From: Patescibacteria group bacterium UBA2773
Lineage (GTDB): Bacteria > Patescibacteriota > Minisyncoccia > Moranbacterales > DUUL01
NCBI GenBank assembly: GCA_002352465.1
Contig: DEIN01000017.1
Location: 777-64,776 of the forward strand
Direction of reading: 5' to 3'
DNA length: 64,000 nt
The notes under the pieces: model-generated
The model's database searches: none
Seen by the model: the letters and a program-made list of their open reading frames with translations, nothing else
Told to the model about the DNA's origin: nothing
Shown: one piece after another, positions 1 to 64,000 of the stretch
Numbering within the stretch: the stretch's first letter is position 1
How the letters are laid out: each line of letters opens with the position of its first letter
Made by a program: the position numbers and the translations under genes

Positions 1-1
1 T

Positions 2-3000
2 TCTTTGCTTTTCAAGAAAACAGGAGAAGTTAGGGAACAAGAAATCTTTTTGACCGATTTTCCTTTGATGACTGAGCGAGGAACTTTTATTATCAATGGA
101 ATCGAGAGAGTTGTGATTTCTCAGATAATCAGAAGTCCTGGAGTTTTCTTTACGATGAATTATCAAAAAGGTAAAAAACTTTTTGGAGCCAAGATTATTC
201 CTAATAAAGGGGCTTGGTTCGAATTTGAGACTGATTACAATAATGTTATTTGGGTTAAAATTGATCGAAGACGAAAAATTCCAGCTACTTCTTTGCTGAA
301 AATTTTTGGTTTGGGAACAGAAGAAGAAATTCTTGAAGTCTTCAAGGATGTTGATACTCAAGAAGACTCATATATAAAAGAGACTTTAAATAAAGATATT
401 ACCAAAACTGTTGGGGAAGCTTATAAAGAAATTTATAAACGATTAAGACCAGGAGATTTGGCTACGCAAGAAAATGCTAAACAAATTATTGATAGTATGT
501 TTTTTGGTTTTGATCGATATGATTTGAGTAAAGTTGGTCGATATCGAATGAATGCCCGATTGGGAATGAACAAGAGTGAAGAAAACGAAGCCGATCGAAT
601 TTTAACCAAGGACGAGTTGGTAATGATTTTAAAAGAAGTCATTAATTTAAATAATGATCCAGAAGCTCAACCAGATGACATTGATCATTTAGGTTCAAGA
701 CGAATTAGAGGTGTGGGTGAATTAGTTCAAAATCGAGTTCGAGTAGGATTGGCTCGAATGGTGCGAAATATTCGAGACCGAATGAGCACTTCTGACAGTG
801 CAACTGTGATGCCTGGTCAGTTGATTAATCCTCGACCGACTGCAACTGTGATTAAAGAATTTTTTGCTTCATCTCAACTTTCTCAATTTATGGATCAAAT
901 TAATCCATTGGCTGAATTGGAACATAAACGACGGATTAGTGCGATGGGTCCTGGTGGATTGGCACGAGAGCGAGCGGGATTTGAAGTGCGAGATGTGCAT
1001 TCTTCTCATTATGGAAGAATTTGCCCAGTGCAAACTCCAGAAGGTCCAAATATTGGTTTGGTTGGTCATTTAGCGACTTACGCTAAAATCAATAAGTATG
1101 GATTTTTGGAAACTCCTTATCGACCAGTCGGCGAAACCATTAAAATTGATGAAAGTATTGAAGAATGGACGGGAAGAATTTTAGAAGAAGATGTTAAAAC
1201 TGCGGCGGGAAAAGTTTTATTTAAAAAAGGATACTCAGTTAAAGGAACTGATTTAGCTGAAATTAGAAAATCTGGGAAAAAAGAAATTAAGGTCCACATC
1301 TTTATTAAAAGTGATGTTCAATATTTGAATGCCTTAGAAGAAGAACAACATCGAATTGTTCACGCTGGAATTAACGTTGATGAATTTGACAATATTTTTG
1401 AAAAAGAAGTTGACATCAGACATAAAGGAACGCCGAAGACTTGTGAAATCAACGAAGTTGATTACGCGGATGTTTCTTCTAAACAATTTATTTCAGTGGC
1501 GACGGCCTTGATTCCTTTCTTGGAACATGATGATGCTAACCGGGCTTTAATGGGTTCAAATATGCAAAGACAAGCAGTTTCTTGTATTCAACCTCAGGCT
1601 CCATTTGTTGGAACTGGATTAGAAGATAAAGCAGCCGCTGATTCTGGCCAAGTTATTTTAGCCAGGGAAGATGGTGTTGTCACAGAAGTTGATGCTAATC
1701 ACGTGGTGGTTAAATATCAAGAAAAAGGCAAAGCCAAGAAACGAGAACATATTTTGCAAAATTTTGTGAAATCTAATGGTTATACTTGTATGAATCAAAT
1801 TCCTCGAGTAGATCGAGGACAAGCAGTAAAAGTCGGTGATCTTTTAGCCGATGGAGCCTCTACTGAAAATGGAGAAATTGCTTTGGGACAAAATATTTTG
1901 ACTGCTTTAATGTCTTGGGAAGGATATAATTTTGAAGATGCGATTATTATTTCTAAGAAATTACTAAAAACCGATAATTATAGCTCAATTCATATTGAAG
2001 ATTTTAAAATTGATGTTCGAGATACTAAGCTTGGGCCAGAAATTGTTACGAGAGATATTCCAAATATTTCCGAAGACCGATTGAAAAACTTGGATGAAAC
2101 TGGCATTATCCGAATTGGAGCTGAAATTGGTTCTGGCGATATTCTTGTTGGTAAGGTGACTTTGAAAGGTGAAGGTGATTTGACTGCTGAAGAGAGGTTA
2201 TTGCGGGCAGTGTTTGGTGAAAAAGCTCGAGACGTTAAGGATACTTCTTTATATTTACCTCATGGTGAAAGTGGAAAAGTAGTAGACATCAAAATTTTCT
2301 CTAGAGAACAGGGAGATAAATTATCCGCCGGAGTAATTCAACAAATTCAAATTTCGATTGCTCAACTTCGAAAAATTTCCGTTGGAGATAAGTTGGCGGG
2401 ACGACATGGAAACAAAGGGGTAATTTCTCGAATTGCGAATGAAGAAGATATGCCCTTTTTGCCAGACGGAACTCCAATCGATTTAATTTTGACTCCTTTG
2501 GGAGTACCTTCTCGAATGAATCTAGGTCAAATCCTTGAAATTCACTTAGGTTGGGCGGCTTCTGTTCTGGGGTATAAAGCGGCAACTCCAGCTTTGAGCG
2601 GAGTGACAAAAGAGCAAATAAAAGCGGAATTGAAAAAAGCTGGTTTGCCAGAAGACGGAAAGATGAACCTTATCAATGGTAAGACGGGCGAACCTTTTAC
2701 TGAGAGAACGACGGTTGGTAGAATGTATATTTTGAAACTGAATCATTTGGTTGAAGATAAATTGCATATGCGTTCAATCGGTCCTTACTCTTTAATCACT
2801 CAACAGCCATTAGGAGGTAAAGCTCAGTTTGGTGGACAAAGATTTGGAGAAATGGAAGTATGGGCGCTTGAAGGTCATGGAGCAGCCAATGTTTTACAAG
2901 AGATGTTGACTATTAAATCTGATGATGTTCTAGGTAGATCTAATGCCTATGAATCAATAATCAAAGGTGAAAAAATTAATCAACCTAATATTCCAGCGGC

Positions 3001-3103
3001 TTTTCACGTGCTTGTGAATGAATTGAAAGCTTTGGCTTTAGATGTCAATCTTTTTCGATCAAGTGGAGAAAAAAGCACTGCAACTAACTCTTTAAACTTT
3101 TAA
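2..3103 (+). CDS. rpoB: DNA-directed RNA polymerase subunit beta (5' end cut by window edge)
   Basis: A 1032-aa ORF enters from the window start. RpoB hallmark segments are present (..RISAMGPGGL.., ..NFEDAIIIS.., ..QRFGEMEVWALE..). The gene is directly followed by rpoC. Confidence 0.95.
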   Translation, partial: SLLFKKTGEVREQEIFLTDFPLMTERGTFIINGIERVVISQIIRSPGVFFTMNYQKGKKLFGAKIIPNKGAWFEFETDYNNVIWVKIDRRRKIPATSLLKIFGLGTEEEILEVFKDVDTQEDSYIKETLNKDITKTVGEAYKEIYKRLRPGDLATQENAKQIIDSMFFGFDRYDLSKVGRYRMNARLGMNKSEENEADRILTKDELVMILKEVINLNNDPEAQPDDIDHLGSRRIRGVGELVQNRVRVGLARMVRNIRDRMSTSDSATVMPGQLINPRPTATVIKEFFASSQLSQFMDQINPLAELEHKRRISAMGPGGLARERAGFEVRDVHSSHYGRICPVQTPEGPNIGLVGHLATYAKINKYGFLETPYRPVGETIKIDESIEEWTGRILEEDVKTAAGKVLFKKGYSVKGTDLAEIRKSGKKEIKVHIFIKSDVQYLNALEEEQHRIVHAGINVDEFDNIFEKEVDIRHKGTPKTCEINEVDYADVSSKQFISVATALIPFLEHDDANRALMGSNMQRQAVSCIQPQAPFVGTGLEDKAAADSGQVILAREDGVVTEVDANHVVVKYQEKGKAKKREHILQNFVKSNGYTCMNQIPRVDRGQAVKVGDLLADGASTENGEIALGQNILTALMSWEGYNFEDAIIISKKLLKTDNYSSIHIEDFKIDVRDTKLGPEIVTRDIPNISEDRLKNLDETGIIRIGAEIGSGDILVGKVTLKGEGDLTAEERLLRAVFGEKARDVKDTSLYLPHGESGKVVDIKIFSREQGDKLSAGVIQQIQISIAQLRKISVGDKLAGRHGNKGVISRIANEEDMPFLPDGTPIDLILTPLGVPSRMNLGQILEIHLGWAASVLGYKAATPALSGVTKEQIKAELKKAGLPEDGKMNLINGKTGEPFTERTTVGRMYILKLNHLVEDKLHMRSIGPYSLITQQPLGGKAQFGGQRFGEMEVWALEGHGAANVLQEMLTIKSDDVLGRSNAYESIIKGEKINQPNIPAAFHVLVNELKALALDVNLFRSSGEKSTATNSLNF

Positions 3104-3178
3104 ATAATTTCTTAATCAGAATTATTTTCAGAAAATTTTTAAAAAATAGAGTCTGATCATAATTTAAATCCAAAATCA

Positions 3179-6100
3179 ATGGCTGATAAAATAACGAAAA
3201 TTTCCGATTTCAATGTAGTCCAGCTTAAATTGGCTTCCCCCGAAACTATCCTAGGATGGTCTAGCGGAGAAGTGACACGACCAGAAACAATTAACTATCG
3301 AACTCAAAAATACGAGAAAGATGGGTTATTTTGTGAGAAAACGTTTGGTCCTTCTAAAGATTGGGAATGTGCTTGTGGAAAATATAAAAAAATTAGATAT
3401 AAGGGTATTGTTTGTGATAAGTGTGGGGTGGAAGTGACTCGGTCAATCGTTCGACGAGAAAGAATGGGCCACATTCAATTGGCGACTCCAGTTTCCCATA
3501 TTTGGTTTTTGAAAGGTTTGCCATCGAAAATTGGTTTGGCTTTGGATTTGCCTTCTCAAATTTTAGAAAAAGTTGTTTATTTTGCTGGTTATATTATCAC
3601 TGTGGTTGATGAAGAAGCGCGACAAGAAGCGCTAGATAGTTTGGCGGTAGATTGTAAAAAACAGTTGAAAACGGCTGATGGTAAGGAAAATAAAGCTGAT
3701 TTAAAGAAAATTTTTAAACAGACTGAAAATGAGTTAAATAATCTCAAAGTCAAACAGGTTTTGAGCGAAATTGAATATTATGATTTTTCTCGAAAGTTTG
3801 GACAAGTTTTTAACGCGTCTATTGGAGCTGAAGCAATTGAAAAATTATTGTCAGAGATTGACTTAGACAAAGAAATCAAGTTTTTAGAAACAGACGTTGA
3901 TAAAAAAACTGCTATTGATCGAAAGAAAATTATTAAAAGATTGAGATTATTTAAAGGTTTTAAGTTGGCTGATTTAAAACCAAGTTGGATGATGCTTAAG
4001 GTTATTCCAATTATTCCTCCAGATATTCGACCAATGGTTCAACTGGATGGTGGACGATTTGCTACTTCTGATTTGAACGATCTTTATCGAAGGATTATTA
4101 ATCGGAATAATCGTTTGAAAAAATTGATTAGTCTGGGAGCGCCAGAAGTTATTCAGCGAAATGAGAAACGAATGTTGCAAGAAGCAGTGGACGCTTTATT
4201 GGACAACAGCACTCGAAGAAATCAAACTCGTGTCACGGCTTCAACCGGACAAAATCGAGCTTTGAAATCAGTTGCTGATATGCTTAAAGGAAAGCAAGGT
4301 CGTTTTCGACAAAATTTATTGGGTAAACGAGTTGATTATTCTGGACGAAGTGTGATTGTGGTTGGTCCAAATCTTAAATTGGACGAATGTGGTATTCCTA
4401 AAAAAATGGCGTTGGAATTATTCAAGCCATTTATTATCAACAAATTAATCGAGAATGAACATGCTCATAATGTTCGAATTGCGGGACGAATGGTGGATGA
4501 TGAAGCCGAGGAAGCTTATGAAATGTTGGAAAAAATTATTGATCATCAATACGTGATGTTGAATCGAGCTCCAACTTTGCATCGTTTGTCAATTCAAGCT
4601 TTTCGACCAAAATTAATTGAGGGTAAAGCAATTCAAGTTCATCCTTTAGTTTGTGCCGCTTTTAACGCTGATTTCGATGGAGATCAAATGGCGGTTCACG
4701 TTCCGTTGACGGAAAAAGCTCGAGTAGAATGTGAAGAAATTATGCTTTCTAGTCGAAATTTATTGAAACCATCTAGTGGTGATCCAATTGTAAATCCTTC
4801 TCAGGATATTGTTTTGGGAATTTATTACTTAACTCAAATCAAAGATGGGCTGAAAGGCGAGGGTAAATATTTTTCTTCTATTGATGAAGTTATAAAGGCT
4901 TATCAAGCTGGGGTTGTTAATTTGAGAGCCAAGGTTACTTTGTATTTTGAAGATGGTAAAAAAATTGAAACTTCAGCCGGACAAGCTAGTTTGAATGATA
5001 TTTTGCCAGAAAGTATGGAATATTTGAGTAAGACTTTGGACAAAAATGATATAAAAAACTTGATTGCTAAATTTTTATTAATAGAAGGCAAGGAGGCTAC
5101 GGTTGATTTCTTGAATAAATTGAAGCAATTGGGCTTTAAGTATGTGACAAAATCAGGAATTAGTTTAGGAATGGACGATGTGACAATCCCTGAAGCTAAG
5201 AAAGCTTTAATCGCGGAAGCCGAAAAATTAGTAAAAAATGTTAATAATCAGTTTGAAGAAGGTCTTTTAACTGATGAAGAGCGAAAATCTAAGGTAATCG
5301 AAATTTGGAATGATACAAAGAATAAGATCGCTGAAGAAGTTAAAAAAGTGATTGATCCAGAAAGTCCAATTCATTCTATGATTACTTCTAAAGCTAGAGG
5401 GTCTGAATCGGTAGTAGTTCAAATGGTTGGAATGAAAGGTTTAGTGGCTGGTCCAACGGGAGAAACAATTGAATTGCCAGTGAAAGGTTCTTTGAAAGGG
5501 GGATTTGGAGTATTGGAATATTTCATTTCTACTCATGGAGCTCGAAAGGGTATGGCTGATACGGCCTTGAGAACGGCGACAGCGGGTTATTTGACTCGAC
5601 GGTTGGCTGATGTGGCTCAAGACGTGATTGTAAAGGAGAACGATTGTGGTGATACCAAGGGAACTTATATGTATGTTGCGGATGCCGAAAGTATTGGACA
5701 AAGTTTTGCTTCAAGGATTGTGGGGCGGGTTTTAGTGGAAGATGTGCTTAATCCTGATAACAAAGAAAAACTTGCGAAAAAAGGTGATTTGATTAATCAT
5801 GATCAAGCTAAAGCGATTGAAGAGGTCAAAGTCGATCGGATTAAAATCAGAAGTTTGATCACTTGCAAGACGCATCGAGGAATTTGTCAGAAATGTTATG
5901 GATTGGATTTAGGCCGAAATCATTTGGTTCAACTAGGTGAAGCGGTTGGAATTGTGGCAGCGCAATCAATCGGAGAGCCAGGAACTCAGTTAACGATGAG
6001 AACCTTTCATATTGGTGGAGTGGCTGGAACTGATATTACTCAAGGTTTGCCTCGAGTAGAGGAAATTTTTGAAAATCGAACTCCAAAAACCGAAGGAATT

Positions 6101-6763
6101 ATTGCTGAGTTTGATGGACGAATAATTGAAGTTAAAGAAAATCACAAGCAAAAAATTATTCGAGTTCAAAAGCAAGCCGAAGAAGGCAAGAAAGTTGGAG
6201 CAGATGCTGATATTAAGGAATATATTATTCCAGCGGTAATTAATGCTAAGGTTAAACAAGGTGACGAAGTTAAGAAAGGGCAAGTTTTATCTGAAGGTCA
6301 TTTAGATCTAAAGAAATTATTCAAAATTAATGGAGAAGAAGCTCTTCATAGATATATTGTTCAAGAAGTTCAAGAAATTTATCAAACTCAAGGTGAGGGA
6401 ATTAATGATAAACATCTAGAAATTGTTGTGCGAAGAATGCTTTCTCGAGTAAAAGTCACTCATTCTGGAGATACTGATTTATTAGAAGGTGACGTAGTTG
6501 AGATTGAGCGATTCGAAGAAGTCAATATTGAAGCTAGGGAAAGCGGACTTAAGGAATGCAAAGGTGAAAGATTAGTTTTGGGAATTTCCAAGGTTGCTCT
6601 TTCAACTGGAAGTTTCTTGTCAGCGGCTTCTTTCCAAGAAACTGCTAAAGTTTTGATTAATGCGTCAGTGCAAGGGAAGTGCGACTACTTACGAGGACTT
6701 AAAGAGAATGTAATTATTGGAAAGCTTATCCCCGCTGGTACAGGCTATCGTTCGAAGCTTTAG
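3179..6763 (+). CDS. rpoC: DNA-directed RNA polymerase subunit beta'
   Basis: 1194-aa ORF with an N-terminal Zn finger (CxxC..CxxC) and the catalytic [14 protein letters not shown] motif. It sits in the canonical position after rpoB. Confidence 0.95.
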
Positions 6764-6769
6764 GTCGTG

Positions 6770-6900
6770 TTAAGTCTGCTCATTTGGCGAACTTCGTTGT
6801 CGGGCTTCTCATCTCTCGCTCAATGTACCATTAAGTACATTTCGCTTGCTACTCAAGTCTTCCTAGAATTTTCCTCAAATGAGCAAACCTTGAAGCTTGT
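6770..6900. repeat. Dispersed repeat family 1 copy (directly after the rpoC stop)
   Basis: ggcgaacttcgttgtcgggcttctcatctctcgctcaatgtaccattaagtacatttcgcttgctactcaagtcttcctagaattttcctcaaatgagc. Confidence 0.65.
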
Positions 6901-6979
6901 TCTACCGTGCTCAAATTTTAAAGCTTTGATTTGTAAAAAGTTTATAAAGATTTTTAGATAAAAAACCACTCTAAGTAGA

Positions 6980-7030
6980 CTGGGACTTAAAAAGTAGACA
7001 CAAAATGTCTACTTTTTGGGTCCCAGTTTT
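6980..7030 (+). terminator. Rho-independent terminator after rpoC (21-bp stem with two U·G pairs, followed by TTTT)
   Basis: Inverted repeat ctgggacttaaaaagtagaca / caaa / atgtctactttttgggtcccag, then tttt. Confidence 0.7.
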
Positions 7031-7080
7031 AAGGATTGGTTTTTTGGGGTTTCTAATTTGATATTTAATACAAAAGAGAA

Positions 7081-7120
7081 GATCATCTTAAAATTTCTTA
7101 ATAAGATGATCTTTTTTCTT
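7081..7120 (+). terminator. Second hairpin followed by a T-run after rpoC
   Basis: Arms gatcatctt ... aagatgatc followed by ttttttctt. Confidence 0.6.
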
Positions 7121-7505
7121 TAAACGGAGCTTTTACTTAATCTTTGGATGGAGATTAAGTTTTTCTAATTCTGTTGTTATTTTTTGTTCCTCTTAGTTTA
7201 AGCATAACGTCTATGTTCAAAGTCCTTTTTATTTTGTAGTTTTCGTTGTTTTTTCTCATGAAACACCTTTCGTGTTTCTTGATTAACTTCCTTATTTACC
7301 TTTTTCAGATTACACCATATTTTTAGCTTTTGTTAAAAGTAGTATCGAAATAATAGCAAAAAATTAGGAACAACTAGAAATTTGAATTATGTAATTAATT
7401 ATGTAGTTGTCCCTTACTTTTTTATAAAATAAAATTGAAAAATACTTGATTACTAGGGTTCTATCTGAAATTGGTTTTGATTGCAAGCGTTAAAAGAAAG
7501 GAAAA

Positions 7506-7536
7506 TAAAAAAACATCGAGTTAACGATGTTTTTTG
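7506..7536. terminator. Palindromic hairpin flanked by A- and T-runs (bidirectional terminator, 3' of rpsT)
   Basis: The sequence aaaaaaacatcgagttaacgatgttttttt lies immediately downstream of the rpsT stop. Confidence 0.65.
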
Positions 7537-7560
7537 AAGTTGAATTCTAGTTAATCGAAA

Positions 7561-7827
7561 TTATTTTTTCAAAGCTACGATTTTTTTGACTAAGCTGGAT
7601 TTTCTTCGAGCGGCGGTGTTTTTTTTTAAGATTCCTTTTTTCATTGCTTTGTCGATGGTTTGTTGAGCTGATTTGAATAATTTTTCAGCTTCTGGTCGAT
7701 CTTTGACTAAAATAGCATCTCTAACTTTTCGGATAGCGTTTTTCATTGAAAGTTTAGTTTTTTTATTGAAAGCATTTTTTTTAGCTGTCACTTTCACATA
7801 TTTTTTGGCAGCGTCAAGAATTGGCAT
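7561..7827 (-). CDS. rpsT: 30S ribosomal protein S20
   Basis: 88-aa basic protein. Its pattern MPI..AKK..K...K...N...KS..K..I....A.......A...F......D.A.KKG....N.AAR.KS.L resembles S20. Confidence 0.8.
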   Translation of the reverse strand: MPILDAAKKYVKVTAKKNAFNKKTKLSMKNAIRKVRDAILVKDRPEAEKLFKSAQQTIDKAMKKGILKKNTAARRKSSLVKKIVALKK

Positions 7828-7966
7828 ATAAATTATTTTAAAACATATTAATAGTGCTTTTAGCGAGCACCTTTATTACTGGTTAATATTAGCATGGTCT
7901 GGAAAGTTTGTAAAGATAATGATATTATTAAAACAATTGAAATTGTAAATTATAAATTTGGATCCA

Positions 7967-8536
7967 ATGATTGGAAAATTAAAAGGAGCGGTTGATTATT
8001 TCGGAGTAGGTTATTTAATTTTGGACGTTAATGGCGTGGGTTATAAGGTATCTTGCAATGAATTGACTTTGGCTAAAGCCTCCAGTCAAGAAACTTTTGA
8101 GCTTTTTATTTATACCCACGTGAAAGAAGATCAATTGTCATTGATTGGGTTTGAGACGCAAGATGAATTGGAACTGTTCGAGCTTTTGATTTCAGTTTCA
8201 GGCGTGGGTCCTAAAGCGGCTTTGAATATTTTGAATATTGCTTCTCCGGACGTGGTAAAAACGGCGATTGTTAATCAGGATCCAAGTATTCTGACTCAAG
8301 TATCAGGAATCGGAAAAAAGACGGCTGAGCGATTAATTTTGGAATTGCAAAATAAGGTTAAGAATTTTTCTTCAGTGGTGCAACAAACAGCACAAGGAGA
8401 TCAAGATGTTATCGAAGCTTTAGTTTCAATGGGCTATAATATTAGTGAGGCGAGAGAGGCGGCGAAGAGTGTTTCGGTTGAGGTGAAGGATGTTTCAGAA
8501 AGAATTAAGCTGGCCCTCAAATCCATGCGTCAATAA
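7967..8536 (+). CDS. ruvA: Holliday junction DNA helicase RuvA
   Basis: It starts MIGKLKG...GVGY, like RuvA. A helix-hairpin-helix region (VSGVGPKAALNIL; VSGIGKKTAERLILEL) is present. The ATG at 7967 is preferred over the upstream TTG. Confidence 0.85.
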   Translation: MIGKLKGAVDYFGVGYLILDVNGVGYKVSCNELTLAKASSQETFELFIYTHVKEDQLSLIGFETQDELELFELLISVSGVGPKAALNILNIASPDVVKTAIVNQDPSILTQVSGIGKKTAERLILELQNKVKNFSSVVQQTAQGDQDVIEALVSMGYNISEAREAAKSVSVEVKDVSERIKLALKSMRQ

Positions 8537-8554
8537 TTAAGGTCAGAAACTTTA

Positions 8555-8665
8555 TATTTGGTGTATTTTTTTGTCAAATTCTCCGTTGCTTTTCGATGTG
8601 CCATTCAGCACATCTCATACGCTACTCGAATTTTTCTCAAACTGCCCTCGAATATATAGTTTCTG
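8555..8665. repeat. Dispersed repeat family 1 copy (after ruvA)
   Basis: ggtgtatttttttgtcaaattctccgttgcttttcgatgtgccattcagcacatctcatacgctactcgaatttttctcaaactgccctcgaa. Confidence 0.75.
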
Positions 8666-8784
8666 TTATGCTGGATGAGATTGTTTTCGGTTATAGCTTT
8701 ATTACAAATTGAAACTGGGTTTAAATTTGTATTTTGATTAGTTGAGTGTGGGTGATTATTGAGTGAATAATAATATTTTTAGGA

Positions 8785-9735
8785 ATGGATAAAAGAGAAA
8801 AGTTTTTAGCGGAAAATAGTTTGGATGGGGGATTTTTACAATCGGAATATTGGATGGCTTTTCAGGCGGAATTAAAACAAAAGTTTTATTTAGTGGAAAG
8901 TGAAGAAAATCAAGTCTTGGTGATTGAGAATAAATTGTCGTTGGTGGGTAAATATTTTTATTTGCCGAGAGGTCCAATCTTTTCTGAAAATAAGAAAGAT
9001 AATCAAGTTTTGATAAAAAAAATTAAAGACTTGGCGATTAAAAACAAGATTGGTTGGATTCGAATGGAACCACAAAGAAAAGCTGATTTAAGCCAGGTTA
9101 AAGAAAAATTAATTAAGGCTTATAAAAATCATCAACCAGCTGAAACTTTGAGTCTGGATTTGGCTTTGAGCTTGGATGAAATTTTAGCTGGGATGAAGCA
9201 GAAAACTCGTTATAATGTTCGTTTGGCTGAAAAAAAAGGAATTAAAGTTGAAGTTTTGACGGATAGCAAGAATTTAGAGATTTTTTGGAAATTGGCTCAA
9301 GAAACTGCGCAAAGAGATGGAGCTTCTTTCCATGGAAAGCAATACTATCAAAAGATGTTTAAAGCAATTCCAGCGGAGAATTTAAAGCTTCTAGTAGCTT
9401 TTAGTGGAAGTCAACCAGTCGGAGCGATTATCATTAGCTTTTTTGGGGGAGTGGCGACTTATTTACACGGAGCTTCTGCTAATAAACATCGGAATTTGAT
9501 GGCTAATTATTTTTTGCAATGGGAGGCAATCAAATATGCTAAAGAATGGGGAGCGTTGAAGTATGATTTTTTTGGAATAGCAGTTGAATTAAATAGAAAA
9601 AAGTGGTTAGGAATAACTCGTTTTAAGACTGGTTTTTGCTCAAAATGTGAGCCGACTATTTTTCCGGGTTGTTATGACTTGATTTTGAATCCATTAAAAT
9701 ATTGGATTTATAGAATATTACAATTTTTTAAATAA
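8785..9735 (+). CDS. FemAB-family peptidoglycan interpeptide-bridge peptidyltransferase (lipid II aminoacyl transferase-like)
   Basis: The N-terminus (FLQSEYWMAF...) and its ~316-aa length fit the FemX/FemAB family (PF02388-like). It lies adjacent to a Mur ligase. Confidence 0.55.
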   Translation: MDKREKFLAENSLDGGFLQSEYWMAFQAELKQKFYLVESEENQVLVIENKLSLVGKYFYLPRGPIFSENKKDNQVLIKKIKDLAIKNKIGWIRMEPQRKADLSQVKEKLIKAYKNHQPAETLSLDLALSLDEILAGMKQKTRYNVRLAEKKGIKVEVLTDSKNLEIFWKLAQETAQRDGASFHGKQYYQKMFKAIPAENLKLLVAFSGSQPVGAIIISFFGGVATYLHGASANKHRNLMANYFLQWEAIKYAKEWGALKYDFFGIAVELNRKKWLGITRFKTGFCSKCEPTIFPGCYDLILNPLKYWIYRILQFFK

Positions 9736-9739
9736 AATT

Positions 9740-11023
9740 ATGAATGCTAAAAGAAATTTTCAAAAAATTAAAAATATTTATCATTTATTGAAAGCGATTA
9801 TTGCTAATTTTCGGTTTATGTTCCCTTCGAGAAAAATAACAGTGATTGGCGTGACAGGAACTAACGGTAAAACTACGACAGTCCAGATGATCGGGAAAGT
9901 TTTGGAGGCGACTGGGAGAAAGGTGGCGGTTTATTCCACTATTAACTTTAAAATTGGAGATGAGGAGGAAATTAATAAAACTAAATTTACTACTCAGTCA
10001 GCTTGGAGTTTGCAGAAATTTATTGCTAAAGCTCTTAAAAATAATTGTGAGTATTTGGTGCTGGAAACTTCTTCGCACGCTTTGGATCAATTTCGAGTTT
10101 GGGGAGTTGATTATAATATGGCGGTGGTAACTAATATCACTCGAGAGCATTTAGATTATCATTTGACGATGGCTGATTATCGAAAAACAAAATTGAAATT
10201 ATTTAAAACGGTTGCTAATTCTTGGCGAAGGACGACCAGAACGGCAATTATTAATCAAGATATGGAAAAATATCAAGATTTTATTCTGCCTAAAATGGAT
10301 GAGAATTTTTTGTATAGTTTGAAGTCGAAAAAAACAGAAGCAGAAAAAAATATTCAAATGACGGCTGAAAAAATATTAGCCAAAGGTTTTGAAAGCCAAT
10401 TTTTGGTTAATGGAACAGATTTTAAATTAAAATTACCAGGGAAGTTTAATATTGAGAACGCCTTGGTAGCGATTTGCGTTGGGGTCTCTCAAGGCATCGC
10501 GATGGACACAATCAGTAAGAAATTAGCAAAAATCGAAAGTATTCCAGGTCGAATGGATTTTGTGAAAAACAAAAAAGGACTCAAGATAATTGTCGATTAT
10601 GCTTTGACCCCTGATTCAATGGAACAAATTGGAGCAATGCTGAAAACTATTAAAAAACAAAGTGAGGCTAAATTGATTTGGGTTTTTGGCAGTTGCGGAA
10701 ACCGAGATCAAGGCAAAAGGCCAATTATGGGAGAAATCGTTTCTAGATTTGCTGATTATACAATTGTGACCAATGAAGATCCTTATGACGAGGATCCAGT
10801 CAAAATTATTGAAGCAATTGAGAGCGGGATCAAAAATAAAAATAAAGAAAAATTTGCTCGGATAGTTGATAGAAAAAAAGCCTTAAAGAAGGCTCTTGAA
10901 ATTGCGAAAAAGGGTGATGTGGTTTTGGTGACTGGCAAGGGGGCGGAAGAAAATATGTTGATTGGTTCTAAAAAAATTCCTTGGAATGACAAACGAGTTA
11001 TTCAAAAGATTTTGAATAATTAA
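9740..11023 (+). CDS. murE: Mur ligase family protein, MurE-like (UDP-MurNAc-tripeptide synthetase)
   Basis: P-loop GVTGTNGKTTT. The central and C-terminal Mur ligase domains are present (DYALTPDS..., FGSCGNRDQGKRPIMG). Confidence 0.6.
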   Translation: MNAKRNFQKIKNIYHLLKAIIANFRFMFPSRKITVIGVTGTNGKTTTVQMIGKVLEATGRKVAVYSTINFKIGDEEEINKTKFTTQSAWSLQKFIAKALKNNCEYLVLETSSHALDQFRVWGVDYNMAVVTNITREHLDYHLTMADYRKTKLKLFKTVANSWRRTTRTAIINQDMEKYQDFILPKMDENFLYSLKSKKTEAEKNIQMTAEKILAKGFESQFLVNGTDFKLKLPGKFNIENALVAICVGVSQGIAMDTISKKLAKIESIPGRMDFVKNKKGLKIIVDYALTPDSMEQIGAMLKTIKKQSEAKLIWVFGSCGNRDQGKRPIMGEIVSRFADYTIVTNEDPYDEDPVKIIEAIESGIKNKNKEKFARIVDRKKALKKALEIAKKGDVVLVTGKGAEENMLIGSKKIPWNDKRVIQKILNN

Positions 11024-11080
11024 ATTTTCAATAAACCAATTTTCAATTTGCAATCAATTTTCAATGATTTAATTTTCAAA
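11024..11080. repeat. AT-rich repeat family 2 units in reverse orientation (AATTTTCAAT)
   Basis: aattttcaataaaccaattttcaatttgcaatcaattttcaatgatttaattttcaaat. Confidence 0.5.
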
Positions 11081-11338
11081 TAAAACAAAAGTAATATTAG
11101 TTAAAGCTTTAATTTTATGATAGGTGTTGGCAGGAATTTTTATTTCCGCTGGAGCCTTAGACTTCCAAATTTTATTATCCACAGTTATTTCAGCAATGCC
11201 AGTAATTAGGTAGATTAATTCTTTTGGATTTTCAGCGTTGTCTCCGGCAATGCTGTTTTTGTTTCTATACAAAATTTTGAATCCAGGAGTTGATGTTTCA
11301 AAAGTTTTCCCGTCTTGATTTTTTTTGATTAGTCTCAT
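11069..11338 (-). CDS. Small cupin-fold protein
   Basis: 89-aa beta-rich sequence of cupin type (..IYLITGIAEITVDNK..IPANTYHKIKAL..). Confidence 0.4.
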   Translation of the reverse strand: MRLIKKNQDGKTFETSTPGFKILYRNKNSIAGDNAENPKELIYLITGIAEITVDNKIWKSKAPAEIKIPANTYHKIKALTNITFVLFEN

Positions 11339-11339
11339 T

Positions 11340-11780
11340 TTAAATTTTTGAAAAAAGATAGAAAAATAAATTAGCTAAAATAATTCCAAAAAGAATTCCT
11401 ACTAAAACCTCTGAAAAACGATGTCCAATTCGTTCTTTTAATTTGGGAAAATCTTTGGCGTCCATTTTTAAAGATTGAACTAGCATATTCAAATATCGGC
11501 CTTGATCACCTAGATACATTCGAAGTCTCAGGGCGTCATCAATTATAATAATACTCATGGAAAAAGCGACTAAAAAAGTTCCGCTATTGAATCCAGTCAA
11601 TCGACCAGTGGTGATGACGAGAGCGGTTACAAAAGCACTATGAGTAGATGGCATATGACCGTGAGTGAATAAGTGATCCCATTTAAATCCGTGTTTGTAG
11701 GTATAAATAGCAAATTTGGTCAATTGGGTTATTCCTCCAACTAGAACCGGAATTATAATATATAGATAATTAGTTTCCAT
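11340..11780 (-). CDS. Divergent PAP2 / DUF212 family membrane protein
   Basis: A GHMPSTHSAFVTAL motif and a ~146-aa hydrophobic protein. Confidence 0.5.
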   Translation of the reverse strand: METNYLYIIIPVLVGGITQLTKFAIYTYKHGFKWDHLFTHGHMPSTHSAFVTALVITTGRLTGFNSGTFLVAFSMSIIIIDDALRLRMYLGDQGRYLNMLVQSLKMDAKDFPKLKERIGHRFSEVLVGILFGIILANLFFYLFSKI

Positions 11781-11819
11781 TTTTTTAACTTAAATATTAT
11801 TTTTTTAAAGCGCTGATAG

Positions 11820-12848
11820 TTAACTTTGAATATGACCAGTTTCGTAAATTTCCAACAAAGAAATAAATAAGGTTATCACGACTGGACCAACGACAAAGCC
11901 AAGTGGTCCGAAAAAAGCAATTCCTCCTAGCGTGGCCAAAAAAACCAATAAGGGATGCAAGCTAGTTTGGCCTTCGATCAGCTTGGGTCTTAGAAAGTTA
12001 TCAATACTGCTGATGATAACTGCTCCGACTGCTAAGACAAAAATTCCTTGCCAATAATAACTCAAGGCTATTAAGACTAATCCAATTGGAAGCCAAATTA
12101 AGAAGGCCCCAAGTAAGGGGATAATTGAAATTAAAGTGGTCACCATTCCCCACAGAGTCGGAGCTTGAACTCCGGCAATCCAAAAGGTAATTCCCATTAG
12201 AAGCCCTTGGACGAGAGCGATAATCAAGGTCCCTTTGATAGTGGCCAAGGTCATTGTGTTGAATTTTTCAAAAAGTTCTCGTTCTTGTCCGGAAGGTAAG
12301 GTGCTCAGTTTCATTATTTTTTTAATAATCAAATCGCCGTCTTTGAAGAAATAGTAAAGAGCAAAAAAACAAACTACTATAATAAAAATAAAATTACTAG
12401 TTCCTTTGTAGATAGCCTTAATTGTAGCAAACAAATAGTTAGTAATATTTTGAGCACCTTTTGTTATTTGTTCAAAGCTTCCGTCGGATTGAAGTGCTTG
12501 TTCAAGGTTTAACGATTTTGCAATCGGTAGATTTTTGAGAGAATCAAGGCTGAAGGAAATATTCTTAGTTTGTACTTCTTTGATCAAAGAATCCGCCTCA
12601 GAAATAACCAAGGCTGAAATTGCTAGAAAGGGAATAATCAAAATTAGCATTACCCATAAACACATCAAGAAAGAAGACCAGGCTCGATGATTTTTTAATT
12701 TTTTAGCTAATTTTTTGTTGGTTTTACTGAATAAAGTGGCTAAAATAAAGGCTAGGAGAATGGATAGCAAAAAAGGCTTCATAACAAAGAAAGAACCAAT
12801 CCCCGCTGAGATAATTAAGAAAAGTAGAAAATAATTATTTTTTTTCAT
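11820..12848 (-). CDS. AI-2E family transporter (PerM/UPF0118)
   Basis: 342-aa polytopic membrane protein. The C-terminal ..LATLGGIAFFGPLGFVVGPVV.. is typical of the AI-2E family. Confidence 0.6.
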   Translation of the reverse strand: MKKNNYFLLFLIISAGIGSFFVMKPFLLSILLAFILATLFSKTNKKLAKKLKNHRAWSSFLMCLWVMLILIIPFLAISALVISEADSLIKEVQTKNISFSLDSLKNLPIAKSLNLEQALQSDGSFEQITKGAQNITNYLFATIKAIYKGTSNFIFIIVVCFFALYYFFKDGDLIIKKIMKLSTLPSGQERELFEKFNTMTLATIKGTLIIALVQGLLMGITFWIAGVQAPTLWGMVTTLISIIPLLGAFLIWLPIGLVLIALSYYWQGIFVLAVGAVIISSIDNFLRPKLIEGQTSLHPLLVFLATLGGIAFFGPLGFVVGPVVITLFISLLEIYETGHIQS

Positions 12849-12925
12849 TTTATTTAAATAATTTTTTAGATTTAATTTTAGTATAGCTTAAAAGTAGAAT
12901 AATTTAAATTAAACTTTCTTGCAGT

Positions 12926-14395
12926 TTATTTTTTTAGGGATTCCATTAGGTATTTCCAGTCTTTTGGAGTGATTTCTTTTAAAATTATCATAATGAATAA
13001 ATAGATTGTTAATAAGATTGATGACCAAAGAATGAAAATGAGACGACCTTGTTCGAAAAACATTGCTCCTAGAATGTAAATTAACAAACTGACTAAAATG
13101 TATTTTGAGATTGACCAAAGATTAATGTAGCGAACAATATTTTTATTGGAATGAAATAAGGCCCAAACCATAATGATAAAAGCGGTAATAGTAGTGGCGA
13201 TAGCCGAGCCGATTAAGCCCATTTTTTTTATTAAAATCCAGTTTAAAATACCGTTTAAAAGTGTCCCTATGATTGAAGCTATTACTGGAAATTTATTTTT
13301 ACCAGCTCCGTTTAAAACAAATGTGATGATATAGAAAACTGTTAAAAAAGCAAATCCAAAGATTAAAATGCTCATAATTGATCCGGCAGAAGTATAGCGA
13401 TTGCCGTAAAAAAAATAGATGGCTGATTTTGAAAACAATGAAAGCAAAGCTGTTATTGGAATTAAGGCAATAAATAAATATTTAAAAGCATTTTTAAGTA
13501 GTTTTTGGGTTTTGCTTTGTTTATTTTTGGCGATTAATTCTGAAATTTTAGGCAATAAAATAATAGTCATGAAAAAGAAAATGTAGTAGGGAATTCGACT
13601 AACGGTTGAGGCGGCGCTGTAAATTCCGGTTAATTCGTCGCTTCCAAGCATGGCTTTAATGAAATATAAATTCATTGAAAGCATAAGCTCATAGAACAAC
13701 ATAAAAATCACAATTGGTCCGGCAAAATTGGCTAATTTTTTCATTAAATCGTAGTCGAGAGGGTTATTTTTGAAAGTTTTTTTCTTTTTTAATTTAAATT
13801 TAGTGAAAGGGTCAATCAAATATCCAGCTAAAAAAACAAATAAAGGTGCTAGTGCTTGGCCGATTATTGCTCCAGTCACTTTGAATAAATAACCCAAGCC
13901 AACAATAAAAACGATTTTAAAAATTGATCTTAAGAATTTTAAAAATGATTTTTTCTTGAAATCTTGAATTCCAGTAAAATAATAGGCGTAAAAGCTAGCC
14001 AACGCAAAAGAAGGGATAATCAAAGAGGATAATTGAAATAAAGAAGTTAACGTTGAGTCGTTTAATATTCTGGCAAAAAATGGTGCTAACAAAAAGTAAA
14101 TCAAAGTGACTATAATTATTAGAATAATTTGTAAAAATAAAGCTGATTTTTTAATATCATAGTAGCCATTGATTTTGTCGGTTGTTATTTCGCCTAGATA
14201 TTTGCTAGTTGAAATAGGAATTCCTCGACCAATTAAAATAATAATCATTGTAGTAAAGGTAATGATAATACTGAAACGACCATAGCCAGCTGGATCGAGA
14301 ATTCTTCCCATTAAAGCGTGGATAATATAGCCTGAAATATTGAAAGCTAATTCTGATAAGGATAGCCAAAATGAAGCTTTAATTAAGTTAGACAT
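12926..14395 (-). CDS. Polysaccharide biosynthesis protein / oligosaccharide flippase (MOP superfamily, Wzx-like)
   Basis: 489 aa with ~12–14 TM helices. It is embedded in a glycosyltransferase cluster. Confidence 0.6.
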   Translation of the reverse strand: MSNLIKASFWLSLSELAFNISGYIIHALMGRILDPAGYGRFSIIITFTTMIIILIGRGIPISTSKYLGEITTDKINGYYDIKKSALFLQIILIIIVTLIYFLLAPFFARILNDSTLTSLFQLSSLIIPSFALASFYAYYFTGIQDFKKKSFLKFLRSIFKIVFIVGLGYLFKVTGAIIGQALAPLFVFLAGYLIDPFTKFKLKKKKTFKNNPLDYDLMKKLANFAGPIVIFMLFYELMLSMNLYFIKAMLGSDELTGIYSAASTVSRIPYYIFFFMTIILLPKISELIAKNKQSKTQKLLKNAFKYLFIALIPITALLSLFSKSAIYFFYGNRYTSAGSIMSILIFGFAFLTVFYIITFVLNGAGKNKFPVIASIIGTLLNGILNWILIKKMGLIGSAIATTITAFIIMVWALFHSNKNIVRYINLWSISKYILVSLLIYILGAMFFEQGRLIFILWSSILLTIYLFIMIILKEITPKDWKYLMESLKK

Positions 14396-14991
14396 TAGAT
14401 TAATTGGTTAATTTTTTGTTGAATTTTTGGTTTGCTGTTATTGCCGTCAATTTTTGTTAATTTCCATTTTGTTGAAAAATAATCGTAAAGATTATTTTTA
14501 TTAATTAAATAGTCTTTTCCTTGTTCAATTTTTCGATCTCGTTCTAGAATTTTTTCAGGAGTTATTTTCAGATAAATTTTTAAAGAGGGTTCAATCAGTT
14601 GATTTTCCACAATAGCTTGCCAAAAAGGTTTTTTCTTCCAACTATTTTTTGAGTCAAGATACTTGATATTAACGATTTGATCATAGAAATAACGATCTAC
14701 TATAATGTAATTAATTTTATTTTCGTGAGTTTTTACTAGGTAATAAAAACGAAATCTAAAAACATCAATAATAATCGCAATTTTTCTTAAAAAAATTCCA
14801 AAAAAGCCCGCTTTATTTTGAGCTTTAGATCGACTTGAAGAAGTTTTTTTCTTCAAGATTTTATTGGCAATTGAAAAAGTTACCATATGAAATCGTTTGA
14901 CTTGAAATTTATTTTTTAATTTTTCTTCAATCAAATCGAGTTGAGTGGTTTTTCCTGATCCGTCTAGTCCGGAGATAGTTATTAGTTTCAT
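14395..14991 (-). CDS. Thymidylate-kinase-like P-loop kinase
   Basis: Walker A ISGLDGSGKTTQ and a DRY-type motif (VDRYFYDQ). It is divergent from canonical Tmk. Confidence 0.45.
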   Translation of the reverse strand: MKLITISGLDGSGKTTQLDLIEEKLKNKFQVKRFHMVTFSIANKILKKKTSSSRSKAQNKAGFFGIFLRKIAIIIDVFRFRFYYLVKTHENKINYIIVDRYFYDQIVNIKYLDSKNSWKKKPFWQAIVENQLIEPSLKIYLKITPEKILERDRKIEQGKDYLINKNNLYDYFSTKWKLTKIDGNNSKPKIQQKINQLI

Positions 14992-15024
14992 GGGATTGCA
15001 AGATTTAAAAATTTAGTACACTTT

Positions 15025-15090
15025 TTTGCTTTGTCTTGCCGTAGCTTTAGCGCAAGCGAATCGAATTTTTTGCCTGTTGATAGGTGGTTT
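15025..15090. repeat. Partial copy of dispersed repeat family 1 (5' module joined to the gccgtagctttagcg module)
   Basis: tagtacacttttttgctttgtc + ttgccgtagctttagcgcaagcgaatcgaatt matches the modules of the copy at 49013–49260. Confidence 0.55.
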
Positions 15091-15182
15091 TGCTACTTTC
15101 TTATTGTATTATTTATTGAAATGGTTATTAATTTTATATCTTATTTTCTAACTTTATAAACTTTAAAACTTTTTAACTTTCT

Positions 15183-16676
15183 CTACGCCATTAATACTGA
15201 AATTGGGTGCATTTTAGCTACTGGTTTGATAACACCGTTTTTAGTCATTCCTTTAACGGCCGGTTCTACATCTTTATAGTGAGAGGCGTCTTGCTCTAAA
15301 ATTCCGCTTGATTGGGCTTTATAGAGATTAACATTTCGTTTGGCCATTTTAGAGTGAAGAGCTTTTTTGTCTTCTGGAACTTCAGACGTTTTGGTTTTTG
15401 ATTTTCCGGTTCCGTGAGGAGCGGAGAAGAAGGTGTTTTCGTTGTGGTTAGTGCCAACCCCGAGATAAGCTGGAGTGCTCATTGAAGAAGGCAAAAAGAT
15501 TGGCTCACCAGTTTCTTCGTAGAGTTTAGTGCCCTTCATTCTTTTAGGACCAAAAGCTCGAACTGAGCCATTTCTATGAATCCAAAGATCTTTACCAAAA
15601 TGTTTTTCCTTTGTTATCGTAATGTGACTCATATCATAAACAATTGGTAGTTCTAATTTTTTTCCGAGAATTTTTTCAATGCCTTGTTCAACTCGAATTT
15701 GAAGCAGGGCTCGATTAGCAAAAGCGTGATTGGCTGAAGCACGATTAGCAATCATAAAATGTTTATAAAGTTCTGAATTTTCTTTTATTCCCCACAACTC
15801 ATCACTGTTTTCGTAAAGAGGTAATTCTTTTCGGAGGGTTTGGTGCCAATCAATATTCTTTTTCAAAAAAGTTGCTCGGCTAAGTACATTGATAACTTTT
15901 TGACTTAAATGCTCTTTTTTCTTAGGCATATAAAAATAACTAGAATATTGTCCGAACATTCCTGAGCCAGTGTGAAGAAGAAAAACGTATTGATTTTTTT
16001 TAATGCCTAATTTGTCAGCAATTTTTTCATCCAGAATATCGTCAACTAATAATAAATCTAGGAAATGATTGCCAGCTTCGCCTAAAATCCCTAATCGACT
16101 TTGAGCAATTCGAAAAAATAGAGAAGGAATTGAATCAAAAAGTTCTTGGTTGGTAATTTTTTGATCACCGAACATATTACCTCTTAACATGGTGTTATCA
16201 AGTTCGGCTTTGCTTTTTCCAAATCTTTCTAAAACTGGTTCGGCACCTCGCTTGGAAATTTCCAAGATATCTTTATAAGAAAAATAAGTTCCAAAATAGG
16301 TCTTAGTGGGAATAGTTTTGGTGTATTCTTGAAATAAATCTTCTAATTGTTGCTTGGAAAGATCGCCTTTGAAAAATGGAGTTTTCATTAAACGCATTCC
16401 ACAATTAGGGGCGGAATCAGTTAATTGAGGTAAAAGTTCTTTTTCGGTTGCCACTACTGATCCAGTTGGATTTTTTCGTCCGGGTTTAGAGTGAATGTCA
16501 GTTAAAGCGGCAATGTGATGAAAAACTCTTTTATCACTAGCTACTTTTAATAATTTTTCGTAGCTATCATCACCTGGCATCAGCTCGTTAGTCATATTGA
16601 ACTGAATTGGTACGCTGTTTTTGTCATTGGGTTGCATCAAATTTTGAAATGCTCCTTTTTTTATTATCTTATACAT
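15183..16676 (-). CDS. rtcB: RtcB-family RNA 3'-phosphate ligase
   Basis: Motifs align to RtcB: DIHSKPG (cf. MPDVHxGxG), NCGM (metal-binding Cys), AGNHF, SAPHGTGKS (cf. SxHGAGR, the guanylylated His). Length is 497 aa. Confidence 0.65.
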   Translation of the reverse strand: MYKIIKKGAFQNLMQPNDKNSVPIQFNMTNELMPGDDSYEKLLKVASDKRVFHHIAALTDIHSKPGRKNPTGSVVATEKELLPQLTDSAPNCGMRLMKTPFFKGDLSKQQLEDLFQEYTKTIPTKTYFGTYFSYKDILEISKRGAEPVLERFGKSKAELDNTMLRGNMFGDQKITNQELFDSIPSLFFRIAQSRLGILGEAGNHFLDLLLVDDILDEKIADKLGIKKNQYVFLLHTGSGMFGQYSSYFYMPKKKEHLSQKVINVLSRATFLKKNIDWHQTLRKELPLYENSDELWGIKENSELYKHFMIANRASANHAFANRALLQIRVEQGIEKILGKKLELPIVYDMSHITITKEKHFGKDLWIHRNGSVRAFGPKRMKGTKLYEETGEPIFLPSSMSTPAYLGVGTNHNENTFFSAPHGTGKSKTKTSEVPEDKKALHSKMAKRNVNLYKAQSSGILEQDASHYKDVEPAVKGMTKNGVIKPVAKMHPISVLMA

Positions 16677-16688
16677 TGAGTTATTTAA

Positions 16689-17852
16689 TTATTGCAATAG
16701 GTCTTGATAAATCTTGTTGTATTTTTTTATATTTTTCTTGATATCAAAGTTATTTTGGACGAAAGCTAGACTATCTTTCGCTATTTTATTATATAATTTT
16801 TTATCAGTTTTTAGAAGGTGTATTTTTTGAGCTAAATCTTGGGGATTTTTTCTTTTGCAGATTAATCCAAAAGCATTATTTCCAGTGATTTCTTTTAGAT
16901 TTTTGAGCTTGGAGACAATAATTGGTTTACCGCAAGCCATTGATTCAATTAAAGTTAATGGAATATCAAATTTACCTGCCATTTCTTGCACTGGGAAAAT
17001 ATTTAAATCAGAGATATTATAAAGTTTCTCCATATCAGTGAAAGTGTCGAGGAAAATGACCTTATCTTCAAGCTTTTCTTTTTTTAATTTTTTGATCGCA
17101 GCGGTTTTTTTCTTTTGATCCATTTTCGATTTTATTCGACAGGCAAAAATAAATTTTAAGTTCTTAGTGTTTTTAAAATCTTGGAATAATATTTTTAAAG
17201 CTTCTAAGATGTCATTAACGGCTTTGAGTCGAGTATACTCTCCGGTATATAAAATGACAAAATCATTAATGCTAAGCTTTAGTTTTTTTAAAAGGACTGA
17301 ATCTTTTTTGGCTGGTTGATATTTTTCAAAATTAATTCCAGGATAAATCAGTTGAATATTTTTAATACCTTGATTTTTTAATTTGATATAAGTGTTTTTT
17401 GATTGAACAACAATGATGTCGGCAAATAGAATCTTATTTAATTTTTTTGAATTGCCTAAATTCTTTTTGGATAAAGTGGCAACTGTTTGAACGGTTTTAA
17501 CTTTTGACAATTTCAATCTTAGTCTAATCAGTAGGGAAGTAATTGATCGAGGAGTAAAGAGAAAATGGATTAAATCAGTTTTTAGTCTAAATCTAAATAA
17601 TCTAGATAATAATTTAAGCTTATTCCCCAAGTTTAAATTAGCAGATGAATAAATTTTTTCGGGTTTAATTTGTGGATATTCTGTCAGTAATTCTTGGTCG
17701 AAAGCACTTTTTTTGGGAATTAACAGCGAAATCAGAAATTGATTTTTTGGCAGATTAACAGCGATATTATAGGCTAAATTTTTCGAGGCTTCATCCCAAG
17801 GGGGAATAATTGGGCGTGTGTAAAGCAGAATTTTTTTCTTGAGTTTGGACAT
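16689..17852 (-). CDS. Glycosyltransferase family 4 (GT-B)
   Basis: C-terminal GT4 signature ..E..G.P.I.. (IESMACGKPIIVS). Confidence 0.65.
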   Translation of the reverse strand: MSKLKKKILLYTRPIIPPWDEASKNLAYNIAVNLPKNQFLISLLIPKKSAFDQELLTEYPQIKPEKIYSSANLNLGNKLKLLSRLFRFRLKTDLIHFLFTPRSITSLLIRLRLKLSKVKTVQTVATLSKKNLGNSKKLNKILFADIIVVQSKNTYIKLKNQGIKNIQLIYPGINFEKYQPAKKDSVLLKKLKLSINDFVILYTGEYTRLKAVNDILEALKILFQDFKNTKNLKFIFACRIKSKMDQKKKTAAIKKLKKEKLEDKVIFLDTFTDMEKLYNISDLNIFPVQEMAGKFDIPLTLIESMACGKPIIVSKLKNLKEITGNNAFGLICKRKNPQDLAQKIHLLKTDKKLYNKIAKDSLAFVQNNFDIKKNIKKYNKIYQDLLQ

Positions 17853-17854
17853 TT

Positions 17855-18250
17855 TTATGGAGTGATTAATTTATAAATAGTTTTTTGATTAGTTTCGTTC
17901 TTAATGGAAACTTGATATTTAATTTTTTGTGATAAATTGCACACTTTCTCTATAGTTTTTACTTGAGGCTGAATTAATTTTTTGCTTTGAGGGGGGACAG
18001 AAATTTTCAAATTTTCAAATATCTCATTGTCGTTTTTAATGGAAACTTGACAAAAGCCTTCTTTTTTGAGATTGTTTTCAATAAAAAAAGTTAAGGATTG
18101 ACTGTTGCAATTTAAGTCGGTGTTTTCAAAAGCGAGGACGGTAAATTTTTCAGCGGATTTTTCTAGTGCTTGTTCTCCTTTATAATACAAAAAATAGGAG
18201 GTGATGAAAATCAGGATTAGACTTAGAAAAATTGAAGTATTTTTTTTCAT
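17855..18250 (-). CDS. Small hypothetical protein with N-terminal TM/signal anchor
   Basis: 131-aa ORF in a tight operon context (3-nt gap to the next gene). The N-terminus is hydrophobic. Confidence 0.4.
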   Translation of the reverse strand: MKKNTSIFLSLILIFITSYFLYYKGEQALEKSAEKFTVLAFENTDLNCNSQSLTFFIENNLKKEGFCQVSIKNDNEIFENLKISVPPQSKKLIQPQVKTIEKVCNLSQKIKYQVSIKNETNQKTIYKLITP

Positions 18251-18259
18251 AGAGCAGAA

Positions 18260-20191
18260 TTATTTTTTTTGAAAAATTACAACTTTATCAGTAGCAAATA
18301 TTCTGGAAAAATTATCAGATGTTTCAAATTGATGAGTGTCGAAACCGTCTTTTAAGATTAAAAATTCAATCTTAGTTTTTTCAAAACATTTTTTCCCAAT
18401 TTCAGTTTCTGGAATAGCAATCATATCTCGAGTGCAAGTTTCTCTTTTTTTGACTACGTCAGTATATCTTTTTAGTAAGGTTCTAGAAAGGGGCTCTTTG
18501 TAGCCTCGCATTAAAAAGTTTTTAATCCAAGTGTCGCCAGTTAAATAGATATGGTCTTTGAGAATTTTTTGATCGGGGTTGGTCCTGACAGCTAGGTATT
18601 CAGCTCCCTTAAAAGTTTCAATAGTTTCGTCAAATTTACTAGAATCTTCAACGTAGGATTCGGAAACATCAAATAATCCAGAGATTATTCCAGGGATAAA
18701 AATAATCATAAAAACAGTCAAAGTGATGATTTTTTGATTTTTATTGAAAATCGGTTGAAGGATTGCGTAGACTCCGAAGCCAGCTAAAATCGCTGAAGGA
18801 TAGGTTAAATAGTTGGCAATTCTTCCTGATATTATATCAATTTTTAACAAGGCTGGCCAGTGGCTCATCGTGAAAATTGTTAAAAACCAAGCCGATGCCA
18901 AAGAAATTGCAGTTAACGCCTTGAGGGGGCTGGATATTTGAATCGAATAAATTTTTTTGGCTAGAGAATTTTTTTTGAAAATTTGCCAAAAAATGAAAAT
19001 TAAAAAAATCAAACCAACGGTAGAATAAAAAATTCGCCAAGAACCAGTCGAATGAACTAAATTGTTAATTGTTAGCCCAGTTCGAGTTTCTTTGGATGGG
19101 TTTCCAACGGCGGTATCAATGGCTGATAAGTTCAAATAAGAAGGAATTCTAATTAAAAAAACGAAAGATAAGATTAAAAAACTGGTTAAAGCAGTCTTTA
19201 AGTTAATAAAAATTTTGAGAAAAGGTCTAATCTCAACATTATTATTTTTTAGAATAAGTTTAATCAGTCCAAAACCAAATATGAAAAATATCAAAAATCC
19301 AACTAGAACATAAATAAAAATAAAAGTCGAAAGATGATGGGTGTAAGCTAGTATTCCAGCTAGAAAAAAGCCTAGGCTGGCTAAGGTGGAACTTTTTTCT
19401 TTGACAGCTTTGATGAAAAGATAGAAAATAGTTGGAATTAATAAATTTCCCATTAAATTTCCAATAACGCCTCCGTTGATATAGGTGGCTTGTGGAGAAG
19501 CAATCGCATAGAAAACTCCAATTGATAATAAGCTTAAAAACCCGATTTTGTGAGCGGTTTTTGAAGTGAATAATAAATTGGCTAGTTCTTTAGTCAAAAG
19601 AAAGATAGCCAAAAGGGAAAAAATATTGATTATAAATAAAATTATTGTCGGTAGAGCAGAGATTATTCCAACACCAGATAGAATTGAGGCGGCGCCGAAA
19701 ATTAAATGTTCGCCAATAATGAAATCTGGAATTCCATAAATCGGTAATTCTTGAAATTTGATAATGTAGTTAACCCAATACATATGATGGCCTAAATCAG
19801 TGGCATGAGGAATTATTTTGGGAATTAAATAGATGGCTCGAATAAAAATTGAAAAACTTAAAATTAAAAAGAAAATGAGCCAATTGGAGTTTTCGGATGC
19901 AGGGATTTTTTTCAGTTTTTCTTTTTGAAATATTTTATAAAGAATTAGTCCAATGGTGGTAATTATAATTAGGATTGAGAAGATTGAAAGGGGAGTTAAC
20001 TTGAAGTCCAGTCTGTTAATCAGCATTAAGCTGAAATTTGTAATTCCCAAACTCAAAACCATTGAAACGACAATTGTTCCGAGGGTTCCTAGCGGATTTT
20101 TTGCTCTGGTTAAAGCGATTAAAATTGAATAGCCTGGAATAAAAAGAAGTAACCCTAAGCTTAAATCGATTTTGATTAGATCTAGTAGCAT
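18260..20191 (-). CDS. Large polytopic membrane protein (~13 TM N-terminal domain plus C-terminal soluble domain), possible glycan polymerase/oligosaccharyltransferase-like
   Basis: 643 aa and highly hydrophobic over the N-terminal ~480 aa. It is flanked by glycosyltransferases. No specific motif was recognised. Confidence 0.4.
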   Translation of the reverse strand: MLLDLIKIDLSLGLLLFIPGYSILIALTRAKNPLGTLGTIVVSMVLSLGITNFSLMLINRLDFKLTPLSIFSILIIITTIGLILYKIFQKEKLKKIPASENSNWLIFFLILSFSIFIRAIYLIPKIIPHATDLGHHMYWVNYIIKFQELPIYGIPDFIIGEHLIFGAASILSGVGIISALPTIILFIINIFSLLAIFLLTKELANLLFTSKTAHKIGFLSLLSIGVFYAIASPQATYINGGVIGNLMGNLLIPTIFYLFIKAVKEKSSTLASLGFFLAGILAYTHHLSTFIFIYVLVGFLIFFIFGFGLIKLILKNNNVEIRPFLKIFINLKTALTSFLILSFVFLIRIPSYLNLSAIDTAVGNPSKETRTGLTINNLVHSTGSWRIFYSTVGLIFLIFIFWQIFKKNSLAKKIYSIQISSPLKALTAISLASAWFLTIFTMSHWPALLKIDIISGRIANYLTYPSAILAGFGVYAILQPIFNKNQKIITLTVFMIIFIPGIISGLFDVSESYVEDSSKFDETIETFKGAEYLAVRTNPDQKILKDHIYLTGDTWIKNFLMRGYKEPLSRTLLKRYTDVVKKRETCTRDMIAIPETEIGKKCFEKTKIEFLILKDGFDTHQFETSDNFSRIFATDKVVIFQKK

Positions 20192-20192
20192 T

Positions 20193-21299
20193 TTATTTTT
20201 TCATTTCTTTTAAATATCTTTGGGCAATTTTTTCCCAAGCATAATTTTTTTCAACGTATTCGCCAACTTTTTGACTTCGTTTTTTTAGTATTGAGGTGTC
20301 GGTGTTGATTATTTTTTCAATGGCTTCTACCCAAGCGTTAACATCTTCATTCTCAACGAGAGTTCCATTCTTTCCGTCTTTAATTGCGTCTAATAAACCT
20401 TCGATATTGGAAGCCAACACGATTCTTTCACAAACACCGGCTTCAATAGCATTTATTCCAAAGCCCTCCATCGAGCCAGGAATATGAAGATTAGGAGAGA
20501 CTACTAAATCAACAGTGTTCAAAAGAATTTTTAAATCTGCTTGGGGAATGGCTGGAAATAATTTAACTCGGTTTTCTAATTTATTTTTAAGAATTGCTTT
20601 TTCTGAATTAAGAAAATCATCTTTATCTCCAGCGGTATTTCTGGCTACTCGCCCACCAGCGGCAAGCATTACTACGTTTTTAGGTAATTCGGGCATTACA
20701 TTCTCGATGAACCAACTGGTTCCTTTGTGGGGAACAAATCGTCCTAGGCGGAGAATGACTTTTTTGTCTTTGACGTTTTTTCCGAATATTTTTGAAAGTT
20801 CTTTCCGATTGTGTTTTTCGCGAAGTTCATTTTTGTTGATTCCATTGGGAATGAATTTGCATTTATTTTTAGGAATTCCGAGTTTGACGGCTTCTTCGAT
20901 CGTAGCGTTGCCGACCATAAAAAGTTTGTCCATTTTTTTTAGAGCGGGAATGTTGATGATTTTATAAATTTTTGAAAGCCAACCTTTTTTTTCGGCAAAA
21001 ATAATATCCAAGGCGTGGGTGACGCAAAAAAACTTTTTTTTAGGATGAAAAAATTTTAAAGTGCTTCCAAGCGGAGCTAAAATTCCACTTCCTAATAAGC
21101 AAACATCATATTGGGTCATTAAGAAAAAAGCTTTGAAAAAAGTTAGCGGAATGAAAATTGGAAGCCAGATTTTTCCTCGAGTATTTTTAATGATTCTGAT
21201 TTCAGCTGATTTTCCAAGAGCTTTTGATAATTGAAAGTTTTGATTTTCAACTCCACCAATTATAGGTGGAAAGGAATGAGATATGAATAATATTTTCAT
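20193..21299 (-). CDS. Glycosyltransferase family 4
   Basis: It starts MKILFISHSFPPIIGGVE, a GT4 N-terminal motif. A C-terminal EGFGI-like segment is present. Confidence 0.65.
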   Translation of the reverse strand: MKILFISHSFPPIIGGVENQNFQLSKALGKSAEIRIIKNTRGKIWLPIFIPLTFFKAFFLMTQYDVCLLGSGILAPLGSTLKFFHPKKKFFCVTHALDIIFAEKKGWLSKIYKIINIPALKKMDKLFMVGNATIEEAVKLGIPKNKCKFIPNGINKNELREKHNRKELSKIFGKNVKDKKVILRLGRFVPHKGTSWFIENVMPELPKNVVMLAAGGRVARNTAGDKDDFLNSEKAILKNKLENRVKLFPAIPQADLKILLNTVDLVVSPNLHIPGSMEGFGINAIEAGVCERIVLASNIEGLLDAIKDGKNGTLVENEDVNAWVEAIEKIINTDTSILKKRSQKVGEYVEKNYAWEKIAQRYLKEMKK

Positions 21300-21323
21300 A
21301 ATTTAGTTAGAAAGTTAATAAAG

Positions 21324-21357
21324 TTTCCGCCATAGGCGGATCCGCCTATGGCGGAAA
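21324..21357 (-). terminator. GC-rich perfect palindrome (terminator 3' of the GT2 gene)
   Basis: tttccgccataggcgga / tccgcctatggcggaaa, 6 nt after the GT2 stop. Confidence 0.6.
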
Positions 21358-21362
21358 AAGTT

Positions 21363-22346
21363 TTAGAGATTGTAATATTTGCTTTTCTTGTGTTGATAGC
21401 TTAGTTCTTCAGTTATTTTTCGATTAGATTTAATCATATCAGCGATTAAAGCAAAAATTAGTAATTGAATTCCTAAAATTAAAAACAGAGAAGAGAAAAT
21501 TACATAGTTTAGGAAGGGGGAAATTTTAAAATCTTGCAAATAATTAAAGAGAAACCAACCATAGCCAATCAAGGAAATTAAAATAAAAGAAAAGGCAGGC
21601 ACTCCAAAAAATTTCAAAGGACGAGCATCTCGAATAGCTTTTAGAATGATTTTGAAACCATTGCCGATAAATTTCCAAACAGATTTGACAATTCTCGATT
21701 CACGATCAGCGAAATAAGTGACTTGAACTGGAACCCACTTGAGTTTTAAATTTTTTACGATAGCATCGATGATAGTTTCTTGAGTATAGGTAAAGTTGCT
21801 AGTTAGATTTAGTCTTAGTAGAGTCTCCTTGCTGTGAGCTCTGAAGCCACAGGTTAAATCTTCAATTTTATAATCCAGGAAGAAACTGATGACTTTTGCT
21901 GCAAATTGATTAAGGAAATTTTTTATCCAAGGAATATCGGTGGCTTTTATGTTGCCAAACCGATTGGCAATTACCATATCAGATTTTCCGGTTAAAATTG
22001 GTTTGAGCAATTTGGGAATGTCGTCTGGATTAAATTGTCCGTCAGCATCAATATTAATCATTAAATCAGCTTTATTTTTTAAGGCTGACCCCACACTAGT
22101 TCCAAAAACGGCGCCAAGTCTTCGATTAGTTTCATGCGAGATTACAATGTCAGCTCCAGCTTTTTTGGCTTCTTTGACGGTGTTGTCTCTTGATCCATCA
22201 TTGATAACTTGGATTAATTTTTCTTTGATAATTTTGCCTTCTTGATTTTTATAAAAATCAGCATTAAAACTTTTTTTAATTCGAGTTATGGTTTTCCCGA
22301 TGATATCTTCTTCGTTATAAGCCGGAATATTAACGATTAGTTTCAT
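21363..22346 (-). CDS. Glycosyltransferase family 2 (polyprenyl-phosphate sugar transferase-like)
   Basis: N-terminal GT-A fold (IPAYNEE...DGSRDNT, DAD-type motif). A C-terminal TM pair is present, as in DPM/GtrB-like enzymes. Confidence 0.65.
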   Translation of the reverse strand: MKLIVNIPAYNEEDIIGKTITRIKKSFNADFYKNQEGKIIKEKLIQVINDGSRDNTVKEAKKAGADIVISHETNRRLGAVFGTSVGSALKNKADLMINIDADGQFNPDDIPKLLKPILTGKSDMVIANRFGNIKATDIPWIKNFLNQFAAKVISFFLDYKIEDLTCGFRAHSKETLLRLNLTSNFTYTQETIIDAIVKNLKLKWVPVQVTYFADRESRIVKSVWKFIGNGFKIILKAIRDARPLKFFGVPAFSFILISLIGYGWFLFNYLQDFKISPFLNYVIFSSLFLILGIQLLIFALIADMIKSNRKITEELSYQHKKSKYYNL

Positions 22347-22362
22347 TTAATTTAGATAATAA

Positions 22363-23646
22363 TTATTTTCTTCCAATTCCATGATATTCAATTCCTAGTT
22401 TTTTGATTTTTTCATCGTCTAAACAATTTACTCCATCAACAATTGCTTTTATACCAAATTTTTTGAAAAGGTCTTCTTTCCCAAGGAAATCTTTGTGGTT
22501 TGTGACGAGAATTAAGACTTCAGATTTTTCGAGTAGTTCTTCTAGTGAAGCAACATCAGATTTTTCTTTAGCATAAGGTTCAAAAGTCGTCACTTGGGCT
22601 CCTTTGGTCTTTAGTTCGTCGATAATTTTAAAAGCTGGGGACTCTCTTAAGTCGTCAATATTCGCTTTATAGGAAAGGCCTAAGACGCCAACTTGAGTGT
22701 TTTTCAAAGGCATTTCAATATTATTCAAGGTATCTTGAAGTATTTTAACGGTGTAAATCGGCATAAAATTATTAATTTTTCGAGCAGCGTTCAAGAACCG
22801 ATGATCGAAACCTTTTCGCTTAGCTTCTTCGATTAAATAATAAGGGTCAACTGGAATGCAGTGTCCACCAACTCCTCGACTGGGGTAATGAGCCATAAAG
22901 GCAAAAGGTTTAGTGGCCGCTCCATCGATTACATCTTTGACGTCAATTCCCATTCGGTCAAAACTTTGAGCTAATTCATTGACGAAAGCGATATTGACAT
23001 CTCGAAAAGAGTTTTCTACAACTTTAACGGCCTCGGTGGCTCGAATTGATTTCATTGGCTTAATTGGACCGTCAATAAGAATTTCATAAAATTCTTGAGC
23101 TTTTTGGAGTCCTTTCTTTGACATCGATCCAACTACGCGAGGAATATTGCTGACATTCCATTTTTTATTGCCAGGGTCAATTCTTTCTGGACAATGAGCT
23201 AGGAAATAGTCTTTTCCTTCAACTAGATTTTTTTCAGCGAACATCGGTTCTAAGACTTCTTCACAAACGCCAGGATTGATTGTTGATTCGACGATAATTA
23301 ATTGTTTTTGGCCTAAATTATTGATTACCGATTGAACGGCATCTTGAAGCGGTTTTAAGTTGGGATAATAGGACTTATCGATTGGGGTCGGAACGCAGAT
23401 AATTATTACGTCGACTTCTTTGATAGTTGCCATATCACTTGAAACAGGAAGTTTTTTTAATAAATTAATTCTTTCTTCTATGAAATCTTCTAGAAAAGGA
23501 GATTTTCCCGCTTTTATTTTTTTTATTTTATTTTTATCTAAATCGACACCAATCGTGTCGAAATCTTTTTCTAGTGATCTTAAGGCTAACGGTAATCCAA
23601 CATAACCTAATCCAACTACTCCAACTTTCATTTCGTTTTGATTCAT
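22363..23646 (-). CDS. Nucleotide-sugar dehydrogenase (UDP-glucose/GDP-mannose dehydrogenase family)
   Basis: Rossmann motif VGVVGLGYVGLPLA and catalytic-region similarity (..GGHCIP..). Length is 427 aa. Confidence 0.75.
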   Translation of the reverse strand: MNQNEMKVGVVGLGYVGLPLALRSLEKDFDTIGVDLDKNKIKKIKAGKSPFLEDFIEERINLLKKLPVSSDMATIKEVDVIIICVPTPIDKSYYPNLKPLQDAVQSVINNLGQKQLIIVESTINPGVCEEVLEPMFAEKNLVEGKDYFLAHCPERIDPGNKKWNVSNIPRVVGSMSKKGLQKAQEFYEILIDGPIKPMKSIRATEAVKVVENSFRDVNIAFVNELAQSFDRMGIDVKDVIDGAATKPFAFMAHYPSRGVGGHCIPVDPYYLIEEAKRKGFDHRFLNAARKINNFMPIYTVKILQDTLNNIEMPLKNTQVGVLGLSYKANIDDLRESPAFKIIDELKTKGAQVTTFEPYAKEKSDVASLEELLEKSEVLILVTNHKDFLGKEDLFKKFGIKAIVDGVNCLDDEKIKKLGIEYHGIGRK

Positions 23647-23660
23647 TAAGCGTTTATTAA

Positions 23661-25910
23661 TTATTGATAATCGAATGTAATTATTTCTTTTTTTTCAGTA
23701 ATTACGAAAATTTTTCTATTTTCAAAATCTATAGAAAAATCATTAGCATCTTTAAATTTTTTGTCTTGAAAAAAAACTTGTTGTCCGTTGTTTTCCGAGA
23801 GCATCAATATCTTACCTTGTTTTTTATCTAAGGCAAATATTTCATTTTTATTTATTTTCACTCGAATTTTATCTGGAACAAAACCTTCTTCGAGGTTGAA
23901 TTCTTTTTGTTGAGTATATTCAAAATATTTTCGTATTTTACCATTGTTAAAGGCGATGTAAATAGAGTCGCTCACATCAAGGCTAATCGCATTGCTAAGA
24001 TCAACTTTTTCTTTTAGCCAGGCTTTAACGACCCCGAATCCGCCCGGTGCTCGAGGATAACGATAGATTTGATTTGATTCTTGATCTAAGAGATAGAGAT
24101 AGGTTAAATAGCTTCCGATTCCAACACTTTTATCTTTAAAATTGGAAGGCATTGCAATAATATTTTTTGAAAAACTGTTAGTGATTGGGCTGTAGGAGTA
24201 AGTTTGATTTTGACTAACTATGAAAATTAATTGCAGGGATTCCATTGAGGATAAATATTGAGGATTTTTAAGTTCTTTCGGGAGTAAAATCTCAGTTTGA
24301 ATGTTGTTTCGAATCGAAAATTTAATTAAACTTTCTTTTTCCGTTAGTAAATATAAATCATTTTTTAAAAAAGTTGAATTTTTAATTTGTCTGTTGAGGG
24401 TTATTAAGGTTCGTAAATTTTTAATTTCAAAATCTATTTTTTTGTCAATGATTTCATTTTTTATTAGCGGTTTATTGATTGATTCTAACTTATTATTTCT
24501 ATTTTTAATTATTAAAGAAAAGAGAGTTATTAAAATTATTAAAATAGAAATTACTATTAAGCTTTTTTTAAAAAAATTGTCTTTAATGTAGATCTTTATT
24601 TTCTTGAAAAATAGTTTTATTTTCTCTGAAAATTTTTCAAAAACGTCATTTCTTGTTGAGATTTTTTTGTTAATTTTAATATCAACCTTAGTTTCTAGGT
24701 TCTTGATAATATTGTCGACTTTATTTTTTTGAGGTAATAATTTCAGAGTTTTTTGAATCGAAGTTCGAAGCTTATTTTTTGCAATTGTCATTTTGTTCTT
24801 ATCAATTTTTTTGCAAAATTTAAGGGTTATTTCTGGAATTTTTTTAAAAAAATCTTTAAGTTTTTCTGATTTTTTTTGAAAAAACTTGTTTTTTAAAGGA
24901 AAAATAAATTTTTCTAAAAATTGGTTATATTTTTCTTTTATGATTCTACCGTTTTCTTTATTCTTTGACTTTAGCTGGGTTTCAGTTTCATCTTCTTTGA
25001 CATATATTTCAGGTTCATTCTCGAAGGGTGATTTATTCGGATCTTCAATTTTAATTTTTTTCTTTTCTAATATGATCGCTTCTTCCGGTTTTTCTTGTTG
25101 GTTCTTTCCTTTTAGCAACTTTTTTTCCTTTTTAGTTTCGCCAAAGAAATTCAAGTTTTTCTCGATTTCAGGATTTTCCTTGGTTTCAATTATTAAGTCT
25201 GGAACAATTTTTGGTTGATTTTTAATGTTTAAAACAATCATTCCTGTTTTTAAAGCTTCATTTTTTAGAGTAGCAGAAATGATATTATCAAATTCGACGG
25301 AATCAAATGTTTTGAAATGTCGGGTCAGTTCTTCTAGCGGTAAAGTGTCAAAAGTTTCTTTTAAAGTGAAGATTATTTTGTTGTTAGCTTCGATTTTTCC
25401 AGCCGAAATAGAAGCAAAAGTCTTCATTGGGTGATATTCTTCGTTTTTGCTAGAAGCACTTTTGATATTGGAAATTTTTTCATTTTTTAAAAATAAAATT
25501 CTACCTTGACCAATTTGAGCGAAATGAATTTCATTTTCACAAATTACGCCGATAGCAGCATTTAAATTCCCCATCCATTCTACGATTTCGTGTTGGGTTA
25601 GTTCTGTCAGAGCCAAATTGATTTTGTGCAAAGCGATTTCAAAACTTTTGCCACAACTTTTATTTTTATTTTTAAAATATTCTTTTTTGATAATTTGAGT
25701 TAGCATATTTGGCAAATAAGCTGAATTTTCACTAGTATCATCAACTTGAATTATTCCAAATATTTTCCCTAATTTTTGTTGTTTAATGTTTTGGCCAACG
25801 GCATCAAAAACATTAAAAAAAGGCCTTAATTTAGGATCTTTAATAACAACTACTTCGAAAGAATCTACTTGTAGACAATCTTTCGATTTGTTCGGTGAAT
25901 CGTTGATCAT
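23661..25910 (-). CDS. Hypothetical 749-aa protein with a K/E-rich low-complexity middle and a single TM helix
   Basis: It is a long ORF at the end of the glycan cluster. A TM segment (LIVISILIILITLFSLII) lies at ~aa 455. No confident domain assignment was made. Confidence 0.4.
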   Translation of the reverse strand: MINDSPNKSKDCLQVDSFEVVVIKDPKLRPFFNVFDAVGQNIKQQKLGKIFGIIQVDDTSENSAYLPNMLTQIIKKEYFKNKNKSCGKSFEIALHKINLALTELTQHEIVEWMGNLNAAIGVICENEIHFAQIGQGRILFLKNEKISNIKSASSKNEEYHPMKTFASISAGKIEANNKIIFTLKETFDTLPLEELTRHFKTFDSVEFDNIISATLKNEALKTGMIVLNIKNQPKIVPDLIIETKENPEIEKNLNFFGETKKEKKLLKGKNQQEKPEEAIILEKKKIKIEDPNKSPFENEPEIYVKEDETETQLKSKNKENGRIIKEKYNQFLEKFIFPLKNKFFQKKSEKLKDFFKKIPEITLKFCKKIDKNKMTIAKNKLRTSIQKTLKLLPQKNKVDNIIKNLETKVDIKINKKISTRNDVFEKFSEKIKLFFKKIKIYIKDNFFKKSLIVISILIILITLFSLIIKNRNNKLESINKPLIKNEIIDKKIDFEIKNLRTLITLNRQIKNSTFLKNDLYLLTEKESLIKFSIRNNIQTEILLPKELKNPQYLSSMESLQLIFIVSQNQTYSYSPITNSFSKNIIAMPSNFKDKSVGIGSYLTYLYLLDQESNQIYRYPRAPGGFGVVKAWLKEKVDLSNAISLDVSDSIYIAFNNGKIRKYFEYTQQKEFNLEEGFVPDKIRVKINKNEIFALDKKQGKILMLSENNGQQVFFQDKKFKDANDFSIDFENRKIFVITEKKEIITFDYQ

Positions 25911-26203
25911 TTTTTTTATTTATAAAAACCATTTTTGAAATAATTTTTTCAAAATAATCTCTTAATTTTATTATATTTATTATATACTATTTTCAGAAAA
26001 AATAAAACAAACTTATTCATTAACATTTTTTAAAGTTATCAAATAGTTTCTTGAGACTGGTTTGAGAGGTTTTTGTCGCTTTAATAGTGATCTTTTTTGC
26101 TGGACATTTTTAAATAAATTTGTTATTGTTAAATTAGTTAAGAATTAATTAAGAAAGTTTATTGCTAATAATTTATTTAGAAAATAAGCTTTTGAAATAA
26201 ACG

Positions 26204-26518
26204 ATGCAAAATAAAAAAGAAGTCAATGAAAGTTCTAAGAAAATAGTCAATTTTCTATTAACTTTTTTTAGTGGATTTATTCAGAAAATTTCAGTTGGTT
26301 TGATTTTGAACGCCAAAAAACAAGTCGAGGAAATTATTTTGCAAATAAAAAGAGGAGTTTTAGCTGGATTTTTTCTGATTTTTGGATTATTTTTTCTGCT
26401 GATTGGATTGGCTATTTATTTGGGTTCTTGGTTGAGTACTGTTCCTGGGAGCGGCTATCTCGCGATTGGATCATTTAGTTTGTTGATGTCTTTGTTGATT
26501 GTTTTTATTAAGAGATGA
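26204..26518 (+). CDS. Small 2-TM membrane protein (YqjE / holin-3_6-like architecture)
   Basis: 104 aa: an amphipathic N-terminus followed by two TM helices. Confidence 0.35.
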   Translation: MQNKKEVNESSKKIVNFLLTFFSGFIQKISVGLILNAKKQVEEIILQIKRGVLAGFFLIFGLFFLLIGLAIYLGSWLSTVPGSGYLAIGSFSLLMSLLIVFIKR

Positions 26519-26547
26519 GTTAAATTATATTTTAAAATATAAATTTT

Positions 26548-26775
26548 ATGAAAAAAATTAAAAAAGTTGAAGATGATTTTTTTGTTAAGAAAAGTCTGAA
26601 TAGTTTTAAGAAGCAATCTAAAGCTAAATTGCAAGAAGCTCAAAAATATGCGAAAAAAAATCCTCAAAAAACTAAAACAATTTTAGCTGGTTTAGGCACG
26701 GTTTTTGCTGCAATTATAGCTTTTCTGATTGGTAAGAAAAAGAAAAGTAAAAATAAAGATCAAGACGAAGATTAA
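26548..26775 (+). CDS. Small C-terminally membrane-anchored protein (YqjD/ElaB-like architecture) with an acidic tail ...DQDED
   Basis: 75 aa: a charged N-terminal helix, one C-terminal TM, then a poly-K and acidic end. Confidence 0.35.
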   Translation: MKKIKKVEDDFFVKKSLNSFKKQSKAKLQEAQKYAKKNPQKTKTILAGLGTVFAAIIAFLIGKKKKSKNKDQDED

Positions 26776-26823
26776 AAGATAATTTTATCGTTGGTTTTTA
26801 ATTTAAGAAGTAATAAAAAATAG

Positions 26824-27495
26824 ATGTATAGCGCTTTTGTGGAATATGCTGTTTCTCAAGGAGTTCCTTTGGGAACAGTGACTTTAATTCTAATGCTTCC
26901 AATAGTGGTTTTGATTATTGCTTTTTTTCGACAAGTGGTAGGAATCAAGGCTTTTGGCATTTATACTCCAGCTTTGATAATTTTTGCTTTTTTGGCCATT
27001 AAAGCCGAGGCTGGTAGTTTTTGGGGTGGAATTCGATACGGAACTGCTATTTTTGGAACGGTCATCGCCGTGGGGACTTTGGCTCGAATTTTTTTAAGAC
27101 GCTTTCGTCTGTTGTATTTGCCTCGAGTAGCAATTGTGATCTCGATTGTTTCTTTGTCAACTTTATTGATGTTAATTTTAGGAGGAATGTTTCAACGGAC
27201 TGGCTTGGCCAGTGTTTCAATTTTTCCAATTTTGATTATGATTACTTTAGTGGAGAAGTTTGTCACGGTTCAAATCGAAAAAGGTGGAAAAGCAGCGGTT
27301 TATCTTTCTTTGGAAACTTTATTTATCTCAATCGTGGGCTATTCAATCGCCAGTTGGGCTTTGTTGATTTTTTATCTTCAACAGTATCCTTGGCTGGTTT
27401 TCGTGGCGATTGTTATAAATATTTTCTTAGGTAAATGGACGGGATTGCGATTGTCCGAAGTTATCAGATTTAAAAAGCTCATCAAAAATGTTTAA
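26824..27495 (+). CDS. 7-TM membrane protein translationally coupled to an ATP-grasp ligase (7TM component of a RimK-like ligase system)
   Basis: 223 aa with ~7 hydrophobic helices. It overlaps the next gene's start by 8 nt. Confidence 0.5.
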   Translation: MYSAFVEYAVSQGVPLGTVTLILMLPIVVLIIAFFRQVVGIKAFGIYTPALIIFAFLAIKAEAGSFWGGIRYGTAIFGTVIAVGTLARIFLRRFRLLYLPRVAIVISIVSLSTLLMLILGGMFQRTGLASVSIFPILIMITLVEKFVTVQIEKGGKAAVYLSLETLFISIVGYSIASWALLIFYLQQYPWLVFVAIVINIFLGKWTGLRLSEVIRFKKLIKNV

Positions 27496-28888
27496 AGCTT
27501 ATCAAAAAAGTAAAACGATATTGGGAATGAATTCTAGGAATTTGACTTTCATTCGACCCAATAATCTTAAGCGAGCCAAGCGTTTGGCTGACAATAAACT
27601 AAAAAGCAAGCGTCTTTTGAAAAAGAACGGAATTCCCGTTCCTGGTTTGATTGCCAAAATTAAAACTAGACAAGATTTGGATAATTTTGATTTTTCTAAG
27701 TTGCCCAGTAGTTTTGTTTTGAAACCGAATATGGGTTTGGGAGGCGATGGAATTTTGGTGGTTTATGGGCGAAAAAAGAATTGTCAAAATATTTGGGTTA
27801 AAGCCGATCGAAGCTTGGTAACCGAGGATGATTTGCGAAATCAAATTAGAAATATTTTGGAAGGTTCATTCTCAAGGACCAGTATTCCAGACATTGCTTT
27901 TTTCGAAGAACGAGTCAAACTTTCTAGGGTTTTCAAGCCCTATTCTTATAAAGGAATTCCAGATGTTCGAGTAATCGTGTATAACAATGTCCCAGTGATG
28001 GCGATGTTGCGGTTGTCCACCAAAGGATCAGAAGGAAAAGCTAATCTTCAATTAGGAGGAATTGGTTGCGGAATTGATATGGCAACTGGCACAACCACTT
28101 CGGCGGTGCAAGGTAAATCTAAGTTAATTGAGTGTATTCCAGGGACCAGGCTTTCATTGAGTGGGATTAGAATTCCTCGATGGCAGGAAATTTTGGAATT
28201 GGCAGTGAAAGCTCAGCAAGTTTCGGGTTTGGGATTTTTAGGGGCGGACGTGGCTTATGATCGAGATGACGGCCCAGTTTTTCTGGAATTAAACGCTCGG
28301 CCGGGGCTTTCAATTCAAATTGCCAATATGGAAGGGCTTTTGACTCGGTTGAAAAGAGTGGAGGGATTGAAAGTTAAATCTGCCAAACACGGAGTTAAAT
28401 TAGCCAAAAATCTTTTTGGAGGAGAAATTGAAGAAGAGTTGGAAGATATTTCTGGAAAGAAAGTAATCGGCGTGGTGGAAAAAATTAAATTGATTGGAAA
28501 AAATGGAGCAGAAAAAGAAGTTGAAGCCAAAATTGACACCGGCGCTTATTCTACTTCAGTTGACATTGAATTGGCTCGAGAACTTGGATTTGAAGGAGTG
28601 ATCGATTATTTTGATAAAATTAAAAAGCCAAAAGAAATAACAAAAAAAGACGGTAAGAATATTATGGAGGATCTTCGGGCAAAATATTTGCATAAAAATA
28701 AAGATTTACTTGATATTGACGTTGTCTATTCTTCTAGCGGAATTACTGTTCGACCAAAAGTGAAAATTAGTTTTGTGATGGACAATGAAACGGTCATCAC
28801 CAGGGCTAATCTCACAGAAAGAGCAGATTTAAAATACCCAGTCATTATTGGCAGGAGGGATCTGAAAAAGTTTTTGGTGGAGGTTTAA
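27488..28888 (+). CDS. RimK-related ATP-grasp ligase (alpha-L-glutamate-ligase-like) fused to a C-terminal retropepsin-like aspartic peptidase domain
   Basis: The N-terminal ~310 aa are ATP-grasp (ILGMNSRNL..KLKSKRLL..VLKPNMGLGGDGI...ELNARPG). The C-terminal ~140 aa carry KIDTGAYSTS (a DTGA active-site motif), RPKV and IIGRRDL, characteristic of the PF05618 RimK-associated retropepsin-like domain. Confidence 0.6.
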   Translation: MFKAYQKSKTILGMNSRNLTFIRPNNLKRAKRLADNKLKSKRLLKKNGIPVPGLIAKIKTRQDLDNFDFSKLPSSFVLKPNMGLGGDGILVVYGRKKNCQNIWVKADRSLVTEDDLRNQIRNILEGSFSRTSIPDIAFFEERVKLSRVFKPYSYKGIPDVRVIVYNNVPVMAMLRLSTKGSEGKANLQLGGIGCGIDMATGTTTSAVQGKSKLIECIPGTRLSLSGIRIPRWQEILELAVKAQQVSGLGFLGADVAYDRDDGPVFLELNARPGLSIQIANMEGLLTRLKRVEGLKVKSAKHGVKLAKNLFGGEIEEELEDISGKKVIGVVEKIKLIGKNGAEKEVEAKIDTGAYSTSVDIELARELGFEGVIDYFDKIKKPKEITKKDGKNIMEDLRAKYLHKNKDLLDIDVVYSSSGITVRPKVKISFVMDNETVITRANLTERADLKYPVIIGRRDLKKFLVEV

Positions 28889-28903
28889 AAATTTAATTAC
28901 ATT

Positions 28904-29863
28904 ATGACAGCTAAAACAGTAGCTAAAACAGCGGCTAAAATAGAATTATTGATTCTTTCTCCGCGAGTATTTTCGGGAAAGGCTGGAAAAACTTTAAATA
29001 TGCTTGAAAATGGTTTGAAAAAAGAAGCGTTGAGTTTTAAAATTTCCACTTTTAAGGAGATGGAGATTTTTATGGAAAAAGGTCAGCTGGATATTTTTTT
29101 TGGAGGGTTGAATCTAAATGAATTCGAGAATATATTTTTTAGAAAAGTCGGTTTTAATAAAGAATTGGCTTTTTTGATTTCAAAATTATCGATTGAAAAA
29201 GGAATAAATTTTATTGATAAGCTTTATGCTCAATTTTATAGTTCTACTAAGCTCACTCAAACATTTTTATTTCACTTAAAAGGGATTAATGCTCCCAAGA
29301 CTTATTTTTCACCAGTTTATGACGAAAAAAAGCTTATTAAGGCTGGTAAATTTTTGGGTTTTCCTTTTGTTGCTAAAGAATGTAATACTTCGCAGGGAGC
29401 AGGCGTATTTCTTGTCGAAAATGAAAATCAAATAAAGGAAAGGATAACAGCGTTTGCGGATAAGCAAATTATTTTGCAAGAATTTATTGAAAATAATTTT
29501 GAATATAGGGTTCTTATTATGGGGGGCGAAATTGTTGATGTTGAAAAAAAGACTAGAGATAAAAATTCAAGTGAATTTAGAAATAATGTTCATTTGGGTG
29601 CAACGGAGGAGTTTTTAGATGTGAAAATTTTTGATGAAAGTGGAAAAGAGTTAGCTTTTAGGGCTTCGAATGCTTTGGATATTCAGATTGCGGGAGTAGA
29701 TATTATTGAAGATTTGAAAGGAAATAGATTCGTTACTGAAGTAAACAGCACTCCAGGCTTTACACATGATGAAAAAATTTCTGATGAAATCCCTAATTTA
29801 ATAAATTTTTTGAAAAAATGGGCAAAAAAAAGTAATTTTTTAGTGTCAAATTTAATATTTTGA
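28904..29863 (+). CDS. ATP-grasp ligase, RimK-like (paralog 2)
   Basis: FPFVAKECNTSQGAGV..., EYRVLIMGGEIV, VDIIED..FVTEVNSTPG: an ATP-grasp fold. Confidence 0.6.
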   Translation: MTAKTVAKTAAKIELLILSPRVFSGKAGKTLNMLENGLKKEALSFKISTFKEMEIFMEKGQLDIFFGGLNLNEFENIFFRKVGFNKELAFLISKLSIEKGINFIDKLYAQFYSSTKLTQTFLFHLKGINAPKTYFSPVYDEKKLIKAGKFLGFPFVAKECNTSQGAGVFLVENENQIKERITAFADKQIILQEFIENNFEYRVLIMGGEIVDVEKKTRDKNSSEFRNNVHLGATEEFLDVKIFDESGKELAFRASNALDIQIAGVDIIEDLKGNRFVTEVNSTPGFTHDEKISDEIPNLINFLKKWAKKSNFLVSNLIF

Positions 29864-29981
29864 ATTAAAAATGTTTTCTGATTTTTTATTAACTGGGGTT
29901 AGAATTTTAACCCTTGGTGGTGATAAAAACAGAAAAAATAAATAAATTAAATTTAGATTTTAATTGTAATTAAATATTTTT

Positions 29982-30878
29982 ATGAAATTTTGTATAATAA
30001 TCTCAGATCCAACGGCTTATGCCCCGGAACGATTAGCGGAAGAAATTAAAAAAAGTGGGCATGAGCTCGCGGTCGTTCATTGGAGCGATATAACATTAAA
30101 CACGGAAAGCAGACAAATTTATTTTGGTTTAAGTAAAGGGGGGTCTTTAAATGATTTTGATTTTATTATTCCAAGAAGTGGAAGATACACTAAAGATCTT
30201 GGAGAAAAAAAGATTCTAAAAGATTATACTTTTTTGTTGAAACTTATTGCTCAATATGAGCCTTTCGCTAAGTATTCATTATTAAATGCTGAATATTACA
30301 GAAATTTGTCTGGAACGGATAAATTGACGCAACAATTTATTTTTGCCTTAAGGAATCTTCCTGGCATTGAGACAAGTTTTAACGGTGAATTCAGCCAATT
30401 TTTAACGGATGAATATCCTTTTGTCGCTAAAACTATTCAGGGGAGTAAAGGAGAAGGCGTGGAAAGAATAGAAAATAAAGAGCAACGGGATATTTTTATT
30501 GGTCAAAATAGAAACAATTTGAATTTTTTTATTAAACAAAAATATTATCAAATAGATTCTGATTATAGAATTTTGGTTTTAGGAGATAAGGTTCTGGGTG
30601 GTATCCGGAGATTTTCTGAGAAAAATCAATGGAAAACTAATTTTTCAGCGGGAGGCAGTGTCGAAAAATATGAAATTGGTAATGACTTGAAAGAAATTGC
30701 TTTAAAAACTGCAAAGTTAATGAATTTAGATTATGTCGGGATAGATTTTCTCAAGGACGGAAATAATTTTAAAATTATTGAAACTAATGCACTTGCTCAA
30801 TTTAAGGGATTTGAATCTGTGAATAAGGAGGTGAATGTTGCTAAGGAGATCATAGATTTTATAATGTTTAAAAAATAA
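29982..30878 (+). CDS. ATP-grasp ligase, RimK-like (paralog 3)
   Basis: YPFVAKTIQGSKGEGV, DYRILVLGDKVLGG, GIDFLKDGNNFKIIETN: an ATP-grasp fold. Confidence 0.6.
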   Translation: MKFCIIISDPTAYAPERLAEEIKKSGHELAVVHWSDITLNTESRQIYFGLSKGGSLNDFDFIIPRSGRYTKDLGEKKILKDYTFLLKLIAQYEPFAKYSLLNAEYYRNLSGTDKLTQQFIFALRNLPGIETSFNGEFSQFLTDEYPFVAKTIQGSKGEGVERIENKEQRDIFIGQNRNNLNFFIKQKYYQIDSDYRILVLGDKVLGGIRRFSEKNQWKTNFSAGGSVEKYEIGNDLKEIALKTAKLMNLDYVGIDFLKDGNNFKIIETNALAQFKGFESVNKEVNVAKEIIDFIMFKK

Positions 30879-30890
30879 AAATTAGTAAAA

Positions 30891-31832
30891 ATGGATAAAA
30901 AAAAGCTAGTTATGTTTTTTGGGAAAAGAAGAAGCGAACCAGATCCTTTTTTGACTTTAGGTAATAAAAGGTCTGTCTATTATGATTTTTTTGATAAAGG
31001 GTTGGAGTTGGGATTAAGAGTTTTTTTGGCCAACGGTAGAGAATCTTACAGAAAAGGACTTGTTTTTGAAAATGTTCTAGAGTACAAAGGGAAGGAAATT
31101 TTTGAAAAAAACAAAGAAGAAATAACAGCCGATTTTGTGTATGATAGAAGCGGGGGGATATCTTTTCCAAATAAAAAAATAAGTTCAAAAGTAATAAATG
31201 GGATTGAATTTAAAAAAATTTGTTGCGATAAATTTAAGACTTATAAATTTTTGGGAGATAGCTACATGAAGAAAACTTATTCTATAAAAAATATTATCGA
31301 ACTTAAGGAAATGTTTAAAAAGATTAATCTTAATAATAAATATTTTTTGAAACCAAAAGATGGGTTAGGAGGTAAAGGAATTTTTTTTGGTTATGCAAAA
31401 GATCTTCTCTCCATCAACTTGAATAAAAAAGATTGTTATGTTTTGCAAGAATTTATAGACACTTCATCAGGAATCGAAGGAATCGTAAAAGGACTTCACG
31501 ACTTAAGAATTGTTTTTATTGGAGAAAAGATTGTCTGGTCTCACGTTAGAAGCCCTAGGGAAGGGACTTTTCTTTCGAATGTTTCTCAAGGTGGAAGGAT
31601 TATTGAAATTGATCCGAAAAGAATTCCAAAGAAAATTTTAGAAAAAGCGACATTAATACAAAAATTAATAACTTCAAAATATGGTAAATCAATTTTTTCT
31701 ATTGATTTTGGAATTGAAAATGGAGAACCTTTTGTTTTTGAATTAAATGATAGAATTGGTTTTCCGACAGAAAAAATGGAAAGTAAAACAATTTTTATAA
31801 ACGAATTATATAATTTGCTATCGAAAATTTAA
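30891..31832 (+). CDS. ATP-grasp ligase, RimK-like (paralog 4)
   Basis: YFLKPKDGLGGKGIFF, DLRIVFIGEKIV, FSIDFGIENGEPFVFELN: an ATP-grasp fold. Confidence 0.55.
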   Translation: MDKKKLVMFFGKRRSEPDPFLTLGNKRSVYYDFFDKGLELGLRVFLANGRESYRKGLVFENVLEYKGKEIFEKNKEEITADFVYDRSGGISFPNKKISSKVINGIEFKKICCDKFKTYKFLGDSYMKKTYSIKNIIELKEMFKKINLNNKYFLKPKDGLGGKGIFFGYAKDLLSINLNKKDCYVLQEFIDTSSGIEGIVKGLHDLRIVFIGEKIVWSHVRSPREGTFLSNVSQGGRIIEIDPKRIPKKILEKATLIQKLITSKYGKSIFSIDFGIENGEPFVFELNDRIGFPTEKMESKTIFINELYNLLSKI

Positions 31833-31929
31833 ATCATAGTAAAGGAATAAAAATCTTTGCAAAAAAATCTTAAAAATGCGATAATGGGAAAGATAAAAGA
31901 GAATTAAATATTTCTTAACTTTTTAGGTT

Positions 31930-34437
31930 ATGGTGAAGAAAATTTTGAATAAAATAATTGATTTTGTGTTTAGCAAAAAGATTCTGAAATTTTTTGGAAT
32001 CCTTTTCGGTATTGGATTTTTGATAGTGGCGGGAGTGTTTATCTTTTTTATGAAAGATTTGCCGGATCCAGCTAAAATTAATAAAAGAACGATTAATGAA
32101 TCAACTAAAATTTATGACCGAACAGGACAGCATTTGTTGTATGAAATTCATGGAGAAGAGAATCGAACTTTGATTTCGATTGATCAGGTTCCGGATATTG
32201 TTAAGTACGCAACGATTGCCTTGGAAGATCAAGATTTTTATAATCACAATGGAGTTGATTTTCGGGGAATTATCCGAGCGGCAATCAAAGATGTTCTACA
32301 AAGAAAAATTGCTCAAGGTGGTTCAACTATCACTCAGCAATTTGTGAAAAACTCGATTTTGACTTCGGAGAAAAGAGTTTCTCGAAAAGTTAAAGAGATT
32401 GTGCTGGCTTTGGAAATTGAACAGAAATTTTCCAAAGAAGAGATTTTGCAAATGTATTTAAACGAAATTCCTTATGGTTCGAATGCCTATGGAATTGAAG
32501 CGGCTTCTCAGACTTTTTTTGGAAAACATGCTAGTGAGTTGACTTTGGGTCAATCAGTTCTTTTGGCTTCCCTGCCAAATGCGCCGACTTTTTATTCACC
32601 TTTTGGTTCTAATACTGACCGATTGGTAGTTCGTTGGAAATCAGCTTTGAGTAAGATGGCTAACTTGGGATATATCACTGAAGAACAGGCGAAAAATGTA
32701 GCAGAAGAAGATATTTTGGATCAAATTCAATTAGTTAAAGATGATATTAGGGCGCCTCATTTTGTGATGCACGTGAAAGAGCAATTAGTGGAGGAATTTG
32801 GAGAAGATGAAATGGAAAAAATTGGAATGAGTGTCTATACGACTTTGGATTGGAATTATCAACAAATTGCTGAAGAAGTGTTACGAGAAAAGGTTGATGA
32901 GATTGGTGAGCAATACGGTTTTTCTAATGCAGCTTTAGTGGCGCTTAATCCTCAAAATGGTCAAATTTTGGCGATGGTTGGTTCTAAAGATTATTTCAAT
33001 AAAGAAATCGATGGAAATGTCAACGTGGCTACTCGCTTCAGACAACCGGGGTCTTCTTTTAAACCTTATGTTTATGCTCAAGCCTTGGAGATGGGTTATA
33101 CTCGTAAAAGTATCACTTTTGACGTAGAAACTAATTTTAATACTAACGATGATGAGGAGGACGATTATGTTCCTCGAAATTATTTAGGAAACTTTAACGG
33201 CCCAGTCCAGTTGGAAGATGCTTTGGCGACTTCGTTGAATATTCCAGCGGTTAAATTTTTATATTTAGTCGGGCCAAAAAAAGCGGTTAATTTTGCTAAA
33301 TCAATGGGAATTGAGGGTTTAAATGAACCAGATAAATATGGTTTGTCCTTGGTGTTGGGAGGCGGAGAAGTTAAATTATTAAATCACGTTGGAGCTTTTG
33401 GTGTTTTTGCTAATGAAGGGAAAAAGCAAGAAAAAACTGCTATTTTAAGAATTGAAGACTCTAAAGGAGAAATTATTAGAGAATTTCAAAAACAGGAAGG
33501 GAAACAAATAATTAAAAGAGAAACTGCGCTAGAGATAACTGATATTCTTTCGGACAATAAACTTCGGGCGCCATTGTTTGGTACAAACAATCTTTTGAAT
33601 ATTCCTGGTCATCAAGTAGCGGCTAAAACTGGAACAACCAATGAATATCGAGACGGTTGGTTGTTGGGAGCAACACCTTCATTGGCGATAGGCGTTTGGA
33701 CGGGAAATAATGATAATACCGCAATGAAAGAGGGTTCCAGTGGTTCTAGTACAGCTGGCCCGATTTGGAATGCTTTTATGAAAAGAGCCTTGGAAAATAA
33801 ACAGGCAGAAAAGTTTAATGGTCCGGAAGAATTTGAAAAAATTGGGATTGATATTTTAGACGGAGAATTAGAAGTGAAGCAGGAACTGAAAGTTTGCGAA
33901 TATGAAAAAGATAAGTTTTGTTTAGAAAATAGTTCTTGTCCTGATAGTTTAGTGGAGAAGAAAGATTTTTATGATGCTCATACTATTTTGTATTATGTTG
34001 ATAAAGATAGTCCGACCAAAGAGGACAGCAATTCTAAAAGTGACTCGCAATATAAAGGTTGGCAAAAAGGTGTTGATAAATGGGTTGAAGATCAAGAAAA
34101 GGACGAAGAGCAAAGAGAGCTTCCCGAAAAAGAGTGCAAGGATGATTATTTTGAAGACTACAAAGTTGAAATTAAAATAACTAGTCCAAGCAACGATGAT
34201 ACGATTGACAGCAAGGATTTGAAAGTTTCTACTAAAATAGACGGGGATGGCAAAGTCAAAGAGGTTGAATTTTATATTGATGGTAAATCGGTTGGCAAAG
34301 ATGGCAATTCGCCTTATAATCTCAGCTATGAAATTCCAGACAGTAAAAATGGGGGAAAAATAGAAATTAGGGCGAAGGTTAGGGATGATGATGGTGGGGA
34401 TGACGAAGACAAAATAAAAATCAAAGTAAATTTTTAG
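31930..34437 (+). CDS. Class A penicillin-binding protein (PBP1A-type transglycosylase/transpeptidase) with a C-terminal Ig-like extension
   Basis: GT51 motifs (EDQDFYNHNGVD, GGSTITQQ). The transpeptidase region is present (SSFKPYVY...KTGTTN). The C-terminal ~200 aa are acidic and beta-rich. Confidence 0.85.
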   Translation: MVKKILNKIIDFVFSKKILKFFGILFGIGFLIVAGVFIFFMKDLPDPAKINKRTINESTKIYDRTGQHLLYEIHGEENRTLISIDQVPDIVKYATIALEDQDFYNHNGVDFRGIIRAAIKDVLQRKIAQGGSTITQQFVKNSILTSEKRVSRKVKEIVLALEIEQKFSKEEILQMYLNEIPYGSNAYGIEAASQTFFGKHASELTLGQSVLLASLPNAPTFYSPFGSNTDRLVVRWKSALSKMANLGYITEEQAKNVAEEDILDQIQLVKDDIRAPHFVMHVKEQLVEEFGEDEMEKIGMSVYTTLDWNYQQIAEEVLREKVDEIGEQYGFSNAALVALNPQNGQILAMVGSKDYFNKEIDGNVNVATRFRQPGSSFKPYVYAQALEMGYTRKSITFDVETNFNTNDDEEDDYVPRNYLGNFNGPVQLEDALATSLNIPAVKFLYLVGPKKAVNFAKSMGIEGLNEPDKYGLSLVLGGGEVKLLNHVGAFGVFANEGKKQEKTAILRIEDSKGEIIREFQKQEGKQIIKRETALEITDILSDNKLRAPLFGTNNLLNIPGHQVAAKTGTTNEYRDGWLLGATPSLAIGVWTGNNDNTAMKEGSSGSSTAGPIWNAFMKRALENKQAEKFNGPEEFEKIGIDILDGELEVKQELKVCEYEKDKFCLENSSCPDSLVEKKDFYDAHTILYYVDKDSPTKEDSNSKSDSQYKGWQKGVDKWVEDQEKDEEQRELPEKECKDDYFEDYKVEIKITSPSNDDTIDSKDLKVSTKIDGDGKVKEVEFYIDGKSVGKDGNSPYNLSYEIPDSKNGGKIEIRAKVRDDDGGDDEDKIKIKVNF

Positions 34438-34439
34438 AA

Positions 34440-34550
34440 GGGCGAAACCAGCTGTTCGGCACATTTCTTTGTCAAAAACTCCGTTGCTTTTCGATGTACC
34501 TCGGTACATCTCATACGCTACTCGTTTTTTCCTCGAACTGCACTCAAACA
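34440..34550. repeat. Dispersed repeat family 1 copy (REP/MITE-like, with conserved hairpin gatgtacc-tc-ggtacatc)
   Basis: ggcacatttctttgtcaaaaactccgttgcttttcgatgtacctcggtacatctcatacgctactcgtttttcctcgaactgcactcaaa, 3 nt after the PBP stop. Confidence 0.75.
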
Positions 34551-34573
34551 ACTGATTTCTGTAAATCGTTGAT

Positions 34574-34936
34574 TTGATTGAAAAGATAAATTTTAATAAA
34601 TTTAAAAATATGGAAAATAATCAAAATAGTTGTTCAATTTGTCATCGGGAAATTTTGCCGGAGTATTATTTTTGTCCAAATTGTGGAAATAACTTAAGAG
34701 AAAAACCGGCTGAAATAACGATGGTGATGCAAATTGGTTGGTATGCCTTAGCAATTTTTTTACCGCCTTTTGGTTTGTGGCCAGGGATTAAATATTTGAT
34801 TAAAAAAGATGTTCAAGCCAGAAGAATGGGTTTAATGATGATCATTCTTACTTTGGTGTCAACTATTTTTATGATTTGGTCGATTTTTAAACTTTTGGGA
34901 AGTTATCTTGAAATATTAAATGGTGCATTGTATTGA
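34574..34936 (+). CDS. Zinc-ribbon plus 2-TM small membrane protein
   Basis: CSICHRE...CPNCGN followed by two hydrophobic helices. The start could instead be the internal Met at ~34610. Confidence 0.4.
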   Translation: MIEKINFNKFKNMENNQNSCSICHREILPEYYFCPNCGNNLREKPAEITMVMQIGWYALAIFLPPFGLWPGIKYLIKKDVQARRMGLMMIILTLVSTIFMIWSIFKLLGSYLEILNGALY

Positions 34937-34999
34937 GTAAAATAAAGTTATTTAAAAAGAACGTTCTATAGAACGTTCTTTTTAAATTATTGAGAGTAA

Positions 35000-35383
35000 C
35001 TATTTTTTTAAGGAATTTCGTATTTCTCTTAATAGTAAAATGTTTTCGGTTGGTTTGATTGGTTTTGCTTTTTCTTTTTTCTCTAATTTATTAAGTTGTT
35101 TGATTACAACGAAAATCACAAAAGCAATGATTAGAAAATCAATGACAGAGTTAATAAAAAGTCCGTAGTTGAGTGTGACGGCAGGATTTGTCGCAGTGGC
35201 TTTCTTGAGAGTCAAAGCCAGGTTGGAGAAATCAATTCCTCCAAGTAGGACTCCAATTAGAGGCATAATGATGTCTGAGACAAGCGAGCTGACGATTTTA
35301 CCAAAAGCGGTTCCGATAATAACTCCAACTGCTAAATCAATCACGTTGCCCTTGAGGGCAAATTTTTTAAATTCTTTAAGCAT
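35000..35383 (-). CDS. mscL: Large-conductance mechanosensitive channel
   Basis: [41 protein letters not shown]... is near-identical in pattern to the MscL N-terminus. The internal Met start is preferred over the longer ORF. Confidence 0.9.
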
Positions 35384-35612
35384 AAATTTATTTTTAATTA
35401 AATAGTCTAGGGTTGTTTCCTTCAAAGTTTTAGTTAGTTGTTATTTATTTCACTGAATTAATCATTAAGTACACTCTTATTTGACAGATAATTCGCCATT
35501 ATATTACACAAACAACAACTGACTAAGGCAATGTTCTTAATAGAATTGATGATATTATGATTTTATCATTTAGGGATTAAATAAGCAATTGGTTTGAGTT
35601 GTGAATAAAAAT

Positions 35613-36131
35613 CTAGTCTATTTTAATGTCAAAAGCATCTAGCAATCGAACAACTTCAGGGAAGGAGAATTTGGTTTTTTTGAGCAGATTGCCGCTGGGA
35701 TTGATGTTGTAATTTTTAGCGTTTTTAAAAGAAGCGGAGCTTAAATTGGCATTTTGAAAACGAGTTTTTTTGAATTCAGAATGTTCAAAATTGGCCCCTG
35801 TCAAATCAGTATTGACAAAATCGCATTCAAAGATTTGGCAATTTTCAAATTTGGTTTTTTTTAGTTTTAAATCGGAAAAAGTGCACATTGAAATCAGGCA
35901 ATTTTCAAAATTAAAACTTAAAATGAGATGACTACAATCCAAAAAATTCAAGCCGAGCAATTTGCAATCTTTGAAATTGACATTTTGAATTCGAGCATTT
36001 CGGAGATTGACATTAGAAAGATTGCAGTCGATGAAAGAGCAATCAATGAAAGTTGAATTTTTAAAAGATTTATCGGTAAAATCTTGGTTTTTGAAAATAT
36101 GATTTTCAAAATTTTTATTTTGATGAGACAT
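35613..36131 (-). CDS. Pentapeptide-repeat protein
   Basis: Tandem A(D/N)LxX pentapeptides run throughout (NLSNVNLRNARIQNVNFKDCKL...). Confidence 0.75.
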   Translation of the reverse strand: MSHQNKNFENHIFKNQDFTDKSFKNSTFIDCSFIDCNLSNVNLRNARIQNVNFKDCKLLGLNFLDCSHLILSFNFENCLISMCTFSDLKLKKTKFENCQIFECDFVNTDLTGANFEHSEFKKTRFQNANLSSASFKNAKNYNINPSGNLLKKTKFSFPEVVRLLDAFDIKID

Positions 36132-36294
36132 TTATTTAATTAAAATATTTTGGTTAATTTTATCACAAAAGAGGCAAAAAATAAATATCTTTTGTTTGAT
36201 TAAATAAAAAGAGAATAGTCTTGACTATTTAGCTATAAAATCATATAATATTTTTTGTTGTGATAAAACTATTTTTTTGCTATTTTAAATTTAT

Positions 36295-36367
36295 GGGCGC
36301 ATAGCTCAGTTGGTAGAGCAACGGCCTTTTAAGCCGATGGTCGGGGGTTCAAATCCCTCTGCGCCCA
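36295..36367 (+). tRNA. tRNA-Lys (anticodon UUU)
   Basis: The cloverleaf folds: a 7-bp acceptor stem (GGGCGCA/TGCGCCC), D-stem GCTC/GAGC, anticodon loop CTTTTAA, T-loop TTCAAAT. CCA is not encoded. Confidence 0.9.
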
Positions 36368-36373
36368 CAAAAA

Positions 36374-36394
36374 AGACCCACAGGGTCTTTTTTC
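36374..36394 (+). terminator. Hairpin followed by a T6 run 3' of tRNA-Lys
   Basis: agaccc-aca-gggtct followed by tttttt. Confidence 0.6.
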
Positions 36395-36396
36395 TT

Positions 36397-36416
36397 TGGG
36401 CGCAGAGGGATTTGAA
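36397..36416. repeat. Inverted copy of the tRNA-Lys 3' end (T-arm plus acceptor)
   Basis: tgggcgcagagggatttgaa is the exact reverse complement of ttcaaatccctctgcgccca. Confidence 0.8.
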
Positions 36417-36533
36417 AGACGTAGGTGCAAGGTTGAGCGCTGGCGAGGAATTAAAGAGAGTTTGGCGAGCTTGGGCAGGGAGCGCTTAGTGAAAACAAGC
36501 CTTTAGGCGATGTTTGAATTTAGCGACTCGACG

Positions 36534-36552
36534 TCAAATCCCTCCGCGCCCA
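36534..36552. repeat. Direct copy of the tRNA-Lys 3' end (18/19 identity), att-site-like
   Basis: tcaaatccctccgcgccca versus tcaaatccctctgcgccca, 166 bp downstream of the tRNA. Confidence 0.75.
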
Positions 36553-36597
36553 TTTTTAGATATGCCCATAAAATAAAATCTTGATTTTTTTCTTGAT

Positions 36598-36629
36598 TTA
36601 CGTAATCATTTACGTAAATGATTACGTAA
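36598..36629. promoter_or_regulatory. 32-bp perfect palindrome with three TTACGTAA boxes (candidate operator overlapping the promoter of the downstream AbrB-like gene)
   Basis: ttacgtaa-tcat-ttacgtaa-atga-ttacgtaa. It is preceded by a direct repeat cttgattt x2 (a -35-like TTGATT) and lies 30 nt upstream of the ATG at 36660. Confidence 0.5.
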
Positions 36630-36659
36630 ATAGTTTTAAATAAAAATTAAAATAAAAAA

Positions 36660-36839
36660 ATGGGAGATAAAGATTCGAGAAACAAAAATATCAGAAAGTT
36701 GACTAAAGTTGGTCAACATTCAATTTCAGTTACTCTGCCAATTGATATGGTTAGAAATCTTGGTTGGAGAGAAAAGCAAAAAGTTGTTGTTAGTCTACGA
36801 GGAGACACTATCAAAATTAAAGATTGGCGGAGAAAGTAG
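36660..36839 (+). CDS. AbrB/SpoVT (swapped-hairpin) family small DNA-binding protein (MazE/antitoxin-like), 59 aa
   Basis: ISVTLPIDMVRNLGWREKQKVVVSLRGDTIKIKDW matches the looped-hinge helix AbrB-type domain. It falls below the 60-aa ORF-track cutoff. A terminator-like imperfect hairpin lies at 36868–36897. Confidence 0.5.
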   Translation: MGDKDSRNKNIRKLTKVGQHSISVTLPIDMVRNLGWREKQKVVVSLRGDTIKIKDWRRK

Positions 36840-37018
36840 CAATTTTATCGAAAAATATTACTAATTTTATTATTAAGTGACGGTCGTTACTTAATAATAA
36901 AAAAATAAATGAGATATTTTAATTAAAGTTGAAAAATTAAAATGAAAAAATTTGCTCTTGAAAATAACTAATTTTCTTATAAAATTAGCTTATGAGGTTA
37001 AAATAATAAAAATAAAAA

Positions 37019-38275
37019 ATGAAAATAAAAAAAATAGAGGCGTTGGAAATTTTGGATTCTCGGGCCAATCCGACGGTGGAAGTTAGAATAACTTTAGAAA
37101 ATGGGATTTCAGCCAAAGCAGCCGTGCCTTCAGGGGCTTCAACTGGAACTAAAGAAGCTTTAGAATTGCGAGATGGAGATAAAAAAAGATTTATGGGAAA
37201 AGGGGTTCAGCAAGTTTGCGAGAATATTGAAAAAGAAATTTTTCCGGCTATTAAAAATATGTCGATTTTTGATCAAAAAGAAATTGATCAAGTGATGATT
37301 GAATTGGACGGGACAGAGAACAAATCTCGTTTGGGAGCCAATGCAATTTTGGCGGTTTCTTTGGCGGTGGCGAGAGTGGCGGCGATTAAAAAGGGGTTGT
37401 CTTTGTGGAAATATTTGCGAGAGGTCTATGATTTGGAAGAAAGCCATGATTATAAGTTTCCGATTCCAATGATGAATTTGATTAATGGTGGGGAACATTC
37501 TGATAGCCAATTGGATATTCAAGAATTTATGGTGGTGCCTTATGGTTTTGAAAATTTTACTGATCGAATCAGAGCGGGAGTGGAAGTCTATCACAATCTT
37601 AAAGAAATGTTAGTTAATAATAACTATCGAATTGCGGTAGGTGATGAGGGCGGATTTGCTCCTCGTTTGAATGATAATAAGAGTGCTTTAGATTTTATTC
37701 AAAAATCAATCAAGAAAGCTGGTTATTCCAAGAAAGATGTGGGAACGGGAATTGACGCGGCGGCAACCAATTTTTATGATCAGAAAACTGGACAGTATAA
37801 TTTGAAATTGGAAAAAGTTTCTTTGGATAGTAAAAAAATTCAATCAATGTATCAAGAATGGATCGAAAAATATAATATGAAAGTGATTGAGGATCCGATG
37901 AGCGAATTTGACTGGACTGGCTGGATTGATTTTAATCAAGAAAATAAACACAAATTGCCGATTATTGGGGATGATTTGTTGGTAACTAATGAAAAATTAA
38001 TTCAAGAAGCGATTGACAAAGATGCCTGCAACGCAGTTTTGATTAAAGTTAATCAAATTGGTTCATTGACGGAAACGATTAATGCGATTAATTTAGCTCG
38101 AGATAATGATCTTAAAATTGCAGTATCTCACCGAAGTGGAGAAACAGCTGACGACTTTATTGCTGACTTAGCGATTGCAACGGAAGCGGAATATGTGAAG
38201 TTCGGAGCACCGGCGAGGATTGAGAGGGCTACCAAATACAACAGGATCATGGAAATAGAACAGCGGGAATACTAG
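37019..38275 (+). CDS. eno: Enolase (phosphopyruvate hydratase)
   Basis: It starts MKIKKIEALEILDSRANPTVEV, contains ...SGETAD..., and is 418 aa. Confidence 0.95.
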   Translation: MKIKKIEALEILDSRANPTVEVRITLENGISAKAAVPSGASTGTKEALELRDGDKKRFMGKGVQQVCENIEKEIFPAIKNMSIFDQKEIDQVMIELDGTENKSRLGANAILAVSLAVARVAAIKKGLSLWKYLREVYDLEESHDYKFPIPMMNLINGGEHSDSQLDIQEFMVVPYGFENFTDRIRAGVEVYHNLKEMLVNNNYRIAVGDEGGFAPRLNDNKSALDFIQKSIKKAGYSKKDVGTGIDAAATNFYDQKTGQYNLKLEKVSLDSKKIQSMYQEWIEKYNMKVIEDPMSEFDWTGWIDFNQENKHKLPIIGDDLLVTNEKLIQEAIDKDACNAVLIKVNQIGSLTETINAINLARDNDLKIAVSHRSGETADDFIADLAIATEAEYVKFGAPARIERATKYNRIMEIEQREY

Positions 38276-38284
38276 GTTTGAGAT

Positions 38285-38395
38285 TTTGGCACACTTCTGC
38301 GTTGAAATTTTCGCTTTTCTCTCAACGTATCTTTCAATACGTTTCGCTCAATGCTCAATTTCGCCTTGAATTGCACTTAAAATCTCAAGCCCAGG
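38285..38395. repeat. Dispersed repeat family 1 copy with a compensatory hairpin variant (aacgtat-ctttcaa-tacgtt)
   Basis: ggcacacttctgcgttgaaattttcgcttttctctcaacgtatctttcaatacgtttcgctcaatgctcaatttcgccttgaattgcacttaaaa, directly after the eno stop. Confidence 0.65.
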
Positions 38396-38479
38396 TGTAT
38401 ATTGAAATTTTTGTTTCTTATTTTGTTTTAAATATTAAGGTTCATTTCTAATGGGTAATTTTATGAAGAAAAAAAATTA

Positions 38480-38830
38480 TTGTTTATTTTGATACTTTTT
38501 ATAATTATTAGTTTATCTGCTTTATTTATATATTTAGCTTTTTCTTCAAGCCCTGAATATTTAGGAAATAAAATAAAATGTAATTCCATTTTAGATGCAA
38601 AAATAAGTTGTGAAAAAGCTTATGAATTAGCAAAACCATATTTAGAAAAATCATTTTCATTAAAAAATAGAGAGCAGAGAGGCGTTCCAGAGGATTATAT
38701 TTCGCAAAAAGGAGATTATTATTATGTTAATAGAGATTATCCTATTGGTAAATCAAATTGGTTTTATGCAGGTGGAAATTCAGCGGTAAAAATAAACAAA
38801 GACACGGGTGAAATAAAGGAGCCAAAATAA
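38480..38830 (+). CDS. Small secreted/membrane-anchored hypothetical protein
   Basis: As given it has a TTG start. An ATG plus A8 tract 17 nt upstream would give MKKKKLLFILILF... if the tract were A9. The N-terminus is hydrophobic. Confidence 0.4.
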   Translation: MFILILFIIISLSALFIYLAFSSSPEYLGNKIKCNSILDAKISCEKAYELAKPYLEKSFSLKNREQRGVPEDYISQKGDYYYVNRDYPIGKSNWFYAGGNSAVKINKDTGEIKEPK

Positions 38831-38902
38831 AAATTTTTCAAAATATAGATACTGAAAATCCGCTTGGAAGAGCGGATTTTTGTTAAATTTATTATTTTTG
38901 AT

Positions 38903-38985
38903 AATTGAAAATTAAGTCATTGAAAATTGATTGCCTGTCTAGCCGAAGGCTTGCTGAGGTAGATAAATTGAAAATTGAAAATTCT
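38903..38985. repeat. AT-rich repeat family 2 (ATTGAAAATTGA-type units flanking a GC-rich core)
   Basis: ataattgaaaattaagtcattgaaaattgattgcctgtctagccgaaggcttgctgaggtagataaattgaaaattgaaaatt. Confidence 0.55.
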
Positions 38986-38999
38986 AAAAACCCAAGTTT

Positions 39000-39815
39000 T
39001 TATTTTAAGAGAGTTTTATTTTTCACAGCATCTTTGAATTCGCTATAAGAATTGGTGAGATAGTAAACAGTTAAGATATTCATATCAGTCAATCTGACCG
39101 CGGCTTGGAAACTCCTGATGGGGTCTTCGTCGATGATTAAAAGTTTTCCAGAGGGAACATCTTTTTTGTTTTTTTCTAAATTTTCTAAGGGGATGTTGAT
39201 TGAATTCTCAAAGTGATCTTTATTAAAATCAGTTTTGCTTCGAACGTCTAAATAAATAAAGCGTTCGCCTGTTTGTAATTTTTCGCCTAGAGTCGGTAAG
39301 TCGAATAAATTGACTTTTGCTCGGTCTCGGGTGGAAGTAGTGTTTCCGTAGGAAACTAAATCGAAACCGGCGCTGAGATAATAATAAAGCCCGCCTTCCA
39401 AATAATTCAATTTATAGCCTTTTTCTTTAAGTTCATTGGCTATTTTTTTACCAGCTTGGGTTTCTTGTTTTTCGATGAAAATAATAGTTTGCTCTTGGTT
39501 GAGTTGATATTCTTTGCTGGGGATTTCTTCTAGCGGGATGTTAATTGAGGCTTCAATGTGATTTTCCGAAAATTCTTGTTTATTGCGAGTGTCAATCATT
39601 AAATATTCTTCGTTTCGAATGGATTTAAAAACTTTTTTAGGTGTAATATAGGTGAGGTTAAAATTAGTTTCTTCAAACTTATTTTCTTCTATTTCCAATA
39701 GAGAACCGTCTTTGGGAGATTTATTTTTTATTAGAAAAAAAATGGCGATTACCGCTATTAGTAAAATGATAGTAATTGAAAAAGCCGCTAAAACTGAAGA
39801 ATCTTTTTTTTCCAT
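39000..39815 (-). CDS. Tandem rhodanese-like domain protein with an N-terminal TM anchor; the catalytic Cys is not evident
   Basis: Two rhodanese-like modules are present (..MIDTRNKQEF..HIEASINIP..; ..YLDVRSKTDF..HFENSINIP..). No Cys sits at the active-loop position, so they may be non-catalytic. Confidence 0.55.
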   Translation of the reverse strand: MEKKDSSVLAAFSITIILLIAVIAIFFLIKNKSPKDGSLLEIEENKFEETNFNLTYITPKKVFKSIRNEEYLMIDTRNKQEFSENHIEASINIPLEEIPSKEYQLNQEQTIIFIEKQETQAGKKIANELKEKGYKLNYLEGGLYYYLSAGFDLVSYGNTTSTRDRAKVNLFDLPTLGEKLQTGERFIYLDVRSKTDFNKDHFENSINIPLENLEKNKKDVPSGKLLIIDEDPIRSFQAAVRLTDMNILTVYYLTNSYSEFKDAVKNKTLLK

Positions 39816-39819
39816 TTTT

Positions 39820-40773
39820 TTATTTTAAAACGTTATGAATTAATTTTGGATTTCCATTGAGAAAATCTTTGATGGATAGTTTATTCTTGCCTTCCAGCTG
39901 AATTTTTTTTAAGACTATTGAGCCTTGAGTGGTTTGGATTAGGGTCTGGTTATTTTTTTGATAAACCTCTCCTGATTGTCTGTTTTTTTCGGAAATTTCA
40001 GATTTGGAAATTTCGTTTAAAATAATTTTTTTGGTTTTTCCATTAATGGTCCAAAAAGTGTGAATTTGAGGCCAAAGATAAAATGCTTTAAATTGATTAT
40101 AAATTTTTTCAGCGCTGTCAGTCCAGTCAATTTTCCCGTCTGTTTTTTTGATTATCTTAGTCCAACTAGCTTGACTATGATTTTGAGGTTTAGGCTTAAT
40201 TTTTTCTTTGAGATAGTTGTTTAAGGTTGGAATTAGAATTTGGTTAGTAGCTTCAATCAATTTATTTTCTAAAACAGGATAAGTATCCTGAGAATCTATT
40301 TTAATTTTTTCTTGAAAAATTAAATCGCCTGAATCAATTCCAATGTTCATTTTCATCATTGTTATTCCAGTTTCTTCTAAACCTTGAAGTAGGGCGGTTT
40401 GAATTGGGCAAGATCCACGAAGTTTCGGCAAAAGCGAAGTGTGAATATTAATACAACCAAATTGGGGTTGAGCCAAAATTTCTAGGGGAATAATCATTCC
40501 ATAGGCAGCGACAATAATCAAGTCAGGTTCAAGCGTTTTGATTTTAGTCAAAGCTTGAGAATCTAATTTTGAGAATTGTTCTATTTTTAATTTATTTTTT
40601 TGGGCAAAAATTTTGACTTCTGAGGGTTTTAATTCTTTTTTTCTTCCAGCTGGTTTGTCAGGTTGAGTGATGACGAGTCTAATCTCTATTTCTTTTTCAA
40701 TTAAATTTTTTAAAAGTTCCTTGGCGAAAAAAGAAGTTCCTATAAATATGATTCGAGCATTTTTTAGGTTCAT
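39820..40773 (-). CDS. fmt: Methionyl-tRNA formyltransferase
   Basis: N-terminal IIFIGTSFFA..., formyltransferase core (..NIHTSLLPKLRG..). It sits downstream of def in the classic operon. Confidence 0.85.
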   Translation of the reverse strand: MNLKNARIIFIGTSFFAKELLKNLIEKEIEIRLVITQPDKPAGRKKELKPSEVKIFAQKNKLKIEQFSKLDSQALTKIKTLEPDLIIVAAYGMIIPLEILAQPQFGCINIHTSLLPKLRGSCPIQTALLQGLEETGITMMKMNIGIDSGDLIFQEKIKIDSQDTYPVLENKLIEATNQILIPTLNNYLKEKIKPKPQNHSQASWTKIIKKTDGKIDWTDSAEKIYNQFKAFYLWPQIHTFWTINGKTKKIILNEISKSEISEKNRQSGEVYQKNNQTLIQTTQGSIVLKKIQLEGKNKLSIKDFLNGNPKLIHNVLK

Positions 40774-40991
40774 TATTTTTTGGGAAAATATTTTAAAAAT
40801 AATTTATTAAATCGTGTTGAAAATAAACAGGTTTAATTAACGAGAAGTTGATTGAGATTATTTTTTGTTGTGAAATTCAAAATTTTTGAGATAAATTTTA
40901 AAAATAATTTTCGTAGTACTAGCGAGTTAATTCAAGAAAATTTTTTAAGAATTTAACCAAAAATTTTGAATTGCAACAGAAATAAATAGTC

Positions 40992-41432
40992 TTAATTAAT
41001 TTCTACTCGATCGACAATTAAGATACCGTTTAAATGGTCGATTTCATGTTGAATAGCTCGAGCTAAAAGTCCTCGGGCTCTAATAATTTGTTTTTTACCA
41101 TTAGAATCGGTAGCTTTGATTTTTATTCTTTTGCCTCTTTCAATGTTTAGAAATTTATTAGGGATTGATAAACAACCTTCTTCAGAAATTAGTTTTTCTT
41201 TGGATATGTTTTTGATTTCTGGATTGATTAAGACAAAAAGTTCATGTTCAATTTCGATTATGCAAAGTCTTAAATTTTTTCCTACTTGAGGGGCAGCTAA
41301 ACCTACTCCGTTATTAGCGCGAAGAGTTTGAAGCATTTCTGCAATCAGTTGTTTGGTTTCGACGCTAGTTGGATCTTTTACCTCGATCGATTCTTTTCTT
41401 AAAATTTCATTGGGATATTCTATAATTTTCAT
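40992..41432 (-). CDS. def: Peptide deformylase
   Basis: Motifs GVGLAAPQVG, EGCLSIP, HEIDHLNG. Confidence 0.95.
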   Translation of the reverse strand: MKIIEYPNEILRKESIEVKDPTSVETKQLIAEMLQTLRANNGVGLAAPQVGKNLRLCIIEIEHELFVLINPEIKNISKEKLISEEGCLSIPNKFLNIERGKRIKIKATDSNGKKQIIRARGLLARAIQHEIDHLNGILIVDRVEIN

Positions 41433-41508
41433 AAATTAACTTAAAAGTTTATTAAAGTCTGATTCTGTCAGTAGGCAGATTAGAAAGTTCTTAAAGTAAG
41501 ACTAGAAT

Positions 41509-43479
41509 TTAAAAAATATTTTCTGGATCTGGGTCAATACTCCAAGAAACAGAAAGTTTTCGCAAGACTTTATTTAAAATTGGAAGTTTTTGATTACTTG
41601 GGGTTTTTATCAGAATATGTTTATTCCAAAAGATTCCCTTTTTTTTGATAAAACTATAAAATGGCTCAAATATCTCAATTTTTTCTTTCCTAAGCTCTTT
41701 CTGCAATTGATTATATACCTTATCGGTAATTTTTTCAACTTTTTCTTTATTGAAATCTTTAAAAGATAATCGATAAATTTTTTTGAAAGGAGGATAGCCT
41801 AGAGCTTCTCGATTAGCGGTTTCTTCTTTGATAAAGCTTTTCCAGCTCCATTTTTTGAGATTGGTTAGTATTTCCAGGTTTGATTTAAAGCTTTGAATAT
41901 AGAAGATGCCTTTTTGGTCGCTGTGGGGTCGATTTAAACGTCCTCCAACTTGAAAAAATCCGCCCAACCATCTTTCATCGAATTTAAAATCAGCTTTCCC
42001 CGTCCAGCGTTGAGCATTGAGAACAGCTACTAAATCAATATTGGGGAAATCAAAACCTTTAGCAATGGTTTGATTGCCAACTAAAAAATCAATTTTATTT
42101 TCTTTTATTTTTTTGAATAAAAGTTTTCGAGAACTATTTTTTTCAAAGTTGCTTTTTGTCACTAGACTAACTTTGGAGTAAGGAAATCTTTTTTTGATTT
42201 CTGTTGCTACTGATTCAGTTCCAAAGCCGATATTTTTTAGTTTGTAGCTTTTACAGTTGGGGCAATTAGTTAGACTGGAGATTTTGTAGGTGCAATGCAG
42301 GCATTGATAATTGTCTTTAGTGTGAACCAGCGAAGTCCCACATTTTGGACATTTGAGGGCGGTTTTGCAATTTTCACAAAAAACCGCTTGACTTTTGCCG
42401 TGATAAGGAACTAAAATCAAGGAAATTTTCTTTTTGGCTAAAGTGGCTTTGATATTTGCTAAGAGTTCGTTGCAGAAGAGGATGTCACCATTTCTTTGAT
42501 AAGATTTTTCCCATAAATTAATGATTTTAATTTCGGGTTTAACTACTTTAATTTTAACAGTTTTCAGTGAGGGAAGCGTCAATAATTCCCAACCATCTTG
42601 TTGATTTTGACTTTTCCAATAATTTTTAATCGAAGGAGTGGCAGACAGAAAAACCAGTTGGGCTTGATGAATTTTAGCTAACCAACTGGCTATTTTCTCG
42701 ACGTGATATTTTGGGTTTTGATTCCAATTCTTATGAGAAATGTCTTGTTCTTCGTCAATAATAATTGCTCCTAAATTTTTAAACGGCATAAAACAACCAG
42801 TTTTAGTGGAGATTAAAATATCCAATTTGCCAGATTTCACTTGAGTCCAAATAGCAGAGATTTCAGAAGGTTTTAGCTGAGAATGCAAAAGGGCGACTTT
42901 TTTATCGAAAAATCTTTTTTGATAACGATGAATTTCTTGATAGGACAAGAATATTTCGGGTAAAACCACCAGGGATTGTTTGTTCCGCTGGAGATTTTTT
43001 TCAATTATTTTCATTGCTATTTCAGTTTTTCCCGAAGAAGCTGGTCCAAAAACTAAAAACTTTTTTTGTTGATTTTTAGCGATTGTCGTTAAAACTTTTT
43101 TTTGAGCGTTGGTTAATTCAATTTCTGATTTTTCCGAGAGCTTATTTTTCGGAAGATCTGGAATATTCTTAGTGATATTGAAAGCGAAGAATTTTAAAAC
43201 CACTCCTAGGGAAGTAAAATAGTAGTCTGAAATTTTCTGGGCTAATTTTAGCTGATTTGGATCAAACAGAGAAGTAGTTTTGATTTTTGAAATTTCTCGA
43301 GTTCTAAAGGCAGGTTCTTCTTGTTTTTCAAGCGCAATCCCTTTGATTTTTTTCCGTCCAAAAGGCATTAAAACCAAAGAACCCCAAGGAATTTCTTCTT
43401 TGGATTTGTAGGTAAAATAGGGCTCGTGATCGATTGAGATGCGAGTTAGGGGGACGACTTTATAGTAAAAGTAAGGCAT
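41509..43479 (-). CDS. priA: Primosomal protein N' (PriA helicase)
   Basis: Walker A GPASSGKTE, DEEQD-type Walker B (IIDEEQD), Cys-rich Zn-binding insert (CENCKTALKCPKCG...CLHC...CPNC). Confidence 0.85.
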   Translation of the reverse strand: MPYFYYKVVPLTRISIDHEPYFTYKSKEEIPWGSLVLMPFGRKKIKGIALEKQEEPAFRTREISKIKTTSLFDPNQLKLAQKISDYYFTSLGVVLKFFAFNITKNIPDLPKNKLSEKSEIELTNAQKKVLTTIAKNQQKKFLVFGPASSGKTEIAMKIIEKNLQRNKQSLVVLPEIFLSYQEIHRYQKRFFDKKVALLHSQLKPSEISAIWTQVKSGKLDILISTKTGCFMPFKNLGAIIIDEEQDISHKNWNQNPKYHVEKIASWLAKIHQAQLVFLSATPSIKNYWKSQNQQDGWELLTLPSLKTVKIKVVKPEIKIINLWEKSYQRNGDILFCNELLANIKATLAKKKISLILVPYHGKSQAVFCENCKTALKCPKCGTSLVHTKDNYQCLHCTYKISSLTNCPNCKSYKLKNIGFGTESVATEIKKRFPYSKVSLVTKSNFEKNSSRKLLFKKIKENKIDFLVGNQTIAKGFDFPNIDLVAVLNAQRWTGKADFKFDERWLGGFFQVGGRLNRPHSDQKGIFYIQSFKSNLEILTNLKKWSWKSFIKEETANREALGYPPFKKIYRLSFKDFNKEKVEKITDKVYNQLQKELRKEKIEIFEPFYSFIKKKGIFWNKHILIKTPSNQKLPILNKVLRKLSVSWSIDPDPENIF

Positions 43480-43489
43480 TTAATAAATA

Positions 43490-43630
43490 ATTTACAATTT
43501 ACAATTTACAATCAATTTTCAATTTAACAATTTACAATGACAAGCTTTGCTTGTTTAGGTTTGAAAATTGAAAATTAATTCATTGAAAATTCATTGAAAA
43601 TTGAAAATTGGTTTATTGAAAATTTGCTAG
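43490..43630. repeat. AT-rich repeat family 2 in inverted configuration (TTTACAA/AATTTTCAAT arm ... palindrome acaagctttgcttgt ... ATTGAAAATT arm)
   Basis: tttacaatttacaatttacaatcaattttcaattt...ttgaaaattgaaaattaattcattgaaaattcattgaaaattgaaaatt. Confidence 0.55.
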
Positions 43631-44424
43631 CGTATTGTCCATCTTCCCACCAAATACCCTCCCCCAAACGGGGCTTCATAAGAGATCTGGGAAAACTTAT
43701 AACGAGTTTTGTCTAGAAGCCCTAAGGCGATGATAATTGATTTCAATCCCAATTCGCCAGCCTCTTGGCAGAAATCAGGATTTAATTTCAAGACTTTATC
43801 GGTTTTGGAATTTTTTAATAATTTAATTAAAGTTTGATCAAATTTTACGCCATAAGGAGAAAATTTTTCGGGAGAATTATTAGTAATTCGTTGTGATAAA
43901 TCACCATTGGCGATGAAAGCGATGTTTTCTTCGATTTCAGCGAAAATTGTTTTTAAAATTTTCCCTAGTTTAAAATGATCATTCCAGCTCAAAGAAGAGA
44001 AGGTCAAATTGACAATTTTAGGTTTTTTCTTGAATTTTTTATCCAAAAAAGTTAAGGGCACCAAAGTTCCGTAGTCAATATCTTCTTCTTGAATGGCTTC
44101 TATCGGAAAATTTTGAGCGCGGAGTTTTTTTAAAATCAGTTTAGCTAAGCAATAATTTCCAGAATAAAGGTAATCTTTGTGATTATCAATTCCAAATTTG
44201 CTAAAGCTCCCTTTTAGATTTTTTTCAATATTAATCGTGAATTTATCATAGCGGATTGGTCCTCGGGGTGAAATGAAAAAGATTGTATCAGGATTTGACC
44301 GAGTTAGTTCTTCGGAAAATTTTTCAAAACCAGCCACTGTTTTTTTGCTTAGTAAGTAGTTTTTCTGGTTAATTTCTGGAATGATTGCTGGGGAGAACGG
44401 CACGATGCCAATAAAATTTAGCAT
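43627..44424 (-). CDS. LigB-fold (class III extradiol dioxygenase / YgiD-like) protein lacking the canonical metal-binding histidines
   Basis: Colinear similarity to YgiD/LigB blocks (GIVPFSP ~ GHGSP; IFFISPRG ~ VVVSAHW; DYGTLVPL ~ DHGSWGVL; FIANGDL ~ LVASGNV). The expected His residues are replaced by F, R or S. Confidence 0.4.
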   Translation of the reverse strand: MLNFIGIVPFSPAIIPEINQKNYLLSKKTVAGFEKFSEELTRSNPDTIFFISPRGPIRYDKFTINIEKNLKGSFSKFGIDNHKDYLYSGNYCLAKLILKKLRAQNFPIEAIQEEDIDYGTLVPLTFLDKKFKKKPKIVNLTFSSLSWNDHFKLGKILKTIFAEIEENIAFIANGDLSQRITNNSPEKFSPYGVKFDQTLIKLLKNSKTDKVLKLNPDFCQEAGELGLKSIIIALGLLDKTRYKFSQISYEAPFGGGYLVGRWTIR

Positions 44425-44671
44425 AAACTTTTTATTTAATATTTCCTTTACTGGCTTTATGATAGCGGAATATTTGGGGATTTACAAGGAAAAGAGTCAT
44501 TAGCAATTAGCAATCGGTAATTAGCAATTACTGATGACTGATTGCTTTTTATCTAATCGTTTAATTTAAAACAACTTTAAAAACTTTCTAACTTTACGGA
44601 CTTTAAACTAGTCTAGATCTTCAACTTTATAAACTTTTGATTTTACAAACTTTTTAATTGACACTTTTTCC

Positions 44672-44700
44672 TTGACAACTTTTTTGATAGAAATTATAAT
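44672..44700 (+). promoter_or_regulatory. Consensus sigma70-type promoter for nrdR-nrdD (TTGACA-17 nt-TATAAT)
   Basis: ttgacaacttttttgatagaaattataat. Confidence 0.6.
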
Positions 44701-44722
44701 AGTAGAGTAATTAAGAATAAAA

Positions 44723-44738
44723 ACACAAGATGTTGTGC
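44723..44738 (+). promoter_or_regulatory. Candidate NrdR box (16-bp palindrome) just downstream of the -10
   Basis: acacaagatgttgtgc matches the consensus acaCwAtATaTwGtgt at 13 of 16 positions. Confidence 0.45.
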
Positions 44739-44770
44739 TTTTAGGGAAAAATAAAAAATTTAATAAAAAA

Positions 44771-45223
44771 ATGAAATGTCCTTTTTGCAATCATATTGAA
44801 ACTAAAGTTATTGATTCGAGAGATACCAATGATAATAAAACTATTCGGCGGAGAAGAGAATGCGAAAAATGCCAAGCTCGTTTTTCGACTTATGAACAAA
44901 TTGAAGTTTTGAATCGAGTGGTGATTAAAAGAGATGAAAGCAAAGAAGCTTATAATCGGGAAAAATTGGAAAAAAGTATTAAATTAGCGACTAATAAAAG
45001 AATTAAAGGTTCAGATTTACGGCAGTTGATGGATGAAGTTGAAGCGGAAATCAATTGTGATGGAAAGGCAGAAATTATTTCAAAAAAAATTGGAAATATT
45101 GTTTTGAATAATTTAAAGAAAAGGGACCAAGTGGCTTATTTGCGATTCGCTTCAGTCTTTAAATCATTTGGAAGCGGAAAACGTTTTGTGAAAGAGCTCA
45201 ATAAAATTGAAAAAACTAATTAA
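44771..45223 (+). CDS. nrdR: Transcriptional repressor NrdR
   Basis: MKCPFCNHIETKVIDSRD...CEKCQARFSTYE Zn ribbon plus an ATP-cone. Confidence 0.9.
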   Translation: MKCPFCNHIETKVIDSRDTNDNKTIRRRRECEKCQARFSTYEQIEVLNRVVIKRDESKEAYNREKLEKSIKLATNKRIKGSDLRQLMDEVEAEINCDGKAEIISKKIGNIVLNNLKKRDQVAYLRFASVFKSFGSGKRFVKELNKIEKTN

Positions 45224-45269
45224 TTTTTTTACATATACTAATTAATAAATAAACAGGGGACCAAAAAAA

Positions 45270-47360
45270 ATGAAAAAACAAAAAAACCTAGGAGTAAAAA
45301 AGAAAATAGTGAAGAAAATCAAAAATAAAAAATTAATTGAAAAGATTATCAAACGTGATGGTTCCATTGTTGAGTTTGATAAAAAGAAAATTAAAGAAGC
45401 GGTCTATAAGGCTTTTCGAGAAGCGGAAGAGGGAAGTTTGAAAGCGGCAGAGAACGTGATGAAAAAGGCGGTTCAGATGTTGAGTAAAAAAGCTCGACCG
45501 GGCTATATTCCCAACATTGAGGAAGTTCAAGACACGATTGAGCAAGTTTTGATGATTTTAGATTTTGAAAAAACTGCCAAGGCCTATATTCTTTATCGAG
45601 ATCAACGAAGCAAATTGCGAAACACCGAACGATCTTTGGATGACGCGGTTGATTTGGTCGATAAATATTTAGGGGAAATAGATTGGCAGGTTAAAGAAAA
45701 TTCCAATATGGCTTATTCCTTACAAGGACTGAATAACTATATTTCTTCAATTGTGAGTGGAAAATATTGGGTGGAAAGAGTTTACCCAAAGTCAATTAAA
45801 CGCGCTCACGAAGAGGGCAATTTGCATATCCATGATTTGGATAAAATTGCTTCTTATTGTTGCGGTTGGGATTTGCAAGATTTATTGACTCAAGGTTTTA
45901 CCGGCGTTTCTGGAAAAGTTTCTTGTAATCCACCAAAGCATTTGCGACCGGCTTTGGGGCAATTGGTTAATTTCTTTTATACTACTCAAGGAGAAGCGGC
46001 TGGGGCTCAAGCAGTTTCAAATTTTGATACTTTGTTGGCGCCTTTTGTTCGATACGATAAATTGGATTATAAGGCGGTGAAACAAGCGATGCAGGAATTC
46101 GTTTTTAATTTGAATGTTCCAACTCGAGTGGGGTTTCAAACTCCGTTTACTAATATTACCTTGGATTTGAATTGTCCCAAGATGTATAAGGATCAAAATG
46201 TTATTATTGGGGGAAAACCGCAAAAAGAAACTTATGGAGATTTTACGCATGAAATGAATATGCTTAATCAAGCTTTTGCCGATGTAATGAGCGAAGGGGA
46301 TGCCACTGGACGAGTTTTTACTTTTCCAATTCCAACCTATAATATTACCAAAAATTTCAATTGGGATGATAAAAATTTAGATAAAGTTTGGCAGATGACT
46401 GCTAAATATGGAATTCCCTATTTTGCTAATTTTGTTAATTCCGATATGGATCCAGAAGATGCGCGTTCAATGTGTTGTCGTTTGCGATTGGATAATCGAG
46501 AACTACATAAACGAATGGGAGGGTTGTTTGGTGCAGCACCTTTGACGGGTTCAATCGGAGTGGTGACGATTAATTTGCCTCGAATTGGTTATTTAGCCAA
46601 AGATAAGGCTGACTTTTTGAAACGATTAGGAAAATTAATGGATATTGCCAAGGAGAGTTTGGAAGTTAAAAGAAAAACGATTGAAGGCTTTACTCAATCA
46701 GGGTTATATCCTTATTCTAAATTTTATTTGAAAGATATTTTTAAACGAAGAGGTACTTATTGGGGAAATCACTTTTCCACGATTGGAACAATTGGGATGA
46801 ATGAAGCTTTGCTGAACTTAATCGGAGAAGACATTACAACCAAGAAAGGCGTTAAATTAGCAGAAGAAATTTTGGTATTTATGCGAGAAAGAATGGTAGA
46901 TTATCAAAAAGAGACTGGCAGTTTGTATAATTTAGAAGCCACACCAGCGGAAGGAACGAGTTATCGGTTAGCATTGAAAGACCAAAATCGATTCCCTAAA
47001 ATGATTTTTGCTAATTCTGATGCCGAAAAAGAAAATGCTACTCCTTATTATACCAATTCTTCTCAGCTACCAGTTGGATTTTCGGAAGATGCTTATGAAG
47101 CGATGGATTTACAAGATAATTTGCAAACTAAATATACGGGAGGTACAGTTTTTCACACTTTCTTAGGAGAAAAAGTGCAAGATATTGAAACGGTAAAATC
47201 TTTTGTGAAGAAAATTGCGCATGGTTATAAGATGCCTTATTTCACAATTTCTCCAACTTTCAGTGTTTGCCCGATTCACGGTTATTTAAATGGTGAGCAC
47301 AAGCAATGTCCGAAATGTTTGATTGAACAGAGTTGTGAGATTTATTCTAGGGTTTTATAA
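45270..47360 (+). CDS. nrdD: Anaerobic ribonucleoside-triphosphate reductase (class III) main body; it ends ...CPIHGYLNGEHKQCPKCLIEQSCEIYSRVL* just before the glycyl-radical Gly
   Basis: N-terminal ATP-cone, NrdD core, C-terminal Zn ribbon. The glycyl-radical motif is cut off after EIYSRV. Confidence 0.8.
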   Translation: MKKQKNLGVKKKIVKKIKNKKLIEKIIKRDGSIVEFDKKKIKEAVYKAFREAEEGSLKAAENVMKKAVQMLSKKARPGYIPNIEEVQDTIEQVLMILDFEKTAKAYILYRDQRSKLRNTERSLDDAVDLVDKYLGEIDWQVKENSNMAYSLQGLNNYISSIVSGKYWVERVYPKSIKRAHEEGNLHIHDLDKIASYCCGWDLQDLLTQGFTGVSGKVSCNPPKHLRPALGQLVNFFYTTQGEAAGAQAVSNFDTLLAPFVRYDKLDYKAVKQAMQEFVFNLNVPTRVGFQTPFTNITLDLNCPKMYKDQNVIIGGKPQKETYGDFTHEMNMLNQAFADVMSEGDATGRVFTFPIPTYNITKNFNWDDKNLDKVWQMTAKYGIPYFANFVNSDMDPEDARSMCCRLRLDNRELHKRMGGLFGAAPLTGSIGVVTINLPRIGYLAKDKADFLKRLGKLMDIAKESLEVKRKTIEGFTQSGLYPYSKFYLKDIFKRRGTYWGNHFSTIGTIGMNEALLNLIGEDITTKKGVKLAEEILVFMRERMVDYQKETGSLYNLEATPAEGTSYRLALKDQNRFPKMIFANSDAEKENATPYYTNSSQLPVGFSEDAYEAMDLQDNLQTKYTGGTVFHTFLGEKVQDIETVKSFVKKIAHGYKMPYFTISPTFSVCPIHGYLNGEHKQCPKCLIEQSCEIYSRVL

Positions 47361-47466
47361 TGAAATGAGGGTCTGCACTAAAAACAAATTATCTTCGAAG
47401 AGTGATTGGAAACAGTTCCATCGAGGGGTTCGAAGTTTTTATATATAATAAATAAAAACAAATAAA

Positions 47467-47703
47467 ATGACAAAAACAATTCCAAAAAATATTGTTTGTA
47501 AAGATTGTGGAAAAAAAATTCAAGCTGGTGATGCCAATGTTGGTTATTGGAAAAAAGAAGATGTTTATCGTTGTGAAAATTGCACTAATAAATTATTTGG
47601 CACTGAAGTGTATTCTAGGATTGTGGGTTATATCCGACCAGTCAAGCAGTGGAATGTGGGAAAATCGGCTGAATTCAACGATCGAGTTATGTTTAAGGCT
47701 TAA
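47467..47703 (+). CDS. Stand-alone NrdD C-terminal module (Zn ribbon plus glycyl-radical motif EVYSRIVGYIRPV..WNVGK..E)
   Basis: 78-aa ORF with CKDCGKK..CENC, then SRIVGYIRPVKQWNVGKSAEFNDR, matching the NrdD glycyl-radical signature (RVxGY..P...WN.GK..E). It lies 106 bp after the main ORF and is flanked by inverted repeats (ggggttcgaa / ttcgaacccc). Confidence 0.6.
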   Translation: MTKTIPKNIVCKDCGKKIQAGDANVGYWKKEDVYRCENCTNKLFGTEVYSRIVGYIRPVKQWNVGKSAEFNDRVMFKA

Positions 47704-47715
47704 ATAGCTAGTTCG

Positions 47716-47750
47716 AACCCCGGGTCTGTTGACTCGGGGTTTGTTGTTTT
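47716..47750 (+). terminator. Hairpin followed by a T-rich run after the nrdD C-terminal module ORF
   Basis: aaccccg-ggtctgttgact-cggggtt followed by tgttgtttt. Confidence 0.5.
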
Positions 47751-47757
47751 GAGATAA

Positions 47758-48318
47758 TCAATACTTTTCTTTCAGATGATTTAAACTTACAATAAATTTT
47801 TGGTTTATTTCTATTGTAAATGGAATTTCAGATTCAAGGCGGGATATTTTTTTTAAAGTCAAAGCTGCCATTGAAAAAATGTTAAGGAAAAAAAGATATT
47901 GGCTATTTTTTAGGTCAATGCTTTTGTGGTTTCTTTCTAATAGAACTTGAAATAAAATTTTTTGAGTTGGTAGCCGCCAATAATTTCCCAGTAAAAAATT
48001 GCTGGGATTAAATTGAAAAGCAAAATGAAGCTTAAATTCAAAAGTGGTATTTAAGAATTTAATATTACCGATGTAATTTTCACAATCGTCTATTTTTTTG
48101 ATAAAAATTAATATTTCGAGCGTTTCCATTAAGAACCTCCTTTTATTTTTATTTTTTAAAAGTCTGCCTAAAAAATATTCATTTGTCAATGAATGAATTA
48201 ATGAAAACCGTCTAAATTGTTTGAATAGCCTTTCAAATAATTTGGATTGTGGTAGAATGGCATTAAGACAAGCAATTTGTCTAGTTTTATTATTAAAATT
48301 GGTTTTATGGAAAATCAA
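47758..48318 (-). CDS. Hypothetical protein (186 aa)
   Basis: Sole long ORF in the 560-bp gap between nrdD and rnc. No recognisable motifs were found, so the coding status is uncertain. Confidence 0.3.
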   Translation of the reverse strand: MIFHKTNFNNKTRQIACLNAILPQSKLFERLFKQFRRFSLIHSLTNEYFLGRLLKNKNKRRFLMETLEILIFIKKIDDCENYIGNIKFLNTTFEFKLHFAFQFNPSNFLLGNYWRLPTQKILFQVLLERNHKSIDLKNSQYLFFLNIFSMAALTLKKISRLESEIPFTIEINQKFIVSLNHLKEKY

Positions 48319-49002
48319 GGAGCAAAAGATTTGGCAAAAAAATTAAACTTATCTTTTAAGAATTTTAAACTTTTGCAAGAAGCATTGACTCATCGGTCTT
48401 ATTTAAACGAAAATCGACAACATCAATTGCCTCACAATGAAAGATTAGAATTTTTGGGAGATGCAGTTTTGGAGTTGTCCGTCACGGATTATCTTTTTAA
48501 AAATTATAAAAATCCGGAGGGAGAATTGACCAGTTGGCGAGCTGCTTTGGTCAATGGCGAGATGTTGGCAATTGTGGCTAAAGAAATAGATTTAGATGAT
48601 TTCTTGTTGATGTCAAAAGGAGAAAAGAAAGATACAGGGAAAGCTCGAAACTACATTTTGGCTAATGCTATGGAAGCGTTAATCGGAAGTATTTATTTGG
48701 ATAAAGGTTTTGCTGAAGTGGATAAATTTATCAACAAATATATCATTGTTAAATTGCCGGAAATTATTAAAAACAAAACTTATCTTGATGCTAAAAGCTA
48801 TTTTCAAGAAAAAGCCCAAGAAATTGTGCAAGTGACTCCTCACTATGAATTAGTTAAAGAATGGGGACCAGATCATGACAAGAAATTTAAGATTGCGGTT
48901 TTTTTGAAGGAGGAAAAGGTGGCGGAGGGAGAAGGGGAATCGAAGCAGGAAGCGCAGAGAAATGCAGCCCAAAACGGCCTACTCGCCAAAAACTGGGAAT
49001 AG
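48307..49002 (+). CDS. rnc: Ribonuclease III
   Basis: RNase III signature HRSY..NERLEFLGDAVLEL, with a C-terminal dsRBD. Confidence 0.9.
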   Translation: MENQGAKDLAKKLNLSFKNFKLLQEALTHRSYLNENRQHQLPHNERLEFLGDAVLELSVTDYLFKNYKNPEGELTSWRAALVNGEMLAIVAKEIDLDDFLLMSKGEKKDTGKARNYILANAMEALIGSIYLDKGFAEVDKFINKYIIVKLPEIIKNKTYLDAKSYFQEKAQEIVQVTPHYELVKEWGPDHDKKFKIAVFLKEEKVAEGEGESKQEAQRNAAQNGLLAKNWE

Positions 49003-49012
49003 AACTTGATTT

Positions 49013-49260
49013 TTTGGCGTACTTCTTTGTCAAATCCTGCGTCACTCACTCGATGTACCAGTTTAGTACATCTCATTCCTTACTCGGATTTTCCTCGAAT
49101 TACGCTCAAAAACTTAAGTTCCTGAAAGCGTTTTTTGATTTCGTCTTTGCCTCGGCGTAGCTTTAGCGAAGACGGATCGAATTAAATTCAAAATAACAAG
49201 CCTTGAAATCATTATGACACTCAAATTCTCTTCGAACTGCACTAGAATTTGAAAATTTTA
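49013..49260. repeat. Composite copy of dispersed repeat family 1 (full unit plus extra modules)
   Basis: ggcgtacttctttgtcaaatcc...cgatgtaccagtttagtacatctcattccttactcggattttcctcgaattacgctcaaaa, then gcctcggcgtagctttagcgaagacggatcgaatt, and a second ...cttcgaactgcactagaatttgaaaa. Confidence 0.7.
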
Positions 49261-49373
49261 GCTTTTGCTGATATCTATTAATCCAAGAAGGCTTAAATTT
49301 TTCTTGAACTTTGCTCAAAATAAAAAGTTGTTAACAATGATGACTGATGACCAGTTGCTGTTGAATTGTTTTG

Positions 49374-49437
49374 ATAATTGAAAATTTTAAAATTGATCAT
49401 TGATTGAAAATTGAAAATTGATCATTGTAAATTATTT
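49374..49437. repeat. AT-rich repeat family 2 (ATTGAAAATTGA units) upstream of the smc-like gene
   Basis: ttgataattgaaaattttaaaattgatcattgattgaaaattgaaaattgatcattg. Confidence 0.5.
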
Positions 49438-49438
49438 T

Positions 49439-51673
49439 ATGTTTGTTGAAAAAATAGAAATATCCGGGTTTAAGTCTTTCGCTAAAAAAACAATTTTGGA
49501 TTTTTCGGGTGGAAAAAATTTGAAAAGCGGGGTCACTTGCGTGGTTGGTCCCAATGGGAGTGGAAAATCCAATGTTTCGGACGCTCTGCGCTGGGTGATT
49601 GGGGAAAAGTCGGTGAAAAATTTGCGAGGTAATAAAAGAGAAGATGTGATCTTCGCTGGCTCTTCAACCAAATCTCAATTGGGTTGTGCTCAAGTTTCAG
49701 TTTTTTTTGATAATTCTAAAAAACGATTTGATATTGATTATAGTCAGGTTGTAATTACACGAAAAATTTATCGAGATGGGGAAAATCATTATTTGATTAA
49801 TAACAGCAAGGTTAAGCTATTTGATTTGATGAATTTGCTTTCTCGGGCGGGAATTGGTCATGGTAATTATACGATTGTCAATCAAGGAATGACGGACCAA
49901 ATTCTCTTGTCAAGCCCGGTGGAGCGAATGGGATTTTTGGAAGATGCAGCGGGGGTGAAAGAATTTCAATTGAAGAAAAATAAAAGTGTTCGAAGAATAA
50001 AAAAAACTCGGATTAATATTGAAAAAGCCGAATCTTTGATGCGAGAGATTGAGCCGGAGCTGAGAGTTTTGAAAAGTCAAAGTCGAAAAATCGAAAAAGC
50101 GCAAAAAACGCGAGAAGAGTTGGCGGAGAAAAGAGCTCAATATTTTGCAGTTAGGCTGAATAATATTGAAAGCAATCAAAGTAAGAATGGGTTGGAATTA
50201 AAAAGAATTGAAGAACAAATCGAGGGTAGCCAGAAGAAAATCAAAGCCATTAATCAAAAACTTCAAGAAAGCGATAACAGTTCAATTCAAGAACAGAACA
50301 AGCTGATTGCCGGAATTGAAAAAGAGAAAGCTCAATTAGAAAAAGAGCGGTACGAATTGGAGCGAATGGGTTTTAAGCAGGAAATCGAGTTAAAATCACT
50401 GCAAGAAAAAATTGAGCAATTTGGTAAGGAGGAAATAATTTTGGTTGACCGAGGCTATATTTTGACTAAATTGCAGAAAATCAAAGACGAATTGGACAGT
50501 CAAGTTGGGAAATCGCTAACGGCCAAATTGATCTTTAAAATCAATGATTTATTGCAAGAAATTCAAGCTGGGAAAGCGGTTAAAAGCAAAGCGAGCGAAG
50601 AAACTGAAAAACAAAAAGTTTTGTTGAATAAGGATTTAGATAAAATCAAGCAAGAAGCTCAACAAAATTCAATTGAAATTGCTAATTGTAAACAAAAAAT
50701 AGCTGAGAAAAATCAAGCAGTTCAAACGATTAATGCTGAAAATCAGAAGAAACAAGAATCTAGAGTAGATTTTAAGGATCAGTTAAGAAGAGAGCAGTTT
50801 GAAGTGGAAAAAGCGGAGAGATATTTGGAACATTTAAGATTAGATAAAACGAAATTAGAGCAAGAATTGGTTGAAATTAAAAAAGATATTCAAGCTAACT
50901 TTAACGGTAATTTGGATGATTTGAGAAAAATTTCTTGTAATCTGAATTTGGAAAATTTGAAAATGCTAATTGAGAAACTTAGTTGGCAGTTAGAACAAAT
51001 TAGAGAGATTGATACGGGGGTAATAGAAGAATATCGAGAATTGCAGGAAAAATATGATTTCTTGGAGAAAGAATCAAAAGATTTGAAGTTGACTTTGACT
51101 GATTTGAACCGAGTGATTGTAGAGATGGATAAAACTATCAAGAATCGATTGGCTCAAGCTTTTACGGCGATCAACAAAGAATTTATGATTTATTTCAAAT
51201 TGATATTTTCGGGTGGTTCGGCTAAGTTGGAAAAAATTAAAATTGAAAAAAGAAAATTTTTGGATGAGCTGGAGGACGAGGGCGAAAAAGATCCAGAAGA
51301 TTTGACTGAATTTGGAATTGATATTAAAGTTAACCCTCCGGGAAAGCGGATTAATAACTTGAATATGCTTTCGGGCGGAGAGCGAACTTTGACTTCGATT
51401 GCTTTGCTGTTTGCTTTGATTTCCTATAACCCACCACCGTTTGCTTTTTTGGATGAAATTGAGGCTAATTTGGATGAGGCTAATGCCAAGCGGTTTAGTC
51501 GAATTTTGAAAAAACTTTCTCATAAAACTCAGTTTATTTTGGCCACTCATTCTCGGGAAGTGATGCGGATGGCGGATATTCTGTATGGAATTACGATGGA
51601 TTCTGGGGGATATTCGAAAGTTTTCTCGGTGAGTCTAGGACAAATTAAAGAGGATGGAGATATTAAAAAATAG
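49439..51673 (+). CDS. smc: SMC-family ATPase, compact (~745 aa) with no recognisable hinge domain
   Basis: SMC N-terminal head (FKSFA...GPNGSGKSN..DALRWVIGEKSVKNLRG..EDVIFAGS) and C-terminal head (LSGGERTLTSIALLFAL...FLDEIEANLDEAN...ATHS). The ~500-aa middle is entirely coiled-coil-like. Confidence 0.7.
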   Translation: MFVEKIEISGFKSFAKKTILDFSGGKNLKSGVTCVVGPNGSGKSNVSDALRWVIGEKSVKNLRGNKREDVIFAGSSTKSQLGCAQVSVFFDNSKKRFDIDYSQVVITRKIYRDGENHYLINNSKVKLFDLMNLLSRAGIGHGNYTIVNQGMTDQILLSSPVERMGFLEDAAGVKEFQLKKNKSVRRIKKTRINIEKAESLMREIEPELRVLKSQSRKIEKAQKTREELAEKRAQYFAVRLNNIESNQSKNGLELKRIEEQIEGSQKKIKAINQKLQESDNSSIQEQNKLIAGIEKEKAQLEKERYELERMGFKQEIELKSLQEKIEQFGKEEIILVDRGYILTKLQKIKDELDSQVGKSLTAKLIFKINDLLQEIQAGKAVKSKASEETEKQKVLLNKDLDKIKQEAQQNSIEIANCKQKIAEKNQAVQTINAENQKKQESRVDFKDQLRREQFEVEKAERYLEHLRLDKTKLEQELVEIKKDIQANFNGNLDDLRKISCNLNLENLKMLIEKLSWQLEQIREIDTGVIEEYRELQEKYDFLEKESKDLKLTLTDLNRVIVEMDKTIKNRLAQAFTAINKEFMIYFKLIFSGGSAKLEKIKIEKRKFLDELEDEGEKDPEDLTEFGIDIKVNPPGKRINNLNMLSGGERTLTSIALLFALISYNPPPFAFLDEIEANLDEANAKRFSRILKKLSHKTQFILATHSREVMRMADILYGITMDSGGYSKVFSVSLGQIKEDGDIKK

Positions 51674-51792
51674 GGTCCTAAACATTCAACGATCAATAAC
51701 CAATATCCACTCAATGATTAAATAAACGAATTTATTAAAGGTTGAAATACTGAGGATTAAATGAGTATTGAATATTTATAATAAATAAAATT

Positions 51793-52479
51793 ATGCTAGA
51801 ACTTTCGATTGTTGCTACGCCGATTGGCAATTTGGCTGATATAACCTTACGAGCCTTGGAAATCCTCAGAGAGGCTGATTTTGTGTTGTGTGAGGACACT
51901 AGAAAGACCAAAGTCTTAATGGATAAGTATGAAATTGTAAAGCCTTTGAAAGCCTATCATCAACAAAGCACTGAGGGACAAATTCATAAAATTTTGGAGG
52001 CAATGAAAGAGGTCGAGAAAGTGGCGTTGGTGACTGATGCGGGAACTCCTGGAATTTCTGATCCGGGTAATCTTTTGATTGAAAGAGTTTTGGCTTTTTT
52101 TGGCGACGAAATAAAAATTACGCCAATTCCTGGAGCCAACGCTTTGAGTGCTTTGGTTTCGGTGGCCGGAATTAATATGACTCGCTTTACTTTCATGGGT
52201 TTTCCACCTAATAAAAAAGGCCGAGAAAAATTCTTTCGAGAAGTTTTGGCATCTGAATATCCGGTTATCTATTACGAATCTCCTTATCGTTTGATGAAAA
52301 ATTTAGATTTGATGGAAGGGCTTTTTGAAGAACTTGGAATTTCTAAACGGGTGATTTTAGGGCGAGAAATCACCAAAATCTTCGAAGAAATCAAACGAGG
52401 AGAAGTTGTTGAAGTAAAAAAATATTATGAAGAAAATCCGGGGAAAGTTAAAGGAGAAATTGTGGTGTTAATTTATTAG
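51793..52479 (+). CDS. rsmI: 16S rRNA (cytidine1402-2'-O)-methyltransferase RsmI
   Basis: LSIVATPIGNLADITLRALEIL..., DAGTPGISDPG; 228 aa. Confidence 0.85.
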   Translation: MLELSIVATPIGNLADITLRALEILREADFVLCEDTRKTKVLMDKYEIVKPLKAYHQQSTEGQIHKILEAMKEVEKVALVTDAGTPGISDPGNLLIERVLAFFGDEIKITPIPGANALSALVSVAGINMTRFTFMGFPPNKKGREKFFREVLASEYPVIYYESPYRLMKNLDLMEGLFEELGISKRVILGREITKIFEEIKRGEVVEVKKYYEENPGKVKGEIVVLIY

Positions 52480-52487
52480 ATAAAAAT

Positions 52488-53860
52488 ATGTTCAATAAAA
52501 GAAAAATTTTTCAAACAATTAATGTTTTTGGGGTGTCAAATGAGCTTATAGATTCGTATGTTGAAAGAAGTGAAGTCGACGAGGAGTTTAATCGGGCCCT
52601 TACTCTTAAGAAACACATAATTGTTTTCGGGTCTTCAAAACAAGGCAAAACTTCATTAATCAAAAAACATCTTCCATTAAATGATTATGTTAAGGTTGAG
52701 TGTACGCCAGATCAAAAAAAAAGGATATCTATAAATCAATTCTTCGACAGATAAATGTTGAAATTGTGGAGTCAAGAAATAATATGGTAAGTGGATCTTT
52801 GAGCGCTGAAGTTAATTCAAAATTACAATTAAAGTTACCTCTTGTTGGCGGTGGTGATATCGGCACAAAAGTGGGTACTACCCGAAAAGAAGAAAACGGG
52901 AAAACATTTAAAACCGTGGCGTATGATATTAGCATTGCTCAGGATATGATTGAAATACTTCAACAGTCAAGTTTTTCAAAATATATATTACTTGAAAATT
53001 TTCATTATCTAGGAGAAGAAACTCAGAAAGAGCTGTCGTTCGATTTAAGAACTTTTCAAGATGTAGGGGTTAACTTTATTATTCTTGGTATTTGGCGAGA
53101 AAAAAACAGATTAGCACAATACAATGGTGATCTTCAGGATAGAATGATTGAAATTCCAGTTGAACCATGGTCTGAAGAGTCGCTATCTTCTGTTATTGAA
53201 AAAGGTTCAAGCCTTTTGAACATCGAAATGAAAGAATTAGCGAAGCGAATAGTTACTTCTTCTTTTGACAGCGTGGGTGTGTTGCAAGAGCTATGCAAAG
53301 AGGCCTGTCTTGCTGCTGGTACAAAAGAAACAATGACCGTAAAGACAAAAATTAGTAAAAAAGAGCTTGATAAAGCGATACAAAAAAAATTAGAAGATTA
53401 TTCAAGTCGACATATACGATCCATGGAGTCATTATCTACTGCTTCACAAAAAACAACGGGAGAGGGTGAAGTAGCACTTTTTATTCCTTATTATTTTGTT
53501 AAAATGCTACTCTCGATGAATTTTGAAGACATTGTGAGCGGTATAAAAAGGGACAAACTACACAAAGAAATAAATAAAATACATCATAGAAAAGAGGGGG
53601 TAAGGCCAGGAGATATCAGCAATTTTTTACATAGAATTATTCATCAGCAAATTAGTAAGAACGTAATACCACCTCTATTGGATTACGACAGAAGCATAAG
53701 GACGCTAAAAGTCATTGACTCTACATTTTATTTTTTTCTAAGACATGCGGATAGAGGTACTATTCTTAAAGAGATTGATGATCCAGTTAATTTATTTTCT
53801 AGCGCTCAAGGTAAGCAATATCAATCAAAAACAACACAAACTAAACTGCCCAATTTGTAA
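52488..53860 (+). pseudogene. P-loop NTPase (PF01637 'archaeal-type ATPase'-like) split into two ORFs by a frameshift in an A9 tract
   Basis: ORF1 (52488–52754) carries ..YVERSEVDEEFNRAL..IVFGSSKQGKTSL (Walker A). ORF2 (to 53860) continues the same protein, with YILLENFHYL as a Walker-B-like segment. Changing A9 at 52714–52722 to A10 fuses them (..TPDQKKKDIYKS..). Confidence 0.5.
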
Positions 53861-54124
53861 TAAAAAGATGTTTGTAATATCTTATCAGACCTCATGGATA
53901 GATGAGTTTGGGGTCAGATAAATTAAAAATAACAGCTCGTGGTGACGAGCTGTTATTGGTGTTTAGGATTTTGAAAATTATAATTTACCTGCCTGCCGGT
54001 AGACAAGGTTCAGAATTTGGAGTTTTGGATTTGTAATTTGAGCTTAAAAATATTTTTTGTAAAAAAACCGCCTCGACCTTTTGGGGTGTTGGCGGAAGTA
54101 GTTGAGCTACTTAGTTCCGGTATT

Positions 54125-54388
54125 TTATAATAATTTGCCGTCGTAATCTACTAGACTACGTTCCATTATTACTCCTTCGGGAAAGAAAAATTTTTCAAAT
54201 CCTCCCGGGAAAGCCATTTCCACAATTAAATAAGGAGAAGTTTTCATTTGTTTTTGATCGGTGATTTTAATTAAATCGCCGTGTTCAAAAAGCCAATTTT
54301 GAGCGGATTGTTCTGTGAAAAATCCGATGGTCTTTTCCAGCATAACGCCTTCTGGATTGTTTGAAGGTCTGATAGTGTTTTTTTGCAT
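54125..54388 (-). CDS. Small hypothetical protein (87 aa)
   Basis: A strong RBS (aaaaaaGGAGGactt) sits before the ATG. Confidence 0.4.
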   Translation of the reverse strand: MQKNTIRPSNNPEGVMLEKTIGFFTEQSAQNWLFEHGDLIKITDQKQMKTSPYLIVEMAFPGGFEKFFFPEGVIMERSLVDYDGKLL

Positions 54389-54490
54389 AAGTCCTCCTTT
54401 TTTGGTGGTTTCTTGGCTATTATTAGCCGGTTATCTAAAATATCATATTTTTAAATTATGTCTAGAATAAATTGATGAATTAAGAATAAT

Positions 54491-54521
54491 TTTCTACCAT
54501 TCTTCAGTGAATGGTAGAAAA
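54491..54521. repeat. 31-bp element containing a perfect 9-bp-stem hairpin (ctaccattc-ttcagt-gaatggtag), copy 1 (intergenic)
   Basis: ttttctaccattcttcagtgaatggtagaaa. A second copy lies at 57544–57574. Confidence 0.7.
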
Positions 54522-54635
54522 GCAAAACGGGGTATTGGTTGGATTGAATTGAGTTTTTGGATAATTGTTGGTGTAATAGATAAGCAATAAAATATTTTTA
54601 AAGTTGATATTAATCAAAAAATAAAGGAGGGCGAA

Positions 54636-54839
54636 ATGACTAATAAGACTGATAAAAAAATAAGGAAAAGGCAGGAAATTTTTCAAGATATGGTCGCTGA
54701 TGGTAGGGCTGTCGTTGTGAAACGAGTTCCTCTTTCCATGGAAGATCTAGCATTTTTTAAGGAAAAAATGGCACGGCTTAAAGAACGATTAAGAAAGGGT
54801 AGATATTTCAAAAATAATTCTACGCAAAAATTTGGTTAA
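54636..54839 (+). CDS. Small basic hypothetical protein (67 aa)
   Basis: RBS aaaggaggg 6 nt upstream; a terminator follows. Confidence 0.4.
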   Translation: MTNKTDKKIRKRQEIFQDMVADGRAVVVKRVPLSMEDLAFFKEKMARLKERLRKGRYFKNNSTQKFG

Positions 54840-54861
54840 ATAATCAAATTGCGTAAAAACT

Positions 54862-54884
54862 GGGGAACTTTGGTTCCCCTTTTT
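54862..54884 (+). terminator. Rho-independent terminator
   Basis: ggggaac-tttg-gttcccc followed by ttttt. Confidence 0.7.
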
Positions 54885-55146
54885 AATATTGTTTAATAAA
54901 ATTAATTTCTTAATTAAAGGTTTTTAATGTTCAAATAATTTGCGACAATAGCTTATTTAATAAGTCACTTTGGTTTTATTTTTGATTATAAATTTACGTT
55001 GATACTTCAACGTATCAACGTAAAATAATTTTTAAATTGGTCGTTTGAATATTTGTTGAGGTTTTTAAGTGTTGCGTTATCGAAAAAACTTGTCAGACCT
55101 GTTGGGAATGACGAGTTTTATTTTTGGGGTGAATGATCTAATTAAA

Positions 55147-55431
55147 CTAAAGCCATTCTGTTAATCGTTTTATCGTTTTTTCTATTAAACAACGATCTGG
55201 TTCTTTTTCCTGCAATTCGTTGTGAATCTTAGAGACGTGAAGCAGGACATTCAATTTTCTATCGCCTAATGCAGTACCAGGAGGAATAAATTTTGATGAT
55301 TGATAAAATTCAAGTGCTTCAATTAGATCAATTTCAATTTCTCTGGGCATTATTTTTTGTTTGGGAAAAAGGTCGTGGATTGTGTGCCCATTGTTTTCTA
55401 CTTTTTCAATCAATTCTCTAAATTCTGACAT
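55147..55431 (-). CDS. Small hypothetical protein (94 aa), possible Rx6H HEPN-like motif
   Basis: RBS aaaaaaGGAG before the ATG. The sequence GDRKLNVLLHVS is a weak match. The 36-bp conserved upstream element is also present. Confidence 0.35.
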   Translation of the reverse strand: MSEFRELIEKVENNGHTIHDLFPKQKIMPREIEIDLIEALEFYQSSKFIPPGTALGDRKLNVLLHVSKIHNELQEKEPDRCLIEKTIKRLTEWL

Positions 55432-55522
55432 GAAAATCTCCTTTTTTGGGGTTAAGATACCTTTATCTAAATAATTTTAAATTATAGTGCTTTCTAATTA
55501 AATTATCAATAGAATTTGCATT

Positions 55523-55558
55523 ATGTCAATCACAAATAAAAATGTCCCCTGTTTTCGT
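55523..55558. repeat. 36-bp perfect direct repeat, copy 1 (upstream of the 94-aa gene)
   Basis: atgtcaatcacaaataaaaatgtcccctgttttcgt. On the minus strand it contains TTGACAT (-35-like). Confidence 0.8.
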
Positions 55559-55772
55559 CAAATTAAAATGTTGTCTTTTATTAGTTATGGCTCGACTTCA
55601 TTGGTGTTCACTTTAATAGGAGTAGGGATACTTTTGAATATTTCGAAATAGGTGAAGATGTAGTTTTTGAAGGTAAAGTTAAATTCGCCGCAAGATGTTT
55701 ACATCTTGCGGCGAATTAAGGTTTCGATTATTTTCTTAAAAGTTTAATCCTAATTTGGCAAATATCAGGATC

Positions 55773-56459
55773 TTACTCAGATTCTTCCATAATAGAAAGA
55801 ATTTGATTTTCATCAGTTAAATCTGAAATCCCAGCTTGGCAAACATCAGAATCCCATCCAAATTTTTTCATAACAAAAATAAGTTGGTTTTCATCAGTTA
55901 AACCCGGAATCCCAGCTTGGCAAACAGCAGGATTCCACCCAGATTCTTTCATAATAGAAAAAAGTTGGTTTGGGGTTTTTTCTTGTAACTTTAAACCCGG
56001 AATCCCAGCGTTGCAAATTCTCCAATTCCACCCAGATTTTTTCATAATAGAAAAAAGTTGGTTTGGGGTTTTTTCTCGTAACTTTAAACCCGGAATCCCA
56101 GCTTGGCAAACATCAGAATCCCATCCAGATTTTTTCATAACAGAAATAATTTGGTTTTCATCAGTCAAACCCGGAATCCCAGCTTGGCAAACAGCAGGAT
56201 TCCACCCAGATTTTTTCATAACAAAAAGAATTTGGTTTTCATCAGTTAAACCCGGAATCCCAGCTTGGCAAATATCAGGATTCCATCCAGATTCTTTCAT
56301 AATAGAAAGAATTTGGTTTGGGGTTTTTTCTTGTAACTTTAAACCCGGAATCCCAGCTTGGAAAATTCTCCAATGCCACCAATATTTTTTCATAATAGAA
56401 AAAAGTTGATTTGGGGTTTTAAGAATTTTAAATAATTTTTTCGCAAGGTCTAATTCCAT
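55773..56459 (-). CDS. Tandem-repeat protein (7–8 copies of a ~30-aa unit ..ENQILSIMKKSGWNPAVCQAGIPGL..)
   Basis: 228-aa ORF with RBS aaaaaaGGAG. Its ~90-bp DNA repeats explain the overlapping alternate-frame ORFs in the track. Confidence 0.55.
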   Translation of the reverse strand: MELDLAKKLFKILKTPNQLFSIMKKYWWHWRIFQAGIPGLKLQEKTPNQILSIMKESGWNPDICQAGIPGLTDENQILFVMKKSGWNPAVCQAGIPGLTDENQIISVMKKSGWDSDVCQAGIPGLKLREKTPNQLFSIMKKSGWNWRICNAGIPGLKLQEKTPNQLFSIMKESGWNPAVCQAGIPGLTDENQLIFVMKKFGWDSDVCQAGISDLTDENQILSIMEESE

Positions 56460-56563
56460 TGTTTTCTCCTTTTTTGTTTGGGTAAAGATAAAATTTCAAA
56501 GTTGCTTCAATTGAAACATAAATGGTAAATTACTTTTTTGAAGATGTCAAGGGATTGTATGAG

Positions 56564-56599
56564 ATGTCAATCACAAATAAAAATGTCCCCTGTTTTCGT
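56564..56599. repeat. 36-bp perfect direct repeat, copy 2 (upstream of the repeat-protein gene)
   Basis: Identical to 55523–55558. Confidence 0.8.
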
Positions 56600-56772
56600 A
56601 ATATAAAAATTAATCATAGTATTAATTTTAATATTAATCTTGGAAGGTGTTTCGAGATATTTAAAAAATAAAAACTCGCTATTACGATTTTTTTTCTGAA
56701 CTTTAATTTTTGGCCGGAAATTAAAGTTTAAAATATGGCAAAGATTAGTAAAGAGTTATCTCTGGCGGTTTG

Positions 56773-56805
56773 GAAATTGAAAATTGAATCATTGAAAATT
56801 GAATT
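56773..56805. repeat. AT-rich repeat family 2 units
   Basis: gaaattgaaaattgaatcattgaaaattgaatt. Confidence 0.45.
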
Positions 56806-56841
56806 AAAGTTTATAATGCTCTCTGAGTGCAAAATTCAAAA

Positions 56842-57972
56842 TTAATTCTCAAAAATATTTTTGAGAATTTGCTCTCTTCGTTTTTTTTCGTTGAGGGAAA
56901 TAGAATCTTTGAGCTTGAAGGAGGCGGTGCCAGGGCGGGGGGAATATTTGTTGATGAAGGCTTCGGAATAGCCGATTTCTTTGAAAACTTTGACTGTTTC
57001 TTGAAAGTCTTTTTCGGTTTCGCCGGGGAAGCCAACGATGACGTCAGTGGAGAATTTGGCGGTGGGAATTTTCTCTCGAGTTTTTTTAATTAAATTTAAA
57101 TAATATTTTTGGGTATAGGGGCGGTTCATGGCTTTGAGGATTTTGTCACTGCCGGCTTGAATGGGGAGGTGAATTTCGTTGGGAATGTTTTCGTTTTGGG
57201 CGATAACGTTGATTAATTCGTCGGAATAATCTTTGGGATGAGAAGTTAAAAATTTAAATTTAATTTGGGGAAATTTTTGAGCGAGAGTTTTTAGAAGCTT
57301 TGGGAAAGTGGTTTTGCCGTTTTGGTAAGAGTTGACGTTTTGTCCTAAAAGTAAAACGGTTTTGTATTTTTTTTCGGCTAGTTTTTGAATTTCAGCTTCA
57401 ATTTCTTTGAAAGGTCGTGACCATTCTGGTCCGCGAGCATAGGGGACAATACAATAGGTGCAGAAATTGTTGCAACCGGTCATAATCGGCACCAAGGCAA
57501 AATCGGTTTTTTCATATTTCGGTTCGATTCTTAGATAACTATTTTTTCTACTATTCTTCAGTGAATGGTAGAAATTTGTTGATTTTGTTTTGTCGATTTT
57601 GCTGATTAATTCGGAGATTTTGGGGAAATCTTTGATGGCGATGAAAAGGTCGACTTTGTTTTTTAGTCTTTTTCGGAATTCTTCACGGTGGGCGAGACAA
57701 CCGGTGACGACTATAATTTGCTTTCTTTGAGAGTCTATTCCAAGGTACTTTCTCTTCCGTTGGAATTCGCCTTGTTTTTTGAAAACATTGTGAACGTGGC
57801 CATAGACTTTGTGTTCGGATATTAAACGCACTCCGCAAGTATTGAAAATCACCAAATCAGCCTGATCGATTTTGTCAGCTGGAGTGAAATTATTGGTTTC
57901 AAAAAAAGTCTTCATCCGTTCTGAATCGGAGAAATTCATTTGACAACCGAAAGTCTTAATAAAATATTTCAT
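56842..57972 (-). CDS. MiaB/RimO-like radical-SAM methylthiotransferase (tRNA-modifying, no TRAM domain evident)
   Basis: MTTase N-domain (FGCQMNFSDSE...NTCGVR), radical SAM CNNFCTYC. 376 aa. Confidence 0.75.
   Translation of the reverse strand: MKYFIKTFGCQMNFSDSERMKTFFETNNFTPADKIDQADLVIFNTCGVRLISEHKVYGHVHNVFKKQGEFQRKRKYLGIDSQRKQIIVVTGCLAHREEFRKRLKNKVDLFIAIKDFPKISELISKIDKTKSTNFYHSLKNSRKNSYLRIEPKYEKTDFALVPIMTGCNNFCTYCIVPYARGPEWSRPFKEIEAEIQKLAEKKYKTVLLLGQNVNSYQNGKTTFPKLLKTLAQKFPQIKFKFLTSHPKDYSDELINVIAQNENIPNEIHLPIQAGSDKILKAMNRPYTQKYYLNLIKKTREKIPTAKFSTDVIVGFPGETEKDFQETVKVFKEIGYSEAFINKYSPRPGTASFKLKDSISLNEKKRREQILKNIFEN
57544..57574. repeat. Hairpin-repeat copy 2, embedded in-frame in the MiaB-like linker region
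   Basis: ttttctactattcttcagtgaatggtagaaa (one mismatch in the stem) encodes ..YHSLKNSRKN.. on the minus strand. Confidence 0.7.
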
Positions 57973-58140
57973 ATTTTGTAAATTATAAAGCTCAAATTAT
58001 AACAAATTGTTCCAAATTAATTTCAAAATCTAAAATCCAAATATTTCGCTCGCCTAGGCGAGCGAAATTTGGTCATTTGAACTTAGGATCTGATTTGAGT
58101 AATTTGAAATACTTTTAATTTTGAAACAATTTCTAAAAAA

Positions 58141-59901
58141 CTATTTTTTTAGCTTTATTTCTTGCTTAATCATTTCCACAAATTTTTCAATCTTCAAAGT
58201 TTTTTGTTCTTTCTGCTCTCGTTTTCTGATCGTCACTGTGCCTTCTTGCTCTTCTTTTTCGCCAATAATTAGAAGATATGGAATTTTTAATTTGGTGCTT
58301 TCGGCAATTCTTTTTCCAAGAGAATCGTCAGAATTAAACATTTCAACTCTCAATTCTTCTTTTTTCATTGTTTTGAAAATTGATTTGGCATAATTGTCAA
58401 ATTTTTCGGAAACGGGCAAAATTCCTAGTTGAATTGGAGCAATCCAAGTGGGAAATTTTCCAGTGTAGTATTCGATTAAAAAAGAGAAAAATCTTTCAAA
58501 CGAACCAATTAAAGCTCGGTGAATAACAAAAGGTCTTTCTTTTTCGCCAGTTTGATTTATGAAATTTAGGTCAAATCTTTCGGGTAAATTGAAATCCACT
58601 TGAATAGTTGAAATAGAGTCTTCTTTTCCAAAAACATTAATGGCTTGAACGTCAAGCTTTGGTCCATAAAAAGCGGCTTCGTCCTTTTCTTCGTAAAAAT
58701 CAACTTTAGATTCTTTTAAAACTGCTCTCATAGTTTCCTCGGCTTTTTTCCAATCGGTTCTTTTACCAACGTATTTATCTTTAGAATCCCCGGAAAGTGA
58801 AAGTCTGAATTTATAGTTTTCAAAACCAAGGTCTTTGTAGAATCTTAATAACATTTCTAGAACTTCAACAAATTCAGCTTTGAGCTGAGCGGAAGTGCAA
58901 AAAATGTGAGCATCGTTTTGGGTAAAACCTCTAACTCTTTGTAATCCATGAAGTTCACCAGATTTTTCATAACGATAAACTGTTCCTAATTCTCCCATTT
59001 TTAAGGGAAGTTCTCGATAACTTTTGGGTTTCATTTTATAAACCATCATTCCGGCTGGGCAATTCATTGGTTTGAGATAAAAAGTTTCATTATCAATTTC
59101 AATCGGATTATACATTGATTCATTATAAAAACCTAAATGGCCGGAAGTTTCAAACAATTCTTTTTTGTTGATATGAGGAGTTAGAATATGTTCATAGCCG
59201 TAGCTTCGTTCTAGCTTGATCATATAGTCTTCTAAAACTCTTCGCATTGCATAGCCTTTGGGAAGCCAAACCGGAAGTCCTTGACCAATTTCTGGAATAT
59301 TAGCAAAAAGTTCTAATTCTTTTCCGATTTTTCGATGATTTCTTTTTTTAGCTTCTTCTAATTCAAATAGATGTTTTTTGAGATTAGCTTTGTTTTCAAA
59401 AACGGTTCCGTAGATTCTTTGTAAACTTTCTCTTTTTTCATCACCTTTCCAATAAGCGCTGGAAATTGTGGTCAGTTTGAAGGCTTGCGGGTCGATTTCA
59501 CCGGAAGATTCAATGTGAGGACCAGAACAGAGGTCGACAAAACCATCTAGTTTGTAAAGGCTGAGTTCTTTCTCCCCAGCTTTAATTAAATCCTCAATTA
59601 ATTCAACTTTATATTCTTGGTTTAATTTTTTGAATTTAGCAAAAGTTTCTTGAGCTGGAACTAATTTTTGCTCGAAAGGAAAATTGGCTTTAATAATTTT
59701 TTTCATTTCTTCCTCTAATAAAGGCAGGTCTTCGGGAATTAAAGTTCGAGGCAGTTCGAAGTCGTAATAAAACCCATTATCAATTGCTGGTCCAATTGCG
59801 AATTTGGCTTCTGGAAAAAATTTTAAAACAGCGGTAGCTAGAATGTGGGCCGTGCTGTGGCGCAATAAGTTGAGTTTGTTTTGTTTTTTTTCGTCTTTCA
59901 T
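58141..59901 (-). CDS. thrS: Threonyl-tRNA synthetase (lacks the N-terminal TGS domain)
   Basis: HSTAHIL editing-domain motif, class II catalytic core, C-terminal anticodon-binding domain. 586 aa. Confidence 0.9.
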   Translation of the reverse strand: MKDEKKQNKLNLLRHSTAHILATAVLKFFPEAKFAIGPAIDNGFYYDFELPRTLIPEDLPLLEEEMKKIIKANFPFEQKLVPAQETFAKFKKLNQEYKVELIEDLIKAGEKELSLYKLDGFVDLCSGPHIESSGEIDPQAFKLTTISSAYWKGDEKRESLQRIYGTVFENKANLKKHLFELEEAKKRNHRKIGKELELFANIPEIGQGLPVWLPKGYAMRRVLEDYMIKLERSYGYEHILTPHINKKELFETSGHLGFYNESMYNPIEIDNETFYLKPMNCPAGMMVYKMKPKSYRELPLKMGELGTVYRYEKSGELHGLQRVRGFTQNDAHIFCTSAQLKAEFVEVLEMLLRFYKDLGFENYKFRLSLSGDSKDKYVGKRTDWKKAEETMRAVLKESKVDFYEEKDEAAFYGPKLDVQAINVFGKEDSISTIQVDFNLPERFDLNFINQTGEKERPFVIHRALIGSFERFFSFLIEYYTGKFPTWIAPIQLGILPVSEKFDNYAKSIFKTMKKEELRVEMFNSDDSLGKRIAESTKLKIPYLLIIGEKEEQEGTVTIRKREQKEQKTLKIEKFVEMIKQEIKLKK

Positions 59902-59937
59902 TAAATTAGATTAATTAGTTAAATAATTTATTATCTT

Positions 59938-60079
59938 AAGGATACAAGATACAAGATACAAGGATGCAAACAAATCTCAAATTAAAATATTTAAATTTCA
60001 AACAAAAACCAAAGGTTTTTGAATTTGGTCATTTTAATTTTTAATTTGTTTGTTTCTTGTGTCCTTGTCTCTTGTCTCT
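59938..60079. repeat. Imperfect ~36-bp inverted repeats with (GATACAA)3 / (TTGTCTC)-type units flanking a 70-bp AT-rich core, in the thrS 5' UTR
   Basis: aggatacaagatacaagatacaaggatgcaaacaaa ... tttgtttgtttcttgtgtccttgtctcttgtctctt. Confidence 0.6.
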
Positions 60080-60290
60080 TTTAAACATAAAAACCTCATC
60101 TCAAAAATAATTCATAAAAAAATATGAATAATTTCTAAGACGAGGCTTTGACCCGCGGTTCCACTTAGATTTTCCAGTTTAATTTTAACTAAAACTCTTT
60201 CTAATCTTTTTGGCTTAGTTGAGGGTTTAACCTCAAATTTTATTGCTAAAATATATGTTTGGTAGACATATCAATTACCTTAAGTACTAA
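60079..60290 (-). promoter_or_regulatory. T-box riboswitch leader of thrS (Thr-specific; antiterminator/terminator switch)
   Basis: Minus-strand RNA AAUCUAAGUGGAACCGCGGG matches the T-box consensus AAUUAGGGUGGNACCGCGG, with the canonical 7-nt bulge UGGAACC. The A1 helix CUAAG/CUUAG overlaps the 5' arm of a terminator (CCUCGUCUUAG...GAGAUGAGG + UUUUU, + strand 60079–60135). An ACC-A (Thr codon) sits in a hairpin loop at +60260–60266. A TTGACA-16 nt-TAAAAT promoter lies at +60322..60295. Confidence 0.6.
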
Positions 60291-60383
60291 CCATATTTTA
60301 GAATGATTTTTAGATTTGTCAAGTAAATTCATTGACAAATTTCTCAAAATATACTATGTTTATATGTTGCTGGAATGGCATCT

Positions 60384-60403
60384 ATTGTGGAATTTACCAC
60401 AAT
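60384..60403. promoter_or_regulatory. 20-bp palindrome between the promoter and RBS of the downstream hypothetical gene
   Basis: attgtgg-aattta-ccacaat; TTGACA at 60332–60337 upstream. Confidence 0.35.
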
Positions 60404-60425
60404 AAATTCTTGGAAGGAGAATGAA

Positions 60426-60878
60426 ATGTTTAAAAAGAAAAAAACGGAGATTACTTTGTCTGAGCGAAATTTTGCAGCTTTACAGCTGGCAATTGAAATT
60501 TTAAAGAACCAGTTTGATCAACATGCAATTCCTATCGATGCAGTGTTGGTCAAGGAGAATTCAGAAAGTCTCAAGTATATTGTGAATATAAGGTTTGAGA
60601 CTCCAAGGGTTTTGTGCGGAAAATCAGAAATTGGTTTTTGCGAAGTGAAAATAGAATTTTCAATTTCTGAGCAAAAGCCATATAAACTAAGCGGTTTGGT
60701 TCGATTTATTGTTGTTCATGGTTTTGGACTATATAATAATGGCTTAGATTTTTATTATGATAATGAAGGGGTTTGCAGAGTCCCTCCTGAAACGAAAAAA
60801 GATATTGCTGAATTCTACACTAGAATAAAAGATTATCTTCCGTCTGGTTCGGGTTATCCGATTAGCTCGGAAGAGTAA
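60426..60878 (+). CDS. Hypothetical protein (150 aa)
   Basis: RBS ggaaggaga 5 nt before the ATG at 60426. This is shorter than the track ORF that starts at 60375. Confidence 0.45.
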   Translation: MFKKKKTEITLSERNFAALQLAIEILKNQFDQHAIPIDAVLVKENSESLKYIVNIRFETPRVLCGKSEIGFCEVKIEFSISEQKPYKLSGLVRFIVVHGFGLYNNGLDFYYDNEGVCRVPPETKKDIAEFYTRIKDYLPSGSGYPISSEE

Positions 60879-60986
60879 AAGATTAAGTGGGTTGTTCGCG
60901 AAGTCGAACAACCTGCTTTTTGTTTGTCTTAAAATTGAGAAAATGTTAAAATTAATTCAATAATTTATAAATTTTGAAACAAAAAT

Positions 60987-61568
60987 TTGAGAAAAAGAAT
61001 TCATAAATATCGATATGATTTTGCGGTGGTTTTAGCTTTGATTTTTACGGCTTATTTAATGTCTTTGGTAACGGTTGATTTTGAATTGTTTAATGACCGA
61101 CAATCTTTTGAAAATTTTATTAATGGGTTTGGGGTGTGGGGACCAATCATCGCTATTGGCTCAATTGTTTTGGAGGTTGTGGTGGCGCCAATTCCGGGAT
61201 TTGTTCCAGCTTTGAGCACCGGTTTTATCTTCGGTTCAGTTCTGGGTTCGATTTATACTTTTATCGGAAACGTAATTGGAACTTTGCTGGTTTTCTTTTT
61301 GGCTCGTAAATATGGAAAACCGTTAATAGTAAAATTTTTTCGAAAAGATCGATTGGAAAAATACGCTAAGACTATTAATCGTCATGAGAATTATTTGTTG
61401 ATTTTCTATTTTATCCCAATTCTTCCAGTAGATGTGATTACTGGTGCTTTTGGTTTGTCGCATATTCGTTTTAAAAAGTTTTTTATTATAATCTTATTGG
61501 GTTTGCTTTTTTATTCAATTTTAATTACTAATTTTGGTGATTATTTGGCGAAACTTTGGTTTTTTTAG
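60987..61568 (+). CDS. DedA / TVP38-TMEM64 family membrane protein
   Basis: ..VVAPIPGFVPALSTGFIFG..FLARKYGKPLI.. is a DedA-type motif. TTG start as given. Confidence 0.6.
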   Translation: MRKRIHKYRYDFAVVLALIFTAYLMSLVTVDFELFNDRQSFENFINGFGVWGPIIAIGSIVLEVVVAPIPGFVPALSTGFIFGSVLGSIYTFIGNVIGTLLVFFLARKYGKPLIVKFFRKDRLEKYAKTINRHENYLLIFYFIPILPVDVITGAFGLSHIRFKKFFIIILLGLLFYSILITNFGDYLAKLWFF

Positions 61569-61711
61569 GGGAAAATATTCGTGGTTAAGGGCTAAAACCT
61601 CCTCGGTCCTCTCTCTTCGCTGAAGTGATGGCGGAGCAGGACTTTTATCAAAAGGGAATTTGCATATTTGACATTGGAAGTTAATTTAAATCCGAAACGG
61701 GAGGAAGTAGG

Positions 61712-62512
61712 ATGAGGGAAAAATTAAGTGAAACATTAATACGATTAAAGGAAATTAAAAAACCTGAGACTGGAGTTAATTTCAAATCTAGAATTGAAGC
61801 TGGTTCGGAAAGAATTGCTAAAATCGAAAGAAGACAAGAAGCAATAATCGGAAGAACAATTAAAAGAATCGATTCCATTACTTTTTCAAAAAAAGTTAAA
61901 TTCAAAGAAAAAATGCCGGAAATTTCCTTAAAAATTGCGTCGGAGATTATCCCAGTGAATTTGACGGAAGCAATTTTATTGATTCTTTCACGGTGGCATA
62001 TAAGTGCTGCTAATTTACTTCAAAAGAAGATTGTTTTCGAGAAAGAGGTTTTTAATAACGGAGATTGGGTTTTTCAAAACGATTTTCTTGGTTGGGCACT
62101 GGAAAGCGAATTCCTTCATTTTCTTGATCGCTATTGCGACAAAAAAGGTCAGATAGATCGCAAAAAAATGAGTTCAAGTCTTTCGGCGATTATCGCTCAA
62201 ATCAAGAAACCATTAGTTCAGCTAGGTTTTTTGACTGAAATAGTTGAACTAAAAAAAGACAAAAGAAAGTTTTTTCGGGTGGACTCTTTTTCGGGTAATT
62301 TTTCTTTTGCTTGTTTGAAGGAAATTTTTAAAGTTAGAAACAATTTCCCTCAGGATTATCAACGGAAAGGAACCAACCTTGCTTTTTCTGTTAAGAAGGT
62401 CAGAGGAAAGTGGACTTTCTTTGAAATAACCGAAGACCCTCTGGTGATAATAGCGGGAGGAAAAAAAATTGAGATTAGTCCAAACGGAAAAATCTTAATT
62501 AATGAAAAGTAA
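61712..62512 (+). CDS. Hypothetical protein (266 aa)
   Basis: RBS gggaggaag before the ATG. No recognisable domain. Confidence 0.4.
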   Translation: MREKLSETLIRLKEIKKPETGVNFKSRIEAGSERIAKIERRQEAIIGRTIKRIDSITFSKKVKFKEKMPEISLKIASEIIPVNLTEAILLILSRWHISAANLLQKKIVFEKEVFNNGDWVFQNDFLGWALESEFLHFLDRYCDKKGQIDRKKMSSSLSAIIAQIKKPLVQLGFLTEIVELKKDKRKFFRVDSFSGNFSFACLKEIFKVRNNFPQDYQRKGTNLAFSVKKVRGKWTFFEITEDPLVIIAGGKKIEISPNGKILINEK

Positions 62513-62744
62513 AAAATAAAAATCAATTTATTGGAAGAAATTTCTATGAATTGATTGAGTAGATAAGATTAGAGGCTCTGAGCAAATCGTTGTTCGGAGT
62601 CTTTTTTAATAGCTAGGTATTTTCTTGAGGGTATCTAAAAGTGATTTTTAGTGCAATCTTTTAGAAACAAAATCGTAATAAAAAATGTCGACGATAAAGA
62701 ATGTTTTAAAACAATTTTATTAAATAATTATTAAAATTAAAAAA

Positions 62745-63134
62745 ATGAAAATTTTAAACAAGAAACAATTAGGAATGTTAGCTTTGAGCGTTTTGGCCTT
62801 AGGAAGTGTTGGTTATTCGGTTAACGCTTATCAAGGAGATTATTCTCAAAAAGGACCAAATTATTCTAAGGAACGACATAATAATATGACTAAAGCTTTT
62901 ACGGAGAATAATTATAATGCTTGGAAAGAATTGATGAACGGAAGAGGTCGAGTAACTGAAGTTATTAATGAGAGCAATTTTGCTCAATTTGCAGAAGCTC
63001 ATCGATTAGGTTCTGCTGGAGACGTTGAAGGTGCTAGGGCTATTCGGTCAGAACTTGGACTTCAAAACGGTAATGGCGAAAAAATGGGTTCAGGTTATGG
63101 TAGAGGAAATGGGGAAAACAGAATGAATAAATAA
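62745..63134 (+). CDS. Small secreted hypothetical protein (signal peptide, G/N-rich C-terminus)
   Basis: N-terminal MKILNKKQLGMLALSVLALGSVGYSVNA is signal-like. Confidence 0.45.
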   Translation: MKILNKKQLGMLALSVLALGSVGYSVNAYQGDYSQKGPNYSKERHNNMTKAFTENNYNAWKELMNGRGRVTEVINESNFAQFAEAHRLGSAGDVEGARAIRSELGLQNGNGEKMGSGYGRGNGENRMNK

Positions 63135-63329
63135 TTTTTTAAAAAATAAAAAGTTCTGTGAAAAAGAGGCGAAAGCCTCTTTTTTGTATTGAAGATGATT
63201 TTTAAATATTGTTCTGGTAGTTAATGAAAGTGGTGTTATAATTGAAGTTAAGGAAATTTTAATTTAAATAAAAGTCTTATTTTTAATTGTAGAAAAGGAG
63301 ATAGTTGAAAATAATTCTATGGAATAAAA

Positions 63330-64000
63330 ATGTTAGAAATATTTTTGTGGGGTGGGGTTTTCGTGCTTAGTTTGTGGCTTTTATTGAAAGCTTCAGATTA
63401 TTTTACTGATTCGGCTGAAAAGATTGGATTGTTTTTCAAGTTGCCGACTTTTGTAATCGGAGTGACGATTGTGGCTTTGGGGACTTCATTGCCAGAATTG
63501 GTTTCTTCTGTCTGGGCAGTACTTCAAGGTTATTCTGAGATTGTGGCGGGAAATGTGGTGGGTTCAAATATCACTAATATTTTTTTGATCTTAGGGATTA
63601 CGGTCATTGCTTCAACTAGGAGTAAATTTATTCGCAATACGGTTAATCTTGATACTCAAATTCTTTTGGGGGCGACTTTTCTAATTTCGCTTTCAATGCT
63701 TGATCAAAAGTTTACCTTTTTTGAAGGAGTTTTATGTGTTTTAGGGTTAGGCATTTTTTTGTATCATACAATGGTTTCGAAGCACGGAACCAAAAAAGAA
63801 GAAAAAAAATTAGATAAAGAAGTGAAAGAAGAAATGAAAAATGATGAAATTAATAAAGTTAATAAGTTTCCAGTTAAGGATTTTTTAATTTTAGTAATTA
63901 GTTCATTTTTTATATTTTTGGGAGCTAAATATACAATTGATTCGGTAGTTTATTTTTCAAATTTAATTCAAATCGGAAAGGATATCATTGCGGCTAGTGT
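63330..64000 (+). CDS. Ca2+/cation antiporter (CaCA family, YrbG-like), 3' end beyond the window
   Basis: Translation from the ATG at 63330 gives ..GTSLPELVSSV..GNVVGSNITNIFLILG.. (alpha-1 repeat). There is no stop before the window end. Confidence 0.65.
   Translation, partial: MLEIFLWGGVFVLSLWLLLKASDYFTDSAEKIGLFFKLPTFVIGVTIVALGTSLPELVSSVWAVLQGYSEIVAGNVVGSNITNIFLILGITVIASTRSKFIRNTVNLDTQILLGATFLISLSMLDQKFTFFEGVLCVLGLGIFLYHTMVSKHGTKKEEKKLDKEVKEEMKNDEINKVNKFPVKDFLILVISSFFIFLGAKYTIDSVVYFSNLIQIGKDIIAAS

What the first reader, a model, noticed from the sequence alone, without database searches (positions are those of the whole stretch)
6770..6900. Dispersed ~100–130-bp intergenic repeat family with a conserved hairpin showing compensatory base changes; the five full copies sit immediately 3' of plus-strand genes
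Copies are found at 6770–6900 (after rpoC), 8555–8665 (after ruvA), 34440–34550 (after the PBP), 38285–38395 (after eno) and 49013–49260 (after rnc). A partial copy lies at 15025–15090. Each full copy starts within ~0–20 nt of the stop codon.

The modules are conserved: a 5' block GGC(R)YACTTCTTTGTCAAA, a hairpin, the block CATCTCATACGCTACTCG, and then TTTTCCTCGAAcTGCACTCAAA. The hairpin stem differs between copies but keeps complementarity. The variants are gatgtacc/ggtacatc (two copies), gatgtgcc/ggcacatc, atgtacc/gtacat and aacgtat/tacgtt. These are covarying changes, so selection appears to act on an RNA or DNA secondary structure rather than on the sequence.

The family behaves like REP/BIME- or MITE-like elements, or like a family of 3'-UTR structured RNAs acting as terminator or stabiliser modules. 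I do not recognise it as a described element.
Basis: seen in the sequence. Interest (0 to 1): 0.6.

Follow-up and report, generated by a model that had tools for sequence, protein, structure and literature searches.

The report
Palindromic repeat element in a CPR bacterium
The repeats are real copies of an undescribed ~125-base hairpin-forming repeat family from tiny Moranbacteria-like (CPR) bacteria; it behaves like selfish palindromic DNA (it even sits in-frame inside a gene) rather than a dedicated 3'-end RNA signal, and the hairpin is kept intact over long evolutionary times.

Summary
The window has five full copies, all on the + strand: 6770-6895, 8544-8668, 34442-34564, 38272-38397 and 49000-49126. 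Four arm fragments are also present. Each copy is one long imperfect hairpin, not only an apical hairpin.

- Across 23 distinct copies, 92.5% of pair cells are paired and 31 of 39 pairs show two-sided changes. Shifted controls give about 45% pairing.
- No Rfam, plasmid, phage or literature match was found.
- The host is a Moranbacteria-like CPR bacterium. Related metagenomes and MAGs hold about 35 more copies.

The 3'-UTR RNA or terminator reading is not the best fit.
- Family-wide, copies lie in both orientations relative to genes (15 co-oriented, 9 anti-oriented loci).
- They occur in tandem, truncated and nested.
- Presence differs between syntenic genomes.
- One copy lies in-frame inside dus, is translated as a disordered loop, and keeps its pairing across four lineages.
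- Classical terminators lie downstream of the elements.
- Orientation follows GC skew in 36 of 39 copies (22 of 25 loci).

Best reading: a non-autonomous palindromic repeat of the MITE / Rickettsia-palindromic-element kind that acts at the single-stranded DNA level. RNA hairpin effects on mRNAs are probably secondary. It is a new member of a known kind, of moderate interest.

The parts
6770..6895 (+). Full copy c1. It begins 6 nt (stem 10 nt) after the rpoC TAG stop. Bona fide hairpin terminators follow at about 6955-7045 and 7078-7120.
   Evidence: CM R1 120.8 bits; sequence; fold
8544..8668 (+). Full copy c2, 7 nt after the ruvA TAA stop and upstream of a femAB-family gene. It is absent at the syntenic site in L008.
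   Evidence: CM 130 bits
34442..34564 (+). Full copy c3, 4-6 nt after the PBP TAG stop. The same site is occupied in L027 (with a mini-hairpin insert) and holds a half copy in L029.
   Evidence: CM 122 bits
38272..38397 (+). Full copy c4. The eno TAG stop lies in the basal stem. The site is occupied in L026 and L024 and empty in L027 and L029.
   Evidence: CM 120.3 bits; identical in an independent assembly
49000..49126 (+). Full copy c5. The rnc TAG stop forms the first bases of the stem.
   Evidence: CM 126.6 bits
49126..49205 (+). Degenerate left-arm fragment carrying the small GC-rich side hairpin (CGTCTT...AAGACG).
   Evidence: Alignment A11; sequence
49219..49260 (+). Right-arm fragment.
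   Evidence: nhmmer right-arm profile, E = 7.8e-4
49294..49328 (+). Right-arm fragment.
   Evidence: nhmmer right-arm profile, E = 8.6e-4
15012..15095 (+). Left-arm fragment with the mini-hairpin (CTTGC...GCAAG), between tmk and rtcB. Both genes are on the - strand, so the fragment is antisense to local genes but concordant with GC skew.
   Evidence: Alignment A11

Best explanation
This is a lineage-specific family of non-autonomous palindromic repeat DNA, of the MITE / Rickettsia-palindromic-element kind, in Moranbacteria-like CPR bacteria.

Anatomy
- A conserved core of about 95 nt runs from TTTGGC..ATTTCTTTGTCAAA through an apical hairpin to TTTTCCTCGAA.TG.ACTCAAA.
- The core is closed by a 10-23 bp outer stem that differs from locus to locus.
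- The total length is about 118-127 nt.

Proposed behaviour (inferred unless marked shown)
- It spreads at the DNA level, probably as a single-stranded hairpin exposed during replication.
- It settles on or next to stop codons, often supplying a TAG or TAA and sometimes the last codons of the gene (shown for the overlap with stops).
- It can be tolerated in-frame inside a gene (shown for dus).
- Once resident it persists through speciation (shown).
- Its pairing is kept either by selection on the hairpin or by hairpin-templated correction of one arm from the other (inferred). The stem can grow outward into native flanking sequence (shown for recR).
- Because it lies between stop codons and terminators or between cistrons, mRNAs carry it in either orientation. 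The resulting imperfect RNA hairpin of about 55 bp is a plausible RNase III or exonuclease-blocking site, but that is a secondary and untested effect.

Shown: repeat family, hairpin, compensation, mixed orientation relative to genes, in-frame copy, gain and loss, link to GC skew.
Inferred: single-stranded DNA mobility, the cause of pair maintenance, any effect on RNA.
For: Family and structure
- Five window copies score 120-130 bits. Copies also occur in three GTDB MAGs, many metagenome contigs and syntenic relatives.
- Across 23 distinct copies, 92.5% of cells are paired and 31 of 39 pairs have two-sided changes. Slid controls give 22-45% pairing.

Mobile or selfish behaviour
- Three tandem copies in L003.
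- Solo arms and truncated copies.
- Nested inserts.
- Differences between syntenic genomes: present after ruvA in the window but absent in L008; eno and nrdD sites occupied in some relatives only.
- The L008 rpoC copy is closer to the window copies c3 and c2 than to its positional counterpart c1.
- Two non-allelic copies share the outer stem AAAACTAAAAAT/ATTTTTAATTTT.

In-frame copy in dus
- The Pfam Dus match is split in two stretches and the reading frame stays open.
- A ~40-aa insert is present in four lineages, partly deleted in two and absent in seven.
- In the AlphaFold model the insert is a loop with pLDDT below 50 in an otherwise confident barrel.
- The five orthologous dus copies are 91% paired, with 19 of 41 pairs changed on both sides against 1-7 in slid controls.

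Orientation
- Relative to transcription: 15 loci co-oriented, 9 anti-oriented.
- Relative to GC skew: 36 of 39 copies, or 22 of 25 independent loci, are concordant. My binomial two-sided p is about 1.6e-4.
- Wherever gene direction and skew conflict with clear skew, the element follows skew: dus, def-priA in L029, dus-dxr in L035, L020 1-121 and the window 15012 fragment.
- The purine-rich strand folds more stably in all five window copies, as RNA and as DNA.

Not a terminator
- No U-tract in any copy, and classical terminators occur elsewhere and downstream.

Stop codons
- Genes followed by an element end in TAG in 4 of 5 cases, against 9 of 48 other genes in the window. My hypergeometric p is about 0.01.
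- Eno orthologues without the element end in TAA or TGA.

Stem extension
- The stem pairs with the native recR codons GAA ATT TAG.
Against: - No transposase or other partner protein was found in the window.
- No element arms flank an IS-like unit in about 353 kb of related DNA.
- Target-site duplication is unproven. TA..TA flanks are seen in only about 6-7 copies, and TA is self-complementary.
- No very recent insertion with a clean empty site was recovered.
- Strong conservation of the core, unpaired loops included, between genomes whose enolases are only 74-90% identical, together with in-situ maintenance of pairing, would also fit a host function.
- The skew-versus-transcription contrast rests on about five clearly discriminating loci.
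- Three copies are discordant with skew.
- Skew sign is weak (|skew| below 0.07) for seven copies.
Confidence: 0.62

Rival explanations
1. It is a cis-acting structured RNA module of mRNA 3' UTRs or intercistronic regions, selected by the host. The long hairpin directly after the stop codon would block 3'-5' exonucleases, act as an RNase III processing site, or modulate termination of translation or transcription.
For: - All five window copies are co-oriented with the upstream gene and start 0-10 nt after its stop codon.
- The elements lie upstream of the real terminators or between cistrons, so they are transcribed.
- Covariation is extensive.
- The core is conserved across diverged genomes.
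- RNase III is encoded in the window.
- Precedents summarised in PMC10969869: Correia elements are cut by RNase III, ERIC elements at 3' ends alter mRNA decay, and QMITE2 of Coxiella lies in 3' UTRs.
Against: - Nine of 24 loci are antisense to the surrounding operon, with intact high-scoring copies.
- One copy is inside a translated ORF.
- There is no U-tract.
- G-U (25) versus A-C (38) counts give no preference for the strand co-oriented with genes.
- The strand co-oriented with genes is the weaker folder.
- Tandem, truncated and nested copies exist.
- Syntenic sites lack the element.
Confidence: 0.17
2. It is a REP/REPIN- or IS200/IS605-type hairpin element, mobilised as single-stranded DNA by a Y1 (HUH) transposase encoded elsewhere in the genome. 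This is a specific version of the mobile-DNA reading.
For: - The orientation bias relative to GC skew resembles the lagging-strand-template bias I recall for IS608/ISDra2 (Ton-Hoang et al. 2010); this is from memory and was not checked.
- The hairpin, rather than a duplex TIR, is the conserved feature.
- No clear direct target duplication is seen.
- Many copies have a TAG at the 5' foot of the hairpin, reminiscent of the GTAG tag of REPs (PMC3733652, title and abstract).
Against: - No Y1_Tnp or RAYT gene is present in the window.
- REPs are 20-40 nt, and REPINs conserve their ends rather than their centre. Here the centre is conserved and the ends vary.
- The base before TAG is not consistently G.
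- There is no conserved tetranucleotide 5' of the element.
Confidence: 0.15
3. The apparent compensatory evolution needs no selection. The arms of a quasi-palindrome correct each other by replication template switching, so the hairpin is a by-product of DNA mechanics in a neutral, decaying repeat.
For: - Pairing is kept even inside a coding sequence, where an RNA role is hard to see.
- In L021 the stem has been extended by an almost perfect (22 of 23) inverted copy of native recR codons and downstream flank.
- There is no wobble asymmetry.
- There is a link to replication direction.
- Quasi-palindrome templated mutagenesis is established in E. coli (my own knowledge, not checked here).
Against: - Template switching should erase mismatches. 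Yet the same asymmetric pyrimidine-rich internal loops are conserved in nearly all copies and genomes.
- Loop sequence conservation across genomes with 74-90% enolase identity implies constraint or recent spread.
Confidence: 0.05

Closest known systems
Rickettsia palindromic elements (RPE)
   Same: - Palindromic repeats of about 100-150 bp in a reduced genome.
- Found both between genes and in-frame inside housekeeping genes, where they are translated as tolerated peptide inserts (PMC10969869).
- Here this is the dus copy.
   Different: - No sequence relationship, and a different phylum.
- Only one intragenic site was found, against dozens for RPE.
- Most copies abut stop codons.
- The orientation bias with GC skew and the locus-specific outer stems are not features I know for RPE.
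Correia / ERIC / RUP-type bacterial MITEs
   Same: - Size about 100-150 bp and many dispersed copies.
- The whole element folds as an imperfect hairpin.
- Co-transcribed with neighbouring genes.
- Elements insert into one another, as pneumococcal BOX/RUP/SPRITE do.
- Possible TA flanks (for the known families; here).
   Different: - In MITEs the termini (TIRs) are the conserved part, and a TSD and a parent IS are known. Here the outermost 10-13 bp differ between copies, the TSD is unproven and no parent IS was found.
- No promoter or IHF site was identified.
REP/BIME and REPIN-RAYT systems
   Same: - Extragenic palindromes directly after genes.
- The hairpin is relevant in single-stranded nucleic acid.
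- Tandem clusters occur.
- Long persistence within genomes.
   Different: - REPs are 20-40 nt with a conserved GTAG or CGTC tag, and a RAYT gene accompanies them (PMC3733652, PMC3116915 abstracts).
- This element is a single rod of about 125 nt with a conserved centre.
- No RAYT gene was seen.
Intrinsic (Rho-independent) terminators
   Same: A hairpin immediately downstream of genes.
   Different: - No U-tract.
- AU-rich stems 55 bp long with internal loops.
- The genome's real terminators are short GC-rich stems with T-runs and lie downstream of the elements.

Membership tests
MITE (non-autonomous DDE-transposon derivative) | Small size (under about 300 bp), no coding capacity for a transposase, multiple dispersed copies | tested here: met
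   118-127 nt. Five full copies in 64 kb and about 39 copies or fragments across relatives.
MITE (non-autonomous DDE-transposon derivative) | Conserved terminal inverted repeats | tested here: inconclusive
   The core ends TTTGGC.../...CTCAAA are inverted and conserved. The true outermost 10-13 bp are only weakly conserved (YAGRAAYT) and otherwise locus-specific.
MITE (non-autonomous DDE-transposon derivative) | Direct target-site duplication | tested here: inconclusive
   TA..TA at the hairpin base in L001, L003, L006, L020-dus, L026, L027-nrdD and L024. Other copies show TA..TG, CA or TT. TA is self-complementary, so it cannot be told apart from stem. The dus insert is 118 nt + TA = 120 nt, which is in frame.
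MITE (non-autonomous DDE-transposon derivative) | Parent IS with matching ends in the same or related genomes | tested here: not met
   No transposase Pfam hit in the window. No separated arm pairs in 353 kb. Whole genomes could not be scanned.
Rickettsia palindromic element-like in-frame selfish DNA | Palindromic repeat inserted in-frame in a conserved protein gene and translated | tested here: met
   dus in L020, L033, L034, L035 and L036: ORF open, ~40-aa insert at one position, low-pLDDT loop.
REP / REPIN-RAYT | 20-40-nt REP units with a conserved GTAG or CGTC tag; a REPIN is two inverted REPs with a variable spacer | tested here: not met
   The centre is conserved and the ends vary. The base 5' of TAG varies (G, C, A or T).
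REP / REPIN-RAYT | Associated RAYT (Y1 transposase) gene | tested here: inconclusive
   None in the 64-kb window.
IS200/IS605-derived element | Strand-specific orientation relative to replication | tested here: met
   36 of 39 copies concordant with local GC skew. That skew reflects replication direction is an inference.
IS200/IS605-derived element | Insertion 3' of a fixed tetra- or pentanucleotide; distinct left-end and right-end subterminal hairpins | tested here: not met
   No conserved 5' flank motif. The element is a single rod.
Intrinsic terminator | GC-rich stem-loop followed directly by a U-tract | tested here: not met
   None of the five copies is called terminator-like and none has a T-run after the stem. 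Genuine terminators exist elsewhere.
Any Rfam 15 RNA family | Score at or above the gathering threshold | tested here: not met
   Only tRNA-Lys is found in the window. Permissive scans of two copies gave nothing meaningful.

The most novel reading that the evidence does not exclude
The element may be more than ordinary selfish DNA. It could be a replication-oriented single-stranded-DNA hairpin module with either a host role or a new mobility mechanism.

A host role could be a polar, strand-specific signal for lagging-strand processes or chromosome handling in CPR bacteria.

A new mobility mechanism could insert the conserved core and then build the locus-specific outer stem by fold-back copying of the flank. 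That would explain three things:
- every copy has its own perfectly paired outer stem;
- native stop codons and terminal codons are incorporated into the stem;
- pairing is kept even inside a coding sequence.
Probability: 0.12. Interest if true: 0.8.

Novelty: new member of a known kind. Interest (0 to 1): 0.45.

Why it matters
CPR/Patescibacteria genomes are small, streamlined and thought to be poor in repeats. A dense family of roughly one copy per 13 kb in this window is therefore unusual. This family overlaps stop codons, rewrites protein C-termini and adds a peptide loop to Dus, so it contributes to genome and protein evolution in these organisms.

The family is also a clean natural data set for two questions:
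- how long palindromes are maintained, by selection or by templated correction;
- why hairpin repeats are oriented with replication.

On the practical side, the covariance signal is strong enough to mislead RNA-motif discovery pipelines. Annotators of these MAGs should expect spurious small ORFs and altered gene ends at the elements.

Tried and rejected
Searches that found nothing
- Rfam at gathering and permissive thresholds.
- Viral-contig scans with two patterns. One gave nothing and the other gave two chance hits that the CM rejects.
- blastn against plasmids and phages.
- Literature searches for CPR repeats or MITEs found no description.
- A protein search with concatenated element translations, meant to census translated copies, gave no hit at E <= 1e-3. 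The segments are too short for a database of 5.8 billion sequences.
- Exact look-up of the RuvA ORF failed, probably because the true start differs from the TTG start used.

Ideas tested and dropped
- Deciding the RNA strand from wobble pairs: G-U 25 versus A-C 38, not informative.
- 'The core inserts into loops of pre-existing terminators'. Rejected because the genome's terminators are short, GC-rich and have T-runs, unlike the AU-rich outer stems. A copy with its own outer stem also lies inside a coding sequence.
- 'The outer stem is purely target-derived'. Rejected as a general rule because two non-allelic copies share it. 'The outer stem is purely element-borne' is also rejected, because native recR codons are paired. 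Both appear to occur.
- A search for an autonomous IS with the same arms found none in the sampled DNA.
- A sigma-70-like promoter on the minus strand appears in c2 only and is not a family feature.

Full report

Yes. Reading the six stated places shows the quoted blocks. A MAFFT alignment of the five full copies has 67% mean column identity.

A covariance model built from them (R1) finds exactly five strong matches in the 64 kb, all on the + strand, each scoring 120-130 bits:
- 6770-6895
- 8544-8668
- 34442-34564
- 38272-38397
- 49000-49126

The reverse strands of the same sites score 19-27 bits. Unrelated hairpins score below 24 bits.

Pfam confirms the upstream genes as rpoC, ruvA, a class A PBP, eno and rnc. 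The hairpins start 0-10 nt after the stop codons.

The region 49126-49330 is not part of copy 5. It holds a left-arm fragment and two right-arm fragments. The region 15012-15095 is a left-arm fragment.

The eno copy is identical in an independent Logan assembly. The window itself is 100% identical to an ENA contig of 129.7 kb.

**2. Anatomy**

The whole element is one imperfect rod, not just an apical hairpin.
- RNAalifold on the five copies gives 39 pairs on the + strand, 25 of them with compensatory changes, and 43 pairs on the - strand.
- The core from TTTGG to CTCAAA, including pyrimidine-rich internal loops on both arms, is conserved.
- The outer 10-13 bp are different in every copy yet complementary.
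- Both strands fold into the rod. The purine-rich (-) strand is more stable in all five copies, both as RNA (-35 to -47 versus -24 to -34 kcal/mol) and as DNA.

**3. Where else is it?**

Rfam has nothing at gathering or permissive thresholds.

A degenerate 32-nt pattern found 7 loci in three GTDB MAGs and 14 metagenome loci. The model then found further copies in them, giving 24 distinct sequences at that stage.

Enolase homologues place the organism among Moranbacteria-like Patescibacteria. The NCBI label 'Bdellovibrionales' on two of the MAGs is probably wrong.

On 23 distinct copies:
- 92.5% of pair cells are standard pairs;
- 31 of 39 pairs have two-sided changes;
- the covariation score is 0.53, against 0.04-0.14 when partners are slid by 1-3 columns.

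G-U (25) and A-C (38) mismatches are about equally common, so wobble pairs do not identify an RNA strand.

**4. Behaviour across related genomes**

L008 is syntenic with window 1-16000, with RpoC 88% identical. It has a copy after rpoC but none after ruvA.

Enolase-syntenic loci were obtained at 90, 85, 80 and 74% Eno identity. They show the following:
- The eno site is occupied in the window, in L026 and in L024. The L024 copy is interrupted by about 150 nt and is followed by a truncated second copy.
- The eno site is empty in L027 and L029, where eno ends in TAA or TGA instead of TAG.
- The PBP site holds a full copy in the window, a full copy with a 32-nt GC-rich insert in L027, and only a left half in L029.
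- The nrdD site is occupied only in L027.

L003 has three tandem copies.

The L008 rpoC copy is much closer to window copies c3 and c2 (7 of 45 unpaired differences for c3) than to its positional counterpart c1 (22 of 47). This points to turnover or conversion.

Two non-allelic copies, dnaB-recR in L021 and the dus copy in L020, share the same outer stem. So the stem can travel with the element.

Conversely, in L021 the right arm pairs with the native last codons of recR (GAA ATT TAG). Those codons are also present in relatives without the element. The arm is 23 nt long and 22 of 23 positions match. So stems can also be extended into the flank in situ.

**5. Not a terminator**

This genome uses classical GC-rich stems followed by T-runs. 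Such terminators lie downstream of the rpoC copy here and in L008. A consensus scan calls none of the elements terminator-like.

The elements therefore lie inside 3' UTRs or between cistrons and must be transcribed.

**6. Orientation**

In the window all copies are co-oriented with the upstream gene. Family-wide this fails. Intact copies lie antisense in several places:
- lgt > tsaD > miaA
- hsp20 > dnaK
- rplB > rpsS
- corA > cysS
- between priA and def

My count is 15 co-oriented versus 9 anti-oriented independent loci (two-sided binomial p about 0.3).

By contrast, orientation follows local GC skew. In 36 of 39 copies, or 22 of 25 independent loci (p about 1.6e-4), the pyrimidine-rich strand lies on the G-rich strand. 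The window has positive skew throughout, in both + and - gene blocks.

Where gene direction and skew clearly conflict, the element follows skew:
- the dus copies
- def-priA in L029
- dus-dxr in L035
- L020 1-121
- the window 15012 fragment

If the G-rich strand is the leading strand (general knowledge, inferred here), the weaker-folding strand sits on the lagging-strand template.

Caveats:
- Skew is weak for seven copies.
- Three copies are discordant.
- The discriminating loci are few.

**7. A copy inside a gene**

L020 1011-1137 lies inside dus.
- The Pfam Dus match is split into two stretches.
- The ORF stays open and gains about 40 residues.
- Homologues show the insert in four lineages (~72% Dus identity to the L020 Dus), partial deletions in two, and no insert in seven.
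- Intact 89-103-bit copies are present at the same codon position in L033, L034, L035 and L036.
- An ungapped alignment of the five orthologous copies is 91% paired. Nineteen of 41 pairs changed on both sides, against 1-7 in slid controls.
- AlphaFold places the insert (residues 97-130) as a loop with pLDDT below 50 in an otherwise confident Dus barrel with mean pLDDT 88.
- A relative without the core (L037) keeps a short outer-stem-like palindrome at the site. This is either a scar or an ancestral site.

This is the behaviour described for Rickettsia palindromic elements (PMC10969869). It is hard to reconcile with a dedicated 3'-UTR RNA function.

**8. Stop codons**

Genes followed by an element end in TAG in 4 of 5 cases, against 9 of 48 other genes in the window (p about 0.01).

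The stop codon is usually part of the basal stem. In dnaB the element supplies the last two codons as well.

In several copies the hairpin base is TA..TA, and the right-hand TA is followed by A or G. This would fit TA-targeted insertion into a stop codon. It is not proven, because TA is self-complementary.

**9. Partner protein**

None was found.
- No transposase domain appears in any window ORF.
- No separated arm pairs occur in about 353 kb of related DNA.
- There are no copies in viral contigs, plasmids or phages.

**10. Interpretation**

The most economical reading is a non-autonomous palindromic repeat family of the MITE/RPE kind that acts at the DNA level. Given the skew link, it probably acts in single-stranded form. 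Long-term maintenance of pairing could come from selection or from arm-to-arm templated correction.

RNA-level consequences are plausible, because either orientation places a ~55-bp hairpin in mRNAs, but they are untested. Candidates are RNase III cleavage, exonuclease blocking, and ribosome encounters at stop codons.

I rate this explanation at 0.62, the host-selected RNA module at 0.17, and a specifically HUH-mobilised element at 0.15.

It is a new family of a known kind. The unusual points are the locus-specific, fully paired outer stems, the retention of the hairpin within a coding sequence, and the orientation with replication.

Noticed in passing
window 49150-49176 and 15033-15058; L007 5789-5819; L027 ~6671-6702; L033 ~6040-6065; L029 ~13740-13768; L008 ~4300-4335; L035 ~9600-9700: A small GC-rich hairpin of about 25-32 nt sits inside the element. 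It always follows TTTCYTYG, in the left arm or, in the same strand sense, in the right arm. Its stem differs between copies but stays complementary: CCTGCC/GGCAGG, GCCTC/GAGGC, CTTGC/GCAAG, CGTCTT/AAGACG. It is either an optional side helix or a second, tiny site-specific insert.
   Followed up: partly
window 51671-51783; L008 6378-6500; L029 11260-11400; L038 13260-13435; L024 ~2080-2190: A second AT-rich palindromic intergenic family (…CAATATTCAATAATCAATATCCAA… paired with …TTGGATGTTGAATGGATATTGAGTATTGA…) recurs downstream of genes in several of these genomes. In some relatives it occupies sites that hold the main element in others.
   Followed up: no
window 38892-38939, 43537-43610, 49347-49420, 56746-56819: An AT-rich direct-repeat motif (TTGAAAATTGAAAATT…CATTGAAAATT) occurs upstream of gene starts (repeat finder families D3, D4 and D6). 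It may be a promoter or regulator-binding region.
   Followed up: no
window 45270-47360 and 47467-47703: nrdD is followed by a separate 78-aa ORF encoding a Zn-ribbon and the glycyl-radical motif (…VYSRIVGYIRPV…). The long ORF ends in a degenerate copy (…EIYSRVL*). The same two-ORF arrangement is present in all syntenic relatives. In L027 the repeat element sits exactly between the two ORFs.
   Followed up: partly
window 55746-56412: Internal tandem repeats of 93-348 nt periodicity (families D1 and D2) lie within ORF 55773-56459 (-). That ORF has a weak TolA C-terminal hit.
   Followed up: no
window 15183-16676 (-): An RtcB RNA ligase gene, with the arm fragment of the repeat immediately downstream of it.
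   Followed up: no
L002-L007 (CAYWJP01, CAZXUS01): MAGs labelled 'uncultured Bdellovibrionales' carry the element. They share gene content with Moranbacteria-like CPR genomes, and the closest named enolase and Dus homologues are Moranbacteria/Patescibacteria. The NCBI organism label is probably wrong.
   Followed up: partly
L024 1735-1885: The eno-site copy in this relative is split by an unrelated ~150-nt AT-rich insertion in its left arm, near the position used by the mini-hairpin. A truncated second copy follows it.
   Followed up: no
window 6955-7045: A very long bidirectional hairpin (AAAAAACCA…ACTGGGAC…GTAGACA/TGTCTAC…GTCCCAGT…TGGTTTTTT) lies between the convergent rpoC and rpsT genes. 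It is probably the real terminator of both.
   Followed up: no

What the first reader, a model, noticed from the sequence alone, without database searches (positions are those of the whole stretch)
26204..31832. 7TM protein plus four tandem RimK-like ATP-grasp ligases (one fused to a retropepsin-like DTGA peptidase domain), next to the class A PBP
A single plus-strand cluster holds nine genes in order. Two small membrane proteins come first, then a 7-TM protein whose stop overlaps the next start by 8 nt (translational coupling). Four consecutive ATP-grasp paralogs follow, and the class A PBP sits directly after them. The first ligase has the alpha-L-glutamate-ligase-related architecture. Its C-terminus is fused to a ~140-aa retropepsin-like domain (KIDTGAYSTS...RPKV...IIGRRDL).

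The known comparison is the predicted RimK-like system of 7TM(-inactive transglutaminase) + ATP-grasp + retropepsin-like peptidase, thought to modify or ligate peptides. That system normally has one ligase and a separate peptidase gene. Here the ligase and peptidase are fused and three extra ATP-grasp paralogs follow, which suggests a multi-step ATP-dependent amide-ligation pathway. Possible products are a C-terminal poly-amino-acid tail, a short non-ribosomal peptide, or an envelope modification, built and then processed or exported at the membrane.

The small upstream protein ending ...KKKKSKNKDQDED is a speculative acceptor, since RimK extends acidic C-termini. The position beside a PBP and downstream of a surface-glycan cluster suggests a cell-envelope role. 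No characterised system with this composition is known to me.
Basis: partly seen in the sequence, partly recalled or inferred. Interest (0 to 1): 0.8.

Follow-up and report, generated by a model that had tools for sequence, protein, structure and literature searches.

The report
Multi-ligase Rlo-like peptide system in Patescibacteria
This is a real, widely conserved gene cluster of tiny uncultured (Patescibacteria) bacteria: a membrane protein, a peptide-building enzyme fused to a peptide-cutting enzyme, and several more peptide-building enzymes. It is a new, expanded version of a system known only genetically from Pseudomonas, and its chemical product is still unknown.

Summary
Window 26204-34437 carries eight co-directional genes: two small membrane proteins, a 7TM protein (PF14402), four ATP-grasp ligases and a class A PBP. 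The first ligase (RloC/TIGR02291 type) is fused to a DTGA retropepsin domain.

- **Not an artefact or recent duplication.** The locus recurs in independent assemblies. The four ligases share at most 25% identity.
- **Conserved core.** The 7TM gene followed by the fused ligase-peptidase gene occurs in 160 further loci. These come from Moranbacteria, Woesebacteria and an unplaced third lineage.
- **Variable ligase set.** Zero to five extra ligases follow the fusion gene. Relatives also carry MATCAP carboxypeptidase, YdjC, GT4 and cyanophycin-synthetase-like genes, and some of these are fused to the core enzyme.
- **PBP1A adjacency is lineage-specific.** It is near-universal in Moranbacteria (62/63) but rare or absent elsewhere (3/17 and 0/10).
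- **The small upstream proteins are not core.** The acidic tail of the proposed acceptor is not conserved.

Best reading: this is a Patescibacterial variant of the Rlo/RimK-RimB logic, in which cytoplasmic ligases build an acidic peptide at a membrane partner and a fused peptidase trims it. An envelope destination is plausible but unproven. Verdict: new variant of a known kind, moderate-to-high interest.

The parts
26204..26518 (+). Small membrane protein A (104 aa, 2-3 TM segments). It is specific to the closest subclade and is not part of the conserved core.
   Evidence: ORF. No Pfam or NCBIfam family. Hydropathy. Homologues found in only about 8 of 80 genome loci.
26548..26775 (+). Small tail-anchored protein B (75 aa): a Lys-rich N-terminal helix, one TM segment, and the tail KKKKSKNKDQDED. 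It is subclade-specific, and it is unlikely to be the acceptor.
   Evidence: ORF and no family hit. Homologues share Y-x-KKNP-x-K...G-x-GA and a TM segment, but their C-termini vary: KGKKK, KNKNRN, KDKK, KRKKK.
26824..27495 (+). 7TM membrane protein of the RloB type, consisting of the 7TM module only with no transglutaminase-like domain. Predicted N-terminus out and C-terminus in. It is always immediately upstream of D.
   Evidence: PF14402 1e-29; the NF052267 RloB model matches only its positions 297-508 of 508. Topology. AF2 model has pLDDT 80. Found upstream of D in all 80 genome loci and in 70 of 74 metagenome loci. Rare 7TM-ligase fusion proteins exist.
27488..28420 (+). D, N-terminal part: an RloC-type ATP-grasp amidoligase (residues 1-311). 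The N-terminal peptide ILGMNSRNLxFIRPNN is invariant and is predicted to be disordered.
   Evidence: PF14397 220 bits. TIGR02291 285.7 bits, below its cut-off of 314.2, covering 8-314 of 317. Catalytic residues are conserved. The model resembles ArgX/LysX, RimK, Ddl and CphA1. Invariant columns.
28415..28456 (+). Invariant acidic linker FGGEIEEELEDISG between the ligase and peptidase domains. It is flexible in the model.
   Evidence: Translation. Invariant F310 G311 G312 I314 E315 E316 E317 E319 S322 G323. pLDDT below 50 for residues 312-324. Present in 24/27 type I loci, 4/34 type III and 0/17 type II.
28457..28888 (+). D, C-terminal part: a RimB/RloA-type retropepsin-like aspartic peptidase domain (DTGA at 28535-28546). 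It has no signal peptide, so it is cytoplasmic. With one catalytic Asp per chain, it must dimerise to be active.
   Evidence: PF05618 30 bits (cut-off 27); RloA3, RloA and RloA2 models at 1e-8 to 1e-6. PDB 9g59/9g58 at about 1e-3, with aligned K-x-DTGA, E-R-P and D-R positions. D350-A353, R422 and R445 are invariant.
28904..29863 (+). E: a RimK-family ATP-grasp ligase ('E-type'). This type is rare in Moranbacteria but typical of Woesebacteria operons, where a G-type gene follows it directly.
   Evidence: PF08443 101 bits; TIGR00768 109.9 bits, below its cut-off of 143.4. Catalytic residues. E-type directly followed by G-type in 13 of 16 loci.
29982..30878 (+). F: a RimK-family ATP-grasp ligase with a RimK pre-ATP-grasp N-domain ('F-type'). 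Of the four, it is the closest to true RimK.
   Evidence: PF08443 93.9 bits and PF18030; TIGR00768 130.1 bits, below 143.4. Full-length match to E. coli RimK 5zct at 1e-18. F-type found in 58 of 160 loci.
30891..31832 (+). G: a divergent ATP-grasp ligase ('G-type'). This is the commonest accessory ligase of the family.
   Evidence: PF14397 38 bits, PF08443 34 bits, PF02655 33 bits. Only a weak PDB match to RimK, E = 0.016. Catalytic residues. G-type found in 61 of 160 loci.
31930..34437 (+). H: a class A penicillin-binding protein (glycosyltransferase + transpeptidase + C-terminal Big_7 domain). It lies co-directionally downstream of the ligase array in Moranbacteria.
   Evidence: TIGR02074 524 bits, above its cut-off of 508.75; PF00912, PF00905 and PF17957. 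Found downstream of D in 62/63 informative genome loci, 60 of them on the same strand. The median gap before the PBP is 94 nt.

Best explanation
This locus is the Patescibacterial (Moranbacteria) version of the Rlo/RimK-RimB type of system. It is a membrane-associated machine that builds and trims a non-ribosomal, probably acidic (glutamate-type), peptide chain.

Proposed mechanism:
1. Four cytoplasmic ATP-grasp amidoligases (D's N-domain, E, F and G) activate a terminal carboxylate as an acyl-phosphate. Each adds an amino acid, and together they extend an acceptor.
2. The RloC-type ligase D works at the cytoplasmic face of its 7TM partner C. The evidence is translational coupling, invariable adjacency and occasional fusion.
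3. D's fused retropepsin domain becomes active only when two D chains pair. It cuts or sizes the acidic chain, as RimB does for RimK products and RloA does for polyglutamate.
4. The product is then presented to, or passed through, the 7TM protein towards the envelope.
5. The set of accessory ligases is cassette-like. It differs between lineages, so the composition of the product probably varies.
6. In Moranbacteria the module sits directly upstream of PBP1A and is probably co-transcribed with it.

Shown here: domain identities, intact catalytic residues, the conserved gene order, and the fusions.

Inferred: the nature of the substrate and product, the interaction between 7TM and ligase, export, and any link to peptidoglycan.
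For: - **Domain assignments** come.
- **Catalytic residues.** All four ligases keep K100, K141, G148, G150, R189, N213, G217, D248, E260 and N262 (E. coli RimK numbering).
- **Peptidase domain.** It has an invariant DTGA and invariant basic residues. These align with K-x-D, E-R-P and D-R in the RloA-type structure 9g59. In RloA, basic residues including R114 and R137 coordinate polyglutamate, and the enzyme cuts runs of 8 or more Glu (PMC12239564).
- **Genetics in P. aeruginosa.** Deleting rloB or rloC suppresses the defects of the triple rloA mutant. Ligase, 7TM protein and peptidase therefore act in one pathway, and the ligase/7TM product is harmful if left uncut.
- **7TM linkage.** The 7TM gene is immediately upstream of D in all 80 genome loci and in 70/74 metagenome loci, often with overlapping stop and start codons. 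Three of 150 family representatives are 7TM-ligase fusions.
- **Accessory enzymes fused to D in relatives.** 46 of 150 representatives carry a MATCAP carboxypeptidase, and others carry YdjC or a second ATP-grasp. Loci of relatives also hold cyanophycin-synthetase-like G- and M-domain genes. All of these are template-free peptide-chain builders or trimmers.
- **Peptidase swap.** Type II proteins lost DTGA (17/17) but gained MATCAP. This argues that a peptidase activity is an obligatory partner of the ligase.
- **Localisation.** D, E, F and G have no TM segment or signal peptide.
Against: - No product, substrate or acceptor is identified, and amino-acid specificity cannot be read from the sequence.
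- D scores below the curated TIGR02291 cut-off. E and F score below the TIGR00768 cut-off.
- The peptidase is cytoplasmic here, unlike secreted RloA, so the Pseudomonas model (export first, then cleavage) does not transfer directly.
- The PBP linkage is lineage-specific.
- GT4 and YdjC partners in relatives hint that a sugar-containing substrate may be involved, rather than a pure peptide.
Confidence: 0.45

Rival explanations
1. Peptidoglycan-precursor tailoring. The ligases add amino acids to free carboxylates of the stem peptide (UDP-MurNAc-peptide or lipid II) or build a side branch. The peptidases trim the result, and the adjacent PBP1A polymerises the modified precursor.
For: - PBP1A lies downstream and co-directional in 62/63 Moranbacteria genome loci, with a median gap of 94 nt.
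- Accessory genes in relatives fit a substrate combining an N-acetyl-sugar with a peptide that has a free C-terminus. These are a YdjC deacetylase, a MATCAP-type carboxypeptidase, a Mur-ligase-like protein and GT4.
- rlo mutants of P. aeruginosa show altered cell shape and beta-lactam sensitivity (discussion).
- ATP-grasp ligases that modify PG precursors are known, for example Ddl and D-Asp ligase. This last point is from my own knowledge.
Against: - PBP adjacency is lost in Woesebacteria (3/17) and in type II lineages (0/10), although the core is kept.
- The window already has a FemAB + Mur ligase pair elsewhere for bridge building.
- The best family matches are RimK/RloC, not Ddl.
- A 7TM partner is not needed for a cytoplasmic precursor step.
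Confidence: 0.17
2. Cytoplasmic protein-tail modification of the RimK/RimB kind. [quoted passage not shown]
For: - F matches E. coli RimK over its full length (1e-18).
- The peptidase is cytoplasmic like RimB.
- MATCAP partners recall the ligase/carboxypeptidase cycle on tubulin C-termini (the analogy is from my own knowledge).
Against: - No rpsF is present in the window or in any locus except one. That one S6, on a type III contig, ends ...KNKRRGD with no Glu tail.
- The obligatory 7TM partner and the three or more distinct ligase subfamilies are unexplained by S6 modification.
- E and F score below the RimK-family cut-off.
Confidence: 0.13
3. Synthesis of an intracellular storage or osmolyte polymer, polyglutamate- or cyanophycin-like. 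The fused peptidase would mobilise the polymer, and the 7TM protein would act as an osmotic or membrane sensor.
For: - Cyanophycin-synthetase-like G-domain genes (E = 1e-87) occur in 37 of 160 loci, and M-domain genes (E = 9e-56) occur in 9.
- The Rlo system is linked to osmotic stress.
- MscL lies 0.5 kb downstream of the PBP in the window.
Against: - The window itself has no CphA-like ligase; its best score is 39 bits against a cut-off of 850.
- GT4 and YdjC partners and the membrane coupling are not expected for a storage granule.
- No cyanophycinase homologue was seen.
Confidence: 0.1
4. A RiPP/graspetide or other secondary-metabolite cluster, in which ATP-grasp enzymes cyclise or extend a ribosomal precursor peptide (for example A or B) and the peptidase removes a leader.
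For: - Graspetide clusters do exist in CPR bacteria (PMC8939145).
- The D model has distant structural similarity to PsnB.
- Two small ORFs precede the cluster.
Against: - A and B are membrane proteins, absent from about 90% of loci, with non-conserved termini.
- No conserved small ORF accompanies the core.
- The ligases belong to the RimK/RloC families, not to graspetide branches.
- The described CPR graspetide loci have different partners: TPR proteins, 'cluster 23' and SPASM.
Confidence: 0.04

Closest known systems
rloABC operon of Pseudomonas aeruginosa (Lormand et al. 2025, mBio, PMC12239564)
   Same: - An RloC-type ATP-grasp (TIGR02291/PF14397).
- An RloB-type 7TM module (PF14402).
- A retropepsin-like DTG peptidase (PF05618).
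- All three are encoded together.
- The basic residues that bind polyglutamate in RloA align with invariant basic residues here.
   Different: - Here the peptidase is fused to the C-terminus of the ligase and has no signal peptide, so it is cytoplasmic rather than secreted.
- The 7TM protein lacks the periplasmic inactive transglutaminase domain.
- Three further ATP-grasp ligases follow.
- The host is a Patescibacterium, whereas 96% of RloB hits were proteobacterial according to the paper.
- D scores below the TIGR02291 cut-off.
RimK-RimB(-RimA) ribosomal protein S6 glutamylation system
   Same: - RimK-family ligases: F resembles E. coli RimK end to end.
- A cytoplasmic retropepsin-like partner that counteracts the ligase.
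- Template-free C-terminal addition of glutamate is the chemistry expected.
   Different: - This system has an obligatory 7TM partner and several distinct ligase subfamilies.
- Ligase and peptidase are fused.
- There is no evidence for an S6 acceptor.
- E and F score below the RimK-family cut-off.
- No RimA is present.
Predicted '7TM-inactive transglutaminase + RimK-like ATP-grasp + retropepsin-like peptidase' system (Iyer, Abhiman, Burroughs & Aravind 2009, the source of Pfam PF14397/PF14402). Recalled from memory; the paper could not be read.
   Same: The same three protein families occur in one gene neighbourhood.
   Different: - The architecture is fused.
- The transglutaminase domain is lost.
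- The locus is expanded by variable ligase cassettes and by MATCAP, YdjC, GT4 and CphA-like partners.
Cyanophycin synthetase CphA1
   Same: It is a template-free builder of a poly-amino-acid chain that combines an ATP-grasp (G) domain with a Mur-ligase-like (M) domain. Related loci carry split or fused homologues of both domains.
   Different: The window itself has no CphA-like gene. CphA1 has no 7TM or retropepsin partner.
TTL / MATCAP tubulin tyrosination-detyrosination cycle (an analogy only)
   Same: An ATP-grasp ligase that adds residues to a C-terminus is paired with a MATCAP-family metallocarboxypeptidase. In about 30% of family representatives both activities are in one polypeptide.
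   Different: The window's own protein has the retropepsin domain, not MATCAP. The substrate is unknown, and the system is bacterial and membrane-coupled.

Membership tests
Rlo system (rloABC) | RloC-type ATP-grasp ligase (TIGR02291 / PF14397) | tested here: inconclusive
   PF14397 scores 220 bits, well above its cut-off of 31.4. TIGR02291 is the best NCBIfam hit and covers 8-314 of 317, but its 285.7 bits fall below the curated cut-off of 314.2.
Rlo system (rloABC) | RloB: a 7TM module fused to a periplasmic inactive transglutaminase domain | tested here: not met
   Only the 7TM module is present (223 aa). PF14402 scores 104 bits. NF052267 matches only its positions 297-508 of 508, at 79 bits against a cut-off of 900. 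All 120 closest homologues are 199-238 aa and carry PF14402 only.
Rlo system (rloABC) | A separate, secreted RloA retropepsin with an N-terminal signal peptide | tested here: not met
   The peptidase domain is residues ~325-466 of the ligase polypeptide. The protein has no hydrophobic segment; its maximum 19-aa hydropathy is 1.05.
Rlo system (rloABC) | Catalytic DTG motif and basic substrate-channel residues | tested here: met
   D350-T-G-A353, R422 and R445 are invariant and K348 is at least 90% conserved in 24 sequences. These positions align with K-x-DTGA, E-R-P and D-R of PDB 9g59.
RimK-RimB system | RimK-family alpha-L-glutamate ligase (TIGR00768) | tested here: inconclusive
   E scores 109.9 bits and F scores 130.1 bits, against a cut-off of 143.4. 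PF08443 scores 101 and 93.9 bits, above its cut-off of 21. F matches E. coli RimK at 1e-18 over its full length.
RimK-RimB system | Ribosomal protein S6 with a Glu-rich C-terminus as acceptor | not testable with these tools
   There is no rpsF in the window. The single S6 found, on a related type III contig, ends KNKRRGD.
Cyanophycin synthetase | ATP-grasp G domain plus Mur-ligase-like M domain scoring as CphA | tested here: not met
   The best window score is 39 bits (E) against a cut-off of 850. Homologues exist only in related loci.
Graspetide / RiPP cluster | A conserved precursor peptide gene next to the ATP-grasp gene | tested here: not met
   A and B are membrane proteins restricted to about 8 of 80 genome loci. 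No other conserved small ORF accompanies the core.
Class A PBP | Glycosyltransferase 51 plus transpeptidase domains | tested here: met
   TIGR02074 scores 524.2 bits, above its cut-off of 508.75. PF00912 is at 4e-61 and PF00905 at 1.5e-24.
Known anti-phage defence systems | A match to any PADLOC model | tested here: not met
   No hits for A-G or for the upstream 749-aa protein.

The most novel reading that the evidence does not exclude
Patescibacteria use this module to make a non-ribosomal acidic peptide polymer whose composition varies with the ligase cassettes. The polymer would be delivered via the 7TM protein to the cell wall, either as a wall polyanion or as a peptidoglycan-linked peptide, with PBP1A co-expressed in Moranbacteria. 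This would be a previously unrecognised class of envelope polymer. It would also identify the still-unknown product of Rlo systems in general.
Probability: 0.2. Interest if true: 0.8.

Novelty: new variant of a known kind. Interest (0 to 1): 0.55.

Why it matters
**The open question in Pseudomonas.** The Rlo system affects osmotic tolerance, beta-lactam sensitivity, cell shape and biofilm formation. Nobody knows what its ligase makes or what its 7TM protein does.

**What the Patescibacterial versions add.** They are a natural experiment with many informative variants:
- The peptidase is fused to the ligase.
- The transglutaminase domain is dispensable.
- The retropepsin can be replaced by a MATCAP carboxypeptidase.
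- The partners include RimK-like and cyanophycin-synthetase-like chain builders, a YdjC deacetylase and a GT4 transferase.

Together these narrow the product to a peptide, or glycopeptide, chain with a free C-terminus that is built and trimmed at the membrane.

**For CPR biology.** The module is one of the few conserved multi-enzyme biosynthetic modules in very small genomes. It matched in 454 stretches of the species-representative genome set. It also sits beside the cell-wall synthase in one whole order. Both make it a good candidate for an envelope or host-interaction function.

Tried and rejected
- **B as RimK-type acceptor: rejected.** The tail is not conserved and the gene is absent from most loci.
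- **Recent tandem duplication or collapsed assembly: rejected.** Ligase pairs share at most 25% identity, and the locus is identical in four archives.
- **Defence system: rejected.** No PADLOC hit.
- **Regulatory RNA: none found.** Rfam found nothing in 25000-37000 except tRNA-Lys.
- **Promoter/terminator scan: uninformative** in this AT-rich DNA. It gave 45 promoter-like sites against 33 expected and no convincing internal terminator.
- **A correction to my own reading.** I first read the ~590-aa proteins in relatives as E+F double ligases. They are an F-type RimK plus an unknown ~310-aa C-terminal domain.
- **Envelope context in Woesebacteria: rejected as general evidence.** The MreB-WecG/TagA-UppS context recurs in only 2-6 of the type III loci.
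- **Literature.** The Iyer et al. 2009 amidoligase paper could not be retrieved, so statements about it rest on memory.
- **S6 as acceptor: could not be assessed.** No rpsF is present in the window.

Full report
**1. The observation**

The 7TM gene C (26824-27495) overlaps the start of D (27488) by 8 nt.

Profile searches confirm every predicted family:
- C is PF14402 (7TM_transglut, 1e-29).
- D is PF14397 and TIGR02291 (3.8e-85, residues 7-311) plus PF05618 and the RloA models (residues 322-466).
- E and F are RimK-family ligases. F also has the RimK pre-ATP-grasp domain and matches E. coli RimK over its whole length (1e-18).
- G is a divergent ATP-grasp.
- H is a class A PBP scoring above the curated cut-off.

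DTGA is at 28535-28546. The window has about 32% GC.

The closest homologues are annotated as Candidatus Moranbacteria/Moraniibacteriota, within Patescibacteria. The identical locus occurs in ENA, Logan, NCBI and JGI assemblies, so it is not an assembly artefact.

Two corrections apply. There are eight genes, not nine. The four ligases are not close paralogs: E-F share 25.5% identity, and all other pairs are not significant by BLAST. This excludes a recent duplication.

**2. Catalytic competence**

I aligned D's ligase domain, E, F and G with E. coli RimK. K100, K141, G148, G150, R189, N213, G217, D248, E260 and N262 are invariant in all four. These positions include the canonical ATP- and Mg-binding residues of the fold, as I know them.

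None of D, E, F or G has a hydrophobic segment or signal peptide, so all are cytoplasmic.

The AF2 model of D (pLDDT 77) has an ATP-grasp domain resembling ArgX/LysX, RimK, Ddl and CphA1. It also has a separate beta-rich C-terminal domain.

That C-terminal domain matches the 'putative ATP-dependent zinc protease domain' (PF05618-type) structures 9g59 and 9g58 at the sequence level. In a 24-sequence alignment, D350-T-G-A353, R422 and R445 are invariant and K348 is at least 90% conserved. They align with K-x-DTGA, E-R-P and D-R of 9g59.

In RloA, basic residues around the catalytic Asp coordinate polyglutamate, and the enzyme cuts runs of at least eight Glu (PMC12239564).

**3. Conservation (genome set)**

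A scan of one genome per species found 454 stretches encoding a relative of D. The best 80 were all full-length fusions at 57-81% identity.

I called ORFs in these loci and labelled them with profiles made from the window's proteins.
- Every locus has the 7TM gene immediately upstream of D, often overlapping it.
- PBP1A lies downstream of D in 62 loci, 60 of them on the same strand.
- Seventeen loci are truncated. Only one locus with at least 7 kb of downstream sequence lacks PBP1A.
- The gene before the PBP is co-directional in 57/60 loci, with a median gap of 94 nt.

Between D and the PBP lie zero to about six genes, drawn from a recurring tool-box:
- G-type ligase, in 43 of 80 loci.
- F-type RimK, in 36.
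- A cyanophycin-synthetase G-domain-like ligase, in 22 (TIGR02068 positions 160-471, E = 1e-87).
- GT4 glycosyltransferase, in 11.
- MATCAP/DUF1704 metallocarboxypeptidase, in 10.
- YdjC deacetylase, in 8.
- An unassigned ~619-aa protein, in 8.
- A ~484-aa biotin-carboxylase-like ATP-grasp, in 6.
- GNAT, in 6.
- A cyanophycin-synthetase M-domain-like Mur ligase, in 5 (E = 9e-56).

The window's E-type occurs in only 3 other loci of this set.

The flanks are less conserved than the PBP link. RuvC lies upstream in 55/77 loci, and the commonest gene after the PBP appears in 28/58.

The window's upstream neighbours (A, B, the 749-aa protein, UDP-glucose dehydrogenase) occur only in its closest subclade.

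**4. Beyond Moranbacteria**

An exhaustive search of 50%-identity representatives gave 2157 relatives, 406 of them below 1e-30. Among the top 150, the architectures were as follows:
- 46 have ligase + retropepsin + MATCAP (about 785 aa).
- Two have ligase + retropepsin + a second ATP-grasp.
- One has ligase + retropepsin + YdjC.
- Three are 7TM + ligase fusions.
- Many are unfused RloC-like proteins of about 310 aa.

A metagenome scan seeded with the triple fusions returned 80 further loci. They fall into three types.

| Type | D architecture | Lineage | 7TM upstream | PBP downstream | Extra ligases | DTGA |
|---|---|---|---|---|---|---|
| I | ~465 aa | Moranbacteria | 25/26 | 14/17 | usually | 27/27 kept |
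| III | ~427-445 aa, shorter retropepsin | Candidatus Woesebacteria by source names | 29/31 | 3/17 | 19/23 | 32/34 kept |
| II | ~785 aa, MATCAP fusion | not assigned | 16/17, mostly ~510 aa (RloB-sized) | 0/10 | 0/11 | 17/17 lost |

Type III loci typically form a tight 7TM-D-E-type-G-type operon with gene junctions ranging from a 4-nt overlap to an 11-nt gap.

Across all loci, a G-type gene directly follows the E-type gene in 13/16 cases.

Three conclusions follow:
- The universal core is the 7TM gene plus the RloC-like ligase with a retropepsin domain that is either active or replaced by MATCAP.
- Multi-ligase arrays are shared by two Patescibacterial classes.
- PBP adjacency is specific to Moranbacteria.

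**5. What is not part of it**

B's homologues share a Y-x-KKNP-x-K...G-x-GA motif and a TM segment, but their C-termini vary (KGKKK, KNKNRN, KDKK). The acidic tail DQDED is therefore not conserved. A and B are absent from about 90% of loci. The acceptor idea is not supported.

Other negative results:
- There is no PADLOC hit.
- There is no Rfam element.
- No conserved precursor-like small ORF accompanies the core.
- The CPR graspetide loci described in PMC8939145 have different partners.

**6. How it most likely works**

The known relatives set the logic.
- RimK adds glutamates to a C-terminus and RimB cuts them off.
- In P. aeruginosa, loss of the three RloA peptidases causes osmotic, antibiotic, biofilm and shape defects.
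- Deleting rloB or rloC suppresses those defects fully or partly.
- So the ligase and the 7TM protein make something that must be cut.

Here the same three activities are present, but the peptidase is welded to the ligase on the cytoplasmic side. It is therefore more RimB-like, serving sizing or turnover before hand-off.

Its replacement by a MATCAP carboxypeptidase in type II argues that trimming of a free C-terminus is intrinsic to the system.

The accessory enzymes that recur in the loci, some of them even fused to D, are template-free chain builders (RimK-like, CphA-like) or modifiers of N-acetyl sugars (YdjC, GT4). The product is thus a peptide, or possibly a glycopeptide, chain whose make-up varies by lineage.

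The 7TM protein is N-out and C-in. Its basic cytoplasmic tail sits next to D's invariant N-terminal peptide ILGMNSRNLxFIRPNN, which is predicted to be disordered. I infer a docking interaction between them.

Whether the 7TM protein exports the product is unknown, because its fold gave no decisive match.

**7. Rivals**

- **Peptidoglycan-precursor tailoring.** This is favoured by the PBP linkage and by the YdjC, MATCAP and Mur-like partners. It is weakened by the loss of PBP linkage outside Moranbacteria and by the presence of a FemAB + Mur ligase pair elsewhere in the window.
- **S6-type protein tail modification.** This fits F and the cytoplasmic peptidase, but not the obligatory 7TM partner. 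The one S6 recovered has no Glu tail.
- **Storage or osmolyte polymer.** This fits the CphA-like genes in relatives but not the window's own gene set.
- **RiPP cluster.** This lacks a precursor.

**8. Comparison and novelty**

The locus works like Rlo/RimK-RimB but fails two defining features of rloABC: the transglutaminase domain of RloB and a separate secreted RloA. It also scores below the curated cut-offs for RloC and RimK.

I found no paper describing the Patescibacterial fused, multi-ligase form or its PBP linkage. I rate it a new variant of a known kind.

Interest is moderate to high. The locus is real, widespread and uncharacterised, and its natural variants constrain the unknown product of a clinically relevant system. 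No function has been demonstrated.

Noticed in passing
window 28415-28456: The acidic linker FGGEIEEELEDISG lies between the ligase and retropepsin domains. It is invariant in 24 sequences and present in 24/27 Moranbacteria-type proteins, but in only 4/34 Woesebacteria-type and 0/17 MATCAP-type proteins. RloA/RimB-type peptidases bind Glu runs, so it could be a pseudo-substrate or a self-cleavage site.
   Followed up: partly
L088-L106, L161, L167 (for example L096 8441-12331): This is a two-gene variant. A ~510-aa RloB-sized 7TM protein is followed by a ~785-aa protein with an ATP-grasp, a retropepsin domain that has lost DTGA (17/17) and a MATCAP metallocarboxypeptidase with an intact HExxH. 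No extra ligases and no PBP are nearby.
   Followed up: partly
L047 12392-13663; L064 4011-4997; L113 (853-aa ORF after D): Related loci contain split cyanophycin-synthetase-like genes: a G-domain ATP-grasp (E = 1e-87) and an M-domain Mur-ligase-like protein (E = 9e-56). In L113 they are fused into one 853-aa protein.
   Followed up: partly
window 8785-11023: A FemAB-family gene (316 aa) sits directly upstream of a Mur ligase (427 aa), just after RuvA (7958-8536). This suggests the organism builds tRNA-dependent peptidoglycan cross-bridges.
   Followed up: no
window 23661-25910 (-): A 749-aa Lys-rich protein with no Pfam family at E <= 0.01. It is divergently transcribed from A/B and is syntenic with them only in the closest subclade, where it is 749-878 aa.
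   Followed up: partly
L001 9424-11196 and similar ~590-613-aa ORFs (L009, L045, L065, L074, L076): These are F-type RimK ligases carrying an unknown ~310-aa helical C-terminal domain. The only hit is a sub-threshold match to DUF3541 (E = 0.001).
   Followed up: partly
L009, L011, L013, L016, L019, L051 and others (titles): Many MAG records that carry this Moranbacteria-type locus are titled 'uncultured Bdellovibrionales', 'Micavibrio' or 'Bathyarchaeia'. These are probably taxonomic mislabels of the bins.
   Followed up: no
window 34950-34987: A terminator-like inverted repeat (17-pair stem, G-T pairs allowed, 4-nt loop) lies between the convergent zinc-ribbon membrane ORF (34574-34936) and the MscL gene (35000-35425). 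It looks like a bidirectional terminator closing the PBP transcription unit.
   Followed up: no
L168 3426-10683; L169 116-10703: In two Woesebacteria contigs the 7TM-D-E-G operon follows MreB, a WecG/TagA-type glycosyltransferase, UppS (in L169 only) and a 71-73-aa HTH protein. An overlapping 183-188-aa unknown ORF follows the operon. This context recurs in only 2-6 of the other type III loci.
   Followed up: yes
L121 1336-1653 (-): Ribosomal protein S6 on a contig that carries a type III system ends ...KNKRRGD. It lacks the Glu-Glu tail that RimK extends in E. coli.
   Followed up: partly

What the first reader, a model, noticed from the sequence alone, without database searches (positions are those of the whole stretch)
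47300..47750. Class III ribonucleotide reductase with its glycyl-radical module detached into a separate 78-aa ORF bracketed by inverted repeats
The 696-aa NrdD ORF ends ...CPIHGYLNGEHKQCPKCLIEQSCEIYSRVL*. That is a complete Zn ribbon plus the first residues of the glycyl-radical motif, but it stops before the radical Gly. A separate ORF lies 106 bp downstream (47467–47703). It carries its own Zn ribbon (CKDCGKK...CENC) and an intact motif EVYSRIVGYIRPVKQWNVGKSAEFNDR.

The two share the string (I/V)YSR(V/I), so the C-terminal module looks duplicated. The first copy is truncated and the second is stand-alone. The small ORF is flanked by ~11-bp inverted repeats (gaggggttcgaag at 47423–47435; agttcgaaccccggg at 47710–47724). 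A hairpin terminator follows it.

Several explanations are possible. One is a two-polypeptide NrdD in which the radical domain is supplied in trans, analogous to the GrcA/YfiD spare part for PFL. Another is a small intervening or mobile sequence, recalling the group I intron in phage T4 nrdD, though 106 bp is too short for a canonical intron. The remaining options are a decaying gene or a sequencing error.
Basis: partly seen in the sequence, partly recalled or inferred. Interest (0 to 1): 0.65.

Follow-up and report, generated by a model that had tools for sequence, protein, structure and literature searches.

The report
Stand-alone glycyl-radical subunit for anaerobic RNR
In this Moranbacteria genome the anaerobic ribonucleotide reductase gene stops exactly where its radical-bearing glycine should be, and a conserved 78-residue gene just downstream carries that glycine loop instead; this is the first candidate "spare-part" or detachable radical subunit for a glycyl-radical enzyme other than pyruvate formate-lyase.

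Summary
nrdD (45270-47360) ends ...CEIYSRVL*, with the stop codon at the position of the radical glycine. A 78-aa ORF (47467-47703) carries its own CxxC...CxxC ribbon and an intact EVYSRIVGYIRPVKQWNVGK loop.

It is not a sequencing error, intron, bypass or mobile insert. The small ORF belongs to a large, unnamed family of stand-alone NrdD glycyl-radical modules. All of the 150 best hits among 1.84 billion protein representatives are 42-159 aa.

In Patescibacteria the small ORF sits directly after nrdD, and in 15 species it lies between nrdD and the activase gene nrdG. About half of the species keep a full-length NrdD as well. The others, including this window, have lost the cis loop, in roughly six independent events.

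Truncated NrdD barrels and small ORFs both stay under strong purifying selection (pN/pS about 0.05-0.2). The trans loop tracks lineage-specific residues of its own genome's cis loop.

Viral contigs often carry the module with no NrdD barrel within 4 kb, and the archaeal virus ANMV-1 record has no other NrdD gene at all.

Best reading: the small protein is activated by NrdG and supplies the glycyl radical to NrdD in trans. That makes it a spare part in relatives and an obligate subunit here. All evidence is comparative and no biochemistry exists. The bracketing inverted repeat is probably chance.

The parts
44735..45223 (+). nrdR (NrdR repressor: Zn ribbon plus ATP-cone), first gene of the conserved nrdR-nrdD-small ORF cluster
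   Evidence: Pfam Zn_ribbon_NrdR E 1e-20 and ATP-cone E 4e-16. Same synteny in relatives.
45270..47360 (+). nrdD, class III RNR catalytic subunit, 696 aa. It has the ATP-cone, a complete barrel, the CCGW (197) and MCCR (401) motifs and a CxxH...CxxC Zn site, but it lacks the glycyl-radical loop.
   Evidence: Pfam NRDD 1-539/562, E 1e-183. NCBIfam NF006126 scores 1034 bits against a cutoff of 548. Motifs and pN/pS 0.05 against L003.
47337..47360 (+). Relic of the cis Gly motif, E-I-Y-S-R-V-L-stop. The TAA stop occupies the position of the radical Gly codon of relatives.
   Evidence: Alignment with L003 and L005. Similar independent truncations in L093 (..YSRIVD*) and L179 (..YSEIVS*).
47361..47466 (+). 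Spacer left after deletion of about 25 codons of the cis Gly loop plus most of a 190-370-nt intergenic region present in relatives. It has no ORF and no intron-like RNA.
   Evidence: DNA alignment, Rfam scan, ORF list.
47393..47435 (+). Hairpin (CUUCGAA...UUCGAAG) about 30 nt upstream of the small ORF's ATG, conserved in relatives. Its role is unknown; it may be the nrdD terminator or a regulatory or processing element.
   Evidence: Fold. In 7 aligned sequences, 3 of 6 stem pairs show compensatory changes, although 2 sequences break 5 of the 6 pairs and the covariation term is slightly positive.
47467..47703 (+). Small ORF, 78 aa: a stand-alone NrdD-type glycyl-radical module, proposed to be the trans-acting radical subunit or spare part.
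   Evidence: Pfam NRDD 507-562/562, E 4e-14. dN/dS 0.09 against L003. Family of small proteins.
47497..47583 (+). The small ORF's own Zn ribbon (C11, C14 ... C36, C39).
   Evidence: C11, C14 and C39 are invariant and C36 is conserved in at least 90% of 36 family members. dN/dS 0.12 for residues 1-45.
47605..47685 (+). Glycyl-radical loop EVYSRIVGYIRPVKQWNVGKSAEFNDR. The predicted radical residue is Gly54 (codon 47626-47628).
   Evidence: E47, V48, S50, R51, I52, V53, G54, Y55, R57, P58, W62, N63, K66, E69 and R73 are invariant. The loop is 84% identical to the cis loop of L003 NrdD.
47714..47753 (+). Intrinsic terminator after the small ORF.
   Evidence: 13-bp stem, 8 GC pairs, T-rich tail. 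Free energy -23.8 kcal/mol, z = -4.65.

Best explanation
The window encodes a two-polypeptide class III ribonucleotide reductase.

NrdD(1-696) provides the ATP-cone, the catalytic barrel with the thiyl-radical cysteine, and a Zn site. It lacks the C-terminal glycine loop. The 78-aa protein encoded 106 nt downstream is an autonomous glycyl-radical module made of a Zn ribbon plus the loop.

Proposed mechanism (inferred, not shown):

1. The radical-SAM activase NrdG, encoded elsewhere in this genome, abstracts a hydrogen from Gly54 of the small protein.
2. The activated loop inserts into the empty channel of the NrdD barrel next to the MCCR cysteine.
3. It then serves as the radical store for nucleotide reduction.

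In the nearest relatives the same small gene accompanies a full-length NrdD. There it most plausibly acts as a spare part that re-arms NrdD after oxygen has cleaved the chain at the radical glycine, as GrcA/YfiD does for pyruvate formate-lyase. The window lineage deleted its cis loop, leaving a protein that ends one residue before the glycine at which O2 cleaves NrdD. The small protein therefore became obligatory.
For: Shown by tools:

1. The small ORF is a real, constrained gene. dN/dS is 0.09 against L003, and both the ribbon half and the loop half are constrained. Its A-rich start context resembles that of neighbouring genes.
2. It belongs to a large family of stand-alone modules. There are 51 homologues, nearly all 52-133 aa. 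A profile search gave 4496 hits, and the best 150 are all 42-159 aa. Of the 197 family and fragment proteins retrieved by then, 135 have two CxxC motifs plus SRxxGY.
3. In Patescibacteria it always follows nrdD. Twelve GTDB-representative species have full-length NrdD plus the small ORF, and twelve loci, counting this window, have NrdD truncated after its Zn site plus the small ORF.
4. The cis loop was lost about six times independently. The window is sister to the full-length L003 (100% bootstrap), and L093+L179 form a separate truncated pair (96%).
5. In clades where every member is truncated, the barrels stay under purifying selection with synonymous sites near saturation (pS 0.66-0.78, pN/pS 0.07-0.21). 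The small ORFs do too (0.08-0.39). A class III RNR cannot work without a glycyl radical (established knowledge), so the radical must come from elsewhere.
6. In 15 species the gene order is nrdD, small ORF, nrdG. The nrdG identity was checked in three of them (TIGR02495, 214-219 bits, cutoff 131).
7. The trans loop is most similar to its own genome's cis loop with no closer foreign cis loop in 11 of 13 genomes (three of these tie). Mean identity is 0.88 against 0.74, permutation p < 1e-4. Up to 15 of 25 identical-residue codons nevertheless differ synonymously. This fits both loops sharing one barrel and one activase.
8. Viral contigs carry the module alone. The 38-kb ANMV-1 record has a 144-aa copy and no other NrdD. 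In 62 of 80 IMG/VR loci there is no barrel within 4 kb.
9. A second split type lacks the extra ribbon: NrdD ends after CPKC and an adjacent or overlapping ORF encodes only the loop. It occurs in Dojkabacteria and Thermoplasmatota.
Against: - There is no biochemical, structural or expression evidence.
- No nrdG lies in the 64-kb window. The rest of the genome could not be checked for nrdG, a second nrdD or another RNR class.
- The window's truncation is specific to its lineage, so a recently disabled gene cannot be excluded from sequence alone.
- The truncated NrdD keeps its own Zn site, so how a module with a second ribbon docks is unclear.
- The AlphaFold model of the small protein alone is poor (pLDDT 63) and gave no significant structural match.
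- Loci were retrieved by similarity to the small ORF, so its frequency among Patescibacteria is biased upward.
- The deeper nodes of the NJ tree used to count losses are unsupported.
- Concerted evolution of the cis and trans loops could reflect gene conversion rather than functional co-adaptation.
Confidence: 0.7

Rival explanations
1. The small protein is only a repair part, or has some other accessory role. The window's nrdD would then be a recently inactivated gene, and the organism would get dNTPs from another RNR or from its host by salvage.
For: The truncation is specific to the window lineage; its sister L003 is full length. CPR bacteria are reduced symbionts (general knowledge). No nrdG is present in the window.
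Against: The 696-codon ORF is intact and 95% identical to L003, with pN/pS 0.05. An independent truncation at the same codon persisted through a speciation (L093/L179, pN/pS 0.12). Older all-truncated clades keep constrained barrels.
Confidence: 0.13
2. The small protein is a regulator or decoy. It might compete for NrdG, cap the barrel, or store a radical for another enzyme, rather than being the catalytic radical source of NrdD.
For: It carries an extra, different Zn ribbon that the cis domain does not need. It coexists with intact NrdD in half of the species.
Against: This does not explain how constrained NrdD barrels without a Gly loop would function. The loop residues are as conserved as in catalytic NrdD and co-vary with the cis loop.
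Confidence: 0.1
3. One mature full-length NrdD is made from the two ORFs by RNA splicing (as with the T4 nrdD group I intron) or by translational bypass. In this view the 268 nt between the two YSR(V/I) codon strings are removed or skipped.
For: A direct repeat TGAGATTTATTCTAGGGTT / TGAAGTGTATTCTAGGATT lies 268 nt apart, and tandem stops follow the first copy.
Against: No intron family matches even at E <= 10. The segment that would be skipped encodes the Zn ribbon, which is under purifying selection (dN/dS 0.12). The same small ORF exists behind intact NrdD in relatives. The two ORFs are in different frames.
Confidence: 0.02
4. The split is an artefact (a sequencing or assembly error), or the small ORF is the cargo of a mobile element flanked by inverted repeats.
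For: A 10-nt perfect inverted repeat flanks the small ORF.
Against: The identical locus occurs in ENA and JGI assemblies and the same protein is recorded from NCBI and Logan. No frame of the spacer encodes the missing loop. The arrangement is conserved across many species. The repeat is expected by chance in about 8% of simulations and no comparable repeat occurs in six relatives. There is no tRNA and no transposase or other ORF in the spacer.
Confidence: 0.02

Closest known systems
GrcA/YfiD of E. coli and Y06I of phage T4 (autonomous glycyl radical cofactors, the spare part for pyruvate formate-lyase)
   Same: It is a small stand-alone protein that copies the C-terminal glycyl-radical loop of a large glycyl-radical enzyme. 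It coexists with the full-length enzyme in many genomes. It also occurs on viral contigs without the enzyme, as Y06I does in T4. The expected mechanism is the same: activation by the enzyme's own radical-SAM activase, then insertion into the damaged or loop-less barrel.
   Different: It derives from NrdD, not PFL. None of 36 members match Pfam Gly_radical PF01228, and all match NRDD PF13597. It carries a Zn ribbon instead of GrcA's disordered N-terminus. It is encoded in the nrdD(-nrdG) operon. In many lineages the target enzyme has lost its own loop, so the part is obligatory, a state not known for PFL. A 2026 review states that spare parts are known only for formate lyases (PMC13450708).
Canonical single-chain class III RNR, NrdD plus NrdG (E. 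coli, T4 1H7A, T. maritima 4U3E, P. copri 8P23)
   Same: It has the same barrel, ATP-cone, thiyl-cysteine motif, Zn site and Gly-loop sequence. The closest solved structure is P. copri NrdD (E 4e-38 for the full-length relative).
   Different: In canonical enzymes the Gly loop is the C-terminus of the same chain. Here it is on a separate 9-kDa chain.
Split RNRs: class II NrdJa/NrdJb, and phage Aeh1 NrdA split by the homing endonuclease mobE
   Same: An RNR is assembled from two adjacent gene products, with the C-terminal functional module on the second chain (NrdJb is described in PMC9669993; Aeh1 is from my own knowledge).
   Different: Those are true fissions of one gene. Here the second chain arose as an extra copy, and the first chain later lost its own. 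There is no endonuclease or other ORF in the spacer. The separated part carries the radical itself.
Group I intron in phage T4 nrdD (sunY)
   Same: It is an interruption near the 3' part of an nrdD gene.
   Different: No intron-like RNA was detected. The intervening DNA includes a constrained coding region, and relatives have an uninterrupted nrdD plus the same small ORF.

Membership tests
Class III RNR catalytic subunit NrdD (PF13597 / NF006126 / TIGR02487) | Catalytic barrel matching the NrdD profiles above curated cut-offs | tested here: met
   Pfam NRDD E 1e-183. NF006126 scores 1034 bits (cutoff 548) and TIGR02487 scores 526 bits (cutoff 326).
Class III RNR catalytic subunit NrdD (PF13597 / NF006126 / TIGR02487) | Conserved cysteine motifs of the active site and finger loop | tested here: met
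   CCGW at residue 197 and MCCR at 401 are present. Assigning these motifs to catalytic roles rests on my knowledge of NrdD.
Class III RNR catalytic subunit NrdD (PF13597 / NF006126 / TIGR02487) | C-terminal Zn site | tested here: met
   CPIH...CPKC is present, as three Cys plus one His. Metal binding was not tested.
Class III RNR catalytic subunit NrdD (PF13597 / NF006126 / TIGR02487) | Glycyl-radical motif (SRxxGY) at the C-terminus of the same polypeptide | tested here: not met
   The ORF ends EIYSRVL*, with the stop at the Gly position. The profile match ends at 539 of 562.
[quoted passage not shown] | Small stand-alone protein consisting essentially of a glycyl-radical loop homologous to the C-terminus of its target enzyme | tested here: met
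   78 aa. The loop is 84% identical to the cis loop of L003 NrdD.
[quoted passage not shown] | Sequence membership in the PFL-type Gly_radical family | tested here: not met
   None of the 36 family members match PF01228 at E <= 1. All 36 match NRDD.
[quoted passage not shown] | Radical installed by the target enzyme's activase | not testable with these tools
   Only indirect support is available: the small ORF lies between nrdD and nrdG in 15 species.
[quoted passage not shown] | Restores activity to the oxygen-cleaved enzyme | not testable with these tools
   Indirect support only: loop-less NrdD barrels remain under purifying selection where the small ORF is present.
Split RNR genes (NrdJa/NrdJb; Aeh1 NrdA-a/-b) | One ancestral ORF cut into two adjacent ORFs without duplication, sometimes by an inserted endonuclease gene | tested here: not met
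   Relatives have an intact NrdD plus the small ORF, so the history is duplication followed by loss. The 106-nt spacer holds no ORF. The ribbon-less split in Dojkabacteria and Thermoplasmatota does look like a true fission.
Group I or group II intron | Conserved intron RNA structure | tested here: not met
   No intron family was found in 46800-48300 at E <= 10.
Inverted-repeat-flanked mobile element (MITE or IS) | Terminal inverted repeats that are significant and travel with the element | tested here: not met
   The 10-nt repeat has P about 0.08 under a Markov-1 null, and no comparable repeat occurs in six orthologous loci. Its arms belong to separate local hairpins.

The most novel reading that the evidence does not exclude
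Class III ribonucleotide reductases have their own, so far unrecognised, family of autonomous glycyl-radical proteins. The family is widespread in Patescibacteria. There it ranges from a spare part beside an intact NrdD to the sole radical-bearing subunit of a two-chain enzyme. It is also widespread in archaeal and bacterial viruses, which carry only the module and would use it to keep the host's NrdD running. If so, the glycyl-radical domain of a GRE is a separable, exchangeable subunit, and spare-part repair is not unique to pyruvate formate-lyase.
Probability: 0.6. Interest if true: 0.85.

Novelty: new variant of a known kind. Interest (0 to 1): 0.78.

Why it matters
Reviews from 2021 and 2026 state that spare-part proteins have been shown only for pyruvate formate-lyase. 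Both leave open whether other glycyl-radical enzymes have them (PMC8683613; PMC13450708).

This locus and its relatives supply concrete, clonable candidates for the anaerobic ribonucleotide reductase. They also supply natural controls:

- sister genomes with and without the cis loop;
- a truncation ending one residue before the glycine at which O2 cleaves NrdD;
- operons that include the activase;
- viruses that carry only the module.

If confirmed, the finding would do four things:

- show that the radical domain of a class III RNR can work in trans;
- give a minimal substrate for studying NrdG;
- suggest how oxygen-exposed ultra-small bacteria and viruses protect dNTP synthesis;
- correct the annotation of hundreds to thousands of small ORFs that currently match only full-length NrdD models or carry no name.

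Tried and rejected
- **Rfam scan of 46800-48300 at E <= 10.** Only chance-level hits and no intron.
- **ARAGORN.** No tRNA-like element despite the GGTTCGAA-like arms.
- **AlphaFold2 of the small protein with a 36-sequence alignment.** pLDDT was 63. The Foldseek search of the PDB returned only generic Zn ribbons, none significant.
- **Profile search of PDB sequences with the small-ORF family.** Only spurious C2H2 zinc fingers.
- **Dedicated family models.** None exists in Pfam, NCBIfam or PHROGs. All hits are to full-length NrdD models, and in NCBIfam they fall far below the curated cut-offs.
- **Search for nrdG in the window.** None found; the only CxxxCxxC ORF is 385 aa and was not identified.
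- **Inverted repeat as a mobile-element signature.** Rejected by simulation and by comparison with relatives.
- **Frameshift or readthrough rescue.** Rejected, because the spacer has no coding potential for the loop and the two ORFs are in different frames.
- **Translational bypass or splicing between the two YSR strings.** Rejected, because the skipped part is a constrained coding sequence.
- **Literature searches for a split or spare-part NrdD.** Nothing found.
- **tblastn of the window small ORF against GenBank phages.** No match. The longer family member P0104 did hit ANMV-1.
Full report
**What is in the window**

- nrdR lies at 44735-45223.
- nrdD lies at 45270-47360 and encodes 696 aa.
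- A 106-nt spacer follows.
- A 78-aa ORF lies at 47467-47703.
- A strong intrinsic terminator lies at 47714-47743 (13-bp stem, z = -4.65).

Pfam NRDD covers profile positions 1-539 of 562 in the large ORF (E 1e-183) and positions 507-562 in the small ORF (E 4e-14). NCBIfam identifies the large ORF as a ribonucleoside-triphosphate reductase (NF006126, 1034 bits against a cutoff of 548).

The large ORF keeps its ATP-cone, the CCGW and MCCR cysteine motifs and a CxxH...CxxC Zn site. It ends EIYSRVL*. Aligned with relatives (EVYSRIVGY), the stop codon falls exactly on the radical glycine.

The small ORF has its own CxxC-x21-CxxC ribbon and an intact EVYSRIVGYIRPVKQWNVGKSAEFNDR loop. In BLASTP only the 32-residue loop aligns with the cis C-terminus of the nearest relative, at 84% identity. 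The two ribbons do not align.

**Not an artefact, intron, bypass or mobile insert**

- The identical locus is present in ENA and JGI assemblies, and the same protein is also recorded from NCBI and Logan. These may derive from the same sample.
- No frame of the spacer encodes the missing loop, and the two ORFs are in different frames. No indel can restore a continuous gene.
- Rfam finds no intron even at E <= 10. ARAGORN finds no tRNA-like element.
- The inverted repeat is real as a 10-nt perfect match. A repeat that long arises in about 8% of Markov-1 simulations. Six orthologous loci show no comparable repeat (longest 6-9 nt, null mean 7.6).
- The upstream arm of the repeat is the 3' half of a local hairpin (47393-47435). 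That hairpin recurs in relatives, and 3 of its 6 stem pairs show compensatory changes. Two of the 7 aligned sequences break most pairs, so the support is modest. The downstream arm is the 5' half of the terminator.

**What relatives show**

The small ORF has 51 homologues in the 5.8-billion-protein collection. Nearly all are 52-133 aa, a few of them being contig-end fragments of full-length NrdD. A profile search of 1.84 billion representatives gives 4496 hits, and the best 150 are all 42-159 aa. Of the 197 family and fragment proteins retrieved by then, 135 carry two CxxC motifs plus the SRxxGY motif.

No dedicated model exists in Pfam, NCBIfam or PHROGs. The NrdD 90%-identity cluster is annotated Candidatus Moranbacteria.

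Syntenic loci (LigB/Memo, nrdR, nrdD, small ORF) fall into two states.

- **State 1: full-length NrdD with its own loop, plus the small ORF.** This includes L003 (NrdD 95% identical to the window), L005, L094, L095 and eight further GTDB species.
- **State 2: NrdD truncated after its Zn site, plus the small ORF.** This includes the window, L093, L179, L008/L013/L181, L010/L018, L015/L016/L020/L028, L022/L029 and L049.

So the module was not detached here. The small ORF was already present, and the window lineage deleted about 25 codons of the cis loop together with most of a longer spacer.

Trees of the NrdD barrel place the window as sister to full-length L003 (100% bootstrap). L093+L179 form a separate truncated pair (96%). 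Across the clade the cis loop was lost roughly six times. That tree is NJ and its deep nodes are unsupported. The two losses in the window's subclade both end the ORF within one codon of the glycine (..SRVL*..SRIVD*..SEIVS*) but have different downstream junctions. In L020 the tail EQSSTVYLKVVMAD* is a decayed relic of the motif.

**Evidence that both genes function**

- Small ORF, window against L003: dN/dS is 0.09 overall, 0.12 for the ribbon half and 0.06 for the loop half.
- Truncated window NrdD against full-length L003 NrdD: pN/pS is 0.05.
- In clades where every sampled member is truncated, so the state is old, barrels show pN/pS 0.07-0.21 with pS 0.66-0.78. Their small ORFs show 0.08-0.39.

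A class III RNR cannot turn over without a glycyl radical (established knowledge). A loop-less barrel that has been maintained for that long must therefore obtain the radical from another chain.

Within genomes that have both copies, the cis and trans loops are 82-100% identical in protein over 33 residues. Up to 15 of 25 identical-residue codons nevertheless differ synonymously. The trans loop has no closer foreign cis loop than its own genome's in 11 of 13 genomes, three of them ties (0.88 against 0.74, permutation p < 1e-4). It is often closer to that cis loop than to orthologous trans loops. Under a single old duplication with independent drift, own and foreign comparisons should be equal. 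The excess indicates concerted evolution, through either co-adaptation to one barrel and one activase or occasional gene conversion.

**Genomic associations**

In 15 Patescibacteria species the order is nrdD, small ORF, nrdG. The nrdG identity was confirmed in three of them (TIGR02495 NrdG2, 214-219 bits against a cutoff of 131). The window's subclade has RNase III downstream instead, and no nrdG lies in the 64-kb window.

Viral records carry the module without the enzyme.

- The 38-kb ANMV-1 archaeal virus record has a 144-aa "anaerobic ribonucleoside triphosphate reductase" CDS. It is 62% identical to family member P0104, and the record has no other NrdD.
- In an IMG/VR scan, 62 of 80 loci have a small stand-alone loop ORF, 12 with a ribbon and 50 without. 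None has an NrdD barrel within 4 kb.
- The same tblastn finds the barrel at E = 0 in most of the loci that do carry a full-length NrdD, so the detection is sensitive.

A second, ribbon-less split also exists. There NrdD ends after CPKC..., and an overlapping or adjacent ORF encodes only MKK..CEVYSRVVGY.... It occurs in Dojkabacteria and Thermoplasmatota.

**Most likely mechanism (inferred)**

1. NrdG generates a radical on Gly54 of the 78-aa protein.
2. The loop inserts into the NrdD barrel beside the MCCR cysteine and acts as the radical store.
3. Where NrdD is full length, the small protein would replace the loop after O2 cleaves the chain at the radical glycine. This cleavage is known for E. 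coli NrdD Gly681 (my knowledge; Sun et al. 1996 is cited in PMC8683613).
4. The window's NrdD(1-696) ends one residue before that glycine, so it closely resembles the product of that cleavage. Here the small protein would be obligatory.

Open points remain. It is unclear how a module with its own ribbon docks on a barrel that keeps its Zn site. The location of nrdG in this genome is unknown. The role of the conserved hairpin upstream of the small ORF is also unknown.

**Comparison with known systems**

The closest functional analogue is GrcA/YfiD with T4 Y06I, the spare part for PFL. The small ORF works like it on paper but is not a member of that family: none of 36 members match Pfam Gly_radical, and all match NRDD.

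It also differs from GrcA in three ways. It has a Zn ribbon. It is encoded in the nrd operon. In many lineages it is the only copy of the loop.

It differs from the split class II NrdJa/NrdJb (PMC9669993) in arising by duplication and loss rather than by fission, and in carrying the radical itself.

The 2021 PFL spare-part paper and a 2026 GRE review both say spare parts are known only for formate lyases, and both leave the question open for other GREs. Seven literature searches found no description of a split or spare-part NrdD. The library searched is incomplete.

**Caveats**

- All evidence is comparative.
- Sampling was biased toward loci that contain the small ORF.
- The window's own truncation could be recent.
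- The rest of the genome was not available.
- Structure prediction of the isolated module was uninformative.

I put 0.7 on the trans-acting radical subunit or spare-part reading for this locus.

Noticed in passing
L003:3263-3400, L094:2223-2360, L096:478-620 (absent from the window): Relatives with full-length NrdD share a conserved block of about 135 nt immediately after the nrdD stop, with internal hairpins. It has no Rfam match. The block is part of what the window lineage deleted.
   Followed up: partly
window 47393-47435; also L003, L005, L093, L095, L179: A conserved hairpin lies about 30 nt upstream of the small ORF's ATG. Its stem shows compensatory changes (CTTCGAA/TTCGAAG, CCTCGA/TCGAGG, CCTTGA/TCAAGG), it has a conserved GGGG in the loop, and it is usually followed by TTTATATATA. 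It could be the nrdD terminator, a processing site or a regulator.
   Followed up: partly
L010, L018, L014-L029, L070 and many proteins: Many small glycyl-radical ORFs, some cis NrdD tails and the truncated NrdD of L010/L018 end in CC, CxC or CGC. This recalls the C-terminal redox cysteine pair of class I and II RNRs. The window's small ORF lacks such a tail.
   Followed up: no
L031, L035, L071, L077: A second kind of split NrdD exists without an extra Zn ribbon. The large ORF stops shortly after CPKC, and an overlapping or adjacent ORF of about 45-55 aa encodes only the Gly loop. It occurs in Dojkabacteria, a Thermoplasmatota archaeon and one unclassified MAG.
   Followed up: partly
L097/L098 (ANMV-1 virus KP703175.1, 25525-25959) and 62 IMG/VR loci (L099-L178): Viral contigs frequently carry a stand-alone NrdD-type glycyl-radical ORF with no NrdD barrel nearby. 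In ANMV-1 it is annotated as a 144-aa anaerobic ribonucleoside triphosphate reductase.
   Followed up: partly
L183 and L184 (JGI metagenome contigs): These NrdD proteins have an extension of about 140 aa after the glycyl-radical loop. The extension contains a CDKC motif that looks glutaredoxin- or NrdH-like, suggesting a fused reductant domain.
   Followed up: no
L113 (IMG/VR): The NrdD barrel matches in separate tblastn pieces roughly 1 kb apart. This suggests inteins, introns or homing-endonuclease insertions.
   Followed up: no
L179:3001-3243 and L180:1942-2172: Two 78-aa-type small ORFs have a drifted motif, (A/S)RVVGF(I/L)TPV in place of SRIVGYIRPV. L179 sits behind a truncated NrdD. L180 is not next to nrdD at all.
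   Followed up: no
window 47758-48318 (- strand): A 186-aa ORF lies convergent with the small ORF and has no Pfam annotation in the called genes. The corresponding position in relatives holds different, unannotated minus-strand ORFs, so this slot of the locus is variable.
   Followed up: no
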